From Candidatus Poribacteria bacterium (GTDB taxonomy: Bacteria > Poribacteria > WGA-4E > WGA-3G), in contig OZ219750.1 in NCBI GenBank assembly GCA_964291315.2, forward strand, positions 160,001 to 224,000: a stretch of DNA of 64,000 nucleotides. The letters are read 5' to 3'. How positions within the stretch are numbered: the first letter of the stretch is position 1; every line of letters begins with the position of its first letter. The notes under the pieces were generated by a model. That model was not told where the DNA came from, did not search any database, and saw only the letters and a program-made list of their open reading frames with translations. The translations under genes were made by a program, and so were the position numbers. Of this stretch, positions 1-64,000 are shown one piece after another.

Positions 1-203
1 CTATTTTGCTCACCTTTAGCCGGACTTCCCGCGTTCCCTGTTCCACTCACAGGTAGGTTTGTGTTACCGTAGCTACCGCCTTCTTCAGTGGTTTCAGATT
101 GCGGGGCGAGTATCGGATCGCTTTCACAGCCAAACAAGATCAGCAAGCTTGCTATCATGCAGAGGAGCATAAAGGGTGTCGGTACGGTGGAGACTAGGTT
201 CAT
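1..203 (-). CDS. Lipoprotein, partial (runs off window start); last visible gene of the iron operon
   Basis: Manual translation from ATG 203: MNLVSTVPTPFMLLCMIASLLILFGCESDPILAP...; hydrophobic stretch plus LFGC lipobox, GAGGA RBS upstream, frame open to position 1. Confidence 0.65.
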   Translation of the reverse strand, partial: MNLVSTVPTPFMLLCMIASLLILFGCESDPILAPQSETTEEGGSYGNTNLPVSGTGNAGSPAKGEQN

Positions 204-298
204 TTTTAGATCCTCGATCTAGTACGCTTATACTTTGAAGTTGAGACTACTTTTCTATAGTGGTTTACACCGGCAGCTATCGGTGTAGATGTCGTCTG

Positions 299-1714
299 TT
301 ACAGAGATTCTAGGAACGCGATAAGGGCATCCCGTTCTGTTTTTGACATCTGTTCAACGGCTTGCCTAGATGCTTCTGCTTCTCCGCCGTGCCAGAGAAT
401 CGCTTCCATTAAGTTTCGGGCTCTGCCGTCATGGAGGAAGTTGTTATGGCCATTGACTCTTTTTACGAGTCCGATTCCCCAGAGCGGCGGTGTGCGCCAT
501 TCGTTACCGTCGGCATGAAAATCGGGACGGTTGTCGGCTAATTCAGGTCCCATGTCATGCAACAACATATCTGTATACGGGTGGATTGTCTGATTGCTGA
601 CCGAGGGGACCCCCGCTAAGACTCCAGTTCTGAATGTGGGTACATGACAGCTGGCGCATTGTGCTTTGGCAAAAAGCTGTTCGCCGTGCTGTACCTGTGG
701 GTCATCCATGTTGCGTCTTGCAGGCACTGCCAACGTTTGAACGTAGAACGTTACGACTTCTAATATCTCGTCGCTGACCTCTGGTGTTGCACTGTGTGTC
801 GTGAGTTGCGGTTGTCCCGCGGAATTCTCGATTGAGAAAAGAGAGGTAGTTATCCCCATATCGTCGTGATATGCGGCTGCGACTTGCTGGAGAAGTGTGG
901 GTTGGTTGGCTTTCCATCCGAAGCGTCCGAGAGCGTAACTTTGCTTAACGACATCCCAGACATAATTGGGTTTGCCTGAAATGCCGTCGGCATTAATATC
1001 GGCTTCGTCTGCGTATGCAAGGATCGCTTCCTCAGGGATTGCTTCGAGTAAGCCGAGTCCGAAGACGGCTGGTGCGACGCGCGGTGAGATTTCCACGTTT
1101 TCTGGAAGCGGCTGATACGTTTCCGTGATGGTATAGTTGGGGTAGCGTAGATACACACGCGTTCCGTCGGTCGTTGTTAGTGCTTGCTCGGTATAGTTAA
1201 TCTCGACTTTCCCCTCCGGGTTTACGTTAACAATGGCGCGGTTGTTGAGTTGTGTCCCGAAACCGGGCACCGGTGTTGGTGGTGTTCCGTCTGCTGAATT
1301 CTGGGCGTTTAGAAGACTGATCCTGAAAAGCAATGATACCAGACCTTCGTCGGAACCGGGGGGTCGCCCGCGGCCATCCCGGGAGTGGCAATTAATACAG
1401 GAAACGTTATTGTAGATGGGGCCGAGTCCAGGGTTTACCACGGCAGGTGCTGTGACGAAAACGGCTTCAAATTCAACATCACCTTCTAGATGTTTTTCAA
1501 GGGCTGCTGTGGAAAGATTCGGAGCGGGGATCGAGAAGGCGTGACTTGAGGCATCAAAAATGGTTGTCTCTCCGCCGGAAAATTCGTTTGTCCGAGATAC
1601 CGGTCTTGATTCTACTGCTATAGGAGACTCAGAGTCGCAAGCGCTTAGCAGTATTAATAGTAAAAGAGGGAAGGGCAGTGATCTCTGAAAAAGTTTCATT
1701 TTTTTCCCATTCAT
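299..1714 (-). CDS. Di-heme oxidoreductase (DHOR) family lipoprotein
   Basis: LSAC lipobox; two CxxCH motifs (CINCH, CASCH); GLGPIYN, GRFGWKA, WRTPPLWGIG, FLHDGRAR, EAILWHGGEA motifs. Confidence 0.9.
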   Translation of the reverse strand: MNGKKMKLFQRSLPFPLLLLILLSACDSESPIAVESRPVSRTNEFSGGETTIFDASSHAFSIPAPNLSTAALEKHLEGDVEFEAVFVTAPAVVNPGLGPIYNNVSCINCHSRDGRGRPPGSDEGLVSLLFRISLLNAQNSADGTPPTPVPGFGTQLNNRAIVNVNPEGKVEINYTEQALTTTDGTRVYLRYPNYTITETYQPLPENVEISPRVAPAVFGLGLLEAIPEEAILAYADEADINADGISGKPNYVWDVVKQSYALGRFGWKANQPTLLQQVAAAYHDDMGITTSLFSIENSAGQPQLTTHSATPEVSDEILEVVTFYVQTLAVPARRNMDDPQVQHGEQLFAKAQCASCHVPTFRTGVLAGVPSVSNQTIHPYTDMLLHDMGPELADNRPDFHADGNEWRTPPLWGIGLVKRVNGHNNFLHDGRARNLMEAILWHGGEAEASRQAVEQMSKTERDALIAFLESL

Positions 1715-1747
1715 ATCATATGAAGATGTGGCTATAGAGATGTGGTA

Positions 1748-1774
1748 AGGGAACAGCGCAAGCGGCTGTTCCCT
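1748..1774. repeat. Intergenic palindrome (REP-like or terminator hairpin)
   Basis: agggaacagc-gcaagcg-gctgttccct, 10-bp perfect stem. Confidence 0.5.
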
Positions 1775-1838
1775 GTAAAGACGAAATAGCCCTTTCGAAT
1801 TTACGTCGTTTGAAATTGGCTCTCTTTTTTAACATATA

Positions 1839-2930
1839 TTAGTTAAACTCACTCGCCTGAATGAGAGGGAGTATGTCTTGTTCAAGTGTCTGTTGAACCT
1901 TACTGACTGCATCTATAGCGGCTTGGACAGCGGCGCGGTTAGCGGTAATTGAGTCTCGGAACGGGTCTGGAATTTCGCCGATAGCGTCAATTGCTGCCTG
2001 TATTTCTGATTGGAATCGGGAATCTAACTGGGGATCCGTGCTGCTCACAAAATCGTTAAGCCCTTGTCCTTCAGTCATGTATTTTCCCATGTAGACGTTC
2101 TGGATTCCTCGGATATTGTCTTGGAAATCCGAGATGGAGTTGAAGCTAAACTGGGATTCAACGAGAGTTGTATCTGATTCGTTGTAAGGGTCAGATATTT
2201 TACCGTTGGCGACCTCGTCTGCGATGGTTATCATGCCGTTAATCATCTCTTGTACCGCTGCGCTTTGCGAGGGATAGATGGCACTTCCTTTTCCGGCTTG
2301 TGCAACTGCGCTGCTAAAATTTTCACCTTCGGGGGCCCAGGCCAAACGTAGCTGTGAGGTGCTTGCCTTAAGGTTTTCTGTGGTTGCAACGAGGTATTCC
2401 AATTCGCGTGGGGTTATATCGGATGCCTTACGTTGGTTGCCATCACGGAAGAGCAAAAATTCGATAGTGTGAAACCCTTTCTGTGTATCTTCTAAGCCGC
2501 TGACAAATTCGACTGTCAATGCGTCATTACTATCCAAAACAGATTGCAGGTTGACGTGATCAACGGGCCAGCTATCTAAAGCTGGGTCGAGCCCTTGTGT
2601 ATCAACAGGTCCGAACAGGAAAGCTTCGCTCTGTTCCCAAGGTGTTCGTGTGGCTTTCCACGCCTGTTGTGCGTTTTCAAGGTTCGTTTGCGTTGTATCT
2701 TTTTCTAGTGCTTTAACGGCAGCTAGCAGTTCGCCTGCTTTGTTATCGAGTTCGGTGTATGTAGTTAACACGACTGTATTCGCGAAGTTGTTGAGCATCG
2801 TGCTTGCATCAAAAGCTGCAGCTTGCGAATCGTCGGGGGAGTCTGTTTCATCGTCACTGCCACACCCGATAACAAAGGCAGATGTGAGGAGTAGAAAACA
2901 GAAGAGTGTCCAAACTTTATAGCGTGTCAT
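1839..2930 (-). CDS. Imelysin (peptidase M75 / IrpA-like) iron-uptake lipoprotein
   Basis: VIGC lipobox; WEQSEAFLFGP, LDSWP, GFHTIEFLLF (GxHxxE) and ESQFS motifs. Confidence 0.9.
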   Translation of the reverse strand: MTRYKVWTLFCFLLLTSAFVIGCGSDDETDSPDDSQAAAFDASTMLNNFANTVVLTTYTELDNKAGELLAAVKALEKDTTQTNLENAQQAWKATRTPWEQSEAFLFGPVDTQGLDPALDSWPVDHVNLQSVLDSNDALTVEFVSGLEDTQKGFHTIEFLLFRDGNQRKASDITPRELEYLVATTENLKASTSQLRLAWAPEGENFSSAVAQAGKGSAIYPSQSAAVQEMINGMITIADEVANGKISDPYNESDTTLVESQFSFNSISDFQDNIRGIQNVYMGKYMTEGQGLNDFVSSTDPQLDSRFQSEIQAAIDAIGEIPDPFRDSITANRAAVQAAIDAVSKVQQTLEQDILPLIQASEFN

Positions 2931-3047
2931 AAAAATCTCCGTGTTATATAAGTTGTAGGTTATCAGTATTCAGTTAGGAGGTGCCTTTGGTTACGGGCAA
3001 CTCTCTTTTTATTTTTAGATTATCGAAGACTGATGCTTAACTTTCCT

Positions 3048-4295
3048 TTAATATTGGAAGCCGAAACCGAGTGAAAAGGTATTTTCCCTATTTTTATCCT
3101 TTGTTGCTAACCTTCGGAGGGAGTAATGGCTCTTAAACACCAGCTGTGGGTGAGCGTGGTAGTTAATTCCGAAGGTCCATGTACTTCTCTCCCACCGCGG
3201 ATTGTCAAAGATAATTCCTTCAACGCTCGCCATTGTATCGTAAAAATCGTAGCGTGCGAAAATATCTAAGACGGTATCTGTAGGCGTATCCTTTAGCGCG
3301 CGTTGTTCCGCGCTGTTTTTGGATCGCTTGAAAAACGACAGGATATCGTAACCTGCCTCAACGTACCAACCTAATGCTGAACTTCCTATGGGTGTACGCT
3401 TCACGTTGAGATTGTTGGAGAGGGTCCGGTTGACCTTAGACAAGCGGTCTGCGTTCTCGAGCGTTCCCCAGAGGAACAATCCGCGTACCTTCACAGCGTT
3501 GATCTCATAAAAGCCGTGAAGGCTCAGAATCCCGACGTGTGCATTGAAGTCTACGTCAGGTTTGGGTCGGTGCGGTGCGGTGTCTCCATAGTAACCTGAG
3601 ATACCGAGGGTTGCGTTTTGATGAAGTGCGTAGTCCAGTCGTCCGACAAATGCGGGTGCCTCGGCGTTAGCCGTTTCAAACCGCAGTTGGTGTCCAGGGA
3701 CGATCCAGTGTCGCGAGCTGAAACCAGTTGAATCTAATCCGTTAACGATTTGGCATTGATAATTCAGTGCCCCGAGTGAGCCGAAAAGTTCGATGCCTGT
3801 TTCGTGCCAGATTGTTGGGATGAGATGTACCTCTGCTTCGGGGCGTGTGGTGGTAAAGTAGTGTTGCGGTCGATGCCGTTTCGCAACGAGCCCGACAGGA
3901 ACAATGATGTGTCCAACGCGGAGGTTAAAGAGGGATTGGAAGGAGAAGACAGCTGCGAGTTTTTCGACGATCACCTCGCCACCTTTTTCGATTTCTGTCT
4001 CAAATTCTCCAAACTCTTCAAACTTGTCGAATTCCATTGTGCTGCCGGTACCGCCATGCTCAAATTCAAGTTCCGCTTCGAGGGAAATAGTATCGTTGAT
4101 ACGGTACTTGGGTGCGATGACAAAACGTTCCACGTCAACAGCTGCGCGTCTGCTTGGGTCAAGTTCCCAATCGAAATGTGAATAGTTAATCACGCCGTAG
4201 CCTGAGACCGAGAATGGATTCGGTTCAGCAATAGCATTGATATTTAGTAAAATGAACATTCCCCAAACGGTGGGGAAAACTAGGTGTTTCTTCAT
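3048..4295 (-). CDS. Outer-membrane beta-barrel porin of imelysin-type iron uptake loci
   Basis: Signal peptide; ELEFEHGGTG, IPTIWHETG motifs; alternating beta strands ending in aromatic residue (GFGFQY); operon context. Confidence 0.75.
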   Translation of the reverse strand: MKKHLVFPTVWGMFILLNINAIAEPNPFSVSGYGVINYSHFDWELDPSRRAAVDVERFVIAPKYRINDTISLEAELEFEHGGTGSTMEFDKFEEFGEFETEIEKGGEVIVEKLAAVFSFQSLFNLRVGHIIVPVGLVAKRHRPQHYFTTTRPEAEVHLIPTIWHETGIELFGSLGALNYQCQIVNGLDSTGFSSRHWIVPGHQLRFETANAEAPAFVGRLDYALHQNATLGISGYYGDTAPHRPKPDVDFNAHVGILSLHGFYEINAVKVRGLFLWGTLENADRLSKVNRTLSNNLNVKRTPIGSSALGWYVEAGYDILSFFKRSKNSAEQRALKDTPTDTVLDIFARYDFYDTMASVEGIIFDNPRWERSTWTFGINYHAHPQLVFKSHYSLRRLATKDKNRENTFSLGFGFQY

Positions 4296-4315
4296 AGATA
4301 TAGATTTTCTGTTAT

Positions 4316-4334
4316 GATATTGATACTCATTATC
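4316..4334. promoter_or_regulatory. Fur box 1
   Basis: GATATTGATACTCATTATC, 17/19 match to GATAATGATAATCATTATC, about 20 bp upstream of the porin start. Confidence 0.8.
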
Positions 4335-4398
4335 ATATTACAATTCTTGAGTGTAGAGCAAAATTGTGAACGTTTAGCAGCGGATGCCTCAAAATATT

Positions 4399-4417
4399 GA
4401 TAATAGGTCTCATTATC
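4399..4417. promoter_or_regulatory. Fur box 2
   Basis: GATAATAGGTCTCATTATC, 14/19 match with intact outer arms. Confidence 0.6.
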
Positions 4418-4487
4418 TAATTATATTCACAGGTTTCTACGAATGCAAACTCGCAATCAATTGCAGATAGCTATGCAAATCACGTTA

Positions 4488-4516
4488 AGTATACCCACAA
4501 TTTTTGTAAATGTCAA
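4488..4516 (-). promoter_or_regulatory. Sigma70 promoter of the iron uptake operon
   Basis: Minus strand TTGACA-17 bp-TATACT. Confidence 0.7.
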
Positions 4517-4892
4517 ATAAATTTTAAAAAACATCAAATTTTTTGTCAAATCTAAAATAAAGGGCATTGTAGGTTCAATAAAACTTGCCATTGGGAATGA
4601 CCTATTTATCTGGTATTCTACGCGTTAGCTTTGAAATAAGTTGACACAGTGTTAAGGGGTACGTAACAGTCAATTGATGTTCTGTAGCTGATATATTAAT
4701 TTATAAAAGCGTGAGCTTCATAAATACCTCACTGTTTTCTTTCTTTAAAGAACCTTGTTTGGTATAATAACGTGAGTTTGAAAAAGATTAGGAAGCTCTT
4801 TTGTAGCATAACCTGCTAGGTTATGCCTCAGTGCTTGTAGCAGAGGCTGTGAGTCTGTCCTCTGTAGATGAACCTAATATTTGAGGAATGCA

Positions 4893-5771
4893 ATGTTAAA
4901 CCTAACGCCAGAATTGATTGATAATATAGAAAATATGGAGACGCTCTTAGCGTTTTTTCGTGACACTCTCGACTGGCCTATCCCCGAAGACGTGACGCTC
5001 GGCGAGATAGCTTTCCCGTGGTCGTCATCAGAGCTGGATCTTGATGAAACGGCTGAGGCACGAGTCGCTGACTGTCTGCAGCTGCCGCCGTTCGCGCGCG
5101 AGGCGTTGGGATTTTCTCCCGAGGTCGGCTCGCAGCCGTGGGGCATCTTCTTTGTTGAATTCAGCAGTGAGCGGGTGTATCGCACGGAGTTGCGGCGGGT
5201 TCTGCGAGGTCTGGTTGAAAGGCGCACCCGAGATGCGCATCTGCCTGCGTGGGAGCTGGATCATCTGCTGTTCATCTGCACGACTGCTGATTTTCAGCAG
5301 TTTGCGTTCGCCCACTTTTCAGGTGCGGGTGCGTCTTGGCAGGATGCGGTGCTGTCTATATTCTCGTGGGATCGCGGGGATACGCACCTTCGGACGCTGT
5401 GTGAATACAATCTGCCGGCTCTGGTGTTTCCAAGAGGCGGTTTTTCGTCGCCGCAAGCGTGGGTTGCTAAATGGCAGCGTGCGTTTGATGTAGAGGCTGT
5501 GACGGATCAGTTTTTCCGTGAGTATAAGAGCGTCTTTGCGTTGGTGGAGGCCTCGCTGTCAGGGATCCCAAAGGATGCGTCGGATGAGCGTCGTCTGTAT
5601 ACGCAGCGTCTGTTGAATCGTTTGATGTTTCTGCGTTTTCTTGAGAGAAAAGGTTGTTTGCGGTATGCGGGTCGCCGGGACTACTTGCGTGCGTTGTATG
5701 AGGCGTCGGTGGGGATAGAATCGTTGTCTGGCAGTGCGGCATCGCTAAGAAGCGGGGGGGGTAATCTCTGA
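4893..5771 (+). pseudogene. N-terminal part of a frameshifted Eco57I/type IIG-like R-M enzyme
   Basis: AFDVEAVTDQFFREY and QRLLNRLMFLRFLERKG are typical pre-MTase motifs; frame ends just after the G8 run; GAGGA RBS before ATG 4893. Confidence 0.75.
5754..5761 (+). repeat. G8 homopolymer at the frameshift of the R-M gene
   Basis: agc GGGGGGGG taatc; G7 or G10 joins the two ORFs in frame. Confidence 0.75.
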
Positions 5772-5799
5772 TAAGCATAAGCCACCTCACATAGAGAGC

Positions 5800-8070
5800 T
5801 TGCTCAACGACCGGCTCTATTACGTCTTCTTCCACGGTCTCAGCAATCCCGCCGGCCAGTCCGAAGCCGAAGCTGCCGCTGCTCGCAGTCGGCGCGGCGA
5901 TGTGCCGTTCCTCAACGGTGGACTCTTCGAGATGCAGCCGTATGATGAACAACACGCAGTGGATCTGCCGAACGACACCTTCGCTGACATCCTCAACCTC
6001 TTTGAACGTTATAACTTCACGATCACCGAATCGACGCCGCTAGACATAGAGGTTGCAGTAGACCCGGAGATGCTGGGTAAGGTGTTTGAGGAACTGGTGA
6101 CGGGCCGGCACGCCAGTGGGAGCTACTACACGCCGCGTGCGGTTGTCTCTTTCATGTGCAGGGAGAGCCTGAAGCTCTGCTTGCAGAAGCAGACAACGGA
6201 GAGCGCGGCGTGCCTGACACAGTTCGTAGACGGTGGCGATGCCACGGGCATTCGCGATTCAGAGGGCGTGTTAGCGGTGCTGCAGAACTTACGGGTGTGT
6301 GATCCTGCGTGTGGGAGCGGTGCGTATCTACTCGGGATGATGGGCGAACTGCTCCGCCTGCGCGATGCTCTGTTCCAAAGCGATCAGACCGATTCTGGCA
6401 CGGTGTATGAACGCAAGCTGGAGATTATCCGGAAGAACCTTTACGGCGTGGACAGAGACGACTTCGCTGTCAACATTGCGATGTTGCGCCTCTGGCTGAG
6501 CCTCACAGTAGACTATGAAGGCGATGTGCCGCAGCCGCTGCCGAACTTGGATTACAAAGTGGCGGTGGGAGACAGCCTGACCGGTGCAGCCCCGGAACAG
6601 ATGACGCTCGACAGGCCGTGGATCCAAAAGATACAAGAGAAACAAGCGGACTATCTCGTTACGCATGTCGATGCGAAAAAACAGGCACTCCGAGCGGAGA
6701 TCGCCGCACTCCGAGCGGATCTTCAAGGCTGGCGAGCGAGTGCTGATGAGTTTGTCTGGCAGGTTGAGTTTCCGGAGGTTTTTCAAGCGGGCGGCTTTGA
6801 CATTGTGATTGGCAACCCGCCTTATGTGCGACAAGAACTTATCAAAGCGATGAAGCCGACTTACAAGCGGCTATTCCCAGAGGTGTATGTCGGCACCGCA
6901 GACCTCTACGTCTATTTTTACAAGCGCGGCACGGAGCTGCTGCGGAGGCACGGCATCTTGGCGTATATCTCCTCAAACAAGTTTTTGCGGGCAGCGTATG
7001 GTAGAAAACTGCGCGCATTTTTCTCCGATGCCCAACGCATTCAGCGGCTGCTTGACTTCGGGAGTGTCGCTGTCTTCAAAGCGAGTGTGGATACCTGTAT
7101 CCTGATCCTTGAAAATGCCACATCAGACGGAGCGCCTTTTTCGGTGGCGACGTTTCGGGATGCCTCCGATGTGCTGCGGTTGTCTGCGGCGTTTCAGGAG
7201 CGGGCGTTTCGGCTGCACCCGCGTGATTTATCAGCGGAGGGCTGGACGTTGGCATCCCCCGAGACACTGCAGCTCCTGCGGAAACTCGAAACAACTGGCA
7301 CACCCCTCGGCGAATATGTGGATGGACTTTGGCGCGGGGTCGTAACAGGATATAACAAGGCATTTATCATCGATGCGGCTGTGCGGCAGCGGCTGATCTC
7401 CGAGGATCCGAAGAGCGATGAGCTCATAAAGCCTTTGCTCAGAGGGCGAGACCTTAGAAAGTGGCGGACGGATAGCACAGGGCAATATCTCATCTTCACA
7501 CGGCAGGGGGTTGAGATTGACCGATACCCAGCTGTCAAGAAACATCTGAGCCAATATAGAGAGGCACTTGAAAATAGGGCAGCAGGACCCTATCAGTGGT
7601 ATGAAATACAAGCGAATACCGCTTATTATGACAAGTTCGAAAAACCGAAGATTGTCTATCGAGACATAGAAAAAGTCTTTTCTGCTTGCTATGACACAAC
7701 GAAAGCATTCGGTTTAAACACAACCCACTTTATACCGACGCATGATCTCTCTTTGATCGCTACCTTAAACAGCACACTGTTTGATTGGTATGCACGCCAT
7801 AAATTCCAGAGCCTTAATGATCCTTGGATAGGTGGTGGTTTGCGTTTCTTTTCGCAATATATGGAGCAGGTTCCTATAGCAGATCGGACATCAACACAGA
7901 GAGCAGAAGTATCATGCCTTGTCGAGCAGATATTGGCAGATCCAGAGAGCGAGGGCGTGCGCGACATAGAGCGGGAGATAGACGTGTGGGTGTATCGGGT
8001 GTATGAGTTAACAGATGCGGAGATCGCGTTGATTGAGCAGACGTATCGTGAGGCGGGGATGGCGCGGTGA
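5800..8070 (+). CDS. C-terminal part: N6-adenine DNA methyltransferase (Eco57I/TaqI-like) with target recognition domain
   Basis: VPFLNGGLF, DPEMLGKVFE, GSYYTP, DPACGSGAYL (motif I), GNPPYVRQE (motif IV), TaqI_C-like PKIVY; frame already open from 5761. Confidence 0.9.
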   Translation: MLNDRLYYVFFHGLSNPAGQSEAEAAAARSRRGDVPFLNGGLFEMQPYDEQHAVDLPNDTFADILNLFERYNFTITESTPLDIEVAVDPEMLGKVFEELVTGRHASGSYYTPRAVVSFMCRESLKLCLQKQTTESAACLTQFVDGGDATGIRDSEGVLAVLQNLRVCDPACGSGAYLLGMMGELLRLRDALFQSDQTDSGTVYERKLEIIRKNLYGVDRDDFAVNIAMLRLWLSLTVDYEGDVPQPLPNLDYKVAVGDSLTGAAPEQMTLDRPWIQKIQEKQADYLVTHVDAKKQALRAEIAALRADLQGWRASADEFVWQVEFPEVFQAGGFDIVIGNPPYVRQELIKAMKPTYKRLFPEVYVGTADLYVYFYKRGTELLRRHGILAYISSNKFLRAAYGRKLRAFFSDAQRIQRLLDFGSVAVFKASVDTCILILENATSDGAPFSVATFRDASDVLRLSAAFQERAFRLHPRDLSAEGWTLASPETLQLLRKLETTGTPLGEYVDGLWRGVVTGYNKAFIIDAAVRQRLISEDPKSDELIKPLLRGRDLRKWRTDSTGQYLIFTRQGVEIDRYPAVKKHLSQYREALENRAAGPYQWYEIQANTAYYDKFEKPKIVYRDIEKVFSACYDTTKAFGLNTTHFIPTHDLSLIATLNSTLFDWYARHKFQSLNDPWIGGGLRFFSQYMEQVPIADRTSTQRAEVSCLVEQILADPESEGVRDIEREIDVWVYRVYELTDAEIALIEQTYREAGMAR

Positions 8071-8377
8071 AAAAGAGGGCGGCATTCGGAGGTACCTCCT
8101 ACAGCGGAAAAACAGACATTCCACAAGGTATGTAGTATTCTAATTAACATAAGTTTGAAAAAAGAGTTAAGAGAGCTCTTTTTCCCATAACTTCTCAGGG
8201 TGTTCAAGCAACTTGAGGCAGAAACTGTCAGGCTGTGCATCTTCAATGCTTGTCTGCATCACTTGTTCGGTTCCGCCAGGGATCTCTTAATTCAAAGATG
8301 ACTTAAACATTTATCAAGCTCGCGTTATAAAAAAAGAAGTGCACGTCTGTGTGTCTTGATAGAAAAAGGAGATAAAA

Positions 8378-9467
8378 TTGCGAACAACATTTTTCATCCT
8401 ATTCACTCTTGGGGTGCTCCTGTCTTCGGGTGTTTCGTTTGCAGGCGCAGCAGAGTGGCAGGAGAGCGTCATAACAAGCCAGACAGATGAGAATGTGTAT
8501 GTTGTCATCTCGACGTGGAAGGTTGAAAATACAAAGAAAGGCATTCCGGGCGGTTTCCGGACGCGCGGAACTTACCGTATCCTTAAACGACGGTGCTCAA
8601 AATGACAACACTGAAAACACTGAAAATGAAGATGCCCTTCCTGCCCCTCAGCAAGAGGCGGTTCCTGCGGGCATGGTGTTGATCCCCGCGGGTACATTTC
8701 AGATGGGCAGCAACAGCAGATGGATGCCAAATAATCAGCATAACATCGACTGGCATGCAAGTAGAGATGAGAGCCCTATTCACACTGTCACTTTAGATGC
8801 GTTTTATATGGACACCCACGAAGTGACAAACGCAGAATATACTGAATTTTTAAACGCAAAAGGAGAAAATATCAACACTGACCACGTATGGCACTGGCCA
8901 GGCATAGACATCGTTCTCGATCACAGAAGCGGTAAATATACCGTATTAAAGGGATATGAGAACCACCTTGTCTTTAGTGTCAGTTGGTATGGCGCGATGG
9001 CTTATGCAAATTGGGCAGGCAAACGGCTACCGACCGAGGCGGAGTGGGAATACGCTGCACGCGGCGGGTTAGCTGGCAAGGAATATCCTTGGGGCGACAC
9101 GTTTGACAGCACGCGGGCGAACTGCTCCGATAATAATATCGATGATACGACAGCGGTAGGGAGTTATGCGCCGAACGGTTACGGTCTGTATGATATGGCG
9201 GGGAACGTCTATGAATGGTGCTTAGATGTGTATAATTATAACTTCTATGCTATTTTGCCTGCCCGGAATCCGTTGTCGGGTGCGCCTAGTATTCAGTGGT
9301 TATTGGATAACTACGAAAAGACTGACAGTCACCTCCACCTCGTCTTGCGCGGCGGCTCATGGAGCAGCGATGCGCTGCGTATGCGAGTTGCGTATCGTTA
9401 TCACTATTCGCCTACGTTGACGTACTCCGGTGGTGGGTTCCGTTGTGTGAAATCTCTAACCCCTTGA
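8378..9467 (+). pseudogene. Secreted formylglycine-generating enzyme (FGE/SUMF1) domain protein, frameshifted between signal peptide and catalytic-type domain
   Basis: 8378..8605 has RBS plus signal peptide; 8487..9467 in another frame has IPAGTFQMG, RLPTEAEWEYAARGG, YGLYDMAGNVYEW, RGGSW, GFRCV. Confidence 0.7.
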
Positions 9468-9620
9468 AGCTTTGCTGTCTAATACTTTTTAGGCTCAGGT
9501 GAATCGCTGAAAGGCACTGAAGATAGAATCCAAGGCGTGATGGCGAGTAAGCGTTTGCTTACTTACAGCTATCACGTCCTTTTATTTATTCTTAACTCCA
9601 CGGAGGACGATTTAGCACTA

Positions 9621-10091
9621 TCAGATGGAGGTTGATAGTCTAAGCATTGCAGCGAGATATAACGTTCTATTCTGATTCCTGAACGGTCCCGGGGTCTCAG
9701 GAGTTTCTGGAAACCTAGAGAACAGTTGTGCTTCACTAACCTCGTTAAGGTCGATTGGTTTTCCGAGCGTTTCAATTTCTCCGAAGTAAGCAATTCCCCA
9801 GTATTCAAGAGTGAACATAAAGTAGTGAATGTAGCATAGAACTTCGAGATCCTTCAGCTTTGCGCCTGTCTCTTCTAGGAGTTCCCGGTGTGCGGCCTCT
9901 TCAGCGGTTTCTCCCGGTTCGACGCGTCCGCCAGGTAATACCCAAAAATCGCTATCTTGCCATTTGCAGAAGAGGATTCGATGTTGTTGATGCGCGATGC
10001 AATTGACGACATCGATGTGTCCTACGTCTGTTGGAGGTTTTCCAAAATGGAGCAGCATGTGTCCATCTTGTTCTTCGACTCTTTGAACCAA
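9621..10091 (-). CDS. NUDIX hydrolase
   Basis: Nudix box GGRVEPGETAEEAAHRELLEETG. Confidence 0.9.
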   Translation of the reverse strand: MVQRVEEQDGHMLLHFGKPPTDVGHIDVVNCIAHQQHRILFCKWQDSDFWVLPGGRVEPGETAEEAAHRELLEETGAKLKDLEVLCYIHYFMFTLEYWGIAYFGEIETLGKPIDLNEVSEAQLFSRFPETPETPGPFRNQNRTLYLAAMLRLSTSI

Positions 10092-10127
10092 TTCTCCCCT
10101 CCGTATTATACCTTCTTGTCTGCTCTG

Positions 10128-10856
10128 TTAATTTGTAGTATCTGTAAGTAATTCGCGCCCATTCAGCGGTTGCACGGGTCGATTGTTACCGTTGAAGATT
10201 GCTTTAAACGCTGCGATTTGTGCTTCAGACATCTCTATAGGGGTTGTCAATACGAACCACTTGACCCCTTCCGTACAAGGCGGCGTTGTCAACGAACCGT
10301 TATAGCGGTAGGTGTGCTTTTTGCTCGGCAACAGATCGGAGGCGTTTAGGGTAATGTTTTCGATCTGTTTAGGTTCGCCTGAGACGGGCGGCAGATAGGC
10401 CCAAAACAGGTTAAATGCTGTGTTGATGTCTCCACTCTTGATGAGTAGGCCGATAACAGCCAAGGTGCCGTCTTCACTTTTGTGAACAAGATGCATTTCC
10501 ATGTCGGATTTTTCTCCTGCTACCGTATGTTCGCTGGGGGCGTGAAAGTGGAATTCTATAAGGTGATATTTCGTTCCATCTACCTCAATCCAACTACCCT
10601 TAGGGTACGCCACTTGGATTGTCTGGCCAGTATTTTGGACATTCAAGGACGTAGATTGGTAATTGAAGGTAATGGGCGAGAGCTTGGCTGATATGGGATT
10701 CACGAGGTCAATTGGTGATTGGTGTATTCCTACGCTACACAGTTCATATTCCGGACTGAGTTGTCCCCAGATGTCGGGTCCGTCGTCTACTTCGTAGCCC
10801 CAGCATGGCTTCTCAGTAGAAGGAGCAGTGTGCTTTTCTTTTTTTTTGTAATTCAT
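10128..10856 (-). CDS. Alpha-class carbonic anhydrase
   Basis: QSPID, FHFH..SEH, EMHLVH zinc ligands, YNGSLTTPPCTEGVKW, NNRPVQPLN. Confidence 0.95.
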   Translation of the reverse strand: MNYKKKEKHTAPSTEKPCWGYEVDDGPDIWGQLSPEYELCSVGIHQSPIDLVNPISAKLSPITFNYQSTSLNVQNTGQTIQVAYPKGSWIEVDGTKYHLIEFHFHAPSEHTVAGEKSDMEMHLVHKSEDGTLAVIGLLIKSGDINTAFNLFWAYLPPVSGEPKQIENITLNASDLLPSKKHTYRYNGSLTTPPCTEGVKWFVLTTPIEMSEAQIAAFKAIFNGNNRPVQPLNGRELLTDTTN

Positions 10857-11054
10857 TACAAGTGTGCGTCGGGGTGGCGGGTGAACGATTTCTGCATATG
10901 GCTCTCCGCCAAGTGTGTAAGGTTGAGATCTAAAACATTTATGTGCGTCTCAAGCCGAGTGTTTTTGGGATAACGTGTAAGTAAATCAGCAAAGGAGGTG
11001 CCGCCGTCACACATTGGCCGTGCTGGCGGCTTTGAACAATTCTTGTTGGCTTGT

Positions 11055-12338
11055 TTATAAGGCAAATGTTTTCTCGTCATCAAGAGCCATTAGGGCAAAC
11101 CATGTGTTAATGTCGGTTCGCTCTGGTGCGATCTTATTGATCATTTTCGCCATGATTGCCTTATAGCGTTCATCTGTGGGTCCCATCTGGGTCATTCGTT
11201 GATTGTATGCCTCGATGTCTGATTCACTTTTCGGGTGGTTTGTCTTCAACCAGGTTTCAACATCTGCGTCGGTTGACAATGTTTTCAGTGCTTCAGCGAG
11301 TTCTGTGGCGGAGATTCCTAGGAAAGCGAGTGTTGCACGATCGATTCCAGAGTCCTCACCGTAAAAGTAAGCTCCTAGCGTGTTGCTATTTGCTGCGCGC
11401 CCCTTATCAATCAGCCGGGCGAGTTGAACCATTCCATATACGTCCGTGTTGTAGGGGCTCCGTGGTGCTTGGCGATTGAGGTCGAGAATGCCGAAGCTCT
11501 GCTGATCGTCCAGGTCTTGAAGTGCAACCCATGTGTTGATGTCTGTGCGATTTGGGGCTATTTCTCGGCATCGCGCTTCGAAGCGTTCCTGTGTTTCCGC
11601 GTTGGGTGCATAGTTCACCAATGTTTCGTTGAATTCGTCGATGGCGGCTTGTGATTTACCGGATTTCTCTCGTACCCATGCCCCAATTTCAAGGTTATTT
11701 GGGTTCTTGACTGCTGCCTCCTGAAAATCTGCAGCTGAGATACCGAGGAATGCTAAGATGCGGCGGTCTTGTCCAGAGTTGTCTCCGTATAGGTATTCCC
11801 CGATTTTTCCGGCGCGTTCGGCTCTTGCTTTGTCAGCCATCCGAGCGACGCCACCAATGCCTGCCACCTCTTTAGCGCGTGCGCTGCGCGGGGGCCCGGC
11901 AGTGAGATCTTTCTCCCAGAAACTGCCCCAATCGTCCAATTCCATAGATTGGAGTACTGTGGTAATGTCGGTTCTGCCTGGTGCAAAGCGGGCGATTCGG
12001 TCCTTCAGGCGTTGTTTGTGGCCTTCAGTATCGGGGTTTAGGTTGATGGCTTCATCGTTAAACTCGGTGATTTCGGATTCTGTTTTTCCGCTTGTTTTGA
12101 GTACCCATTTTTCGAGGTCGGCATCGTCGAGTTCAGCAGCTGCTTCTGCGTAAGCGTCGGCGGTGATTCCTAAAAACGTTAGGACGCGCTGATCTAATCC
12201 GGAGGTATCGCCGTAAATATATTCTCCGAGTGTTTCCGCGTTATATGCGCGTGCCTTATCTGTTAGCCGCGCTGCCCCTACAATTCCGGCGATGCCGAGG
12301 TTTGTGGGACGGCGTGGCGGTTGGCGTGTCAAATCCAT
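11055..12338 (-). CDS. Protein with three tandem DUF5069-like domains
   Basis: Three repeats of DL..xPRS/R...G...ARxxDKxRA...GxYxYG..SGxD..L.FLGI...DIxTW..L..LDD. Confidence 0.75.
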   Translation of the reverse strand: MDLTRQPPRRPTNLGIAGIVGAARLTDKARAYNAETLGEYIYGDTSGLDQRVLTFLGITADAYAEAAAELDDADLEKWVLKTSGKTESEITEFNDEAINLNPDTEGHKQRLKDRIARFAPGRTDITTVLQSMELDDWGSFWEKDLTAGPPRSARAKEVAGIGGVARMADKARAERAGKIGEYLYGDNSGQDRRILAFLGISAADFQEAAVKNPNNLEIGAWVREKSGKSQAAIDEFNETLVNYAPNAETQERFEARCREIAPNRTDINTWVALQDLDDQQSFGILDLNRQAPRSPYNTDVYGMVQLARLIDKGRAANSNTLGAYFYGEDSGIDRATLAFLGISATELAEALKTLSTDADVETWLKTNHPKSESDIEAYNQRMTQMGPTDERYKAIMAKMINKIAPERTDINTWFALMALDDEKTFAL

Positions 12339-12503
12339 AATGTATGTCCTTCCAATTTCAGATTTAAAAATAAAATATTATATTTCTTTATATTTTATCA
12401 CATTTATAGGTGGTGTCAAGCGAAAATTTGTGTGAATTGTTCAATTTGCCTTGATATTTTTCGGTGGAAATGCTACGTTTGTATCAAAGATGCTGGGAGG
12501 GGT

Positions 12504-13154
12504 ATGATGGGATTTCCTGTTTACGACTATCGGACAGATGTAAGGAACGTGTTGGTAACGCCGCAAATTCGGTCTCGGTTTTTAAGAATGGAACCTGGGC
12601 AGTGTGCGCAGCGTCACAGTCATGATTTGGGTCATGAAATTTTTCTGATTTTGGAGGGGCGCGTCGAATTTGAAATTGATGGTGAAAGGGAAGAGTTGGG
12701 CCCGGGACAGATGTGCGTCGCTTTAGCGGATCAACCGCACACGGTGTGCGTTCTCGGTGATGAGCCAGTGACGATGTATCTTTCTGTCACCCCACATATA
12801 CAGCCGACGCACACGCCGCGTTCAGAAAATGGTGAACGGCTGTCACAGAATTTTATGCCGGATCGTGCTTACGATGTCGAGCCGGAGGTGGAGGTGTCTG
12901 TATCGGAGCTGGTTGCGCGGCAAATCTGTGTGTCTAAGTTGCTTGAAGAGTTAACGCAAGCGTGTACAGCGGTTCAACAAGCGGCGGGCGGTGAGCTCAA
13001 GACAGCACTAGCTGAAGGCGACGCGGCTGCAGCGGTTGCCGCGCGTAAAGCGATGTGGGAAGCAATCTTTCCTGTCTACAAGGCTGTTGCGGAGTTGGGA
13101 GCTGTTTGGAATGCCCTTGCTCCGCGCATAACTGATGAGTCGCTTCGCGGATGA
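12504..13154 (+). CDS. Cupin domain protein with C-terminal helical domain
   Basis: HSHDLGHEIFLILEG...PH cupin motifs; start moved to ATG 12504 after GGGAGG RBS. Confidence 0.8.
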   Translation: MMGFPVYDYRTDVRNVLVTPQIRSRFLRMEPGQCAQRHSHDLGHEIFLILEGRVEFEIDGEREELGPGQMCVALADQPHTVCVLGDEPVTMYLSVTPHIQPTHTPRSENGERLSQNFMPDRAYDVEPEVEVSVSELVARQICVSKLLEELTQACTAVQQAAGGELKTALAEGDAAAAVAARKAMWEAIFPVYKAVAELGAVWNALAPRITDESLRG

Positions 13155-13498
13155 GAAAACAAATTGACACATTCTGCTTTTTCTTGCTAGTTTTAACTTG
13201 TTTTATCTGCAAGTCTGTGATATACTTAAAAAAATAAAGGGACGTTCGCCTAATTTAGTTTGCGGAATTCCTGATTTGAACCGAATTTGATTTAACAACG
13301 TTTAAAATTGTTTAATGTTAGAATAGATTTCCCGTTTGGAAAGTCTCGTTTAAGCGAGTCATTTTTGTGTATCTACTAAAAGTACACTAGCTGGGGGAAT
13401 ATCCTAAATCCAAGTGTTTTTCCTTCAGACGAGGAATAGATCTTTGCCTAAAGGGCAGAGAGAAAACGTAAATACAAATGAATTGTAAGGAGTACCTT

Positions 13499-16400
13499 AT
13501 GATGAGAAATCAGCTTTTTAATAGGAAATTCATTTTTTCCTTGTTAGCTGTTGCAATCTGTTTAGGGTTCACAACGATGAGCTACGGTGAAGCGACCGTC
13601 TCTGTAGAACCTGCCGAAGTAGGATCCCCGGCGGCCGGGGAAGAACTCATGGTGAGTATTAATATAATGGGTGGTGCTGGTGTCGCCGGATATCAAGTGA
13701 CTGTTAACTTTGATCCGACTGCGCTCAGCTATGTTTCTGGCGGAAACGCAGACTATCTACCCGCGGGTGCGTTTGCGGTACCAGTTGAGGCAACTGACAG
13801 TAGTGTCATAATTGCTGCGACTTCTCTAACAGGTGCTGCACCTGATGCTGACGGCACACTCGCTACAGTAACGTTTGAAGTTGTTGAAGCAAAAGCTTCT
13901 ACTATTAGCCTCAGCGATGTTACTTTGTCTGATGCTGCAGCGGCGGCTTTAGATGTGGCTACCATGGACGGTATGATTACTGTTCTTGGTGAGGAGCCCG
14001 CTGAAGAAGATCCGATGATGAATACTGAGGAAACCGGTGAGGAGCCCGCTGAAGAAGATCCGATGATGAATACTGAGGAAACCGGTGAGGAGCCCGCTGA
14101 AGAAGATCCGATGATGAATACTGAGGAAACCGGTGAGGAGCCCGCTAAACCGGAGCCTACTGAGAAATCCACCCAGATGTTTGAGATTACGCTCACAAAC
14201 CTCACTATGGGTGAGGCTGGCATGGGTGGGCAAATGTTTTCACCTCCGATCTTTGTGACGCACGCTGCGGGTGTAGACCTTGCCCCCGTTGGTGAGGCTG
14301 CGAGTCCCGCACTTGTCGCACTTGCTGAAAATGGAGACGTCTCAGGTCTGGTTGAGCTCACAACCGCTGCTGGTGCACACAGCAAACTCGCTGATGGGTA
14401 TGTTGCGCCGGGTGAGTCTGTTACGGTCACTGTGACGGCTGATATGATGAACTCTTCGCTCTCTGTAGGGACGATGCTGGTCTCAACAAACGACGGTTTC
14501 ATCGCTGCGACAGATGTGCATCTTTTTGATGAGCACGGCATGCCTATGCCAATGGAGCTAGAGTTGATGGCTTACGATGCTGGTAGTGAAGATAATACAG
14601 AGATGGCTTCTGATATTCCGGGGCCGCTGGGCTTAGATGCCGCGGTTGATCCGGAGGGCAGCAATGCACGTGTTCCGACAGAGGGAGGCGTTATTGCTCC
14701 GCACGAGGGCATCCAAGGTGGTGCTGACGTTGGAGAAGCGTTTGCTTGGGAAGAGCCGACAGCGATGCTCACAATCACCCCTGTTGAAGCACATCCAGAA
14801 CCGCCAGTGCATCCCTCCTTGGAGTTTGACATTACGCTTACAAACCTCACTATGGGTGAGGCTGGCATGGGTGGTCAAATCTTCTCGCCTCCGATCTTCG
14901 TGACACACGCTGCGGGTGTAGACCTTGCCCCCGTTGGTGAGGCTGCGAGTCCCGCACTTGTCGCACTTGCTGAAAATGGAGACGTCTCAGGTCTGGTTGA
15001 GCTCACAACCGCTGCTGGTGCACACAGCATGGTTGCTGACAGTTATGTTCATCCGGGTGAGTCTGTTACGGTCACTGTGACGGCTGATATGATGAACTCT
15101 TCGCTCTCTGTAGGGACGATGCTGGTCTCAACAAACGACGGTTTCATCGCTGCGACAGATGTGCATCTTTTTGATGAGCACGGCATGCCTATGCCAATGG
15201 AGCTAGAGTTGATGGCTTACGATGCTGGTAGTGAAGACAATACAGAGATGGCTTCTGATATTCCGGGGCCGCTGGGCTTAGATGCCGCGGTTGATCCGGA
15301 GGGCAGCAATGCACGTGTTCCGACAGAGGGAGGCGTTATTGCTCCGCACGAGGGCATCCAAGGTGGTGCTGACGTTGGAGAAGCGTTTGCTTGGGAAGAG
15401 CCGACAGCGATGCTCACAATCACGCCGAGGACGATTCCAATAGATCCTCCACCTGAACCGGTTCCTGCTTTTGACGTTACCCTTGAACCCGGGCTGAACA
15501 TGATTTCTGTTCCACTGATGCCGGAAGAACCCTACACTGCGAAATCGCTGGCAGAAATGATCGGGGCGACAGTCGTTATTCAACTGAATTCTGCAACGCA
15601 GAGTTTCGTTGGTTATACCGTCGCTGATGGTGGCAATGGTTTTGACATTGAGGGCGGTAAAGGTTATATCGTCAACACACCGGCTGGCGGTATGGTAAAA
15701 TTCATGGGTGGTCCGTGGGACAACCAGATGCACGCCGATGCCTCGGAACCTGGGCCCGCTATGCATGTCGGTGATGAGGAACATAATCAGGATATGCATG
15801 CTGAGGCGACGGAGCCTGGTCCTGATATGCATGCCGATGATGAGGAACATGATGCCGCTATGCATGATGCTGCTGAGGATCATGATCACGATCATGCCGA
15901 GGATCATGATCACGCAGAGGTGATGGAAGAAGGTGCCGGAGCTGCTCCTGCCCTCTCCACATTCAAGAGTGCATGGGCGTTCATCGTCACAAGCGATATT
16001 CAGGGCATGGAGACCGGCACGGCTTACACGCTCATCGCCGAAAACCTACGCACTGGCAGTATCGCAACACAGAACGTCAAAAACGCTATGAGACGATCCA
16101 CTGCCATCTGGGCAGACCTTAACCGCAATAGCGTCATCGAAGCCGGCGATAGACTTCAAGTCGCCCTCTACGATGACCGCGGTCAACTCGTCTCAGGTCC
16201 CTTCCAACGCACAATAACCACGACTGATCTTCGCAGCGCATTCCTGAGCTTGGACATGACGGTTGGAGATGTGCGTCCACAGGAGACTGTTTTGGCACAG
16301 AACTTCCCGAACCCGTTCAACCCAGAAACGTGGATACCGTATCAGTTGAGTGCCTCGACAGAGGTATTGATAGAGATCTATGATGTCTCGGGGCGTTTGG

Positions 16401-16573
16401 TTCGGCGTTTAGACTTAGGATGGCAGGCGGTAGGTTCGTATACGAGTCCGTCGCGTGCTGCGTATTGGGATGGTCGGAATGCGGTAGGTGAGCGTGTAGC
16501 GAGTGGTATCTACTTCTATACGTTGCAGACATCAGATTTTGCTGCAACCCGACGGATGGTTATCCTCAAGTAA
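13499..16573 (+). CDS. Secreted multidomain protein: cohesin, acidic repeats, two Spondin_N domains, His/Met-rich tract, FlgD/T9SS-like C-terminal domain
   Basis: Signal peptide; VAGYQVTVNFDPTALSY..G.LATVTFEV (cohesin); FSPP..TH..ALAENGD..MLVSTNDGF..YDAGSE x2 (Spondin_N); QNFPNPFNPETWIPYQL..WDGRN..VASGIYFY; AAGGAG RBS before 13499. Confidence 0.8.
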   Translation: MMRNQLFNRKFIFSLLAVAICLGFTTMSYGEATVSVEPAEVGSPAAGEELMVSINIMGGAGVAGYQVTVNFDPTALSYVSGGNADYLPAGAFAVPVEATDSSVIIAATSLTGAAPDADGTLATVTFEVVEAKASTISLSDVTLSDAAAAALDVATMDGMITVLGEEPAEEDPMMNTEETGEEPAEEDPMMNTEETGEEPAEEDPMMNTEETGEEPAKPEPTEKSTQMFEITLTNLTMGEAGMGGQMFSPPIFVTHAAGVDLAPVGEAASPALVALAENGDVSGLVELTTAAGAHSKLADGYVAPGESVTVTVTADMMNSSLSVGTMLVSTNDGFIAATDVHLFDEHGMPMPMELELMAYDAGSEDNTEMASDIPGPLGLDAAVDPEGSNARVPTEGGVIAPHEGIQGGADVGEAFAWEEPTAMLTITPVEAHPEPPVHPSLEFDITLTNLTMGEAGMGGQIFSPPIFVTHAAGVDLAPVGEAASPALVALAENGDVSGLVELTTAAGAHSMVADSYVHPGESVTVTVTADMMNSSLSVGTMLVSTNDGFIAATDVHLFDEHGMPMPMELELMAYDAGSEDNTEMASDIPGPLGLDAAVDPEGSNARVPTEGGVIAPHEGIQGGADVGEAFAWEEPTAMLTITPRTIPIDPPPEPVPAFDVTLEPGLNMISVPLMPEEPYTAKSLAEMIGATVVIQLNSATQSFVGYTVADGGNGFDIEGGKGYIVNTPAGGMVKFMGGPWDNQMHADASEPGPAMHVGDEEHNQDMHAEATEPGPDMHADDEEHDAAMHDAAEDHDHDHAEDHDHAEVMEEGAGAAPALSTFKSAWAFIVTSDIQGMETGTAYTLIAENLRTGSIATQNVKNAMRRSTAIWADLNRNSVIEAGDRLQVALYDDRGQLVSGPFQRTITTTDLRSAFLSLDMTVGDVRPQETVLAQNFPNPFNPETWIPYQLSASTEVLIEIYDVSGRLVRRLDLGWQAVGSYTSPSRAAYWDGRNAVGERVASGIYFYTLQTSDFAATRRMVILK
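13988..14146 (+). repeat. 48-bp tandem repeat, 3 perfect copies plus a partial (GEEPAEEDPMMNTEET)
   Basis: ggtgaggagcccgctgaagaagatccgatgatgaatactgaggaaacc at 13988, 14036, 14084; partial at 14132. Confidence 0.95.
14186..15423 (+). repeat. Near-identical internal duplication of the Spondin_N domain (14186-14778 and 14831-15423)
   Basis: Two copies of about 593 bp offset by 645 bp with long identical stretches. Confidence 0.9.
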
Positions 16574-16644
16574 TATAGCAGCGAATGCACTTTTTGGCGA
16601 AGCTTGCGAGCCAAAACTTGCGATTGAAAAATAAATTGAGAAAT

Positions 16645-16716
16645 AAAACGCCCCAACCTGCCGGTTTAGCTAGCAGCGAATCAACGCCGATTAGCAGTCG
16701 GCGTTGGGGCGTTTTT
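16645..16716 (+). terminator. Hairpin with U-tract and alternative pairings, between the cohesin and dockerin genes
   Basis: aaaacgccccaac / gttggggcgtttt 13-bp inverted repeat; inner caacgccga / tcggcgttg stem; T6 tract. Confidence 0.5.
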
Positions 16717-16742
16717 TACATATACACAGAAGGAGACGTTTT

Positions 16743-17843
16743 GTGAGTTATCTGAAAGATATTTTACCTGTTTGGGCGATATTTGGGCTACTTTTCGGGG
16801 TAGGTACCAGCAGCGTATTTGCTTTTTCTGTTCAGCCGCCACCGGTTGAGAAAACTGGAGCACCCAATGAAGGCACTTGTATGGACTGCCATGGCGGTAA
16901 TGAAATTAATGCTTCCGGTGGTTCGTTAATGTTGACAGTTCCTGAAGTCTATGAGCCGAATGAGGTATATACAATTATCGTTGATTTATCGCGTGCCGGG
17001 CAAAGCAAGTGGGGTTTTGAAATGACAGCGTTGGATACCACTGGGGTAAGGGCTGGTTCCTTCACAGCCGATGCTGCGAATACTCAGCTAACAGAATCAA
17101 ACGGTAAGCAGTATATCCAGCATACGACCGCTGGGACTTCTGTAGGCACAAACGACATGCATAGTTGGGAGTTTGAGTGGACTGCTCCTGATACCGATAT
17201 AGGACCTATCACCTTCTACGCGGCTGGAAATGCCTCCAACAATGATGGTGGTATCACCGGCGACTATATTTACACAGCGCAAGCGGAATCGACACCGCCG
17301 GTTCCTGTGGTTGCAGGGGTAACTTTGGAGATTATCGGAGATACGGCACTTTCGACAGTAGATGCCGTTGCAGGTGTGAATTATACGCTCAAAGTCACGA
17401 ATACCGGGAATATGATGGACACAGTAAGAATTGAACTTGAAGCTTCAGCAGAGACGGGCATTGAAGGTAATGTTCTTGGTAACTTGAGTGACACTTCAGT
17501 TACGCTTGAGGCAGATGCGTCTATGGAGGTTACGTTGAAAGTTGCGGGAGATGGATTAACAGAGCCCGGGGATTATGCTATTTATGTAACGGCAATCTCT
17601 GAATCGGACAGCACGATGACTGCTAGGATCACAACAACGACTACGATAGAAATGTCCGCGCCACCGACTCCGTGGGATGTTAACGACGACGGGACTGTCA
17701 ATATTCAAGACTTAGTGCTTGTCGCAAGTCAATTCGGTCAGTCTGGTGAGGCACTGAAAGGGGATATCAACCGTGATGGGACCGTAAATATCCTAGATTT
17801 AGTCGCTGTTTCCTCACATTTCGGTGAAGCTACAAATAATTAG
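16743..17843 (+). CDS. Secreted Reeler-like (choice-of-anchor V) domain, Ig-like domain and dockerin protein with N-terminal CxxCH
   Basis: Signal peptide; TGAPNEGTCMDCHGG; GFEMTA..W.FEWTAP..GPITFYAAGNA.N..GDYIY; dockerin pair WDVNDDGTVNIQDLVLV / GDINRDGTVNILDLVAV; AGGAG RBS before GTG 16743. Confidence 0.8.
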   Translation: MSYLKDILPVWAIFGLLFGVGTSSVFAFSVQPPPVEKTGAPNEGTCMDCHGGNEINASGGSLMLTVPEVYEPNEVYTIIVDLSRAGQSKWGFEMTALDTTGVRAGSFTADAANTQLTESNGKQYIQHTTAGTSVGTNDMHSWEFEWTAPDTDIGPITFYAAGNASNNDGGITGDYIYTAQAESTPPVPVVAGVTLEIIGDTALSTVDAVAGVNYTLKVTNTGNMMDTVRIELEASAETGIEGNVLGNLSDTSVTLEADASMEVTLKVAGDGLTEPGDYAIYVTAISESDSTMTARITTTTTIEMSAPPTPWDVNDDGTVNIQDLVLVASQFGQSGEALKGDINRDGTVNILDLVAVSSHFGEATNN

Positions 17844-17862
17844 CGCTTAAGGGAATCTAAAA

Positions 17863-18933
17863 ATGGCATCTAAATATAGAGTTGGAATTATCGGATGTGG
17901 CGGTATAGCTAATGCGCATGCTCGGGGTTATGTGGGTGTTAAAGACACAAAAATTGTTGCTCTCGCTGACCCGGTTCAGGTGGCGCTTGACAAGTTTTCT
18001 GCCACGTATGGCGTATCGGCTGAAAATTGCTATTTGGATGCGCGCGAGATGTTGGACGCAGAACATCTGGATATTGTTAGTGTTGCTACGTGGCATCAAC
18101 TTCATGCCCCTATGACAATTGCGGCGTGTGCGCGGAGTCCGAAGGCGATACTCTGTGAGAAACCGATGGGCGTGAGTCTGGGTGAATGTGATGAAATGCT
18201 GGTCGCTGCGAGGCGGAACGATGTAAAGCTTGTGATTGGGCATCAACGCCGTTTCAATTCTGCTTGGACGGATGCTCGGAACCTGATTGCTGAGGGCGCG
18301 ATTGGTGCCCCGCGCCAGATTGTCTGTCACGGTGGACAAGGTTTATTGAACGACTGCTCACATCTTTTTGATATGATGCGATATGTCGTCAGCGATCCAG
18401 ACCCGGCATGGGTTATCGGTAACGTTGAACGAAAAACCGATCGTTACGAGCGTGGTATTCAGATTGAGGATCGGAGTGCGGGGATCGTCGGTTTTTCGAA
18501 CGGCTGTATCGGTATGCTCTTGCAGGAGATAGGCAGGCAGAACTATCAAGGCGGTATTGTTTACGGGACAGACGGCATTGCCGATGTAACAGAAGGACGG
18601 GTTCGTCTTCTGAATAATAAGACTACGGACTGGGAAGAACGTCCCTCTGATGGGAGGAACCAACATGTTGCGCAAGCGGCTGAGTTGGTTGAATGGATTG
18701 AAGGCGGCCCAGAGCATCGCGGTGAAGCGAAACATGGACGTGCTGCGGTTGAGATCATCATGGCTATCTATGAGTCTGCGCGGATGCACGAAGTTGTCCA
18801 GTTGCCGCTCCGGACGCATGCGAATCCGCTAGATTGGATGATTGATCAAGGGGATTTGCCAGTTGAGCGTCCGGGGCGTTATGACATTCGTGCGTTTCTG
18901 TTACGCGGTGAGTCTATGGAGCCTGAAGCGTGA
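17863..18933 (+). CDS. Gfo/Idh/MocA family oxidoreductase
   Basis: GIIGCGGIA, CEKPM, GHQRRF. Confidence 0.9.
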   Translation: MASKYRVGIIGCGGIANAHARGYVGVKDTKIVALADPVQVALDKFSATYGVSAENCYLDAREMLDAEHLDIVSVATWHQLHAPMTIAACARSPKAILCEKPMGVSLGECDEMLVAARRNDVKLVIGHQRRFNSAWTDARNLIAEGAIGAPRQIVCHGGQGLLNDCSHLFDMMRYVVSDPDPAWVIGNVERKTDRYERGIQIEDRSAGIVGFSNGCIGMLLQEIGRQNYQGGIVYGTDGIADVTEGRVRLLNNKTTDWEERPSDGRNQHVAQAAELVEWIEGGPEHRGEAKHGRAAVEIIMAIYESARMHEVVQLPLRTHANPLDWMIDQGDLPVERPGRYDIRAFLLRGESMEPEA

Positions 18934-18960
18934 GAAGCGCTTACAAACGTTTAGAGAGCT

Positions 18961-20196
18961 ATGCAGATTACACAAGGTTTTACGGTTGGCTTAGCAGCGA
19001 TACGGCGTAACAAATTGCGTTCTGTGCTAACGACGCTCGGCATTATCATCGGTATAGCGGCGGTTGTGTCTGTTATTTCTGTTGGTGGTGGTGCAAAGCA
19101 TCTGATACTCGCTGAATTAGAACGGATCGGCGGTGCGGGCCTGATCATCTGTTTCAGGAAGGGGGAGTTTCGCAGAGAAGACGGCTCGTATGTGGAAAAT
19201 AAGCATCCAGAGTATATTGAGTATGAAGATCTCGATTTTCTCCTTGATAACTGTCCTTCTCTTAAAGGGGCTACAGCCTTGTCGGAAATTAATCTCAACG
19301 TATCGCACAAGCGCGTCAATCAGTCCCTTCAGATTCAAGGGGTTACGCCCTACTACGAAGATGTTAATAATTGGTATGTCGAAACAGGTAGGTTTATTAC
19401 ACAGATCGATATGGAACGGAGAGAACCTGTCTGTGTCATCGGTTCTGAAGTCAAGAAAGACCTATTTGAAAGTGCGGATCCGCTTGGCCGTCAGCTCAGA
19501 TTAGGAGAGGAGCGCTTTACTGTTATCGGGGTCATGGAGGAAAAAGGGAATAGTATAGCGAGCGAAGGGTGGGATAGCCGTGTGATTATTCCACTGACCA
19601 CAATGGAGATTCGCTTTATTGGACAACAGAAGGATTGGCTTATTTTATGGGCGCAAGCCGAGAGTTATGAAAAGGTCGATCAAGCTGTGGCTGAAATCAA
19701 AATAGCGATGCGGCAACAACATGGAGATGAAAAATATTTTGAATTTTTCACTGCAAAAGAGATTATAAAACAGGTGGGCGAGGTGAGTCGGATTATTCAG
19801 ATGCTCCTCGGGGGCGTTGCTAGTGTTGCCTTGTTTGTGGGTGGTATCGGTATCATGAACATCATGTTAGTTTCGGTAACCGAGCGGACTCGTGAGATTG
19901 GTTTGCGCAAAGCTATTGGAGCGAGGCGGCGCGATATTCTGATTCAGTTTTTAATTGAAGCGATTGTTTTAAGCGTTTGCGGCGGCCTCATCGGTATTTT
20001 CATTGGAAGTAGCCTTACTTCTGTTTCGAGTCTGGTTATTTCAAATTTCGTGAAGACGGCTTGGCCTGCGGCTGTCTCTACCCAAGCGGCTTTAATCGCT
20101 TTTAGCGTCTCGGTGTTCATCGGTGTGTTTTTCGGACTCTATCCGGCGAACAAAGCTTCGGGTCTAACTCCTACGGAAGCGCTGCGTCATGAATAG
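18961..20196 (+). CDS. MacB/FtsX-type ABC transporter permease
   Basis: RSVLTTLGIIIGIAAVV, GGIGIMNIMLVSVTERTREIGLRKAIGA, GLYPANKAS. Confidence 0.92.
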   Translation: MQITQGFTVGLAAIRRNKLRSVLTTLGIIIGIAAVVSVISVGGGAKHLILAELERIGGAGLIICFRKGEFRREDGSYVENKHPEYIEYEDLDFLLDNCPSLKGATALSEINLNVSHKRVNQSLQIQGVTPYYEDVNNWYVETGRFITQIDMERREPVCVIGSEVKKDLFESADPLGRQLRLGEERFTVIGVMEEKGNSIASEGWDSRVIIPLTTMEIRFIGQQKDWLILWAQAESYEKVDQAVAEIKIAMRQQHGDEKYFEFFTAKEIIKQVGEVSRIIQMLLGGVASVALFVGGIGIMNIMLVSVTERTREIGLRKAIGARRRDILIQFLIEAIVLSVCGGLIGIFIGSSLTSVSSLVISNFVKTAWPAAVSTQAALIAFSVSVFIGVFFGLYPANKASGLTPTEALRHE

Positions 20197-20295
20197 GGTT
20201 TCTTGATCCAAACTTTCCAAACCGAGGGTGTTGTAATAGACTTAGATAGTAGGTTTTGGTTGTGATCTACCTGCAAAAACGAAGGAGCATGTGCT

Positions 20296-21342
20296 GTGTC
20301 GAATCAGAAAACGAAAGTCCGCGCCGCTGTTGTTGGTCTCGGTTGGCCCGGAATTCAACATCTCAAAGGCTATATTTCTGATCCACGTTCGGAGGTCATT
20401 GCTGTTTGTGACTTGGATAAGGGGCGCGCCCGGGAGGTTGCCAAGGAATATGAAGTCCGGCGTGTGTATACGGATCATCTGAAACTGTTGGAAAACAGCA
20501 ATGTTGATGCTGTTAGTATCTGTCTGCCCAATTTTCTACACGCTCCTATTTCAGTTGATGCGTTAAACGCTGGCAAACATGTGCTTTGTGAGAAACCGCC
20601 TGCTCGGAATGCGCAAGAAGCATTGGTTATGGCTGATGCAGCGCGCGAAAATGATAAGACGTTAATGTATGCTCTTGTGCAACGTTTTGATGGCAGCACG
20701 CAACGGGTTAAACAGTTGGTAAGAGCGGGGAAACTCGGGGAAATTTACTTTGGCAAAGCAGGTTATGTTCGGCGGCGCGGTGTACCTGTCGGTAGAGAAG
20801 GCTGGTTTGTTGATAAAGAACGCGCGGGGGGTGGTGCCCTGATAGATATAGGTGTTCATGCTTTGGATTGTGTTTGGTGGCTCATGAACGCCCCGAGGCC
20901 CGTGGAAGTGATGGGGACATCATATTCTCACTTTAAGCATCTCGTACCTGATGGCATTAAATATAATGTTGACGATGCGACATTCGCCCAGATTCGCTTT
21001 GAAAACGGTGCGACTATTCTCCTTGAGACCACATGGGCGCTGAATCTACCGGGCGACAATTACATTAAAGTGGCGGGCACGAAAGCGGGAGTGACACTCA
21101 GTCCTTTCACACTTTACACAGAAGAAGATGGCAAGGAGTTGGACAAACCGCTTGAGGCTCCTGCGATTAACAGTTTTCATGAAGAAGTGAGCCATTTCAT
21201 AGAGTGTATAGTTGACAGGAAAGAACCTATCTCCTCGGCAGAACAGGGCATTATGCTGATGCAGATGCTTGATGGTATTTACGAATCTGCACAGCAGGGT
21301 CGGTCTGTCCCTATTGAGGATTTAAGTGTCGCGCCCGAATGA
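20296..21342 (+). CDS. Gfo/Idh/MocA family oxidoreductase
   Basis: VVGLGWPG, HVLCEKPP, GGGALIDIGVH. Confidence 0.9.
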   Translation: MSNQKTKVRAAVVGLGWPGIQHLKGYISDPRSEVIAVCDLDKGRAREVAKEYEVRRVYTDHLKLLENSNVDAVSICLPNFLHAPISVDALNAGKHVLCEKPPARNAQEALVMADAARENDKTLMYALVQRFDGSTQRVKQLVRAGKLGEIYFGKAGYVRRRGVPVGREGWFVDKERAGGGALIDIGVHALDCVWWLMNAPRPVEVMGTSYSHFKHLVPDGIKYNVDDATFAQIRFENGATILLETTWALNLPGDNYIKVAGTKAGVTLSPFTLYTEEDGKELDKPLEAPAINSFHEEVSHFIECIVDRKEPISSAEQGIMLMQMLDGIYESAQQGRSVPIEDLSVAPE

Positions 21343-22154
21343 AGTCTCTCTGTTTGAGCTTGTATGTCTATCTGGCATTCGCAGAGAAATCTTTCCAAAA
21401 GCGGATGCAATATCGGGTTGCTAATCTTGCGGGTTTAACTACCAATTTCTTTTTTTTGCTGGTACAAATTTTTGTCTATACTGCCTTCTACGCCGCCCGT
21501 ACCGGTCCCCAACCTCTCAATCTTGACGAAATTATCACCTATTTCGTTCTTTGTCAGGTTTCGTTTATGCTTATGCCGTTTTGGGGTGCTCGTTCTGAGA
21601 TTACGAGTGCTATTAAAAGCGGCGATGTCGTGCTCCAATTAACCAAACCGGTTGATTTCCAGGCATATTGGTTCGCTCATGAATGTGGTAGAGCCTACTA
21701 CTACTTATTCATGCGGGGATTCCCGACTTTTCTTATCAGTATTTTCTTTTTTAAGGTCTCGATTCCACAGCAGCCTGCTGTCTTAATAACATTTGCAATT
21801 TCAATGATGCTCTCCATTTTCATGAGTATTGCAATTACTATCATGATTTTTAGCAGCGCGTTCTGGACGCTTGATACAACGGGGGTTTCTGGAACGTCTT
21901 ATTCCATAATTACCTTCTTTTCTGGAATGTTGGTTCCGATTCCACTGTGGCCGGAAGGGTTAGCACAGATCGCAAGATGGCTACCGTTCGAGGGTTTGAT
22001 TGATGTCCCGTTTAGTATCTATTTAGTTAAGATTAGAGGTGTTGAGGTATGGTTTGCTATAGGTAGACAAGTAGTGTGGACTCTCTTTTTTCTTGGATTG
22101 GGACGTATCCTTTTAAGTCGAGGGTTTTCGCGCTTGGTTATACAGGGCGGTTAG
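21339..22154 (+). CDS. ABC-2 family (ABC2_membrane_6-like) permease
   Basis: QYR.NL, IKSGD...LTKPV, FFSG.LVP..LWP, C-terminal IQGG; about 6 TM helices. Confidence 0.85.
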   Translation: MKSLCLSLYVYLAFAEKSFQKRMQYRVANLAGLTTNFFFLLVQIFVYTAFYAARTGPQPLNLDEIITYFVLCQVSFMLMPFWGARSEITSAIKSGDVVLQLTKPVDFQAYWFAHECGRAYYYLFMRGFPTFLISIFFFKVSIPQQPAVLITFAISMMLSIFMSIAITIMIFSSAFWTLDTTGVSGTSYSIITFFSGMLVPIPLWPEGLAQIARWLPFEGLIDVPFSIYLVKIRGVEVWFAIGRQVVWTLFFLGLGRILLSRGFSRLVIQGG

Positions 22155-22170
22155 TAGATATTCCGAGAAA

Positions 22171-22971
22171 ATGCGTCATCTTTCGCTCTACTTCCAGTTC
22201 GTCAAACTCCGTATTCGGTCGCAGATGGAATATCGGTTTTCATTCGCCCTTGATTTGTTCTCTCAAGCGAGTGTCTCTGTCATAGATTTTTTCATGATTG
22301 CCCTTCTGTTTAACCGTTTCAAACAGCTAGCAGGCTGGAGTCTATGGGAGGTTGGGTTTCTGTATGGTATGATAGGTATCTGTTTTGCCCTTGCTGAAAT
22401 GATGGGGAGAGGCTTTGATGCTTTTCAGAGAAGTATTGTACTCGGTGATTTTGATACGGTTCTTATCCGTCCGCTTGGCACCTTCTATCAAGTTTTTGCG
22501 CATGAATTTTTGCTGCGTCGGTTAGGGAGAGTCGCACAAGCACTGGTTGTGTTGCTGATTGCCAATTCACAATTAAGCGTCCAGTGGACGTTTATCAAGA
22601 CAGGATATCTGTTGATTTCCCTAATGAGCGGGACCTGCTTTTTCATAGGGCTCTTCGTGATCGCTGCAACGTCCTGTTTTTGGACTGTCCAATCGATTGA
22701 GATCATCAATGTTTTCACACATGGCGGCGTTTTCATGGGTAGTTATCCGTTTTCTATCTATAGATGGTGGTTCCGGCACTTCTTTACCTTTATTGTTCCT
22801 CTGGCGTGTGTTAACTATTTTCCGTCCCTTTTTCTTCTGGAAAAAGTTGGAATGTCAGGTGTTTCACAGGTGGGTTTGCAATTAGCGCCTTTTGCAGGTT
22901 TCCTCTTTCTCGGTATCACTGTACTATTCTGGAGATGGGGTGTGTTGCACTATCAGAGTACAGGGCATTAG
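22171..22971 (+). CDS. ABC-2 family permease
   Basis: MEYRFSF, GDFDTVLIRP, YPFSIY, HYQSTG terminus. Confidence 0.85.
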   Translation: MRHLSLYFQFVKLRIRSQMEYRFSFALDLFSQASVSVIDFFMIALLFNRFKQLAGWSLWEVGFLYGMIGICFALAEMMGRGFDAFQRSIVLGDFDTVLIRPLGTFYQVFAHEFLLRRLGRVAQALVVLLIANSQLSVQWTFIKTGYLLISLMSGTCFFIGLFVIAATSCFWTVQSIEIINVFTHGGVFMGSYPFSIYRWWFRHFFTFIVPLACVNYFPSLFLLEKVGMSGVSQVGLQLAPFAGFLFLGITVLFWRWGVLHYQSTGH

Positions 22972-23079
22972 AATAGTTATACATGTCAATTTTAAGTGCA
23001 AGTCGATGGATAGTAACGCTTAAAGTATTTTTTTTAGCTTGATAATTTGCTATAGGATGGAAGGGCAGAGAGGACGGCG

Positions 23080-24096
23080 ATGATCGAAGTTGATAACCTG
23101 AGCAAAACCTTTAAAGTGTATCATCACCGCAAAGGATTTTTCGGAAGTTTTGTGAATATCTTTTCTCGCAGGCATCGCATAGTGCAAGCGGTGGACAAAA
23201 TTTCTTTTAGCGTAGCGCGTGGTGAAATCGTTGGATATTTGGGACCTAACGGTGCTGGGAAGTCAACGACTATCAAGATGTTGACCGGTATTTTGGTGCC
23301 TTCGTCGGGAAGTGTGATTGTGAACGGTTACATTCCACATCGGCAGCGGAAGCAAAATGCTAAGCAGATTGGGGTTGTGTTTGGCCAACGCTCACATCTA
23401 TGGTTCGATTTACCAGTTCAGGAATCGTTTGAGTTGCTACAGCGTATCTATCGCATTAGAGAAACCCAATACCGCGCCAATGTGGAAATGTTCGAGGAAT
23501 TGCTAAATCTTGGGGATTTTTTCCAGACCCCTGTCCGCCAGTTGAGTCTCGGTCAGCGGATGCGTGCAGACATTGCCGCTGCGCTGCTCCACAATCCAGA
23601 CGTGCTGTTTCTTGACGAACCGACTATTGGGTTGGATGTAGTTGCAAAGGCGCGTATCCGACAGTTTATCCAAAAGATTAACGAAGAGCGAAAAGTCACG
23701 GTTGTATTGACAACACATGATTTAGACGATGTTGAGAAGTTGTGCAAGCGCGTTATCCTCATCGATAATGCCCGTCTCTGTTTTGATGGGGAACTTGCTA
23801 CGTTGCGCCGGTTGCTTTCAACGGAACGTTTTTTGAACGTCGATTATGCGGATGTCTATGCGGACGTTAGCGTCCGGAACGCGGATGTTGTGTATCAGGA
23901 GGGTGCTCGCGTGCAGTATCGATTTTCGCCAGAGGAGGTTAGTGCAGCGGATCTCATCGGGGCGATCCTCAAAAAATTCAAGATTGTGGATATATCGATC
24001 CAGGATCCTGATATTGAGGACTTGATCAAAACTGTATATGAGGATAATCTTGCGCTTGAGCGTAAATTGGTAGAACAGGTCTCTCCAGACCTATAA
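23080..24096 (+). CDS. ABC transporter ATP-binding protein
   Basis: GPNGAGKST, LSLGQRMR, LFLDEPTIGLD, TTH. Confidence 0.95.
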   Translation: MIEVDNLSKTFKVYHHRKGFFGSFVNIFSRRHRIVQAVDKISFSVARGEIVGYLGPNGAGKSTTIKMLTGILVPSSGSVIVNGYIPHRQRKQNAKQIGVVFGQRSHLWFDLPVQESFELLQRIYRIRETQYRANVEMFEELLNLGDFFQTPVRQLSLGQRMRADIAAALLHNPDVLFLDEPTIGLDVVAKARIRQFIQKINEERKVTVVLTTHDLDDVEKLCKRVILIDNARLCFDGELATLRRLLSTERFLNVDYADVYADVSVRNADVVYQEGARVQYRFSPEEVSAADLIGAILKKFKIVDISIQDPDIEDLIKTVYEDNLALERKLVEQVSPDL

Positions 24097-24108
24097 AATG
24101 AGATTGCC

Positions 24109-24138
24109 TTGACAAATAGAAAAGCGGCAGAGTATACT
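24109..24138 (+). promoter_or_regulatory. Sigma70 promoter upstream of the LamG gene
   Basis: TTGACA-18 bp-TATACT. Confidence 0.6.
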
Positions 24139-24187
24139 ATATAAAGGTTTACACAAGATATATCTGAAAGTAAAAGGAGCAATAAAA

Positions 24188-24952
24188 ATGGATTTAAGAG
24201 TTGTGATCGCGATGTGCATCCTCGGTGTTCTTCTTACAACTCTCTATGTTGTAAGCCCCGCCGATGCGCAAGATTTTGTAACAGACGGGCTTGTTGCTAT
24301 GTATACCCTCAACGAGGCAGATATTGATGGTGAAGTTGTCAAGGATGTCTTTGCAGGCAACGATGCAAAACTCGTAGGTAGGCTCACATCTGTTAAGGGG
24401 GGGGTACTTGGAGAGGCCTTGGAGTTTGAAGGGAAACCGGATAACTATGTCGAAATTCCGGCCCTCGGCGAGTTTGAGTACGTTACCATTGAATGTTATG
24501 CCTTAGAAGGACAGTTCGGAGGCATTCAAGGAATCGTGTCGACATGGCAGTGGGAAGCTGGTAAGGTTCACTTCAAATTTGAGGGAAACCAAATCCAGGT
24601 CCATAAGAACGATGGCGTCAAGATCGCCTTCAACGCTGAGAGCGAAGAGTGGTATCACATCGTTTACACCAGTAATACCAAAGATGATGAGCTTAAGCTC
24701 TATGTTGATGGTGAGCTAGTTGATGAAGGGACTGCTGGTGCTGCTCCTGAAAAGATGGATGAACGCAGGATCGGCAGTGAACACGATGGTAGATACCTGA
24801 TCGGTATGATGGATAATGTCCGTATTTACGATCGGATTCTGGATGAAGATGAAGTTAAGCAGAATTTTGACTCGCAAAGCGATCAGTTGCCTGTTGAACC
24901 TGCTGGGAAACTTTCTGCTACTTGGGGGTACCTCAAGGGTTTAAGAGATTAA
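24188..24952 (+). CDS. Secreted LamG/ConA-like domain protein with C-terminal PVEPAGKLSATWGYLK tail
   Basis: Signal peptide; DGLVAMY, WYHIVY..KLYVDG, MDNVRIYDRIL. Confidence 0.8.
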   Translation: MDLRVVIAMCILGVLLTTLYVVSPADAQDFVTDGLVAMYTLNEADIDGEVVKDVFAGNDAKLVGRLTSVKGGVLGEALEFEGKPDNYVEIPALGEFEYVTIECYALEGQFGGIQGIVSTWQWEAGKVHFKFEGNQIQVHKNDGVKIAFNAESEEWYHIVYTSNTKDDELKLYVDGELVDEGTAGAAPEKMDERRIGSEHDGRYLIGMMDNVRIYDRILDEDEVKQNFDSQSDQLPVEPAGKLSATWGYLKGLRD

Positions 24953-24959
24953 GAACTGC

Positions 24960-25877
24960 ATGCGACGGCAACGGGTTCGGAAGGCCATCATTCCTATTGC
25001 TGGGTATGGGACACGCCTTTTTCCGGCGACGAAAGCTGTGCCGAAAGCGCTTTTCCCGATTATCGCTCAAGACGGTTTCGCAAAGCCGGTTATTCAGCTG
25101 ATTATTGAGGAGGTGCTGACAGCCGGTGTGGAAGAGGTGTGTCTCGTTGCTCAGCCCCAACAGGTTGGATCGATCTCCGATTATTTTTCTGAAGTCGTTG
25201 CAGATACAATTCGCGAAAACGCGGAATTGGGAGTGCAGGCGGATCGTCTGAAGGAAATAGGCGAGCGGTTGCACTTCGCAATACAAGAGGTCCCCCAAGG
25301 ATTTGGGCATGCTGTCTATTGTGCTAGAGATTTCGCCGCTGGTGAACCGGTTATAATCCTGCTCGGAGACCATCTCTATATTTCAGAATCTCAAGTCTCT
25401 TGTGCTAAACAAGTAACAGATATCTACGAGCAGGTTGGTCTGTCTATCACGAGTCTTGATCTCTGCCTTGAGAGCGATCTTTCACGCAACGGTGTTGTTC
25501 ACGGAAACCCTTCCATTGAATCTCCAAGACACTATACATTGTCACAAATTTCCGAAAAACCCACGGTCGATTTTGCGCAAAAACATTTGCGGGTAGAAGG
25601 CATCCCTGAACGGCAGTATCTCTGCAACTTCGGTATCGACCTCCTTACGCCCCTCCTCTTTGATATTCTGGATTATAACCACAAGCACCAGATCCTGACG
25701 CACGGAGAGATTCAACTTCGGGATGCAATGAATGAAATGATAAGACAAGAAGGCATGTACGGCTATCGAGTTGCCGGGCAGCGTTACGATACTGGCAACC
25801 CGCAGGAGCTCCTCAGGAGCGTCAATGCGTTTGGACTGCAAAGTCCGTATCGGGAAGTGTTTGAGAATCAAAATTAG
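24960..25877 (+). CDS. UTP--glucose-1-phosphate uridylyltransferase-like nucleotidyltransferase
   Basis: KAIIPIAGYGTRLFPATKAVPK, GFGHAV, LLGD, GEIQL, RYDTG. Confidence 0.85.
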   Translation: MRRQRVRKAIIPIAGYGTRLFPATKAVPKALFPIIAQDGFAKPVIQLIIEEVLTAGVEEVCLVAQPQQVGSISDYFSEVVADTIRENAELGVQADRLKEIGERLHFAIQEVPQGFGHAVYCARDFAAGEPVIILLGDHLYISESQVSCAKQVTDIYEQVGLSITSLDLCLESDLSRNGVVHGNPSIESPRHYTLSQISEKPTVDFAQKHLRVEGIPERQYLCNFGIDLLTPLLFDILDYNHKHQILTHGEIQLRDAMNEMIRQEGMYGYRVAGQRYDTGNPQELLRSVNAFGLQSPYREVFENQN

Positions 25878-25920
25878 TAAAATCAGATAGAACGTCCCGG
25901 ATTGGAAACGAGAAAACAGG

Positions 25921-28794
25921 GTGCTGAACAAAGAAGACCTCATAACATCTGCGTTCGTAAATATACTCCGTCCTATGCGGGCTGCATGGATACTGAAACA
26001 ACGTCCGTCGAAACCCTTTATTGAGAATAATAGGGAGCCCGATGTCATCATCTCCGAGGCAAAGCGGGATCCTGTTGCTATTGAGGACAAGGTTGACAAC
26101 GAGCGTGGGCCAGATCTCAGTGGTGAAGGACAACTCAAAGATTACTATCTGGGTAAGACACTTAAGACAAGTGGGCAGAAGATTCAGATGGGTATCGCTG
26201 TTCGATTTCCGTATAAGTTCAGGGAGATAGAGGAGGCAAATCTTGATGCGGAAATGGAAAGGGAAGATAACATCGCTTATTGTCTTCTCAGTACGGATGA
26301 GCCGTATAGATTTCCTGCGAAGGGATGGCTAACGGGTAGTGTGGCGGACCTTGCGACTGCTATCCGCGTCAGAACAATACCGATCGCCAAAATTAATGAA
26401 GCAGCGGTAATTTTGGAGCAAGGTGCGGATAATGCAGGCGAGCTGGTTGATGCAGCTATAGCTGAACGGCCTGAGATCGGTAATCAAATAGAAAAACTCC
26501 TCTACCAGGAGTCCTGTCCACAGACAACGCGAATGGCAATGCTTATCATCGGAAATGCTTTTATCTTTCAGAGTTCTCTTGCGGGTAAACCTGAACTAGA
26601 GGCGGTACCTTCGCTGAGTGGACTTCGAGGTCATGATGGTTTGCTTGATTCTGATCTTGTTTTTGACGCATGGGATACTATTCGGGCGGTAAACTATCGC
26701 TCTATTTATGATGTAGCGATTGGTTTGGTCAATGCCATCGCGCTTGATGACCAACTCGTCGGAAAGGTGCTTTATACGCTCCGCAACACAGCGCTGAACT
26801 TAGAGCGTATGGGACTAGCGAGAGAGCATGAACTTGCGGGGATCGTCTTTCAGAAGCTGATTACGGACCGGCGGTTTATTAAGGCGCACTATACGCGTCC
26901 TGAAGCGTCAGCTCTGCTGTCTGCCCTCATATTACCTGAGTTAAAAGGCAATGCTCAGCAAATTAAGGTGGCAGATTTCGCTTGTGGCACTGGCACACTT
27001 CTCAACGATATTTATCAGCGTATTCTCGGTTTTCATGAGAAGTCGGGTGGAAAAGGGGAAGATATTCATCGGTATATGCTAAAAAACAGTATCGTCGGTT
27101 GCGATATCCTGCCTAATGCTGTTCATCTTACGGCATCTATTATCGCTAGTACCTATCCGGAGATCAAAATTGGTGACACGCGAATCCATGCGATGGAATA
27201 TGGCATACAACGTCCCGACGGACAACGCGCGATTGGTGCTCTAAATTTGTTGTGCAACCCAGAGGAAACTCTACCGATACCGATGACAATCAGCCGCAGG
27301 GTTGGGGGGCGAGGAGATGAGGCAACAGATGCTGGGCAAGAATTTAGGCACAAAGAATTCGATGTTGTGATACAGAATCCGCCTTATACTAAGGGGAATA
27401 CAGACAAAAATTCTGGAGTTCCGAAAACAACTTTTGGAGATAAGGGCCCCGTAGTCGAAAAAGCGATGAAAAAGTCTCTTAAGGCACAGAAGGAGAAAAG
27501 CAGCGTCGCCGATGGGAACGCTGGTATCGCTTCATACTTTGTTGAGCTTGCAGATAAAATGCTGAAGCCCAACGGCAGAATGGGTATAGTTCTACCTATA
27601 AATGCCATTGCAGGCACAAGTTGGCGAAAGGTTCGAAGACTTTGGGCGAAGGAATACAGTGATGTTGTTGTCGTCACGATTGCAGATGCTCAAATTGAAA
27701 ACAGTACTTTTTCTGCAAGCACAGGCATAGCGGAATGTCTTGTTATTGCAACCAAGGGGAAATCTGAAACCACGGGCCGAGGCACTTTTGTCTGTCTACA
27801 TCGCTGCCCTGCCAGTGTACTGGAGGCGCTCGAAATAGCCAATCAGATCTATAGGACATCGGACGGTCTTCGTCAACTTGAAAGCGGCATCACAGGTGGT
27901 GATCCTATCAAGATCGGGGCAGAGTCCGTGGGCTATGTAATGGATGCCCCGCTTCCTAACTTTGATGAAGGCTGGGCGGTGTGCCGTGTCAAAGATATGG
28001 GGTTGCTTCAATCAGCATATCAACTCGCTAACGGACAGCTGAGACTCCCTCGACAGATAGAACCGCTTCGAATACCAATCTGTCGGTTATCCGATATTGC
28101 TAAGACGAGCCCCGGTCCTCTAGACATATACGGGGATCGTGGACGTGGCGGTTTTGATATTGAAGAGGGGTGTCCGGACACTGCCGATTATCCGTGTTTG
28201 TGGCATGTTGATTCTCGGGCACAGCGGACGATGCTTGTTTCCCCCGATTCACACGCGTTGCCTAGGCCAAACAAAGACTCCAAAATTAGGGACATATTGG
28301 CGGTTAATAGCCGGTTACACTACAGCGAGAGCATGCAGTTTAACGCAGGTTCTGTGGCGGTGATGTTTACTGAACAGAAGTCTATCGGTGTAAATACGCT
28401 GCCAAACGTTGCTTTTGCTGACGAAATCTATGAGTATGCTTGGGTGTTGTGGGGCAATTCGGTGCTTGGTTTCCTCTGCCATTGGATGCAAAGTGGTAAA
28501 CAGCAGCAAGGGAGAGGCATACTCCGAAAAACGACCTTACATTCACTACCGACATTGGATGTCACTCAATTAGCTCCTTCTCAGCTGAAGGCTGCTGAAC
28601 AGATTTTCCACGTGTTAAAACACCAACAGATGCGTCCGTTCAGCGAAATGGTAGATGATCCAGTGCGGAAACAGCTTGATCGATTACTGTTATCAAAGGT
28701 GCTGGGGTTGAAAGAAGACACACATCAGGAAGTTCATGAAGGGCTTGACCTGCTCCGCAAGAAGCTCTGTGCTGAGCCAAGCATCCAGGGCTGA
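25921..28794 (+). CDS. Type IIG-like restriction-modification enzyme / N6-adenine methyltransferase
   Basis: N-terminal PDVII...IEDK (PD-(D/E)xK-like); AHYT, DFACGTGTLL motif I, QNPPY motif IV. Confidence 0.8.
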   Translation: MLNKEDLITSAFVNILRPMRAAWILKQRPSKPFIENNREPDVIISEAKRDPVAIEDKVDNERGPDLSGEGQLKDYYLGKTLKTSGQKIQMGIAVRFPYKFREIEEANLDAEMEREDNIAYCLLSTDEPYRFPAKGWLTGSVADLATAIRVRTIPIAKINEAAVILEQGADNAGELVDAAIAERPEIGNQIEKLLYQESCPQTTRMAMLIIGNAFIFQSSLAGKPELEAVPSLSGLRGHDGLLDSDLVFDAWDTIRAVNYRSIYDVAIGLVNAIALDDQLVGKVLYTLRNTALNLERMGLAREHELAGIVFQKLITDRRFIKAHYTRPEASALLSALILPELKGNAQQIKVADFACGTGTLLNDIYQRILGFHEKSGGKGEDIHRYMLKNSIVGCDILPNAVHLTASIIASTYPEIKIGDTRIHAMEYGIQRPDGQRAIGALNLLCNPEETLPIPMTISRRVGGRGDEATDAGQEFRHKEFDVVIQNPPYTKGNTDKNSGVPKTTFGDKGPVVEKAMKKSLKAQKEKSSVADGNAGIASYFVELADKMLKPNGRMGIVLPINAIAGTSWRKVRRLWAKEYSDVVVVTIADAQIENSTFSASTGIAECLVIATKGKSETTGRGTFVCLHRCPASVLEALEIANQIYRTSDGLRQLESGITGGDPIKIGAESVGYVMDAPLPNFDEGWAVCRVKDMGLLQSAYQLANGQLRLPRQIEPLRIPICRLSDIAKTSPGPLDIYGDRGRGGFDIEEGCPDTADYPCLWHVDSRAQRTMLVSPDSHALPRPNKDSKIRDILAVNSRLHYSESMQFNAGSVAVMFTEQKSIGVNTLPNVAFADEIYEYAWVLWGNSVLGFLCHWMQSGKQQQGRGILRKTTLHSLPTLDVTQLAPSQLKAAEQIFHVLKHQQMRPFSEMVDDPVRKQLDRLLLSKVLGLKEDTHQEVHEGLDLLRKKLCAEPSIQG

Positions 28795-28878
28795 AAAGTG
28801 GAGCAGTGTGATTTGGTGGTGGGAATGCGGGGACTTATCTATAAGAATTCAAAAGAAAGACAGGTTTAGGAAACGAGA

Positions 28879-29436
28879 GTGAAAGAATTATTATTGGACG
28901 ATGCAAATCGGTTGTGCGCGTCTTTATCTGAATATGAAGCGACCCAGTGTAAGATAAACCTTGCGGAGTATAAGACCTTCGCTCTTAGTGAATCAGAATT
29001 TAACGACCTTGTTTTCATGGAAACAAATGACAAGGTTTGGGTCGGCAATCAGAAGTTAGTAGATATTTTAACGCCTAAAGGGCGGTCACGTACTCTTAAA
29101 GAGGTGGTGGGCAGGATTATGAAATCGTATCCGTATGAGAGCCCTATCAAAATCTTTAAGCATCTGTTTGACGATGAGCCGTGGTTTGATGGATGTTTTA
29201 TAATGAGGGCAAGATTTGATCTACGCCTATTCGGTGAATTGTTGGTTAGACCGCTGGCTGACTATGAGAAAGTAGTGCATCCTCCAGAAATCAAATTTTA
29301 TCTTGAAGATGGAAATCATAGGGCCCTGGTCTATGCCGTTTTTCTGAGATTGGGAGCAAAAGCGTATGAGCCTGTCCGAGTGATTTTCAGCCAAGACTGG
29401 AGCCACATCTATCCGTGGGCACAGTTGACTTCATGA
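28879..29436 (+). CDS. Hypothetical protein with ParB/sulfiredoxin-like motif
   Basis: FYLEDGNHRALV resembles the DGxHR motif. Confidence 0.55.
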   Translation: MKELLLDDANRLCASLSEYEATQCKINLAEYKTFALSESEFNDLVFMETNDKVWVGNQKLVDILTPKGRSRTLKEVVGRIMKSYPYESPIKIFKHLFDDEPWFDGCFIMRARFDLRLFGELLVRPLADYEKVVHPPEIKFYLEDGNHRALVYAVFLRLGAKAYEPVRVIFSQDWSHIYPWAQLTS

Positions 29437-29442
29437 TGCTGC

Positions 29443-30153
29443 TTAGTCTAGTGTCTCCCCTACTTTTAATGTGACAATTTCCACATCCTGAGAGCCGGTT
29501 AATTTACGGAGTTCTTCAGGGGTACCCGTTAGCATGGGGAATGTTCCGTAATGGATAGGTAAAATCGCTGGCACGTCAAGCAGTTGCGCTGCGTAAGCGG
29601 CTTCACGCGGGCCCATGGTGAAATGGTCGCCAATAGGAAGCAGGGCCAGATCGGGTTGGTAGATCTCACCGATAAGCCGCATATCCGCGAACACGTTGGT
29701 GTCCCCGGCGTGGTAAATTTTGTAACCGTTTCCGAATTCAATAACGTAGCCTGCGGGTTCCCCGAGATAGACCGTTGTCCCGTCTTCTTCCGTGAAGCTG
29801 CTGCTGTGGTTCGCTGATACCATGGTTGCCTTTATGTTGCCGACTGTGACGGTGCCGCCCTTGTTCATTCCAATAGTGTTTTCGACTCCTTGTTTGCCAA
29901 GCCATTCTGCGATTTCGACGATAGAGACGACTTTGGGCGTATATATTTTGGCAAGTGGTACAGCGTCGCTAATATGATCGGCGTGTCCGTGCGTAATAAG
30001 GATAACGTCGAGGCTGTTGAAGGTTTTGAGTTCATCAGGGCAGACAGGGTTTTGAGTTACCCACGGGTCTATGAGGAGCGTTTGTCTGTCTGCTTCGATT
30101 TTAAAGGTGGAATGTCCAAGCCATGTTAGGCGAATGCCGTTGTTGAGTTTCAT
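29443..30153 (-). CDS. Metal-dependent hydrolase, metallo-beta-lactamase fold (UPF0173-like)
   Basis: WLGHS, IDPW, THGHADH, HAGDT, PIHYGTFP. Confidence 0.9.
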   Translation of the reverse strand: MKLNNGIRLTWLGHSTFKIEADRQTLLIDPWVTQNPVCPDELKTFNSLDVILITHGHADHISDAVPLAKIYTPKVVSIVEIAEWLGKQGVENTIGMNKGGTVTVGNIKATMVSANHSSSFTEEDGTTVYLGEPAGYVIEFGNGYKIYHAGDTNVFADMRLIGEIYQPDLALLPIGDHFTMGPREAAYAAQLLDVPAILPIHYGTFPMLTGTPEELRKLTGSQDVEIVTLKVGETLD

Positions 30154-31271
30154 CGTTTGTTTTCCAAGATTTCCTTTAATCTATAGGCGATAATTTCTAC
30201 TTCTGCGGGCATTAGGGTTTGAGCGTTGATAAATATGCTGTTTGTGCCTGTGCTTGCAATGTCGATAGCAGGTTCGCCAGTTCGCAGCTGCTGGAGTATT
30301 TCGTTTCGTGTGATACCGAGTTGTTGTGGATCGAAGCGGATTTGAGTGCGGGGCATTGGTTGTCCGGCTTCAGATGGGAAGTTGCGCTGTACTGTGACAC
30401 CGTGGAGGTCCTTGAATACCTCGGTATAGTAAGTAACGTGATCTTCGTAAGCTTGTTGCAATTGTTCGTGATCTTGATTTAAGTACCATTCCACTGCGGA
30501 GAATAGTCCTACCAATTCTTCTTTGCCGACCTTCATCCCCCTGCCAATGAACGGGTGTGGTGGTCCATTGAAGGCGATAGCCTCAATCAGTGATTTTCTT
30601 CCGAGGATTAACCCGCTGCTTTGCGGACCTCGTAATCCTTTTCCGCCGCTAAAGAGTGCCAAGTCTGCGCCCATTTGTGTGAAACGCCATAAATTTTCTG
30701 GTGGTGGCAGCTGTGCGGCGGCATCAACGATAAGCCGGACATCGTGTTTTTTGGCAATAGCGATGGCTTGCTCATAAGGTATCCAGAGGTGTTCTCTACT
30801 TGGATTAGCGAAGTAGAAGATTGCGGCTGTTTTCTCGGTGATAGCGTTTTCGAGTTCGTCGGGTGTTGTCCCGTTTTCATCACCAATCTCTACGAATCTG
30901 ACACCGACCTGTCGCACTGCAAAATCGTATCCGACGCGCCCATGGCGATGTACGATGACCTCACTTTTCATTGAGTCGTCGAGGTGTGGTAATTTTTCGC
31001 GCTTCGTAGCATCGAGTCCAGTGATGCAAGCAGCGGTAGTGAGTGTCAAGGCGGCAGCGGCTCCACAAGAAACATATGCTGCCTCGTTGTGGGTAAGTTT
31101 GGCGATTTCTTCACCGACCCGTTTTTGGAGTTCGAGGATGTCTACGAAGTGTTTGGAGGCATCAGCCATCGCTGCGACGACCTCGGGGGGCATAATAGAG
31201 CCACCGAGCCGAGTGAGCGTTGCGTTTCCGTTAATAACTGTGCGGACGCCGAGGCGTTTGTAGATGTTCAT
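30150..31271 (-). CDS. SelA-like PLP-dependent enzyme (DgaE/selenocysteine synthase-like family)
   Basis: VINGNATLTRLGGS, VDAAA, FSGGKGLRGPQSSG, IGRGMKVGKEE; ATG start at 31271 preferred. Confidence 0.85.
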   Translation of the reverse strand: MNIYKRLGVRTVINGNATLTRLGGSIMPPEVVAAMADASKHFVDILELQKRVGEEIAKLTHNEAAYVSCGAAAALTLTTAACITGLDATKREKLPHLDDSMKSEVIVHRHGRVGYDFAVRQVGVRFVEIGDENGTTPDELENAITEKTAAIFYFANPSREHLWIPYEQAIAIAKKHDVRLIVDAAAQLPPPENLWRFTQMGADLALFSGGKGLRGPQSSGLILGRKSLIEAIAFNGPPHPFIGRGMKVGKEELVGLFSAVEWYLNQDHEQLQQAYEDHVTYYTEVFKDLHGVTVQRNFPSEAGQPMPRTQIRFDPQQLGITRNEILQQLRTGEPAIDIASTGTNSIFINAQTLMPAEVEIIAYRLKEILENKR

Positions 31272-31381
31272 GATTATGGCAGTCAACTTTCGGTCGATTG
31301 CGTGGTTTTAACAAACGTTTTGTCTAGCGCGAGGGTTGATGACTGCGGGCGGAGTCCGCCCTCTTGATGTCCAATTGCTAT

Positions 31382-32194
31382 TTATCCGACCTCTTGGCCG
31401 TCTAATTTACCGACAGAGAGATCAATTTCGTCGCGATTTTCGATTTTGTCTACCTTACCGTCCGCCATGTGGAAGATGCGATCGGAAACATCCAACATTT
31501 TGTGGTCGTGTGTTGCTGTAATGATGGTTACCCCGTTTTCAGCGTTGAGTCGGCGGAGCAGTGCTATGATTTCTAAGCCCGTTTTGGTATCGAGGTTCCC
31601 TGTTGGTTCATCGGCGAGGACGATGGCTGGGTCGTTCGCTAGGGAACGAGCGATCGCGACGCGCTGTTGTTGTCCGCCGGAGAGTTCTAAGGGTTTGTGT
31701 TGCACACGATCACCGAGGCCAACGAGTGAAAGTAGGTCAACCCCTTTTTCTCTGCTGTCGTCGGCACTGGTACCGGCAAAGATCATCGGCAGTGAAACAT
31801 TTTCGAGTGCTGTCATGACGGGAATAAGGTTGAACGCCTGAAAGATATAACCGATTTTTCGGCAGCGGAGCCAGGCGAGTTCGTATGCATCGAGTTGTGC
31901 GATGTCTACTTCATCAATGTAGACTCTACCTTCGGTGGGTTTATCGAGTCCCCCGATCATATTAAAGAGGGTTGATTTCCCGGAACCAGATGGTCCCATG
32001 ATAGAGATGTATTCACCGCGTTGGATTTGGAAATTGACCCCGCGAAGTGCATCAACGGTTTGTGTCCCCATCTCATAGCGTTTGATAAGGTTCCGTACGC
32101 GGACTGTGTTTTCTTTCGGCAGGATGCGTTGGAACTGTTCTGGTGTTTCGGTGAGAATTGGGTTAACATCGTTTATTTCTGTGGGTATATTCAT
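31382..32194 (-). CDS. LolD/MacB-type ABC ATP-binding protein
   Basis: GPSGSGKST, IGYIFQAFNL, LSGGQQQRVAIAR, LADEPTGNLD. Confidence 0.95.
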   Translation of the reverse strand: MNIPTEINDVNPILTETPEQFQRILPKENTVRVRNLIKRYEMGTQTVDALRGVNFQIQRGEYISIMGPSGSGKSTLFNMIGGLDKPTEGRVYIDEVDIAQLDAYELAWLRCRKIGYIFQAFNLIPVMTALENVSLPMIFAGTSADDSREKGVDLLSLVGLGDRVQHKPLELSGGQQQRVAIARSLANDPAIVLADEPTGNLDTKTGLEIIALLRRLNAENGVTIITATHDHKMLDVSDRIFHMADGKVDKIENRDEIDLSVGKLDGQEVG

Positions 32195-32232
32195 TTTTCC
32201 CCTTATGAGTAGTTAGCATTATTTTTTTTCGC

Positions 32233-32700
32233 TTACCGTCTCTGTAAGAATCCAAAGATGCCCTGTTTTTTAGGTTCGGGTTCTGGTGTTACGGGTGCAT
32301 TCTGGTGGTTGTCAGGGATAGCGAACCCGATGAAATTTCGTTTGCCGAGTTGCTGCATAAACGTAAAGAGGGATGTTTCTGCTTCTTTTCGAGTGAGTTG
32401 GTACTGATTTTGGACTCCTTTGATAATCTGTGAAATGGTATGCTTACCATCACACATTTTCCAGACGTAAGTTCCGATAGAATCCAGCACGATGACTCTT
32501 TTATTAGGGAGCATGAAGAATTTGCTAGCAAGTCGTACCCAAAGTTTGTCTTTCTGTGGAACGACAAGTGAGGCTTCTCCTTTGTCATCTATTTCCCATG
32601 TAATCAATTGATTTCGCACCGGAAACGATTTCATAACCTGTGTGCGGTCTACATCAGGGCGTTTCTTAAGCTTGAGGGTGTATAGGAGCTTGTTGATCAT
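32233..32700 (-). CDS. PqqD family / RiPP-recognition-element-like protein
   Basis: LDSIGTYVWKMCDGKHTISQII...EAETSLFTFMQQLGKRNFI winged-helix pattern. Confidence 0.75.
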   Translation of the reverse strand: MINKLLYTLKLKKRPDVDRTQVMKSFPVRNQLITWEIDDKGEASLVVPQKDKLWVRLASKFFMLPNKRVIVLDSIGTYVWKMCDGKHTISQIIKGVQNQYQLTRKEAETSLFTFMQQLGKRNFIGFAIPDNHQNAPVTPEPEPKKQGIFGFLQRR

Positions 32701-32749
32701 TTCATTCGTTATGGGTTATTTTATCTGACGGTTATGATGATAATAAGCA

Positions 32750-33790
32750 TTAATGGCATTCGATGCTCTCGGCGACTTTTTGTACAGTTGGATATGCATC
32801 GATATTACTGATGGACTGAATAACATAGATACGATTAGAATGGTTGCATCGCCATAGATGAAAGACAAGTGTTGTCCGTTTAGACAGTTTGTCAAGCACT
32901 AACACCGGTGTAAGCGGAACACTATCATAGAGTCGTGTCTGTTGTCCACTAAGGGTGAGGTGTTCATCTCCTGTGTCTGTGTGTGATTCTACTTTGAATC
33001 CGTAGCCGCGAATAGCTTTCGCATATTTGGCTCGGAACCATGCTTCAAGCGGATTTGGAGCTTCTTGATAGTCATTGAGCATCACCTCTGCGGGTCCGTA
33101 TCGTTCGACGCTGAGACTGCCTTTGTCAGGTAGCCGGGTCTGCTTGTTTTGAGTTTGAGATGCCGCGTTGTTCTGTAGCCGGTTACTTGTCGATTTAGCA
33201 AGTTGCATAACCCTTTGAAAATGTTCTTTTTTTGCAACGAAGGCAAATAGGAGATAACCGCTGAGCAGTTTTTGGCGTTCCAATTTATATTCTCTGGGGA
33301 CGCTGAGTTTAAGTCCATAAGCACTCCAGAGCGTTTGTGGTGTGCCGGTGTTGTCTGTAATTGACTGAAAGATTCGTAGGACTGTGGGTCGCCAGTTCTC
33401 TTTGAGCCGTCCCATTACTTGTACAATTGTAATCCGTTTTCCGGCATGGAAGATCAATCCGTTGGCCCGAATGCTGCCCTTCCAACTAAAACCGAGGACG
33501 GTGCGTCCTTCGAAGAACATCGGGTCTTTGATGAGGTTAACATTCCGCCGAAAGGAGAGCTCGGTGCCTTTCTTGTAGGTTTTGCGAATCAGCTTGAAGT
33601 ATTCGTCAAGTGTTGCATGAAGGTCCGGTTTTTTACGTCGGGTGTTTGCCCATTTGAGTTCAAGACGCGGCATATCTCCATCGTCGAGTCGCAGGTAACC
33701 TGTTTTCTGATCTCCGCTGAGTCCGCTGAGTTCCCATGTTGTTGGGATTTCGAGTTGTATGCCTGCCCAGCCAAAAACAGTCCAATCCAT
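32750..33790 (-). CDS. Hypothetical protein of the giant-permease operon
   Basis: 346-aa ORF co-oriented in the operon; two similar halves (FGWAGIQLEIPTTWEL / WSAYGLKLSVPREYKL). Confidence 0.75.
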   Translation of the reverse strand: MDWTVFGWAGIQLEIPTTWELSGLSGDQKTGYLRLDDGDMPRLELKWANTRRKKPDLHATLDEYFKLIRKTYKKGTELSFRRNVNLIKDPMFFEGRTVLGFSWKGSIRANGLIFHAGKRITIVQVMGRLKENWRPTVLRIFQSITDNTGTPQTLWSAYGLKLSVPREYKLERQKLLSGYLLFAFVAKKEHFQRVMQLAKSTSNRLQNNAASQTQNKQTRLPDKGSLSVERYGPAEVMLNDYQEAPNPLEAWFRAKYAKAIRGYGFKVESHTDTGDEHLTLSGQQTRLYDSVPLTPVLVLDKLSKRTTLVFHLWRCNHSNRIYVIQSISNIDAYPTVQKVAESIECH

Positions 33791-33912
33791 TTTTTATTGG
33801 CGGTCGGCGATTAAAGGTTAGCGATTGGAAACCAATCTCTAACCCATAATTGCTGACTGTTAACCCCTATTTGTCATTTCTCTGACTGTTGACTGTTGAC
33901 CGCTGATAACTG

Positions 33913-35901
33913 TTAAAACGGTTTCACAATGACGGCTTTGGAAACAAGAGCAATTGCGACGGTTCCCATGCCTATGAGACCGACTCCACAGGCGAATCCT
34001 GCTGCAAGCACTGGATTAAACATGTACCAGCGCCGCATTCCGAATCTTTTGATCATATAGAACCGCCCGATGATTGCGCCGAGGAGCCGTGTAATCATAC
34101 TTCCTGGGTCTCCTCCGATACCGCCAACGATGCCGTAGTACCACATTGAAGGCAGTTTGAAGATCCAAAGCATACCGTAGATTGCCAGGCTTGAAGTGAG
34201 TCCAGCGGCAACATAGTCCCCGCGAATGGCTTGGAGCATTTCGCTATTCCCGTCTCGGAGAGATGTTTTCAGGAGACATTCGTTTGTGGCATTAATCGGC
34301 CACATCATCTGGGCAAATGGGTACTGTGCACTGGGAATGGGCGCTATTTTCCAGATAAAGTGGAGTACCACAATACCACTGACGAGCAAGATCGGCATTA
34401 TCAAGAGTGTGCCTGCAAGATTTGAGGTAAAGGTTGTCCCGGTCAGTTCGAGGACTCGCCATCCCTGTGTGCCTCGTCCATAATCCTCGTCCGGTAGTGG
34501 TGCAAACCAGATATCTACCTCTTCGTAGCGACTCAAAATAAACGTAATTTCGTGTAGGTAAGGTAGTTCAAAGAGGTCCCGTCCCAAGACACCGAAGGTC
34601 CGTGCAGTGATATATGAATTAATCGGTGTGTAGAGGAAAGCATAGCCGATCAGGAAGCTGATTGGGAAATTTGGAACCATCCAGTGAATAAGCCACACAA
34701 AGCCGCCCATCCCGAGGAGCCACATTAATCCCATTAACCAGATTGGAAAATCGCCGCGGTTTGGAGGGGTCGCGAGGGAACCTCGTTGACCTGCTTTTTT
34801 CTGAGTTTTCCGTAGTTTAACGACCATGGGAATTGAAGCGGCGAGTCCAACAAGCGCGAGGCTAAAGGATTTACCCATGCCATAACTAATCCAGAAGTCC
34901 AGGTTGTTGAACAAGGTGACGCCGCGGACATCCAACCCGGGTGTCCACTGGTTAAGGATCTCATAGCGGTATAAGATTTGCGGGTTCAAGATAAATTGAG
35001 ATGCCATTGCGGTGAGGAACTCTGTCATAACGACTGGGAACGGCAGCACGAACCCAATGAGCATCTGTCCAAAGTCAGTTCGGAAAGCGAAGACACCTGT
35101 TGGTGCGAAACCTTCAATACTTTGCGTGAAGTCTATCCACGGAATTTTCAGGATTTGGATGGGTTGGCTCATCATAACCCCAGTTAGTGAAGGCACCCCG
35201 ATATAGAGAAAGCCCCAGATTAATCCTGCCATAGAGCCGATGGAGAAGACTCGCCATCGCCATGTTTCTTCTTTCCCGGTGGTTTCTGCTAGTGCGGTTG
35301 CTCCCTGGGCGGCAATTGGGGCCATCGGGTATGGGAGTCGCTCTAGGTCAGCCGTGAGGCGAAATAAGATATATTGCCCGCTGACAAACCGCAAGGTGCC
35401 GAGCAGCTTCCCGGCGAGGTAGACGGCGATAGGCAGCAACCAGTCTGGATGCAACAGGCTTCGAGTGAGCACCCCGACGGAATCTCCTGCTGGCACGATC
35501 CATTCCGGGATTTTGTCTGCGATCTCATAAGAAGCGGCTTGTGGTGTATTGACAAAGTAGGCGTACCAGATAAAGTTCCGGTATTGTAGCCCGCTGCCGA
35601 CAGCCGCTCCTGTTAAGGAGAGGAGCATATAGAGCTCCTGCCGTCTTGCTGTTGTAAAGGAGCGCCGCGCGAGTTCGGTAAATAGAATAACGGCCACCCA
35701 AGGTGCTGCTTCAGCACCGGATTGACCGGATACGTAACTGAGATAAATGGCGCCTGGCATCATCAGCAAGCCAACGAAGAGTGCTCCGAGGAACACCTTG
35801 ACCGTTAAGCCCGACTCGAAGGTACGGATACCTCCTTCAATATCGTATCTTTGTGCCCAAGCTTGCCACTCATCTGCTTGTGATACTCTTTCTCTCGCCA
35901 A
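33913..35901 (-). CDS. OPT-like polytopic membrane protein (putative peptide transporter)
   Basis: Many TM segments; GLTVKVFLGALFVG and ERLPYPMAP resemble OPT family motifs; AGGAG RBS. Confidence 0.65.
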   Translation of the reverse strand: MARERVSQADEWQAWAQRYDIEGGIRTFESGLTVKVFLGALFVGLLMMPGAIYLSYVSGQSGAEAAPWVAVILFTELARRSFTTARRQELYMLLSLTGAAVGSGLQYRNFIWYAYFVNTPQAASYEIADKIPEWIVPAGDSVGVLTRSLLHPDWLLPIAVYLAGKLLGTLRFVSGQYILFRLTADLERLPYPMAPIAAQGATALAETTGKEETWRWRVFSIGSMAGLIWGFLYIGVPSLTGVMMSQPIQILKIPWIDFTQSIEGFAPTGVFAFRTDFGQMLIGFVLPFPVVMTEFLTAMASQFILNPQILYRYEILNQWTPGLDVRGVTLFNNLDFWISYGMGKSFSLALVGLAASIPMVVKLRKTQKKAGQRGSLATPPNRGDFPIWLMGLMWLLGMGGFVWLIHWMVPNFPISFLIGYAFLYTPINSYITARTFGVLGRDLFELPYLHEITFILSRYEEVDIWFAPLPDEDYGRGTQGWRVLELTGTTFTSNLAGTLLIMPILLVSGIVVLHFIWKIAPIPSAQYPFAQMMWPINATNECLLKTSLRDGNSEMLQAIRGDYVAAGLTSSLAIYGMLWIFKLPSMWYYGIVGGIGGDPGSMITRLLGAIIGRFYMIKRFGMRRWYMFNPVLAAGFACGVGLIGMGTVAIALVSKAVIVKPF

Positions 35902-36001
35902 ATTGAATGTTCTCCTTTTATTCGTTATCGGTTGTTGGTAAGAGATATTTCTTTTTGGGAACCAACAACTGATGCCCGATAACTAATTCTTCTTGTCGTC
36001 T

Positions 36002-36178
36002 TCACTCTTCAGAGCCATCGGTATCTCGTAATTCTTCCCAGAAGTGTGCGGTGAAGATGCCAATTGTCAACACGAGTGCTGAGAGCATTTGCCACTGCCA
36101 CCGTCCTTCGAGAACGAGAATACTGAACAGCCATAAGAGGGTGCCAATAATGATGATAAAACCTGCTAATTTTTCCAT
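36002..36178 (-). CDS. 58-aa two-TM membrane peptide (below the ORF track cutoff)
   Basis: Manual translation MEKLAGFIIIIGTLLWLFSILVLEGRWQWQMLSALVLTIGIFTAHFWEELRDTDGSEE; fills the operon gap on the same strand. Confidence 0.6.
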   Translation of the reverse strand: MEKLAGFIIIIGTLLWLFSILVLEGRWQWQMLSALVLTIGIFTAHFWEELRDTDGSEE

Positions 36179-36305
36179 TTCTTATCGCTTTCGGTTCCTG
36201 AAGCGTTCGGCTGTGCTTCATTCGCAGCGTTTGGCAACCTGTCTGTATGTGTTGCGATACGATCTGCTGACAGCTGAAAGCGGGGTTCCGAGTGCTATTC
36301 CTCCT

Positions 36306-39300
36306 TTAATCTGCGGGTGCTAGGATGGGGTCGAGCTGTTCTGTTGCTGGTGCGTCGGTTCCTTCCGTTCTACCGCGTTCATGGAATTCTGCCCGGATAT
36401 CAACACTGAATGTCCGCCAAATTAGAAGTTGTTTCCGCAGTAGGTTGAGGAAACGTCGGTTTACACGTTTCCAAGAGGCGATCTCGCCACTCTCGCGATG
36501 CACATCGAGTGTAATTTTATAGAGGTCTTCCTCTTCGCCGCCTACAGGGGATGTAACGAATTGTATGGACTGGCTTACCCCTAAGTCATACGGTGCTAAC
36601 CATACCATCATGCCAATCTGGTAGGCATCTTCGCCTTCGGATTCTATAGTACTGAATGCGACCTGGTCGGTATAGAAATCGCTAGCGGACTCGTCTGAGT
36701 GTGCCTCGAAATAGTCGCGCATAAACACATTCAAACCGAGTGCTTCCTCTTCAAGGACGGTGAATGGGAGATTGAAATGCCATACATCCCCTTCGGGTTC
36801 TGGGAGTTTCCATTTGCGTTCGATGTCGGGTACCGCCATGCGTGAAGCCTTGAATGCCGGATACATGGTACTGAGTAAGACGACGAGCATGACGATAATT
36901 GTTGCGACGACAGTTGACATTGAGGAATAGTTGAGTGTTAATCCGGCAAGCCATCCGAAGCTTACGAGCGTTGTTGCGATTGCTTGCCCCATGAGGTAGC
37001 CTAGAACGGCCCCGACGATAGCATATACGCATGCCTCAGCAAAGAATAGGAAGGCGATGTGTATCGGGGCGAGTCCGACAGAGCTGTAGATACTGATCTC
37101 TCGAACACGTTCATAGACTGCGCCAAGCATCGTGTTGAGAACGATAAGTGCAGCGATGAGAATCGGAACGAATAGGTTACCCATGCCGCTGAAACTCGTC
37201 ATCCCGATACTGCTGTAAAGATATGTGTCTTTATCCCGTCCTACGAAGAAGTCGAGAGCGATCCGGTTCATGAGCGGTGCCATGATGAGGTCTAACTTAT
37301 CAATGGCGCTTAACAACTTCGGGTCATTTTCTTGTGGTTCCATGTTAACAGCGACGCTTCGGAGGGTGCCGCCTTGGTTCATAACCACATCATATGGAAG
37401 AATAGCGACGCTGTCCGGCGTGAGGTGGAGATATTTCTGTAATTCACCTTCGAGTGTTTCATCGCCGGTTGCCCCCCGGCTGCGTTGTTGTTGCATCAAC
37501 TGATAATCAACAGGCGTTAGTTCTTCGCCATCATTGTCTGTGAGGTCCTTGAAACCGATGCCGAGGACACCGACAACGGTGAAGTCTGCGCCGTAGACGG
37601 AGACAGTTGCTTTTCCCATGTCACTTTCCGTGATTTTCAGTAGTTCTGCCATTCCTTTGGGTAGCACGATAGCGTAGGGCCATTCTGTTGGCCAGTTCTG
37701 GGCATCTGCGGGCTCGAACCATTTTCCGTACTGCAGGTATCTGTTGATACTACTGACCTCGGGTTCTGCTTCGCTCATTCCGACTAGCATATTTGCTGCA
37801 AAAGTTAGTGCTTCCCCTGTGAGTGCATGTGTTGGTGGTGCTGGGTCTGCGGAATTTGCTGTCCGTGTAAGTTGAACGAAGGATTGGTCTCCAGTACCTG
37901 AAGATTGATACCATGCGCGTGGTGCGATGGAATTCCGAACGATTACGACGGCTTCCTCATCTACCTGTTCAATGAAGCCGCCTTGTTCTAAGGCTGCTCG
38001 GGTTTCTGCAATATCAACGGGCTGTTGTCCGTCCTTGATAAGGCGTTCATTTTTCCGTTCTAGGAGGCGTTCGAAGGCGGTAACGGTGATTTGCGTCTTT
38101 TGCAGGTCGTTCAATACGGAGGTAAGCACAGGTTCCTCTAGGGGTCGCCAGTATTGATCTCGTATGAGGAGACCTGTGTAGCGAGGGGTTACCTGCGGGA
38201 GGCTTGTTCTATTCGGATGCATAAACGTTCGAACAGAAGTAAAGGAAATGACAGTAAACGTGAGGATAACCAATGTACAGCAAGTTAGGATTGTTCTTCC
38301 TTTCCGTTTTCGCATGTTGGAAATTCCAAGGCTGAAGGCTGCAGCACTTGCGCTCAGTCTACCAACGTCTGCTTTGTAGACTTTGCTGCCCTCCTGTCGA
38401 ATCTTTTCGAGTTGTTCCTCGAATTTTCGGACAATGATAAAGATAACAATAACCGTCAAAGCAAGCACAACGAACGCTATTAGGATAATTACCGGGGTTG
38501 TTGTAATCTGGAATGCCGGATGGACCTGGCTTAGGAAGAAAAACACGAGTAAAAAGATTCCAAATGAGCCTAGAATCTGTTTATGGATGTTAGGGAAACC
38601 GAAGATGAGGCGTTCCATGAAGTAAGCAAAAGGCATCAACAAGGCGAGGTAGAACATTACACCGTTGACAACATCGTTGCCGGTCTGTTTGACATCGGGG
38701 TATGCGCGTGATTCGTAGCCCCAGGCGGCGCGTGCAAGTTTGAGTGCTTGCTGGTAATCATTTTGTAATAGCTCAGTCTCTGCGCGTGCGAGATAATCAT
38801 TCGCGAACTGGTGGAGTTTGTCTAGGCGGTCACTAGAGATACCGAAACGTTTATAGAGTTGTGATCGGTTTTCATCGAGCCACCACATGTCGCGAACGAC
38901 GACATAAGGCGTGAGGCGGATTCGTCCGTTCTCACGGACGACAAATCCTTCGCCGGTGTAAAGCGTTGGGTTTTTCATACCGCTCTTCGTGGCTTTAATA
39001 AGTAAGAGGCGTTTACCGATTTGTCCGTAAGCCATTCCGACTTTAATCCGGGTATTTGGTTCGCTATAAACGAGGGCAATTGGTTCGGCTGCTGAGACTC
39101 CTTCCTGCTGCCACGGTTTTGACATTCCAAATTTCTCTGGTGCACTATCGGTGAGGGCATCATAAATTTCAAGTTCGCGAAGAGTTCTCAAATACCGCTG
39201 ATCCACCAGATCATAGATAGTTGTGGAGACACATGGGAATGTGACGACCCTACAACCGCGTCTGCGCGTGTTGATTGGGATTTGGTTAGGGAGCAGTTTC

Positions 39301-42300
39301 GCGCCGTAATCCCCTAGATCGGGGGCATAGACTATGTCCCCGGAGTGTGGGTCAAGAATGTATGCTTCGACTTCTTGCACTCCGCCAAGACGGCGTGTAG
39401 CTCTGCCTTCCATGGCTAACCCGGCAACTTCGAAATTTCCTTTGTTATCTCCCATCACAAACAAGTCTCCGCGCACTCCCATCATGCTTTTATGCTTTCT
39501 TCGGAGTGTCAGGATAGGGTAAGGTACTGGTTTATTCGGTAGTGCGGACTCGCGGGCATCAAACTCAACAACATCGCCGAAGAGATTGCAATAGAAATTT
39601 CCGACGCGCGCGGCGGTCGGCATTTCTTCATCGCGGAGTGCTTGGATGAGTAATGATGCTAGGGTTTGTGCCTGTTGGTGGAGGTTGCCGCCTTCGCGCA
39701 GATCGACTCGTTCAATGGTGTCGAGGGGTGTATCGGTTAAAACGCGTGCATCCTCAATGGTTGCGAAAGCGATGCCAGTCTTTCCGACGAGTGTTGCGAC
39801 TTCGCTGTCGAAGGCAATCTTGCCGGGAATATAGGTTTTCCACGTTTTCCCGCCACTTGCTGAGATAGCATTCACAAAGTTTGAATCCCCGCCGAGCCCC
39901 GCGATTGAAATGAGGGTTTTAATGTCGTCGATTTCGTCATCAGAGAAGGTTTCAGGGTCCTCGTGTCGGAGGCGGAGCATTGCGTCCAGTTGTTCGCGCG
40001 TCCGAATGTTGTTTTTTCGATTCTTCTTTGCAGTGCGGACATCGTTTCGAATGAAGCGTTCAACCTCTTTTCGGATATAATCCATATCCTTGAGCATGTC
40101 CTCGGAGGGTTCGCCTTGGTTACGCCACTGCTCAAACTGCATTTTCATCAAGCGGCTCACCCCACTGAGCCCGGTGAGCTTCCCGAAGTGTGAGCTGAGC
40201 AAAGTTTCAAGGGTTTTTCCTTCGAGAGCCGATTTATCGGAGATTCCGTCTGCAACAGTCCATTGGCGTTCCATAACAGCTTGTCGAATCTGGTCATCTG
40301 TCCATTGCCAGAGTTTTCGGACGCGAACCCCGAAGTCAGCATCTTCTGCGTAGGAGGCGAGTTGATTGCCGATGCTTGCAAATTCACGACGTAGGACGAA
40401 TTCAGGTTGCTGGTCATAGAACCACCCTTTATTGAAGACCCCGAACTGATTGGACTGTGAAGAGAGATCAATGCTAACATAGAGAGAGGTATAGTAGCGA
40501 TTGAAGAGGTCTTGCAGAGCGATAGCGGCTTCGATTTGTCCAAGTTTCCGATTATATTCACCTGTATCAATGCGGAGCATCTTTTCAACGCGGCTTTGGA
40601 TGTTGCGAAATCGCGCGTTTCGGAGGGTTAGCAGGTTATCTCGCAAAAGCACCTTCGTTTCTGCATCGAGGTCGGTGTCGAGTGTAGGCAACCTTTCCCT
40701 GAGATTTTCAAGTGCTACGATGTCCGATTCTGCGCGTTTTTTGGCGGTTTCTAGTAGTTCTGTTTCGATAATGTGTGATGCGATCTGAGCGCGTAAGCTA
40801 AGTATTTGCTCCACTTCACTGTCTGAGAGGTAATTTTTCAAGATAAGTTTTTCTTCGGCGAGGTGTTCTCTTCCGAGCGTTCCGGCGGTTGCGATTAAGT
40901 TCTGAATACGCGTTCGCTCCAAGCGCGCGTTTCGAAGTCCGATTTCAAATATACTCTGCTTGTCTTTGAGCAGATCTGCGATTAAGACAGCAGCATCAGA
41001 AGAGTCATTGGATTCGGTTAAGCGTTGTCGGAGTTGTGCGTCGATAGAGTTCAACCGTTCGATACCGGCTTTGGAAATAAATTTCCCGCTGTAGAGTAGG
41101 GGGCTGTTGGTGTCTTGAGACGAGGGCGTTTCCTTGAGTTTGCGAATACTCGTCTTAATCTGGTCTTCAAAAGACTGGCTATCAGGGATTTTGACTAAGA
41201 CTTTTTCGAGGAGCTGGACTTCCGCTTGAATAGAGATCTGTTGGGATTGGTCGGATTTACGTAGAATGCTCCGAGCGTTTTTAGCTTCATCAAGCCCATG
41301 TAGATCAAGGTGCCTGTCCATTATTTTTTCAGGTGTCCACATTAGGGCAAATTTGCGTTTATCCGCCATCTCCCAGTCTGCAAGTGTCTGGTTTAGCATC
41401 TCAATGTCTGGGATGAGTTCTTTTGGGAGGTCCTGCGGAACTGGGATTTTCCATTCTGATCCTTGCTTTATAGGCATTAGATATGCTTCGTTTGGATGCG
41501 TAGCATATTTATCAGCAGTATTGGTTTTTATGGCATGAGTGAGTTTTCCTATAGCCCATGTGTCAAGTCGGGCGATCGGTAGTGCGACTGTTTCGATGAG
41601 TTCACGTTGTGCTATTCGGCTTGTGTTCAGGGCAACGGCGCGAACATCGGCCAACTCCTTGACAATATCCCGTAGGAAGTGCGTTGTTTGTAGTGTTTCC
41701 TTTTTTGACCGTGCAAGGTTCGCAAGTAATATGCTTTTTTCTTCATCAGTGAACTCTTGTTTTTCGCGTTTCCGGTTTCTATCGGCTTGTTTTTTCTGGC
41801 GTTCTGAAAAGTCGCGCTGTCGGTTTGTAAGGTCTTCGATCTCGGCGCGAGTTTCTGCCAAGCCGTCTAAGGTGGTCATCAGGGATTCTAGGTCAGATTT
41901 TACTCTATGTATGCCGTGGAAGAAATCAGAGGGGAGATCAACTAAGACGCTTCGATCGATTGAGAGCAAGAGTCTTCTGCCCAATTCTTCGAATTCGATA
42001 ACGTCTGTGGAGAGGCCGCGGCGTAGCCCGTGCATGGTCGGTGTTCCGGGAGAATCTGTGTCGCTGCCAACAATATCCTGGCCAATCCCTTCCATGAATG
42101 CGCGCATGCCAGCGAGTCCTTGAAAGTGTCCGTCGACTGCGACAAAAAGCACAGAATAACCCGGCCGGTATTGGGGAAGGCTGAAGAGTCTCGCTAGTTC
42201 CATGAGGGTGGCAATACCACAAGTCGGATCTGCTCCAGGGGCCATAGCAGGTACAATGGACATAGAATCATAGTAAGCAGTGAGGACGATGAGTTCATCG

Positions 42301-43664
42301 CGTAGGTTTGGGTTGCCGCCTTCCAAAAAACCGCGTATATTCTGACCGACGCGGCGTTCCCACGTCATCTTACCTCTGACACGAGCATTTACCTGATTTC
42401 CTGTGTTATGTTCTTGTTCAAGCAGATTCTCGAGGAAAGCAGCGTCATCTTTAGAGATCCAAAATCGCGGTATATTGGCGGGAACTGTGCCGAATTTGTT
42501 CTCTGCTTCTCCACGGATGGTTGTTTCGGGTTCAATGAAGATAATAGCGGTACCCCCGAGCATTGCTGCGTTGATATAGCGGGTACTGGAGTTAAAATCG
42601 AGAAGAACGATAGCGCCCTTTGGTATGAAGATATGTGCTTCGCTGGCAGCGACAAATTCGCCGTCTTCATCGGTTTCTCCGTTATTGTTATTGTCTATAC
42701 CGTCGGTGGCATCTCCAGAGATTTCGTCTGTCCATCCATCAGCGTCATTGTCAATGCCATCTGTTGCCCATCCGCGGATCTCGGAGAGCAATGGGATTTC
42801 CCCGTATTCATCGATAGTGCCGTCTTCATCATTGTCTATGCCGTCGGATGCTTTCTGCAGGTGTTCGTTGAGCACATCATCGGTAATACTTGCTTCGGTG
42901 ATGAGGTAACGTCGAGCGAGCGATGTAAGCGTATCTCCTTCTTGGAGTTTATACCAGAATCCGCCGATATTGGTGTTGTTAAAGTCTGCGAGTTCGCCAT
43001 CATCGCCGTAAAGGAGGGGCCCAGAGAGACCGCCTGTGGGAATGAATACGCTATTTCCTTCCACAACGGGAGATGGCAGAAATCTGTTTCGTTCATCAGT
43101 GAGAATTTCTTCCTCGGGGATGTCATAACTGGCTGCGATGATTTGGAGCGTCTCGCCTTCAAGAACGGTGTGCTTAATACTATCTGCTAATAAAGAAGTT
43201 CGGACGAGATTTGGCCAGAGAGGTGTGAGTTTGAAACTGTGTAAGACAGTCCCCTCAGGCGAGATTATCTCAATGATGCTATCCCCTTGATCAACTGGAA
43301 CAGTAACAGGAAACTCACGACTTTCCACGTTTTGCAAACCGATTTCGACGAATCTGTCAAAGATGTACTTGCTGCCGCTTGCGGCCTGTGGGTAACCTGT
43401 CACGCGGCTCTCTAAACTTGACAAGCGTGCGATGTCCTTCCGGATGTTGCCGATGGACATGTCATCTCGGATCTGAATGGCTGCTGCGGTTGACATCCCG
43501 GTGCTAGGAACCGTTTGCGGATATGTCTTGGGTACACTACTAGCGAGTAGAATAGAAAGGCTTAAAAATATTAAGACGTGTCTTGCCCGCGAGGATCGCA
43601 CGGTTGAGTCTGTTATGGTACTGAAACGTCGCGAATAATATTCACTCCTATTATGGATTCTCAT
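36306..43664 (-). CDS. 2452-aa membrane protein: degenerate M28-like ectodomain with two LysM, DGIDN Ca-binding repeats and helical insert, followed by TM block and FtsX-like permease
   Basis: SRVTGYP; HTVLEGETLQIIA and YKLQEGDTLTSLA (LysM); DGIDNDxDGxxDE x3; AYYDS..PGAD..LFVAVDGH; NMRKRKGRTILT; LNTMLGAVYERVREISIYSSVGLAP. Confidence 0.8.
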   Translation of the reverse strand: MRIHNRSEYYSRRFSTITDSTVRSSRARHVLIFLSLSILLASSVPKTYPQTVPSTGMSTAAAIQIRDDMSIGNIRKDIARLSSLESRVTGYPQAASGSKYIFDRFVEIGLQNVESREFPVTVPVDQGDSIIEIISPEGTVLHSFKLTPLWPNLVRTSLLADSIKHTVLEGETLQIIAASYDIPEEEILTDERNRFLPSPVVEGNSVFIPTGGLSGPLLYGDDGELADFNNTNIGGFWYKLQEGDTLTSLARRYLITEASITDDVLNEHLQKASDGIDNDEDGTIDEYGEIPLLSEIRGWATDGIDNDADGWTDEISGDATDGIDNNNNGETDEDGEFVAASEAHIFIPKGAIVLLDFNSSTRYINAAMLGGTAIIFIEPETTIRGEAENKFGTVPANIPRFWISKDDAAFLENLLEQEHNTGNQVNARVRGKMTWERRVGQNIRGFLEGGNPNLRDELIVLTAYYDSMSIVPAMAPGADPTCGIATLMELARLFSLPQYRPGYSVLFVAVDGHFQGLAGMRAFMEGIGQDIVGSDTDSPGTPTMHGLRRGLSTDVIEFEELGRRLLLSIDRSVLVDLPSDFFHGIHRVKSDLESLMTTLDGLAETRAEIEDLTNRQRDFSERQKKQADRNRKREKQEFTDEEKSILLANLARSKKETLQTTHFLRDIVKELADVRAVALNTSRIAQRELIETVALPIARLDTWAIGKLTHAIKTNTADKYATHPNEAYLMPIKQGSEWKIPVPQDLPKELIPDIEMLNQTLADWEMADKRKFALMWTPEKIMDRHLDLHGLDEAKNARSILRKSDQSQQISIQAEVQLLEKVLVKIPDSQSFEDQIKTSIRKLKETPSSQDTNSPLLYSGKFISKAGIERLNSIDAQLRQRLTESNDSSDAAVLIADLLKDKQSIFEIGLRNARLERTRIQNLIATAGTLGREHLAEEKLILKNYLSDSEVEQILSLRAQIASHIIETELLETAKKRAESDIVALENLRERLPTLDTDLDAETKVLLRDNLLTLRNARFRNIQSRVEKMLRIDTGEYNRKLGQIEAAIALQDLFNRYYTSLYVSIDLSSQSNQFGVFNKGWFYDQQPEFVLRREFASIGNQLASYAEDADFGVRVRKLWQWTDDQIRQAVMERQWTVADGISDKSALEGKTLETLLSSHFGKLTGLSGVSRLMKMQFEQWRNQGEPSEDMLKDMDYIRKEVERFIRNDVRTAKKNRKNNIRTREQLDAMLRLRHEDPETFSDDEIDDIKTLISIAGLGGDSNFVNAISASGGKTWKTYIPGKIAFDSEVATLVGKTGIAFATIEDARVLTDTPLDTIERVDLREGGNLHQQAQTLASLLIQALRDEEMPTAARVGNFYCNLFGDVVEFDARESALPNKPVPYPILTLRRKHKSMMGVRGDLFVMGDNKGNFEVAGLAMEGRATRRLGGVQEVEAYILDPHSGDIVYAPDLGDYGAKLLPNQIPINTRRRGCRVVTFPCVSTTIYDLVDQRYLRTLRELEIYDALTDSAPEKFGMSKPWQQEGVSAAEPIALVYSEPNTRIKVGMAYGQIGKRLLLIKATKSGMKNPTLYTGEGFVVRENGRIRLTPYVVVRDMWWLDENRSQLYKRFGISSDRLDKLHQFANDYLARAETELLQNDYQQALKLARAAWGYESRAYPDVKQTGNDVVNGVMFYLALLMPFAYFMERLIFGFPNIHKQILGSFGIFLLVFFFLSQVHPAFQITTTPVIILIAFVVLALTVIVIFIIVRKFEEQLEKIRQEGSKVYKADVGRLSASAAAFSLGISNMRKRKGRTILTCCTLVILTFTVISFTSVRTFMHPNRTSLPQVTPRYTGLLIRDQYWRPLEEPVLTSVLNDLQKTQITVTAFERLLERKNERLIKDGQQPVDIAETRAALEQGGFIEQVDEEAVVIVRNSIAPRAWYQSSGTGDQSFVQLTRTANSADPAPPTHALTGEALTFAANMLVGMSEAEPEVSSINRYLQYGKWFEPADAQNWPTEWPYAIVLPKGMAELLKITESDMGKATVSVYGADFTVVGVLGIGFKDLTDNDGEELTPVDYQLMQQQRSRGATGDETLEGELQKYLHLTPDSVAILPYDVVMNQGGTLRSVAVNMEPQENDPKLLSAIDKLDLIMAPLMNRIALDFFVGRDKDTYLYSSIGMTSFSGMGNLFVPILIAALIVLNTMLGAVYERVREISIYSSVGLAPIHIAFLFFAEACVYAIVGAVLGYLMGQAIATTLVSFGWLAGLTLNYSSMSTVVATIIVMLVVLLSTMYPAFKASRMAVPDIERKWKLPEPEGDVWHFNLPFTVLEEEALGLNVFMRDYFEAHSDESASDFYTDQVAFSTIESEGEDAYQIGMMVWLAPYDLGVSQSIQFVTSPVGGEEEDLYKITLDVHRESGEIASWKRVNRRFLNLLRKQLLIWRTFSVDIRAEFHERGRTEGTDAPATEQLDPILAPAD

Positions 43665-43863
43665 GTTGTAAAGTCTCCCACCTCTCTCATATTTATTGTT
43701 TTTTATCTTTGCTGCGCAAAAAACACGTATAAAAGGCTATGTCATGTGTGAAGGCACCACTAGCATACATATCACAGAATGAAGGGCGCTTTACCTGATT
43801 TTTGGCAATTTCTTTCTGATCAGCGGCCTACTGATACCGTATTAAAAAGCGTAATAGCGATAT

Positions 43864-43891
43864 TTTATACTATTACGATAAATTTTGTCAA
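43864..43891 (-). promoter_or_regulatory. Candidate sigma70 promoter for the giant-permease operon
   Basis: Minus strand TTGACA-16 bp-TATAAA in the AT-rich divergent intergenic region. Confidence 0.45.
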
Positions 43892-44049
43892 ATTAAAATT
43901 TGCATTTAAGGCATTTTTAGATTAAAATACAATTCATGTTTTTCTCAATTAAAATGAAAGTCTCTATAAGCTTGTATATTGATCTTCTAAAATTAAAAAA
44001 ACAGCCGCAATAATACAGTGCCTCTTATAGACACATAGAAGGAGTCAAC

Positions 44050-44451
44050 GTGGACAAGGGATCGAAAGAATTAGAAAGAATTAGCAAAGTCGTCTCACGT
44101 ATAAAGTTGCGTCGTCGTGAATTAAATATGACGCAAACGGATCTTGCGAATGTAGCGAATTTAACGCCAGCTGCAATCTCACAATTTGAATCAGGAACCC
44201 GTAAACCTTCCTTTAATACGCTTTTAAGTCTTTCTGACGCTCTAAAAGTGACAACTGATTATCTACTTGGAAAGCAAGAGAGATGCTACGAGGATCTCTT
44301 AGCTGATCCGAAGATAAACATTATGCTTAGAGGTATGATGGAATTCACTGAGAAAGACAAAGAGACGCTCTATGAGTTCTATGAATTTCTCAAGACGAAA
44401 GCGGCCGCGGTAAAGGGGTCTGGAAAGGAAACATGCTCAGATTCAGAGTAA
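44050..44451 (+). CDS. XRE/Cro-type HTH transcriptional regulator
   Basis: RRRELNMTQTDLA..ISQFESGTRKPS..L.DALKVTTDYLLG; AAGGAG RBS. Confidence 0.9.
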   Translation: MDKGSKELERISKVVSRIKLRRRELNMTQTDLANVANLTPAAISQFESGTRKPSFNTLLSLSDALKVTTDYLLGKQERCYEDLLADPKINIMLRGMMEFTEKDKETLYEFYEFLKTKAAAVKGSGKETCSDSE

Positions 44452-44515
44452 TGCGTTTAGTATCCAAGAGGTTCAGCTCCATAAATTTTGAGATTTACCA
44501 AAATCGTACTATTCC

Positions 44516-45571
44516 TTACGGACACAAACAGACTTTACCAAAATTCTGGCGGTTTTCCAACAACAGATGTGCTTTACGCGCTGCATGAAGTGGTAGGGCT
44601 TGGTCTACAATAGGTTTGAGTTTTCCTTGTCCGGCGAGATGGATAAGGGTTCGGAGTTCAGCGACTGTGCCGAGAGCGGATCCCATCAGCGTTAGCTGTT
44701 TTTGATACAGTTTTCGGATGTTAATTGTTCCGATATTGCCTGTCGTGACTCCACACGAAACCAGTCTCCCATTTTTGGCAAGACTTGCGATACTCTGCTC
44801 CCATGTTGTAGCGCCGATGTGTTCTAGGACGACATCCACGCCTCGTCCGTTTGTTGCGTCAAGGACGGCTTCCGAAAAATCAGTGTTATTGTAGTTGATT
44901 GCAATGTCTGCTCCCATCTGCTGTGCGCGTTCGGTTTTTGCGTTGCTGCTTGCTGTAGCAAAAATTCTGGCCCCGGTTAATTTTGCGATTTGTAATCCTG
45001 CGCTTCCAACCCCGCCTCCGACACCGAGTATTAGGACATCGTCCTCAGGGCGAAGTTGCGCGCGAGTCATTAGCATGTGCCAGGCTGTGAGATATGCAAT
45101 TGGCATGGCAGCGGCATTAACGAACGAAAGAGCTGCTGGTATTTGAATAGCATTTTGGGCCGGGACCTTTACATATTCTGCGTATCCTCCATTTGTTTGA
45201 AAGCCGATAATTTTTTGTGTGTCACACAAGTTTGCAGCATCTTGTTGGCAGTCGCTGCAGATACCGCAGGGAATATAGGGTACGATCACAACTTGGGCCC
45301 CAACAGCGACCCCGCGGGCTGCGTCACCAATCTCAGTGATTGTTCCAGCGATGTCGGATCCGAGTATGTGTGGTGTATCTCCTCTGCGAAGTTTTGCTTT
45401 TACTTCCGGTCGGTTCCGTCGGGCGTGAAGGTCAAGGTAGTTCACGGCACAGGCCTCGACTTTAATCAAGACCTCGTGAGAGTCGGGTGCTGGCTTCGGA
45501 ACCTCTGTATAGTGAAGTACCTCAGAGCTTCCTTGTTCTGAGAAGACGACTGCTTTCATATTCATTGTCAA
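44516..45571 (-). CDS. Zinc-binding alcohol dehydrogenase / quinone oxidoreductase (MDR family)
   Basis: PHILGSD, CGICSDC..C, GGYAEY, GVGGGVG, FGKV. Confidence 0.9.
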   Translation of the reverse strand: MTMNMKAVVFSEQGSSEVLHYTEVPKPAPDSHEVLIKVEACAVNYLDLHARRNRPEVKAKLRRGDTPHILGSDIAGTITEIGDAARGVAVGAQVVIVPYIPCGICSDCQQDAANLCDTQKIIGFQTNGGYAEYVKVPAQNAIQIPAALSFVNAAAMPIAYLTAWHMLMTRAQLRPEDDVLILGVGGGVGSAGLQIAKLTGARIFATASSNAKTERAQQMGADIAINYNNTDFSEAVLDATNGRGVDVVLEHIGATTWEQSIASLAKNGRLVSCGVTTGNIGTINIRKLYQKQLTLMGSALGTVAELRTLIHLAGQGKLKPIVDQALPLHAARKAHLLLENRQNFGKVCLCP

Positions 45572-45601
45572 TAGATATAGTACTTCAATGGGTCTGAAGG
45601 T

Positions 45602-46411
45602 TTAACCGTAGGCACCGTGATTGAGGAATCCAAGTAGTCGACGGAGGCGCGGATTTGCTTCCTTGTAGACAGAATCGGGCATACTGTAGTTCATAAATGG
45701 ATAGTATTTATGCCCGACGAGTCGCCGGGCGTAGGTTACTTGTGTGATATAACGGGTGCGCTGGCTCTGGTTCGGACCTCCGCGATGCCATACCTGATTG
45801 TTGAACATGATGACGCTTCCGGCTTTTCCAAGGTTGTACTGGATCTTTTCTTCCCATGCTGTGCCTTCTATCGGATTCGGCGGCGATGCGCCAAAGAGAT
45901 GGGAACCCGGGATAACTTCTGTACCACCATGTTCAACCTCGGTAACATCAGTGATGTAGTAATTCGCTGTAAAGAGCAGCACCGGTAACCGCACGTTCTT
46001 TGGCGGTTCACCTTGCGTTACAATGTAGTGCGGTGCATCGTCTTGGTGCCATGACGTGATTCCTCCTCCGGGAAAGGTTTGGAAAGAGTTATTATGAATG
46101 ACGTGACAGTTTTCCGCCACGAGTGCTTCGGCGAAGGAAACGATAGGTTCAAGATCGAACAATCGGCGGTTAGCTTCACTGTGTTCAAACATCCGATGAC
46201 TTAGGTGCATACGTCCTGCAGAACTTCTACTGTTTAGACCGTTCGGATTGTTTTCCAACGCCCACTCTAAATCTTGGCGGAGTTGTGCGCATAAATCGGG
46301 AGGTAAGACGTTTTTCAAGAACAGACAGCCCTTTTGGTGGAAGATTTCCACCCATTCCTGGATTTGTGCTTCACTGAAAACTTGATCTGCCAAATAGGTT
46401 GTTTGTTCCAT
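45602..46411 (-). CDS. Phytanoyl-CoA dioxygenase (PhyH) family 2OG-Fe(II) oxygenase
   Basis: WHQD, GGTEVIPGSH, WHRGGPN..R. Confidence 0.88.
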   Translation of the reverse strand: MEQTTYLADQVFSEAQIQEWVEIFHQKGCLFLKNVLPPDLCAQLRQDLEWALENNPNGLNSRSSAGRMHLSHRMFEHSEANRRLFDLEPIVSFAEALVAENCHVIHNNSFQTFPGGGITSWHQDDAPHYIVTQGEPPKNVRLPVLLFTANYYITDVTEVEHGGTEVIPGSHLFGASPPNPIEGTAWEEKIQYNLGKAGSVIMFNNQVWHRGGPNQSQRTRYITQVTYARRLVGHKYYPFMNYSMPDSVYKEANPRLRRLLGFLNHGAYG

Positions 46412-46527
46412 TTTGCCCCTCTGCTATTTTTAAATTGTGTGGTTAAGGATAAAAGGCTCTGGTAGGCGCGATTGCAAACCGCGCCTTTTTACTGTGCACT
46501 TTTAGTCTACCTACAGCCGTGATTTTA

Positions 46528-46866
46528 CTAACCCATTGCAGCAGCGACAATGATGCCGAGCGAAATGAGGACTCCGGCAACGGCGATACCGGCAGCGGTG
46601 TTGTTCTCTTCAGCGATCTGACGGTTGAGATCATAGGGGGTCGCGATATCGAAAACTTTGTAACCCACCATCAGAACTATTAAACCAACGATACTAAAAA
46701 CAACACCTTCAATAATAAACCCTCCCAGGACTTTGAAGTTTATCATAGGGGCCTCTGCGGATGTAGCCGCGTCTACTTGAGCACTCGCGTTATGTGAAAA
46801 CAAAACGAAAGCAACCATTGCTACGTTAGCCAGAATGAATGTCGTAAATACAATTTTTTTAGCCAT
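46528..46866 (-). CDS. DUF350 family small membrane protein
   Basis: FDIATPYDLNRQIAEENNTAAGI..GIIVAAA; GGAGG RBS. Confidence 0.8.
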   Translation of the reverse strand: MAKKIVFTTFILANVAMVAFVLFSHNASAQVDAATSAEAPMINFKVLGGFIIEGVVFSIVGLIVLMVGYKVFDIATPYDLNRQIAEENNTAAGIAVAGVLISLGIIVAAAMG

Positions 46867-47135
46867 TTTGTACAGCCTCCTTATTCATAGCTGTCAGAAG
46901 TTAGTAGTCGGTGTCAGTTAATAATTTTTAACAACTCACACTTCTTGAGAGTGCTTCGAGTTTATGAGAATTGTTGTAAACAGACTTTTGACCGATAGCT
47001 GACGACTAATACCTATGGAACTTACGTATAAATTAAAACGAGATACCTGTCTTTATTGAACAGAAACACTTATCACATTAGGACAGGTGCGTTAACAAAC
47101 TTTACCTACTAGTCTTTTAGGGTGCAAGCCGTATA

Positions 47136-50100
47136 TTAAACGAGTTCAAACTGCACATCCGTGGCAGTATGCAGGTACTTTACCAATATGACCCCCTGAT
47201 CTTCGATATAAAGCCATCCAGATTCAACGTCTTCAAGTGTTTGTGCAGCCGGGACTTCAATTTCTGCGTATGTACTCCGTGCGTTAACTTGTTCGGGGGC
47301 ATCCGATGCTGCGTTCGATTCCGGATTTTGAGCAGGGCGGGTCGATGATGAGAGTTGATATCTTACACGAAGTGCTTTCGGGGTACTTTGGTACCCGACA
47401 ATAAGGGCATAGCTTGCCTCATTTGTTGCATAACTGAGCTGCCACTTCAGTCGGCCGGCATCAGTTAGGGTGAGTGCATTTATCTTTGCTCCTGAACTGA
47501 TATGTATTTCACCTGCGATAGCGGTTTTAATACCGGGATCAAGCCCTCGGAGTGTATAGATATTCACCATAATATTTTCAGGATTCAGATGAGGGCCCCT
47601 GCCTTCGGTACAGAAGCCATAAAATCCATCGGGATAGGTGCCTTTAAATTCACCATCCGCCCACTGTTGGTGCATCGCGCTGACGGTAATGCCTTCAGCG
47701 ATTTGGAGCCATCGTTCGTCCTTGGTATGTTGATTCAAACGTTGGAGATAGTAAGCGAGTACCAAACCGTTCCATTGAACGGGGACCCCGAACCATGGGT
47801 GTGTGTAGAAGGATGTCCCAAAAACAGGAATTGAAGCGAATTGCATACCGGGGCGGTCTGGGAGGTGCCAATGATACAGAAATGGCAAGGTTGTTTCTGC
47901 CCAGTAGTTTGCCCGCTTGAGGTATTCTTTTTCGGTTGTGAGTTCGTAAGCCTCCACATAAGCCGCGATTGCATGTGCTGCTGCGAGAACGTCGGGTTGA
48001 TACATTGGACATTCCCACATTTGTGCACCGCGAGGCAGCGAAAATTGCTTCATGAATTTGAGTGCCTTCACACCTGCTATTTGTGATGTTTTGTTTCCTG
48101 TGATTCGGGCGTGCTTCAGCAGTAGCAGAGCTGATTCCGCACAAGTGCCAAGTACTGCGTCCCCAGTCTTACCAAGGGAAGCGGTTTTCCCGTTTGTTTG
48201 CCACCGCCAACTACCATCGGATTGTTGGGTAGCGATACGTTGCTGGGCTTCTTTTTGCATGTAGGTTAATGCAGCATCTATATTACCTATATAGAATGGA
48301 AATTCCCAACTTAAAATGTGGCAAGAACCCCGTGCAGCCAAGCCTTCCTTACCGGATTCGGTTATAGTATTCTCTGCAATTTCTAATGCTCTTTCCTTGA
48401 CTTTTTTATTTTTTGTGGCAAGGTAATCATACCAGAGCAGCGTTCCGAAACCAGGTTCGTTATGAGCCTTCCAGCCTACGCAGTGGCGGGATTTTCGAGC
48501 GATTTTGTCCCATGTGACATGCATAAGTCCGTGCCGTGAAAGTAGGAGTTCTTCTTCATCAGTGCGGGGCGGTTCAAGCGGTTTAGGAGCACCGTAAGCA
48601 TCAGTCCAATGTGAGACAGCATCCAAAATAGAGGCGTTTCCATTAGCGATGATTTCGCATTTGATAGAGATCTCACGCGAGGCTGTCAACGGATAGGGCG
48701 TGGATGCCTCTGTCTCATTTTCTTGAACCCATTCTGGCGTAGTGGGCAGGAACAGTCCTAAAATGTGATTTTTCTGGTGTTGATGCCAATTCGGTGAAGC
48801 GAATATTGCAGAGAGCATATGGTTCTCGCTATCCCAAGTATCGAGCGGGTTCCAGATGATACCGACTACTGCTTTTTGCATCTCTACTGCCATGACGGGT
48901 ACTGTAATTTTATACGGATGTGGGACGAGACGGTTGTTAAGCGGTGGAAAGGCATCACGTGGGTTTGAGGAGTGTTCCTCATCTTCCAAAAATTCGAGGC
49001 CCGGGAATAGTGCAGCTGTTTTCTTTTCTGGGTTGTGTCCACATCCAGCGTAGAGTGTGGGGCCCCGGAAAGCAAGAAGTCCTCTATCTGCGTTGGTTTT
49101 CAATCGATATTCCGTTTTAACCCGGGTTGCCTCTTCGGTGAGAGTCCATTCCATCTCATAATCCCATTTTACACCGTCGGTATCCGTGTTCGTACCGCTT
49201 AACCGAACGATGGACTCATCATTGTTACCTGCAAGTTGGTATCTGGTTGGCACGAGTTGAAAGGTCTGACGGTTTTGTAATTCATCAAGGTAAACGACTT
49301 CGGAGAGTGCTGGACTGGTTGCTACCCGTTGGTAATTCCTGCCTTTTGCGACAAAAATCATGTAATATTGAAACCTGCTTTCATCCGGGTTTTCGTTGGA
49401 AGTCGTAGGCTGAATACTTCGAACAAAGACAATGCGGAGATGTTTGTTCCCTAGCACGACGCTGCCATTTTGCGAATAGGTGTGCAGTTCTTTTACTACT
49501 TTGGTGGTAAGTTTGGGGACGGACGGGAGTACAGTGACTTTACCTTGAGCAGTCTGACGTTTTTCACCAAGGGCGGTTTGGTATATAAGCAAAACTGAGA
49601 AAGGATGGACAGTCGGGCGTGGAAGACTACGGATGCTCCATTGGATATTAACTTTTTCCCCGGGCTCAATATGTTTGACGTTTTGCCTGGGTCTGCCACG
49701 TCTTAATCTTGCGCCGTTGATGGTAATCCGGGCAATGTTCCGTTTGTCTAATGGTGCATCGCCGCTATTTCGAAGGGTACATTGGATCTCAAAATCCTCA
49801 CCTGCTGAAACGACTGCCGCTGTTGATCCTATGCTCACAATTTCCAGTTTTGGTTGTAAAACATAAATAGATATTTTAGCGGGAGGTTCTTTTATATCTA
49901 GTGTTTGAATGCAAATATCTGTTAAAGCAGTAACGGGTGTGGAAACAGACTGATTGAATACCAGGGACTGTGTCTTTTCATCGTCGAAGTGTACGATAGC
50001 GATGCCGCATCGGGCTTCGGGTTCAGCACCTCTTTTCGCTTTTCGCAGAGGTTTCTCTTCGAGTTTGTAGAGTTCCGGTTTGCCCCACAATGCCCACGCG

Positions 50101-50933
50101 TAGTTGCTATTGCCTGGCGTGTTACATTCTGTCAAGAATGAGATAACAATGTTTTTACCGGCGTAGTCTGTGAGATTGACACTTTTTTCTTGCCAGCAGC
50201 ATTCGGTTGCTACTGATTCAAAGCGTCTCTCTGGCGGATCAGTTTCTCCGCTATTAGCAATTTCGAGAGCGAACTTTACGCCCCCAGGTTGTCGTTCCGT
50301 GTCGTCAAACGCGACCCCGTCCCGCAAACCGATAAAAAAGTGGAGAAGGAGTTGATCTTTGCTGTCTGTCTCTGGAAGCGAAAGGGTATAGTTAATTTTT
50401 GCGGTTTCTGTTGGTGCTGGGTGTTCAAAGATAGCTGGTTTTTGGATACCACCTGAACAGTCTATACCGTTGGCAGCCGCCTGCTCTGCCCCGGAGACAG
50501 TGCTATGTTCAAACATATCTACGAAGTCGTAGAGCTCCTGGGCAACACCAAGAATTAGGGGTATAGGTTCGAGTGTTCTTTCTGATTCTGCTTTGGTGTG
50601 GTCGCTCACTTCTGTTTCTTGTGCTTGTATTTTTGTAGATTCTAAGTTGTCGTTGCTATTTTCTGTAATAGGTGGTTCTGCCTCATCTTCAGTAAGTGCC
50701 CTTTCTGGTTCCAGAGGAGCTTTCTCCAAAGCAGATGAGGCATCGCTTTTTCTGATTTCCGTATCTGCAATAGATGATGCTATAGTTTCGGTGTCATCTG
50801 AGGAATTGGCATCAACTGTAAGTTTTAATTCTGTCTGCGGTTTGTCGCTATCTTGTGCGTCAGTAGGTTGATGCGCCTCTTCTTCTGTTTTCCCGATGCA
50901 TGTAGCTAAAAACTGTTGAAAACTAGTGAGCAT
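47136..50933 (-). CDS. Large hypothetical protein: acidic N-terminus, carbohydrate-binding-like and Ig-like domains, alpha/alpha-toroid-like C-terminus
   Basis: 1265-aa ORF directly abutting the DUF2961 gene; IFEHP..YAWALWG.P module; QQSDGSW and repeated helical hairpins. Confidence 0.6.
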   Translation of the reverse strand: MLTSFQQFLATCIGKTEEEAHQPTDAQDSDKPQTELKLTVDANSSDDTETIASSIADTEIRKSDASSALEKAPLEPERALTEDEAEPPITENSNDNLESTKIQAQETEVSDHTKAESERTLEPIPLILGVAQELYDFVDMFEHSTVSGAEQAAANGIDCSGGIQKPAIFEHPAPTETAKINYTLSLPETDSKDQLLLHFFIGLRDGVAFDDTERQPGGVKFALEIANSGETDPPERRFESVATECCWQEKSVNLTDYAGKNIVISFLTECNTPGNSNYAWALWGKPELYKLEEKPLRKAKRGAEPEARCGIAIVHFDDEKTQSLVFNQSVSTPVTALTDICIQTLDIKEPPAKISIYVLQPKLEIVSIGSTAAVVSAGEDFEIQCTLRNSGDAPLDKRNIARITINGARLRRGRPRQNVKHIEPGEKVNIQWSIRSLPRPTVHPFSVLLIYQTALGEKRQTAQGKVTVLPSVPKLTTKVVKELHTYSQNGSVVLGNKHLRIVFVRSIQPTTSNENPDESRFQYYMIFVAKGRNYQRVATSPALSEVVYLDELQNRQTFQLVPTRYQLAGNNDESIVRLSGTNTDTDGVKWDYEMEWTLTEEATRVKTEYRLKTNADRGLLAFRGPTLYAGCGHNPEKKTAALFPGLEFLEDEEHSSNPRDAFPPLNNRLVPHPYKITVPVMAVEMQKAVVGIIWNPLDTWDSENHMLSAIFASPNWHQHQKNHILGLFLPTTPEWVQENETEASTPYPLTASREISIKCEIIANGNASILDAVSHWTDAYGAPKPLEPPRTDEEELLLSRHGLMHVTWDKIARKSRHCVGWKAHNEPGFGTLLWYDYLATKNKKVKERALEIAENTITESGKEGLAARGSCHILSWEFPFYIGNIDAALTYMQKEAQQRIATQQSDGSWRWQTNGKTASLGKTGDAVLGTCAESALLLLKHARITGNKTSQIAGVKALKFMKQFSLPRGAQMWECPMYQPDVLAAAHAIAAYVEAYELTTEKEYLKRANYWAETTLPFLYHWHLPDRPGMQFASIPVFGTSFYTHPWFGVPVQWNGLVLAYYLQRLNQHTKDERWLQIAEGITVSAMHQQWADGEFKGTYPDGFYGFCTEGRGPHLNPENIMVNIYTLRGLDPGIKTAIAGEIHISSGAKINALTLTDAGRLKWQLSYATNEASYALIVGYQSTPKALRVRYQLSSSTRPAQNPESNAASDAPEQVNARSTYAEIEVPAAQTLEDVESGWLYIEDQGVILVKYLHTATDVQFELV

Positions 50934-52082
50934 CTATTCTCTCTCACTCCATTTCTGTTTCATCTGTTTCATCTCATCGTTGAGAGCGGCCTCTGCTAAT
51001 GGAATCAGGGCAGAGGTTTCGATCTGCCATGTGCCAGCTTCGTCTTTTAGGACGGGTTTGCGTTGTGCGACAGGCAAGATGCTGAAGGGGGCGTGTGGTT
51101 CGATTTGATACCAATATGCCACGGAAGACATCTCGTTCCTGAGATGATTGCCGTGTCCGTGCTCTATCGTAACCCGTATTTCCTTCTCAAAACGAACAGG
51201 GTTTTCGAGGTGATAAACATAAGAGGTTTGGTAACCATCGGTATTATTTTCGTGGATAGCGGAACCATTATGTGCAAACGCATTCTCTTGCATGCCCCAC
51301 GCTTGGTTCAGATAATCTTCTGAACCGGTGCCGTGGAGGTCGGGCGGCCACTTGTAACCGTCTACCCAGATCATATCATCGCCTTCGCCCCACCATGTAC
51401 CTTGGAAATTGGTAATAGAGAGGTTACAACCGATGTAGTGCCCTCGTCCCTCGGCGGAAAGGATGCGATAATTGGTATTCCATGCGAGTCTTTCAGCGTT
51501 GATGATATTTGCTTCCGGTGTGTTGACTTGTATTTCGTGCCCCCAACCATCACAAGGGTTTTCACGATGGAATTGTGCATGAAAATAGGCGACATCGTCA
51601 GCATGTAGGTCCGAGTATACTTCGTAATCTATGTAGAAGTATTGACGGTGTGGCGTATTGCCTTCGTTGACAAGTTCTATTCGTGCGCTGCTGTTAAAAG
51701 GCATTTGAACGTAACTATTGAGTGCACACCCTGCATTAAACTGGTTGTTGCGATCTGTGGAAGCAGAAAATAAAATAGAATCGTACGAATTGACGATTTC
51801 ATTTCCGAGTCCGAAGAAATCGCCTAAGGGACAAAGGACGCTTGGATGCTCTTCATTATCCCAGAACATCCGGATTAAGACATTTCGGTAGCCGTTTGGC
51901 TGTGTCATCCAGATGTGATTAATGCATCCGGGTCCTTTGAGGTTTGCAATAACGCGAGTTTCGCCGGGTGCGATATCCCATGCGTCGTTATTTCTACCTG
52001 TTGTATCCCAAGAGGAGGCACGTAAAGAGCGAGCTTTTTTGACACGCGTCAACGATGACAATGATCCATCAATATAAGCCAT
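50934..52082 (-). CDS. DUF2961 / glycoside hydrolase family 172 protein
   Basis: SSWDTTGRNND, GPGCINHIWMT, PLGDFFG, WWGEGDD, HGTGSEDY, TIEHGHGN, SVAYWYQ. Confidence 0.88.
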   Translation of the reverse strand: MAYIDGSLSSLTRVKKARSLRASSWDTTGRNNDAWDIAPGETRVIANLKGPGCINHIWMTQPNGYRNVLIRMFWDNEEHPSVLCPLGDFFGLGNEIVNSYDSILFSASTDRNNQFNAGCALNSYVQMPFNSSARIELVNEGNTPHRQYFYIDYEVYSDLHADDVAYFHAQFHRENPCDGWGHEIQVNTPEANIINAERLAWNTNYRILSAEGRGHYIGCNLSITNFQGTWWGEGDDMIWVDGYKWPPDLHGTGSEDYLNQAWGMQENAFAHNGSAIHENNTDGYQTSYVYHLENPVRFEKEIRVTIEHGHGNHLRNEMSSVAYWYQIEPHAPFSILPVAQRKPVLKDEAGTWQIETSALIPLAEAALNDEMKQMKQKWSERE

Positions 52083-52155
52083 AACTTTGCTTCCTAATAT
52101 ACACCTCTATCCTGCACTTACGCACAGGATTGAAAAAATTGTTCCTTATGATGCA

Positions 52156-52183
52156 ATTATAACATATATTGCTAAAAAATCAA
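52156..52183 (-). promoter_or_regulatory. Candidate promoter for the DUF2961 gene
   Basis: Minus strand TTGATT-16 bp-TATAAT with extended TG. Confidence 0.45.
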
Positions 52184-52299
52184 TAAAAAAATCTAATTTT
52201 CCGATTAATCTGTTTCTCCGGGGCAAAGGTTTTCTGAGGGGCCTCAAAGTTTTTTCTTTCACCCAACGCACTAGTGCTTTTTTCGCTATAGATCTTTTT

Positions 52300-53115
52300 T
52301 CAAACACCTGTTAGTACGGATTTCATTTTCTCTAAACCAATTCGGGCGACTTCTGCGGGATCTTGCTCCCAATAGTTTGGGTTGAACAACTCCAATGAGA
52401 TGACACCTGTATATTCTGCATCCTTTAGGATAGAGACCATATGTCCAAGATCAAGGATACCATCACCAGGGTAAACTCTGTCGGCATCCGTCTGTACCTC
52501 GCGTGCTGGCTCTGCAGGGGCATCGTTGAAGTGAAAAACTGCGATTTTCTCAGCGGGAATACTTTTCATATCACCTATTTCGCCACCACCGCGATAGATG
52601 TGGAAAGGGTCGAGAACGATCGTGCTGTCAGCATGATTAGCTATCTCTATTATTTCCCACGCGTGCTTGACTTTGTTGACCCCTTCAACAAATCCCAGAA
52701 ATTCCATGGCGGGTTTAACACCGAATTCGCGCCCAAGTTCTAGCAGTTCGTAATAGTTTTGGCCGCCTCGCTGTGAGTCTACCGCTTCACGCGGTGGACT
52801 TGAGATTATGTAAGTTGAACCGACGGCAGCGGCTTGTGCCATCCGCCGCTTTGCTTCTTCGATCGCCTCTTGATGTTCTGTGCCCGTAGTGTTGAGCCAA
52901 CCGTGCAAAGCAATGACAGTAGGGACCGAGAGCCCCTGGTCATCGAGTGCTTTTTTGACATCGGTGAGCGAGCCGCCCTGCTCCTCGTAAGCTGTTAAAT
53001 CGTCGTTCCATAACTCGATTGCTGAGTAGCCGGTTTCGGAAGCGATTCGAATTTTGTCCATTAACCCAGCGGGGCGGATTGTGCTTGTGTTTAAGCCTAA
53101 CTGAAATTGTGTCAT
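52300..53115 (-). CDS. Sugar phosphate isomerase/epimerase (xylose-isomerase-like TIM barrel)
   Basis: AMEFLG, LDPFH, HFND, RVYPGDG, SLELF. Confidence 0.85.
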   Translation of the reverse strand: MTQFQLGLNTSTIRPAGLMDKIRIASETGYSAIELWNDDLTAYEEQGGSLTDVKKALDDQGLSVPTVIALHGWLNTTGTEHQEAIEEAKRRMAQAAAVGSTYIISSPPREAVDSQRGGQNYYELLELGREFGVKPAMEFLGFVEGVNKVKHAWEIIEIANHADSTIVLDPFHIYRGGGEIGDMKSIPAEKIAVFHFNDAPAEPAREVQTDADRVYPGDGILDLGHMVSILKDAEYTGVISLELFNPNYWEQDPAEVARIGLEKMKSVLTGV

Positions 53116-53182
53116 TTTTTTTAGTATGTCTAGGCAGGGCTTCTGTTGTCAACCCTGAAAAAAACGATTGAATTATAAGAAA

Positions 53183-53983
53183 CTATTTGTCCATCAAATC
53201 TCTGATGAAACGGACATCTATACGGGCCAGATCGATAACAGTATCCACGGGTTCTCCGCTGTATTCACTATGGAAACTCACGGGACCCGAGAAGCCAATG
53301 GTTTGTAATGTGTCTACTGCGGTTTTCCAGTCAACGAAGCCTTTTCCGATGCGAACGACTCTGCCGCCCCTCATACCGGGGGAACGCGCTAGGTCTTTAA
53401 ATGCCATGACAGCGAGATGCGATTTGACGATATCCAGGGCCATGTTGATCGGTTCCCCAACGATTGAGAGATGGCCTGTATCGGCAAAAACCCCGACATG
53501 TTCGGGATCAAAACCTGTTACAAGGTTCATCACTGCACATGAGTTTAGTCCCATGGAAGTGCCAGAATGGTTATGGATACAGGTCCGGGGGCCGTATTGT
53601 GCAGAAAGTTTGGCAAACCCTTCTAGTTGTGTTCGGATAAAATCGACCTGTGCCCAGTAGCCGCCATCTCCTGCGTGCCAGTGCCAATATCCCAATTTGA
53701 TGTTTTCTACACCGGCTTCGCCAGCGGCAGCGTAAACGCGGCGCGTTCCTTCTTGCGTCGGATCGAGAAAATCTCCCGGTGTTGTGACGAGCGGGATAGC
53801 TAGGCCTGCAGCAGCAAACTGCTTTGCGGCAGCCGGCAGCGCTGCAATAGCGTTTTCTGGATTTACGGGATAGCCCGGGCGAACACACAAATCAGCGCCA
53901 CTCACGCCGACTGATTGCAGAGCTTCAACAATATCTGGAATGTCTAAACCTTCCAGATGTTTTGTGAACATGATAAAAATCAT
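53183..53983 (-). CDS. Sugar phosphate isomerase/epimerase (TIM barrel)
   Basis: IHNHSG, ADTGH, AFKD, IGKGFVDW, FHSEY. Confidence 0.8.
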   Translation of the reverse strand: MIFIMFTKHLEGLDIPDIVEALQSVGVSGADLCVRPGYPVNPENAIAALPAAAKQFAAAGLAIPLVTTPGDFLDPTQEGTRRVYAAAGEAGVENIKLGYWHWHAGDGGYWAQVDFIRTQLEGFAKLSAQYGPRTCIHNHSGTSMGLNSCAVMNLVTGFDPEHVGVFADTGHLSIVGEPINMALDIVKSHLAVMAFKDLARSPGMRGGRVVRIGKGFVDWKTAVDTLQTIGFSGPVSFHSEYSGEPVDTVIDLARIDVRFIRDLMDK

Positions 53984-54088
53984 AATAGGAGTAGGTCTTA
54001 GTTGTTATTTGTCGCTTAGGGGAAACTTGAATGTTAACAACCCTCTTTAACCCATAATTGATAATTGCCGACGATCAACGGCCATTTT

Positions 54089-55192
54089 TTACCAATCGAC
54101 GACCGAACCGTCATCGGGGTGGTAAGTCACAGGGTTCTGCCAGTCGTGGTCGATTTTGTCTTCAAGGGCATCTTCATCGAGTTCTATACCGAGTCCGGGA
54201 CTGGTGGGGAGTTCGACGAATCCGTCTTTGAAAACGAATGGATTTTTAAGATAGCCCTCACCAAGCGTTGTATGCTCCTGCATCACAAAGTTCGGTATAG
54301 AGGCATCTAATTGGATGCATGCTGCTAAAGAAATAGGGCCCAGTGGATTGTGTGGTGCGATGCCGCCATAATAGGCTTCAGCCATACCTGCGATGATACG
54401 CACTTCATTGATGCCTCCAGCGTGGCAGAGGTCAGGTTGAAGGATAGAGGCAGCCTGCTTCTCTAAAATTTCACGAAACCCCCACTTTGTGAAGATACGT
54501 TCGCCGGTTGCAATGGGAAGATGTGTGCCTCGGGCGATTTCAACGAGAGTGTCCACATTTTGACATTGGATTGGCTCTTCTACAAACATCGGTTGGTACG
54601 GTTCGAGCGCCTTGATTAAGATCTTTGCGGTCTGTGGGCTGATTGCGCCGTGAAAGTCTATCGCGAGGTCAACTTCTGTGCCAGCAGCCTCGCGGAGCGC
54701 AGCGAAGTGATTTACGGCTCTGTCGATAAACGCTTTGTTCTCGATGATACGAGCCGGTCTGCCACCTGCAACGCCTGTTTTGAAAGCCGTGAATCCTTTG
54801 TCGATCCACTCCTTAATGCCCTCTGGATCGCCGCCGCCTTTGTAGAGCCGGATGCGGTCGCGCGTCGGGCCACCGAAGAGCTGATAGACGGGAACACCCA
54901 ACGCCTTCCCTGCAAGATCCCAGAGTGCCTGCTCTATACCGCTTAATGCACTTGTAAGAATCGGCCCTCCGCGGTAGAATGCATGACGATACATCGCTTG
55001 CCAGTGGTGCACAACGCGTCTCGGATCTTGACCGATGAGATAGGGCGCGAGTTCATCAACCGCTTGTGCACATGTCTTTGCACGCCCTTCTAAAATCGGT
55101 TCACCGAGCCCGACTAAGCCCTCGTCCGTATGGACCTTAAGAAAGAGCCAGCGCGGTTGCACCAGAAATGTCTCTAATTTTGTAATCTTCAT
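54089..55192 (-). CDS. dgoD: Galactonate dehydratase (enolase superfamily)
   Basis: PRWLFLKVHTDEG..GEP..EGR, FYRGGPIL, IDFHG, EEP, ATGER, QPDLCHAGG, APHNPLGP, DDGSVVDW. Confidence 0.88.
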   Translation of the reverse strand: MKITKLETFLVQPRWLFLKVHTDEGLVGLGEPILEGRAKTCAQAVDELAPYLIGQDPRRVVHHWQAMYRHAFYRGGPILTSALSGIEQALWDLAGKALGVPVYQLFGGPTRDRIRLYKGGGDPEGIKEWIDKGFTAFKTGVAGGRPARIIENKAFIDRAVNHFAALREAAGTEVDLAIDFHGAISPQTAKILIKALEPYQPMFVEEPIQCQNVDTLVEIARGTHLPIATGERIFTKWGFREILEKQAASILQPDLCHAGGINEVRIIAGMAEAYYGGIAPHNPLGPISLAACIQLDASIPNFVMQEHTTLGEGYLKNPFVFKDGFVELPTSPGLGIELDEDALEDKIDHDWQNPVTYHPDDGSVVDW

Positions 55193-55884
55193 AGAGATTC
55201 CTCAAGTGGGTATCGACTTGAAACGGAACGTTCTGTCTATTTTAATACTATGCTACCATTTTTTATGAATTTTTTCAATAATTAAATTGTGGGTGAGTAA
55301 ATGCGTTTGGTTCTCTTGTAGAGTTGTTTGTAGGCGAAAATCATCGGTAGCCTCGAAAAACAGGTTTCAAGTTCAGCACTTATTCTTATACTTGGTTTAT
55401 TGTGTTGACTTAGGCAAGGTAGGAGTGGAATCCTACCGTTATTAATGGTATGGTAATGAATAGGAGGAATTGTGTTTTGTTAAGTTTCTTTTCACATCGG
55501 ATAGCGACAGGTATCTTATTGAGTGTTGGATGTCACTAATTCTCGGATAACGTTAGAAAATCCCATACCTGAAGCCTCGAGAGTGGGTGGCGGCCCTCGT
55601 TCGATCAGATGTCTTATAGCGGCTTTTGTGTGTTAGATACCTATCCTCTACGCAGCGGGCATTTATCGCGCTTCCGTTATTAGGACTCACAGAAAGTAAC
55701 GTCCAAAAATTCAGATATTTTATTTTTTTTAGACAAGTTGCACGTTTTCTGTTTAAAAATTCGTCTTAAATAATATAGGACGATGTCTTTACAAATTGTT
55801 AACTTCCTTCCACAAAACTTCACAGTTGATTAAGCCTGTTATGTGTGCAGGCATAATTCAATGCTTCTATTAGGAGGTAGTTTC

Positions 55885-56469
55885 ATGGAGAGAAAAGACG
55901 ATGCCCAACTGATTAGCAGAACTCTATTGGGTGATGACAAGGCCTTTAGGTTCTTGGTCGATAAGTATTGGAAGCGTATTCACACCCTTGCCTATCGGAA
56001 GATAAATGATTTCCATTATGCGGAGGAGATCGCGCAAGACACTTTCCTTAAGGCACACCAAAAACTTTCGACCCTCAAGGATCCGAATAAATTTTCAGGA
56101 TGGATTCATATTATCGCTGGCCGGCTTTGTACTGATTGGATACGCAAGCAGAATCAGCTGCTAGATCAGAAACTTATGTTACAGGCGCTGCAGGACACAG
56201 GATTGGAAGACGTCGAGAGAGCTTCTTACGCTCATTACATATCGGAACAACGGACAGCAGAGAGATCTGAGTACAACCGTGAGCTTGTAGCGAAACTGTT
56301 GGCAAAACTGCCAGAAGATGAACAGACGGTTGTAACGCTCTATTATCTTGACGAGATGTCAACGAAAGAGATTGCGGAATTCATGGGGGTGTCGGTGAAT
56401 ACAATTACCAGCCGACTCCAACGAGCACGGAAACGCTTACAAACCGATCAGGAATTCTCCGATCATTGA
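55885..56469 (+). CDS. ECF-type RNA polymerase sigma-70 factor
   Basis: DAQLI..GD..AF..LV, AEEIAQDTFLKA, FSGWI..IA; region 4 EIAEFMGVSVNTITSRLQRAR; GGAGG RBS before ATG 55885. Confidence 0.9.
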   Translation: MERKDDAQLISRTLLGDDKAFRFLVDKYWKRIHTLAYRKINDFHYAEEIAQDTFLKAHQKLSTLKDPNKFSGWIHIIAGRLCTDWIRKQNQLLDQKLMLQALQDTGLEDVERASYAHYISEQRTAERSEYNRELVAKLLAKLPEDEQTVVTLYYLDEMSTKEIAEFMGVSVNTITSRLQRARKRLQTDQEFSDH

Positions 56470-56564
56470 TAACTGTCAGATAATCTGAAGGAGTATATTA
56501 ATAAGTCAATTATATCAACGTCAACGTCGCAGCCGAGGCTCTGCGAGGTCATCCGGATCTCGCT

Positions 56565-56707
56565 ATAGATGCCGAAATGTTGTGAGTGAAACCTTAACAG
56601 AGCGTTCGATAGGGAAAGACATCCAAGAACCCGAAGAGTTGGTAGGATGGTTGCGAACCGTCGCAAAAAACCTGATGCTCGATAGCATAAGCGTCTGGAA
56701 AAGATGA
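56565..56707 (+). pseudogene. Relic of a second ECF sigma factor (region 2 fragment)
   Basis: Manual translation DAE/VVSETL...DIQEPEELVGWLRTVAKNLMLDSI, with a frameshift and stop. Confidence 0.5.
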
Positions 56708-57065
56708 ACGAGCCCCCTATCAACTCGAACGCTTGACAACTTTTCTTGTATCAGTCAGTGATGATGGATAATAAAATCTGATGATTAACTTTTGATGTTC
56801 ACATGACAGAATTTCAGACGAGAGCTAATATTGCTGGGATATTTGATGCGTACTTTCAAGGTTTTCTCCTTATGAAGTTCTGTCGTTTTAGACGAGATGC
56901 TGTTATATTTGATAGTTTCTGGAGACTGTCTCCCAAGTTAGATGCCTGTTGTGAAACAATTAGGTTGTTAGCATCTTATACAAAATACAGAGGATTGCCA
57001 AATAATGCAATACCTTTGTGAGCTTACTTTCAGACAGCAATTTCTAAAAAATTAAGGAGAACGTT

Positions 57066-57416
57066 ATGTTTTTACAGCAAACGATGGGTCCTTGGTTCGC
57101 CATTCAACGGGCGAGTCAAGTTATAATGATTTTATTGGCAGTTGCGATGTTAGTTTTACCGCTCTTAACACAACCCGAAGAAGCAGAGGCCATAGGTCCT
57201 GTAGGGATCTGTATTATGAGCGGATGCTTTATTATAGTCGCAGCGATAGCAGGTGCTTGTGCACGCCATATACTCAAGGCCTGCAATAACTGTGGGGAAT
57301 GGGGGGTAGGGAACTCTCACCGACACGTCTGCCTACCTGGATGTGGCTACAATTTTTGGTCTTGTGTTCTGGATTACGGCGTATCCGAAGCTTGGCTGCA
57401 TGCCTGCTGTTCTTAA
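57066..57416 (+). CDS. Cys/His-rich secreted or membrane small protein
   Basis: AAGGAG RBS; signal-like helix ending AEA, second hydrophobic helix, 10 Cys including CNNCGEWGVGNSH. Confidence 0.75.
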   Translation: MFLQQTMGPWFAIQRASQVIMILLAVAMLVLPLLTQPEEAEAIGPVGICIMSGCFIIVAAIAGACARHILKACNNCGEWGVGNSHRHVCLPGCGYNFWSCVLDYGVSEAWLHACCS

Positions 57417-57517
57417 ATCGCCGCTGTGAGAGGCGGAGAGTTTTTATCTGCCTCTCTTCTTACTCAACAGGAGGGAAATAACTTTCCTTACATGTCCTTC
57501 GGAAGGAGACAATCTCT

Positions 57518-57817
57518 ATGAAAGAAACAAAATCCCTCGGAAAAAGACTTGTTGCGGAGCATCGAGCAAAAGTACGGCGAGACATCAAACAATACGTACT
57601 TGCAGCACTTGTTGGAACTGTCGTCGGACTGAGTATCGGGTTTACCGTGAGTGATTTCTGGTCATTACTCATAGATAGGTGCTCCGCTTGTGGTGAACTC
57701 GGTTCAGAAAAAGAGCACAAGGAATTAGGTAGTCTTGTAGCTCCCAATTATTATGTGTGTCAACCGCGGCCTCCGATATATAGACCCGCACCCCCGAGCC
57801 CTTATCTTGACAGATAA
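57518..57817 (+). CDS. Small single-TM protein with CxxCGExG...H motif (copy 1)
   Basis: AAGGAG RBS; basic N-terminus, TM helix, CSACGELGSEKEH, Pro-rich tail. Confidence 0.75.
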   Translation: MKETKSLGKRLVAEHRAKVRRDIKQYVLAALVGTVVGLSIGFTVSDFWSLLIDRCSACGELGSEKEHKELGSLVAPNYYVCQPRPPIYRPAPPSPYLDR

Positions 57818-57906
57818 ACCTAACTTTTTGAGTGCAACTCAGGGAGATCCCCTCTAACTGAGGTATTCAGACTTATGCCAAGCCGTATAAAGATTGTTAC
57901 AGCATT
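57518..57906 (+). repeat. Direct repeat copy 1 (copy 2 at 62350-62738)
   Basis: Near-identical about 390 bp at offset 4832; weaker similarity extends about 90 bp upstream (gaaataactttccttacatgt). Confidence 0.9.
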
Positions 57907-58552
57907 GGGAATCCTTGTAATTCTAACGTTTGTTGGGCATTTTTTCATCACACAAAAAGTTGTAAAACCAGAGGTTCTTACAATTTACAAGGTTACACCG
58001 ATAGAGCTAAGGGGGGAGTCACACGGCGTTGATCCAAGGTCCAAGCCTCCCCTGGAAAAACAGGTTCCCCATTTCCCGTCTGTCTCCAGCGACCCTTTTC
58101 ATATTCATAAAACGCAGTCCTCTAAGAATATCCTTCACGATGAATTTGAAATCACATCCCACTTTGAGCAGAGACAGGCATTTCCCAAAGATACAGAATC
58201 TGCCGCTGACACAGTCCTTGCAGATGAAGATGTCAATTCGTCAGAGCATATCCACAGAAATATTGAAATGTTAAGTGCACAGATTGAAGACGAATTTTCC
58301 GATCTCATTTCCTTTTCACAGATGACCCGTGCCGAAATAACAGCGTTGCCGTATGAGGAAAGAGAAAGAATTAGGGAACTCTCTAACCAATTTATGGAAA
58401 AGTATATGAAAGAAATTCGTGAGTCTTTTTTGCTTTTGCCCCCCGATCATTTGGAAGGTATCCTCTCGGTTCTTCAGGAAGCATACAGAGAACAGTGGGG
58501 AAATGAATATGCTGATAAAGTTATAGCAGAATTACGTAACCAGCTCAAATGA
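57875..58552 (+). CDS. Hypothetical protein with N-terminal membrane anchor
   Basis: 225-aa ORF, GAGG RBS, N-terminal hydrophobic helix, helical C-terminus; stop overlaps next ATG. Confidence 0.7.
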   Translation: MPSRIKIVTALGILVILTFVGHFFITQKVVKPEVLTIYKVTPIELRGESHGVDPRSKPPLEKQVPHFPSVSSDPFHIHKTQSSKNILHDEFEITSHFEQRQAFPKDTESAADTVLADEDVNSSEHIHRNIEMLSAQIEDEFSDLISFSQMTRAEITALPYEERERIRELSNQFMEKYMKEIRESFLLLPPDHLEGILSVLQEAYREQWGNEYADKVIAELRNQLK

Positions 58553-60294
58553 TATGGTATCCACATATAAAACATTTTAGAACCAGTTCGACTAGTTTAC
58601 ACTACGTTTTTTTTCTCTGCATTTTTGTGATTGCAGCTGTGCCTCGCTTGTTATCTCTAGAGTCCCACTGGTCCAGTGATGAAGCGCGGTGGCTCAACCG
58701 AAGCGAAACGTTCATGTCCGCTGTTAAACACGGTGAGTTCTCTGAAACCTTCATTACGCACCACCCCGGTGTCATAACAATGTGGCTTGCGGGGCTCCGT
58801 ACCTTTTTTGCATCCGCTAACTTGGATGTGCGCAACCTCGCGCGGGCTCGTTTTTTTATAGGCATTGTTGTCTGGATAGGGATCGGTGCGGCCTGTCTTG
58901 CTCTATGCCGGCTTTTCGGACAGTGGATAGCCCTTGCTAGTTTCGTTTGTCTCGCGTTATCTCCGCTCTTTTTGGCGCAGACGCGTCGTGTTCACACGGA
59001 TGCCCTTGCCACTATTTTTATTTTGCTCACGATGTTGCTGTTTCTACTCTATTGTCAAAACCGGCACCGACACCGTTATATTGTCTTTTCAGGTATCACC
59101 TATGGGCTCGCTCTAATTGCTAAAAGTTACGCCCTCATTCTCGTACCATGGATACCGATGTGTTTATTTTTATTTCCAGATCCGTCCAAGTCCTCGTGGA
59201 ATAAGAAAAACCTCATTGTCCTTCTCTGCTTCGCGAGTTCTGCCGTTCTCTCGGTATTAATAGTGTGGCCCATTTTCTGGGCCCCTTCTTTCGCCATCCT
59301 GATTGCATGTTTATTAGGCAGCATCACATCAATGTTAAAGGTCCTCAAATCGGAAAAAACGGACCTAAAAAGCCTCCCCTTTTTTGCAGGGGCTATAGTT
59401 TTGTGTGCTGTGAGCATACGCACCCTACAAACCTTATGGGACGTTTTTGATAAAGTGGGATGGGCTGTCAGAACACCCCACGAGGTAGATCATTTCTTTT
59501 TGGGGAAGGTTGTGGATGATCCCGGTTGGCTTTTCTATCCATTTGTACTTATGATCAAAAGTACACCGCTAATGCTACCCTTGGCACTTGTCGGATGCGT
59601 CCTACTTTGGAAACAACGACAGTCCGAGAAGACGATCCGACAGCTTCGGATAGCACTTGCACTCGTTGCGGGCGTTATGCTTTTCACATTGTGCCTCTCA
59701 ATCACGAGCAAAAAGTTCAGTCGCTACCTCTTACCCGCCTTTGCGATGTTAGAGATACTCGCTGCGATCGGATTTGTAGAGGGGCTCAAATCGAGTTACG
59801 CTGCACTACGTTCCCGTTTTGGTACCGCGGTAGCTGCGAAATACAAGACAGTACTTGCTGTTATTGCCTGCTCTGTTTTCTGTTTTATTCAGGTTTTCCC
59901 CGTGATGTCGCTTCATCCGTATTACGGCACTTACTATAACCTCTGTTGGAAAGTGACCGACATTACCAAGTTTATCACGGTGGGGGAAGCCTCTGGGTTA
60001 GATATCGCAGCGAAATATCTGAACAAAACAGAATTGGAAAGACCCTTGCGCGTACAAGTCTCTCCATTATCGGCTCAATTTTTTATTCGCTATTTTAATG
60101 GATTGGTCAGAACTCCTGACAGAACAGGCGGCCCCGACCCAGATTATGAAGTCGTCTACATTCGAGACTCACAGATAGGACTGGTTCCGCAGTCCGGTAA
60201 CCTCAATGGTGAACTGGAAGCCGTCATCACTCTCAACGGCATTGACCATGTTTGGATTTACCGTATCCTGCCCCCCGAGGAAGTCCTCGATTGA
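58549..60294 (+). CDS. GT-C glycosyltransferase (ArnT/PMT, family 39-like)
   Basis: First-loop WSSDEARW, HHPG, SPLFLAQTR..HTDA, KFSRYLLP; more than 10 TM helices. Confidence 0.82.
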   Translation: MIWYPHIKHFRTSSTSLHYVFFLCIFVIAAVPRLLSLESHWSSDEARWLNRSETFMSAVKHGEFSETFITHHPGVITMWLAGLRTFFASANLDVRNLARARFFIGIVVWIGIGAACLALCRLFGQWIALASFVCLALSPLFLAQTRRVHTDALATIFILLTMLLFLLYCQNRHRHRYIVFSGITYGLALIAKSYALILVPWIPMCLFLFPDPSKSSWNKKNLIVLLCFASSAVLSVLIVWPIFWAPSFAILIACLLGSITSMLKVLKSEKTDLKSLPFFAGAIVLCAVSIRTLQTLWDVFDKVGWAVRTPHEVDHFFLGKVVDDPGWLFYPFVLMIKSTPLMLPLALVGCVLLWKQRQSEKTIRQLRIALALVAGVMLFTLCLSITSKKFSRYLLPAFAMLEILAAIGFVEGLKSSYAALRSRFGTAVAAKYKTVLAVIACSVFCFIQVFPVMSLHPYYGTYYNLCWKVTDITKFITVGEASGLDIAAKYLNKTELERPLRVQVSPLSAQFFIRYFNGLVRTPDRTGGPDPDYEVVYIRDSQIGLVPQSGNLNGELEAVITLNGIDHVWIYRILPPEEVLD

Positions 60295-61244
60295 TACCGA
60301 AAATAAGGCAGCTTGCAGGCTACTTGGTTGCTGGGTTACTCTTGTGTTTTCTCATTAAACCCTTTGTGCAAACACAGACAACTCTAAAATATACCTCATT
60401 TCAGTTACATTGGCATTGGCTCATTCCGGCCTTTGGTCTCCATATCCTTTACAGGATCTACTATACCGTCCCGTTCGCAACTTTGCTGCGCTGTCTGATG
60501 CAAAAACCGGTCTCTTTTCGGGATGCCTTTACGCTTTTCCATCTTGCCAACATCACGCGTTATCTTCCCGGTCGGATCTGGGGCGTTGTGAGACTGTTGT
60601 CTTTAAGCGAACAGTTCAGGTTGAGCAAAACTGCAGTCGGCAGTAGCCTGACGCTACACGTTGGCGTGGAGACCGCACTCGGTGGACTGATTGCGCTGTC
60701 CCTGCTGTTTTCAAAACAGATGCAAGACACCGCAACACAAGTGCTTGATTCGTTTTCAGGACAGACAGTGTTTTTGATGGTCGCCGGAATAGGACTCATG
60801 ATGGGCATCCTGTTTTGCATCCCGAAACTTGCAGCCCGCGCCGGGCAGTTTCTAAAAAAATGCTCACTCCTTCTGAAAAATACTCTCCTATGGAGGATCG
60901 TGCTAACTAGCCACATCGGTCTCTGGATATGTCAGGGGCTCGCTTTTTTCTTATTCGTCCGAAGTTTCGCGCTTGTGCGCTGGGCGGATGTGTGGGGTCT
61001 TGCAGCTTGTTTTGCGTTTGCATGGATTATCGGTTTCTTCAGTTTTCTCACACCCGGGGGCTTAGGGGTCCGAGAGGGATTGTTAGGGTTGCTGTTGGCA
61101 AATTATCTGCCGACCTATCAGGCAACGCTTGTCGCTTTGCTCTGTCGTCTCTGCATGTTATCTGCCGAGGTTCTCTTGGCCGGCACGGCTTGGGGACTTC
61201 ACAAGCGACGTTATAAAAGAAACAATCAGGGGCAGGATTTCTGA
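60291..61244 (+). CDS. Lysylphosphatidylglycerol synthase TM / flippase-like domain protein
   Basis: RYLPGRIWG and TPGGLGVREG motifs; TTG start overlapping the GT stop. Confidence 0.82.
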   Translation: MIPKIRQLAGYLVAGLLLCFLIKPFVQTQTTLKYTSFQLHWHWLIPAFGLHILYRIYYTVPFATLLRCLMQKPVSFRDAFTLFHLANITRYLPGRIWGVVRLLSLSEQFRLSKTAVGSSLTLHVGVETALGGLIALSLLFSKQMQDTATQVLDSFSGQTVFLMVAGIGLMMGILFCIPKLAARAGQFLKKCSLLLKNTLLWRIVLTSHIGLWICQGLAFFLFVRSFALVRWADVWGLAACFAFAWIIGFFSFLTPGGLGVREGLLGLLLANYLPTYQATLVALLCRLCMLSAEVLLAGTAWGLHKRRYKRNNQGQDF

Positions 61245-61639
61245 TGGGTGCCGAGGTAATACAGAAAACATCTTTATATCAAATGGGTTCTCCTTTTGAA
61301 CCAAACGTTCGGGAGGAAGGAGACTTCTATAGACCCGTCAGTTATCAATACATCCTAACGTTCCAACCTTTCATTCGTTTGAGCAGTTTTTTCTAGGTAG
61401 ATTTATCTCTACGACCACACTCCCCTGTGATGCGTGTGTGAATTAAAATCAGATTGATTTTGCTTGACCTATTTTTCAAAACCGGTTAGATTGGTTATGA
61501 AATGCTGCAATCGGATACACCTGGGATTAGAAAACCGAGGTGTATCATTATTTTAGAAAAACTCGGAAAAAGTTTGGGACAGATTAGGGCGAGGCTTTCA
61601 TAAAACTGGCCCTCACAGACAAAGAGAAGGAAACTTGCT

Positions 61640-62191
61640 GTGTCAGGAAACCAATTCCCTGTTGACCGTTTTAAGAAAATCTACAAATTTTATTTCCTCA
61701 GGAAAATCATAGTCCAAGCCGTTCTTTACGCGTTCGGATTTACGGGGCATCTATTAACGAGTTTGATTATGGCAGGAACAATACAACTGGATCCTGATTC
61801 CAGTATCGGCAGGCTTCTCAGAAGTTGGATGCGCGAGTCTATCATCGTTTTTGGTTCAACAGTATCTGGCGGTTTATTTACCTTCGGCGCGATCTGTGCA
61901 GGCATTTTTTCTGTAGGGGCATTATCTCTTGGTATTATCGCAATAGGGGCATTATCTCTTGGTGTTATTGCTATGGGTGCTATGCCTCTTGGTGTTATTG
62001 CAATTGGTCCGGTTTCTGTTGGTATTATTGCTATTGGGGAGTGCCCCTATGGTCTCTATACCTTATCTATCACAGGAAAGGGCAAAGGCAAATATGTCTT
62101 CACCCCGGAGCGCCAAGATACCCGAGCAGTAGCCCTGTTTACACGCTTGCTTCCAAAGTTCAAGACGTTGTTTGTTGAGACAAAATCTTAG
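61640..62191 (+). CDS. Hypothetical membrane protein with Gly every fifth residue
   Basis: GALSLGIIAIGALSLGVIAMGAMPLGVIAIGPVSVGIIAIG. Confidence 0.65.
   Translation: MSGNQFPVDRFKKIYKFYFLRKIIVQAVLYAFGFTGHLLTSLIMAGTIQLDPDSSIGRLLRSWMRESIIVFGSTVSGGLFTFGAICAGIFSVGALSLGIIAIGALSLGVIAMGAMPLGVIAIGPVSVGIIAIGECPYGLYTLSITGKGKGKYVFTPERQDTRAVALFTRLLPKFKTLFVETKS
61916..62035 (+). repeat. Degenerate 30-bp tandem repeat, 4 copies
   Basis: ggggcattatctcttggtattatcgcaata and three variants. Confidence 0.75.
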
Positions 62192-62349
62192 TGTTACTCC
62201 TTTTTTCTATATCTGTTCTATAAAGTAATTCGTTATAGTACGTATATGTGAGGTAGACGGTTTTTATTTCCCTATCTTCTTCTCCAACACGAGAGAAATA
62301 ACTTTCCTTACATGTTTTTTGTAAGTGGATAACTGAGGAGACAAGCTAT

Positions 62350-62649
62350 ATGAAAGAAACAAAATCCCTCGGAAAAAGACTTGTTGCGGAGCATCGAGCA
62401 AAAGTACGGCGAGACATCAAACAATACGTCCTTGCAGCACTTGTTAGAACTGTCGTCGGACTGAGTATCGGGTTCACCGTGAGCGATTTCTGGTCATTAC
62501 TCATAGACAAGTGTTCCGCTTGTGGTGAACTCGGTTCAGAAAAAGAGCACAAGGAATTAGGTAGTCTTGTAGCTCCCAATTATTATGTGTGTCAACCGCG
62601 GCCTCCGATATATAGACCCGCACCCCCGAGCCCTTATCTTGACAGATAA
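62350..62649 (+). CDS. Small single-TM protein with CxxCGExG...H motif (copy 2)
   Basis: 97/99 residues identical to 57518..57817 (G to R in the TM, R to K). Confidence 0.75.
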   Translation: MKETKSLGKRLVAEHRAKVRRDIKQYVLAALVRTVVGLSIGFTVSDFWSLLIDKCSACGELGSEKEHKELGSLVAPNYYVCQPRPPIYRPAPPSPYLDR

Positions 62650-62738
62650 ACCTAACTTTTTGAGTGCAACTCAGGGAGATCCCCTCTAACTGAGGTATTC
62701 AGGCTTATGTCAAGCCGTATAAAGATTGTTACAGCATG
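62350..62738 (+). repeat. Direct repeat copy 2, including a truncated start of the 57875 gene
   Basis: Ends ...atgtcaagccgtataaagattgttacagcat (MSSRIKIVTA) then diverges. Confidence 0.9.
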
Positions 62739-62869
62739 GCACAAATATAGGTATATGTGATGTGACAACTTGGTGGAGTTCCCTCCAAAATTTCATCCGG
62801 ATCGCGTTGTAGAAAACATTTAGTATGTTAATTCGCCAGAATTTAATTACATACGTGGGCAAGGAAACC

Positions 62870-63862
62870 ATGAAATTTAAACATTTACATCTATTGATTT
62901 TGTTAGGCATCAGTTTTGGGACACTATGTGCAAGCAGCCGCCTTACATCGGCTAAAGCTCCTGAAACGCCTAAAATTACGTTCGTATCGCACAAACAAAC
63001 GGATATCTATATTATGAACCCTGACGGAAGTGATAAGCTCAACCTAACCCGGCACGTTTCGCGTAATAGTGACCCTGTATGGTCCCCGGACGGAGAGCAC
63101 ATCCTATTCAGTTCCGATCGACGTGATCGCGTCTGGGATCTCTTTTTAATGGATGCAAGTGGCGAGAATATACAAAAAGTCTTCAAAGACACAGCAGTCA
63201 GAAGAAACCCTACCTGGTCCCCTAATGGGCGAAGGATTGCTTATTGGCGAGAAAACGAACAGGCCATCTACACTGCGACTATAAATGGAGCGGAAGAACA
63301 ACGCTTAGCACCTACTGGAGAAGACGGCGGCTATCCTAAGTGGTCCCCAAACGGCGTAGAGATAGCCTATATTTTTCACCGAAAAGCACCGGTAGGGACT
63401 CAGGAAATTCGTATCGTCAACTTACAAACTAATGTTCAGCGGACGTTTCTTCCGGAAAAACCATTACTGATGTATGCAGTTGCTTGGTCGCCAAGGGGAG
63501 ACGAACTCGCTTTTCACTGGATTAATTTGGATATATGGAAGAATCCAGCATTGCTTTTGGGTGGTTTCTGGCCCAAGTCTGCTATCTACATTGCTCGTCA
63601 CGACGGTAGCGATTTACGGAAAATTGTTTCAGGTCCTGGTCTAAGTTTAAGAACGCTGGCCTGGTCTCCCGACGCGGCGGAACTTCTTTATACCAGAACA
63701 GGACAACTCTTCAAAATCAATTTGAACACGCGATCAGAGATACAGCTCACAGCTAATGAGGGCATCAGCTCTAGTGCAGATTGGTTTGATCCTGAGGCGT
63801 TGTCTGTTCAGCTTCAAGCGGAATTGTTAACAACACTTTGGGGCGGAATCAAACAGCAATAG
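62870..63862 (+). CDS. TolB-like PD40 beta-propeller secreted protein with C-terminal LTTLWGGIK tail
   Basis: Signal peptide after AAGGA RBS; repeated P.WSPDG/WSPNG; IYIMNPDG. Confidence 0.85.
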   Translation: MKFKHLHLLILLGISFGTLCASSRLTSAKAPETPKITFVSHKQTDIYIMNPDGSDKLNLTRHVSRNSDPVWSPDGEHILFSSDRRDRVWDLFLMDASGENIQKVFKDTAVRRNPTWSPNGRRIAYWRENEQAIYTATINGAEEQRLAPTGEDGGYPKWSPNGVEIAYIFHRKAPVGTQEIRIVNLQTNVQRTFLPEKPLLMYAVAWSPRGDELAFHWINLDIWKNPALLLGGFWPKSAIYIARHDGSDLRKIVSGPGLSLRTLAWSPDAAELLYTRTGQLFKINLNTRSEIQLTANEGISSSADWFDPEALSVQLQAELLTTLWGGIKQQ

Positions 63863-64000
63863 TATGCTTTTATGGAGACATCACCGGCGAGGCATCTGGT
63901 TTTATTTTTAATGGAGCCAATGAACGATCTTGGACCTCTCGTCGGTTTTAATGCGGGGCATCATATACCACAAAAAGAGTTATCAAGATTTCCACCTCTT

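Follow-up and report, generated by a model that had tools for sequence, protein, structure and literature searches.

The 64,000-nucleotide stretch of Candidatus Poribacteria DNA analysed here (the window) contains a six-gene block that very probably encodes the greater part of a type VII (MacB/FtsX-fold) ABC envelope system, conserved across several bacterial phyla and so far uncharacterised. We did not find a published description of the system in a literature search, and neither the PDB sequence search nor the literature search returned a characterised transporter or paper matching the cluster. Our leading reading, held tentatively and at somewhat less than even confidence, is that the system performs ATP-driven periplasmic capture of a nutrient and hands it over to an OPT-fold importer. 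A preliminary description of this DNA had reported six co-oriented genes divergent from an XRE gene. The ORF listing contains all of them exactly as described (Table 1), and the domain reading of every gene holds in Pfam, NCBIfam, and fold searches, in the case of the OPT-like protein via its relatives. The 58-, 662-, and 346-aa proteins have no matches in Pfam or NCBIfam.

Table 1. Positions of the genes, protein regions, and flanking features within the window
Feature	Position	Strand	Basis and remarks
MBL-fold hydrolase	29443-30153	-	downstream; NCBIfam NF001911 E 4.1e-84, above its cut-off
DgaE-family PLP-dependent lyase-like enzyme	30150-31286	-	downstream; NCBIfam TIGR01437 E 5.9e-72, under its cut-off
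LolD/MacB-type ABC ATPase, 270 aa	31382-32194	-	ORF call, Pfam, NCBIfam
PqqD/RRE-like protein, 155 aa	32233-32700	-	ORF call, Pfam
346-aa cytoplasmic two-domain protein	32750-33790	-	ORF call, structure model
OPT-like polytopic membrane protein, 662 aa	33913-35901	-	ORF call, homologues, hhalign
58-aa protein	36002-36178	-	ORF call, tblastn
Giant, 2452 aa	36306-43664	-	ORF call, translation, Pfam, PDB sequence matches, model fold search
C-terminal cytoplasmic α+β domain of giant	36309-36818	-	residues 2283-2452; family-specific marker
MacB/FtsX-fold module of giant	36837-38351	-	residues 1772-2276: amphipathic helix, TM1, periplasmic core domain, TM2-4
Three extra TM helices of giant	38385-38756	-	residues 1637-1760, ahead of FtsX module; model
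Periplasmic β-rich domain and three-helix stalk of giant	38655-39593	-	residues 1358-1670; model
Long charged insert of giant	40515-41987	-	~residues 560-1050; splits M28-like domain; Poribacteria lineage only
M28-like domain of giant, N-terminal half	42090-42341	-	residues 442-525; altered metal-site residues
LysM motif of giant	42882-42953	-	residues 238-261, inside Poribacteria-only insert; Pfam
Promoter-like site TTGACA-18-TAAAAT	43862-43891	-	~200 bp upstream of giant gene; consensus scan
XRE-family HTH gene, 133 aa	44050-44451	+	ORF call, Pfam HTH_3

Linkage in other genomes had been set beforehand as the check on the proposal, and the genes were found to stay together. The order giant, OPT-like, 346-aa, PqqD, ATPase is kept in 52/52 testable Poribacteria-type loci, and the OPT-like gene directly follows the giant in 55/55 of these loci and in 13/19 other testable loci, which extends the pair to five other phylum-level groups. 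The block is real, and its linkage is beyond chance. The core that is conserved between phyla consists of the giant and an OPT-superfamily permease. The LysM motif and D-rich repeats, like the long charged insert and the 58-aa peptide, are additions confined to Poribacteria. The site ahead of the giant gene was the best consensus match in the promoter scan (11/12), yet it is only a pointer to a promoter because the overall count of 25 such sites is close to chance (shuffled mean 18.4, sd 4.4).

The giant starts with a Sec-type N-terminus and an exported head, spans the membrane with seven TM helices, and ends in a tail on the cytoplasmic side; its parts are arranged as M28-like head, β-rich domain, helical stalk, three extra TM helices, MacB-like 4-TM module, and α+β tail. 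Pfam identified FtsX (E 5.1e-12, residues 2166-2276), LysM (E 4.1e-8, 33.5 bits against a cut-off of 20.9), and Peptidase_M28 (E 4.1e-7, covering only profile positions 1-78 of 193), with MacB_PCD (E 0.0017) under its curated cut-off, and the PDB sequence search returned LolC, MacB, YtrF, and Nicalin. For the head, Nicalin was the best solved match (E 1.2e-5), followed by leucyl aminopeptidase (5e-4 to 7e-3). In the aminopeptidase alignment, GGHLDS becomes TAYYDS and AAEEVG becomes DGHFQG in the giant, exchanging a catalytic His for Tyr464 and Glu-Glu for Gly-His513, and the head is predicted to be non-catalytic. Y464, D466, H513, and D1066 are invariant among six diverse orthologues, so the pocket appears conserved rather than decayed. 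Reading the sequence shows a second LysM-like stretch within the insert that bears the LysM, along with three D-rich DGIDN-type repeats that may bind calcium; this insert is present in the two Poribacteria rows of the alignment and absent from the four other orthologues. The columns of the long charged insert, probably helical or coiled-coil in character, are filled in the same two rows and nearly empty in the other four. Head decorations differ by lineage (LysM here, Big_5 in 3 of the 8 longest relatives), as would be expected of a binding head.

Residues 1340-2452 of the giant were modelled and fold-searched with VIA-align and Foldseek. The β-rich domain and stalk have a pLDDT of mostly 80-92 and no PDB sequence match with E < 0.5 in a profile search; model residues 20-138 gave borderline matches to transthyretin-like domains (Z 8.5-9.1). 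The extra TM helices (model residues 298-348, 354-381, and 385-421) carry the motifs YPD, F-Y..L..PF..ERL, and HPAF as invariant columns in 32 orthologues. The MacB/FtsX module matched YtrF (Z 18.7), 5xu1 (17.6), MacB (17.4), HrtB (15.6), FtsX (15.6, rmsd 3.0 over 164 residues), LolC (14.8), and BceB (9.5), as well as the MacB periplasmic domain (Z 12.2, rmsd 3.9 over 189); Foldseek placed MacB at E 7e-11. The tail had no PDB sequence matches, and its fold matches to Bet v 1/AHSA1/START-like and KA1 domains are borderline (Z 8.0-8.7), a level the tool calls common.

The 662-aa protein is probably a distant member of the OPT superfamily. A search returned 371 homologues at E 0.001 or better, and 3/15 aligned homologues matched Pfam OPT (PF03169) nearly end to end (best 7.2e-8). 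PF03169 was not detected in the window's own copy, so the label OPT-like rests on these relatives. Compared with DUF6785 by hhalign, its profile aligned full-length but weakly (536 columns, probability 40.6%, E 2.9e-4), and the DUF6785 copies of the source genome also touch PF03169. No solved relative was found in the PDB sequence search. For the six loci from other phyla without an OPT-like neighbour, 5/5 genomes searched have 1-4 giants elsewhere, and at 8/12 of the giant loci in these genomes the giant adjoins a DUF6785 and/or OPT-like gene; the remaining four have no OPT-superfamily neighbour, one of them being cut by a contig end. In a Nitrospiraceae locus, the order is DUF6785, DUF6785, giant, OPT-like. 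A complex prediction, of the kind proposed in the preliminary description, gave 0.32 for the OPT-like protein with giant residues 1640-1905 (runs 0.32, 0.25, and 0.34) against 0.00 for the best of three controls, with at least 61% of contacts agreeing between runs and a partner pLDDT of at least 63. The predicted contact weakly supports an association: the mark was reached by 116/157 solved complexes and 2/215 mismatched pairs, of which just 18/157 complexes and both mismatches lie at or below 0.60, counts that hold only roughly here because the prediction used its own alignments. Within the source genome, 14/19 DUF6785 paralogues lie at most two genes from catabolic enzymes, among them sulfatases, sugar-isomerase TIM barrels, MR/MLE dehydratases, GFO/IDH/MocA, KduI, and PhyH. 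Elsewhere in that genome, a true M28/PA/TFR_dimer protein adjoins a DUF6785 gene and an ABC ATPase.

The term membrane machine fits the block only in part, as the set in the window is incomplete: in the source genome, a minimal 225-aa FtsX partner and a second, paralogous ATPase lie on another contig. The window's ATPase (Pfam ABC_tran E 6.5e-35) has intact Walker A, signature, Walker B, and H-loop motifs, and its best NCBIfam matches are of the LolD, DevA, and MacB types. Orthologues at 67-74% identity were observed once in each of five genomes from other phyla, where the next-best ATPase reached at most 52%. In 5/5, the orthologue sits beside a minimal FtsX, joined in 4/5 by a PqqD gene, and this module is unlinked to the 1-4 giants. 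Armatimonadota and WS1 records have the minimal FtsX inside the giant's operon, and it was found in 60/61 Poribacteria genomes searched. The 155-aa protein does contain the PqqD domain that had been described (Pfam E 1.5e-11, 44.9 bits against a cut-off of 23.4), with all NCBIfam PqqD-type models under their cut-offs. As regards its suggested role in peptide binding, it and the 346-aa protein seem to be companions of the ATPase/minimal-FtsX module, which in the phylum of genome G001 lies apart from the giants, and no peptide precursor accompanies it. The 346-aa protein apparently travels with the ATPase and minimal FtsX in other phyla as well, going by weak partial matches at locus ends. Its model (pLDDT 85.7, pTM 0.81) shows an N-domain of PsbP/Mog1 fold and, after it, another α/β domain resembling the first; the sequence lacks a signal peptide. 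The N-domain matched CyanoP (Z 14.0, rmsd 2.9 over 138), Mog1 (10.8), DcrB (10.7), and SciW (9.9), with PsbP at E 1e-5 in Foldseek, and the C-domain matches had Z 8-8.8.

Among the other small genes, the 58-aa protein has two hydrophobic helices and an acidic tail, and tblastn detected its ORF in 52/55 testable Poribacteria-type loci (identity down to 44%) and 0/20 others. The XRE gene (Pfam HTH_3 E 7.2e-15) is a possible local regulator; its divergent placement is clear here but kept in only 22/48 testable Poribacteria-type loci and 0/12 others. The DgaE-family enzyme and MBL hydrolase both lie downstream of the ATPase in 32/49 testable Poribacteria-type loci and may process the substrate. 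In the phylum of G001, the giant and OPT-like genes of one giant paralogue class flank an amidohydrolase/deacetylase (3/3 genomes), and in another class a sugar-epimerase-like TIM barrel adjoins the giant (3/3 genomes); each of these paralogous modules has a catabolic enzyme of its own. Giant orthologues were observed in 98/101 Poribacteria genomes, and in a separate count in 33/33 genomes, mostly in three copies. The profile of the C-terminal domain found 1,573 representative proteins (protein clusters), with the domain at the C-terminal end in nearly all of the 150 matches listed (few exceptions) and full-length proteins of 1,450-3,050 aa. Copies range from one to seven per genome, each with different enzyme neighbours, and the family is core, with copy number fixed within phyla.

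In the capture and hand-over reading, the giant would pair with the minimal FtsX encoded beside the second ATPase on the other contig, and two ATPase subunits would join them. Cycles of binding and hydrolysing ATP would set the periplasmic core domain and head in motion through mechanotransmission, much as MacB, LolCDE, and FtsEX work. The head would bind without cutting. It would capture an organic substrate from the periplasm or the cell wall, which may be amino-sugar-like or peptide-like, and would either hand it to the OPT-fold permease or gate that permease, which would take it into the cell. Neighbouring enzymes, here the DgaE-family PLP enzyme and the MBL hydrolase, would then break it down. 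The PqqD-like and PsbP-like proteins could be cytoplasmic-side adaptors or regulators; any role given to these two, to the 58-aa peptide, or to the cytoplasmic tail is a guess. The looser suggestion made earlier, an energised system for capture and import or export, is compatible with the data. In favour of import are the catabolic enzymes near the DUF6785 paralogues, within the paralogous giant modules, and downstream of the ATPase, together with the lineage-dependent head decorations. Several points count against it. To our knowledge, no type VII ABC system serves import, and OPT/YSL transporters run on protons without needing an ATPase. The missing PF03169 match and weak DUF6785 link of the 662-aa protein, the 4/12 giant loci without an OPT-superfamily neighbour, and the weakness of the predicted contact also count against this reading. 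The source genome has 19 DUF6785 genes and one giant, so most OPT-superfamily permeases would act without a giant of their own. The neighbouring enzymes vary between lineages, none of them defining the substrate. The near-universal, fixed-copy conservation (98/101; 33/33) fits an envelope housekeeping role equally well.

In a rival reading, extraction or export, the MacB-like module would pull a hydrophobic or lipid-anchored envelope component from the inner membrane, as in LolCDE, HrtBA, or YbbAP-TesA, with the OPT-fold protein as flippase or feeder and the head passing cargo outward. We consider this unlikely. OPT-family members are known as importers, the paralogous operons have embedded catabolic enzymes, and LolA-like, membrane-fusion (HlyD), and outer-membrane-factor genes are absent from all neighbourhoods annotated. 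The START/Bet v 1-like and KA1-like folds of the tail would suit such extraction, but at scores that are common for the tool. Also in favour of extraction are the core, fixed-copy nature of the family, the position of some giant loci among housekeeping genes (MreB, RNase G, YceG, AlaRS), and the fact that the characterised type VII systems all act outward or within the envelope (PMC12646458, PMC8333309, PMC5985334).

An FtsEX-like regulator of wall hydrolysis, which we regard as quite improbable, would have the dead-enzyme head and helical insert mimic EnvC, PcsB, or CwlO, with the LysM as peptidoglycan anchor, ATP cycles activating a hydrolase, and the OPT-like protein recycling muropeptides. 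The low-rmsd FtsX fold matches (Z 13.9-15.6) and the LysM with its long charged insert agree with this, an inactive peptidase-like head has a parallel in EnvC with its degenerate LytM domain, and the DgaE-family enzyme hints at amino-sugar-acid chemistry. However, the LysM and insert are missing from all four aligned non-Poribacteria orthologues and therefore cannot account for the function shared by the family, none of the loci annotated has a linked gene for an amidase, M23, or other wall hydrolase, and the variable copies with differing enzyme neighbours are a poor fit to division. There is a slim chance that the giant is a BceAB-like sensor that handles no cargo, senses substrate load or permease flux, and controls the OPT-fold transporters or signalling. 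The single giant against 19 DUF6785 permeases, the large conserved cytoplasmic tail with PqqD-like and PsbP-like adaptor folds, and the BceB match would fit, but neither a histidine kinase nor any other signalling partner is kept beside the cluster (one PAS kinase was observed, at a single WS1 locus), and the XRE gene is kept in under half of the testable loci. Export of, or immunity to, a ribosomal peptide, with leader-peptide recognition by the PqqD-like protein and the 58-aa product serving as precursor, is very improbable. The PqqD match, its weak similarity to lasso-peptide, ScmD, and GeoRSP chaperones, and the bacteriocin- and darobactin-export families among the ATPase's NCBIfam matches are set against the absence, already noted in the preliminary description, of a radical SAM or other RiPP maturase from the window and from all related loci annotated. 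The NCBIfam PqqD-type scores also fall short, the 58-aa product is a two-helix membrane peptide of Poribacteria-type loci only, and PqqD genes sit beside the minimal FtsX and ATPase in genomes without an accompanying small ORF or maturase.

Compared with known type VII ABC systems (MacAB-TolC, LolCDE, FtsEX-EnvC, YbbAP-TesA, HrtBA, YtrEF), the giant system shares the 4-TM FtsX fold, in which a periplasmic core domain separates TM1 from TM2 (fold matches Z 14-18.7), and a separate LolD/MacB-type ATPase. Gene linkage suggests that the giant probably forms a heterodimer with another FtsX protein of smaller size, in the manner of LolC/LolE. Unlike these systems, the giant has ~1,650 extra periplasmic head and stalk residues before the TM region, three additional TM helices that are conserved, and a cytoplasmic tail of 170 aa; an OPT-superfamily permease is its obligate partner in the genome; and it has PqqD-like and PsbP-like companions but no linked membrane-fusion protein, LolA, EnvC, or TesA equivalent. 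In some phyla, several unlinked giants share one ATPase module. The 662-aa protein resembles the OPT/Yellow-Stripe-like (PF03169, TC 2.A.67) and DUF6785/DUF6784 families in its ~650-aa polytopic form, in the PF03169 matches of its homologues, and in its full-length, weak DUF6785 profile match, but the window's copy lies below PF03169 detection and is compared by sequence alone. We know of no characterised OPT member tied to an FtsX-type giant, whereas the 662-aa protein always is. Inactive M28-like ectodomains (Nicalin; transferrin receptor/GCPII-type) likewise have replaced catalytic residues and lie outside the membrane in a membrane complex; the giant's head differs in being fused to an ABC permease, in its own conserved replacements Tyr464 and His513, and, in Poribacteria, in being split by the ~500-residue insert, and the match to Nicalin implies no shared function. 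On the capture and hand-over reading, ABC importers with SBPs and TRAP transporters would be functional analogues, in which a periplasmic binding module feeds a membrane permease; they share no homology with the giant system, where an FtsX-type motor would drive the binding module, with an OPT-fold secondary carrier as the permease.

The six co-oriented genes and the divergent regulator gene listed in the preliminary description were all confirmed as open reading frames with identical coordinates, and they are collected in the table below. Three of the products, of 58, 662 and 346 aa, matched no family in Pfam or NCBIfam. The nearest homologues and loci of the block carry the title Candidatus Poribacteria, and the assembly itself comprises 4.40 Mb in 4 contigs at 95.2% completeness. 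Rfam searches at gathering thresholds returned no RNA family within the 64-kb window, and a promoter and terminator scan gave site counts close to the shuffled expectation. Elsewhere in the window, an ordinary MacB-type permease of 411 aa (18961-20196, + strand) was observed between two GFO/IDH/MocA-type oxidoreductase genes, with no adjoining ATPase gene; the nearest ABC ATPase (23080-24096) is of the DrrA/GldA type. Two large Eco57I/PglX-like DNA methyltransferase genes (5800-8070 and 25921-28794, both + strand) were also seen, the first resembling BREX PglX (E 3.6e-26, under the family cut-off). Three other large products look exported: a 1031-aa spondin-domain protein (13478-16573, + strand), a choice-of-anchor V protein (16704-17843, + strand) and a 1265-aa protein without a family (47136-50933, - strand), which had a weak CARDB match only.

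Genes of the block and related features on another contig (C4) of the window's genome (G000); L numbers denote genomic loci fetched
Feature	Position	Strand	Length	Remark
Giant	36306-43664	-	2452 aa	ORF call
58-aa gene	36002-36178	-	58 aa	ORF call
OPT-like gene	33913-35901	-	662 aa	ORF call
346-aa gene	32750-33790	-	346 aa	ORF call
PqqD-like gene	32233-32700	-	155 aa	Pfam PqqD
ATPase gene	31382-32194	-	270 aa	Pfam ABC_tran
XRE gene, divergent	44050-44451	+	133 aa	Pfam HTH_3
Minimal FtsX	G000:C4:1035957-1036631		225 aa	49% identical to that of L075; about 45 periplasmic residues only
Minimal FtsX and second ATPase, pair	L141:679-2175 (G000:C4:1034457-1038125)			LolD-type ATPase, 61% identical to the window's
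DUF6785/DUF6784 paralogues	19 places on G000 C4, e.g. C4:394148-395623, C4:2779768-2781246; loci L116-L134		630-695 aa	

We conclude that the block is real and conserved and represents a hitherto undescribed variant among type VII ABC systems. Fifteen homologues of the 662-aa protein were aligned (A1) and used to search species-representative genomes, where at least 602 stretches matched the patterns and at least 579 encode a relative; the best 80 gave 77 loci, over which linkage was counted by tblastn with the window's proteins. We classed 56 of these loci as Poribacteria-type, 51 by title and five, titled 'uncultured bacterium', by 64-80% identity and a long giant. In 52 of the 55 testable Poribacteria-type loci, no more than 3.5 kb separates the end of the giant from the OPT-like gene downstream. 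The remaining three (L024, L047 and L051) have it 3.5-4.4 kb upstream on the same strand, and a second OPT-like gene fills the gap in two of them. The 58-aa ORF was found in 52/55 loci, and the 346-aa, PqqD and ATPase genes follow the OPT-like gene in that order in 52/52. Less constant were the DgaE-like and metallo-β-lactamase-type (MBL) genes downstream (32/49) and the divergent XRE gene (22/48). A further OPT-like gene lies between the 58-aa and OPT-like genes in some Poribacteria clusters (L047-L051, L053 and L067, at about 7300-10000), and in seven others (L024, L026, L028, L035, L036, L038 and L045) an additional 1.5-5 kb of DNA separates cluster genes whose order is unchanged.

The 21 loci classed as 'other' come from records of Armatimonadota, 'Zipacnadia', WS1, Abditibacteria, Planctomycetota and Nitrospiraceae. 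In 13 of the 19 testable ones, the OPT-like gene is immediately preceded by a shorter giant (1,520-1,900 aa); these include L072, where the giant overlaps the OPT-like start by 19 nt. A Nitrospiraceae locus reads DUF6785, DUF6785, giant, OPT-like. No upstream giant was found at L076, L077, L079, L083, L084 and L085, and in the five of these six genomes that were searched (all but that of L084) one to four full-length giants are encoded elsewhere. Among the 12 giant loci from these five genomes, 8 have a DUF6785/DUF6784 gene, an OPT-like gene or both beside the giant, and four do not (L096, L101, L104 and L105, of which L104 ends at a contig end). The question posed by the preliminary description, whether the genes stay linked in other genomes, is thus answered in favor of linkage.

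Using the C-terminal domain of the giant (alignment A6) as the family marker, we found it in 98 genomes of the window's phylum out of 101 searched (95 of the 97 high-quality ones), with one copy each and two in one family. All 33 genomes of a second phylum, that of genome G001, also carry the marker, mostly in three copies; records from this phylum are titled Latescibacterota, Gemmatimonadota or 'bacterium'. A representative library of 1.84 billion proteins yielded 1,573 matches at E ≤ 0.001, each a cluster at 50% identity, and 1,390 at ≤ 1e-10. Nearly all of the 150 matches listed have the domain at the C-terminus; full-length carriers among them span 1,450-3,050 aa, and the shorter entries resemble fragments. 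In public records, the giant is named only 'hypothetical protein', 'M28 family peptidase' or 'LysM peptidoglycan-binding domain-containing protein'. The family is both large and unstudied.

The giant combines a peptidase-like head with a permease. Pfam places LysM at residues 238-261, Peptidase_M28 at residues 442-525 (30.4 bits against a cut-off of 21.3, covering profile positions 1-78 of 193 only) and FtsX at residues 2166-2276 (E 5.1e-12, 46.4 bits against 25.5), while MacB_PCD stays below threshold at 19.1 bits against 27. PDB sequence matches to the M28-like region were Nicalin, the best at E 1.2e-5, and leucyl aminopeptidase. When the bacterial leucyl aminopeptidase is aligned, its GGHLDS and AAEEVG motifs, which we take to contain the first His ligand and, as general base and ligand, the Glu-Glu pair, fall on TAYYDS and DGHFQG in the giant, exchanging His for Tyr and Glu-Glu for Gly-His. 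At the place of the last aminopeptidase His, the giant reads TDTPLDT in alignment A3, which comprises the window's giant and five orthologues. The full set of co-catalytic zinc ligands and general-base glutamate that marks an active M28 metallopeptidase was not found in the giant. The earlier term 'pseudo-peptidase' therefore holds, in that the protein belongs to the M28 fold and its zinc ligands and general base are replaced in the alignment. Because Tyr464, Asp466, His513 and Asp1066 are invariant in A3, the metal site is remodelled and conserved instead of eroded.

Three inserts enlarge the protein: a LysM/D-rich block at about 160-345, a charged stretch of about 500 residues at about 560-1050 that splits the M28-like domain, and a second insert at about 1100-1250. 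Each of the three occurs in both Poribacteria rows of A3 and is missing from the 4 other orthologues, and to judge from this alignment they are lineage-specific. Since short orthologues begin with ordinary signal peptide sequences, the head is periplasmic. Its decoration differs between lineages: in the longest relatives of the giant (P0260, P0267 and P0268; 2,769-3,053 aa), N-terminal Big_5 Ig-like domains replace LysM. FtsX was detected in all of the 8 longest proteins with the giant's C-terminal domain, M28 in 6/8, Big_5 in 3/8, and OPT or DUF6785 in 0/8. Nor did a search for longer homologues of the 662-aa protein find a giant/OPT fusion, which is weak evidence.

Residues 1340-2452 of the giant were modelled with 32 orthologues (A7), giving a pLDDT of 76.9 and a pTM of 0.42, values at which single domains can be trusted and their relative placement cannot. 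The modelled order is a β-rich domain, a three-helix stalk, three TM helices carrying invariant motifs, an amphipathic helix, a MacB-type module and a cytoplasmic domain. By sequence, no solved relative was found for residues 1340-1665 or for the C-terminal domain. The β-rich domain (model residues 20-138) had borderline transthyretin-like matches (Z 8.5-9.1). For the FtsX module, fold matches were strongest to YtrF (Z 18.7), 5xu1 (17.6), MacB (17.4), HrtB (15.6) and FtsX (15.6, rmsd 3.0 over 164), followed by LolC (14.8) and YbbP (14.0). Foldseek returned MacB at E 7e-11, and model residues 483-809 superpose on the MacB periplasmic domain 3ftj (Z 12.2, rmsd 3.9 over 189 residues). As modelled, the giant has the type VII arrangement, a 4-TM FtsX module with a periplasmic core domain between TM1 and TM2. 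The cytoplasmic β-α-β4-α2 domain best matches Bet v 1/AHSA1/START-like and KA1 folds (Z 8.0-8.7, a common level). The predicted topology is self-consistent, with the head outside, three TMs leading back to the cytoplasm, an in-out-in FtsX module and the tail inside.

The ATPase matched ABC_tran at E 6.5e-35, and its top NCBIfam models were LolD, DevA, MacB and FtsE, all under their equivalog cut-offs. Walker A (GPSGSGKST), the signature (LSGGQQQR), Walker B (LADEPT) and the H-loop are intact, as would be expected of a type VII ATPase of the MacB/LolD/FtsE type. Exactly one orthologue, at 67-74% identity, was found in each of five genomes of other phyla, where the next-best ATPase reached at most 52%. 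This orthologue adjoins a minimal FtsX of 220-280 aa in 5/5 genomes and a PqqD gene as well in 4/5; weak, partial 346-aa-like matches were seen at the ends of the fetched stretches in 3/5, which are short loci. These modules are unlinked to giants in the five genomes. At L075, an Armatimonadota locus, a single operon holds the giant, OPT-like, 346-aa-like, PqqD, minimal FtsX and ATPase genes, and three WS1 records hold the minimal FtsX, ATPase, giant and OPT-like genes in that order.

No minimal FtsX was found in the Poribacteria-type cluster loci. The window's genome encodes one elsewhere, paired with a second ATPase. Of 61 genomes in the phylum, 60 have this minimal FtsX gene in a single copy, and wherever it shares a contig with the giant, the two are far apart. 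Of the two ATPases in this genome, that of the window more closely resembles the single-copy type of other phyla, being 74% identical to that of L075 against 63% for the second ATPase. We infer from the linkage in other phyla and this near-constant presence that the giant and the minimal FtsX are partners, and the minimal FtsX and second ATPase probably supply what the window's cluster lacks. As in other type VII systems, two such FtsX-fold subunits would work with two ATPases by mechanotransmission. Because linkage in other phyla assigns the minimal FtsX to the set, the six genes lack one membrane subunit. The 'membrane machine' of the preliminary description is therefore real and conserved, but incomplete.

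Among the smaller partners, the PqqD-like protein matched PF05402 at 44.9 bits against a cut-off of 23.4. As had been noted for the block, no radical SAM or other RiPP maturase is encoded there; nor is one present in the rest of the window or in the annotated related loci, and no precursor peptide was found in these places beside the gene, so a RiPP pathway was rejected. The gene is instead found in company with the minimal FtsX and the ATPase. The 346-aa protein, which has no signal peptide and no solved relative by sequence, was modelled with 17 sequences (pLDDT 85.7, pTM 0.81). Its N-domain takes a PsbP/Mog1/DcrB-like fold, matching CyanoP at Z 14.0 (rmsd 2.9 over 138), well above unrelated rows, as well as Mog1 (10.8), DcrB (10.7) and the type VI chaperone SciW (9.9), with a Foldseek probability of 1.00; its second α/β domain reached only Z 8-8.8. 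The modelled scaffold is of a generic protein- or peptide-binding type. At L052 (12795-13844), the orthologue is split by an in-frame stop into ORFs of 156 and 190 aa, a pseudogene or an assembly error, and PqqD and the ATPase are there two abutting ORFs.

The label 'OPT-like' for the 662-aa protein survives in part. The window's copy has no match to PF03169 at E up to 1, yet 3 of the 15 homologues do match (7.2e-8 at best), and an orthologue from Armatimonadota reaches 24.3 bits where the cut-off is 25.8. By these profile matches, the protein is an OPT superfamily relative and is not called a member; a profile search of PDB sequences with its alignment found no solved relative. Comparison of the family with DUF6785 by hhalign covered 536 columns (probability 40.6%, E 2.9e-4) and lined up the E-[RK]-L-P/x-[FY]-P motif. 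Weak Pfam OPT matches occur in both, in the same three A1 members and in 2 DUF6785 copies of the window's genome (E about 2e-5). A distant relationship between the two families is only suggestive on this evidence. All 19 DUF6785 genes of the genome lie on one contig, and none was found in 14 model control genomes. Catabolic enzymes stand at most two genes away from 14/19, the neighbors including sulfatases, FGE, xylose-isomerase-like TIM barrels, MR/MLE dehydratases, GFO/IDH/MocA, KduI, PhyH, GHMP kinases and GHL10. At one such place (L123:4993-10307; G000:C4:2621700-2633200), the genes after DUF6785 encode an ABC ATPase (7077-7853) and a true M28 protein with M28/PA/TFR_dimer domains (8187-10307, - strand), so that parts of the giant, the M28 domain and the ABC link, recur as separate genes adjoining a DUF6785 permease.

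To look at contact between the two large proteins, A1 was paired with residues 1640-1905 of the giant (A8) in complex prediction; own alignments were used, so the calibration counts hold only roughly. The pair scored 0.32 (runs 0.32, 0.25 and 0.34) against 0.00 for the best of 3 controls, with at least 61% contact agreement between runs and a partner pLDDT of at least 63. In calibration, 116 of 157 solved complexes attained the mark, as did 2 of 215 mismatched pairs, and scores of 0.60 or lower took in only 18 of the 157 solved complexes and both passing mismatches. The prediction lends weak support to a contact between this segment and the OPT-like protein; taken with the conserved adjacency of the two genes as a prior, it is mildly favorable and no more.

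In the phylum of G001, the giant and OPT-like genes of one paralogue are separated in 3/3 genomes by an amidohydrolase/deacetylase gene (NF006689, 372.7 bits with the cut-off at 371), and a sugar-epimerase-like TIM barrel adjoins another giant paralogue in 3/3. TIGR01437-type PLP enzymes and EF_0837-type amidohydrolases are often neighbors in other bacteria, a pairing that would connect the enzyme set of Poribacteria with that of the G001 phylum. These enzymes, the catabolic neighborhoods of DUF6785, and the DgaE-family PLP enzyme and MBL hydrolase downstream of the window's block lead us to favor uptake over envelope export; OPT/YSL carriers, moreover, are known as importers. Under this uptake reading, which we hold tentatively and at somewhat less than even confidence, giant heads of the dead-peptidase type would act as ATP-driven receptors that capture a periplasmic or wall-bound organic substrate, the giant would load or gate an OPT-fold importer, and the minimal FtsX, ATPase, PqqD and PsbP-like set would be a motor that several giants can share.

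The case against uptake is considerable. We know of no type VII system that imports, OPT carriers are not known to need ATP, and the window's genome encodes 19 permeases and a single giant. The fixed-copy, near-universal conservation of the giant would fit a housekeeping task in the envelope. Rival readings weighed were extraction or export, FtsEX-like control of wall hydrolases, a sensor role and a RiPP system. For hydrolase control of the FtsEX-EnvC type, no amidase or M23 gene was found in the annotated neighborhoods, though a partner may be encoded elsewhere. MacAB-TolC-like efflux was rejected, as neither an HlyD nor an outer-membrane-factor gene is present in those neighborhoods. The uptake reading has a broader form, which we consider rather unlikely: a new mode of solute uptake in which one shared FtsX motor, with PqqD-like and PsbP-like adaptors, serves interchangeable giant receptors, ATP-driven movement of their dead-peptidase heads loads proton-driven OPT-fold permeases, and several modules each handle their own substrate. 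Were it true, a type VII mechanotransducer would be at work for import.

Within the literature searched, which lay outside subscription journals and about 1.7 million PubMed Central articles, no paper was found on this combination of genes, on DUF6785/DUF6784 or on Poribacteria FtsX systems. New here are the minimal FtsX with its companion ATPase, the pattern of motor sharing, a fold for the 346-aa protein, a structural model covering the C-terminal half of the giant, the enzymes specific to single paralogues and the conservation counts. If the pairing of the giant with the OPT-fold protein is physical, it would offer a way to study how these uncultured bacteria obtain food or construct their envelope, and it would extend the known roles of type VII ABC mechanotransducers.
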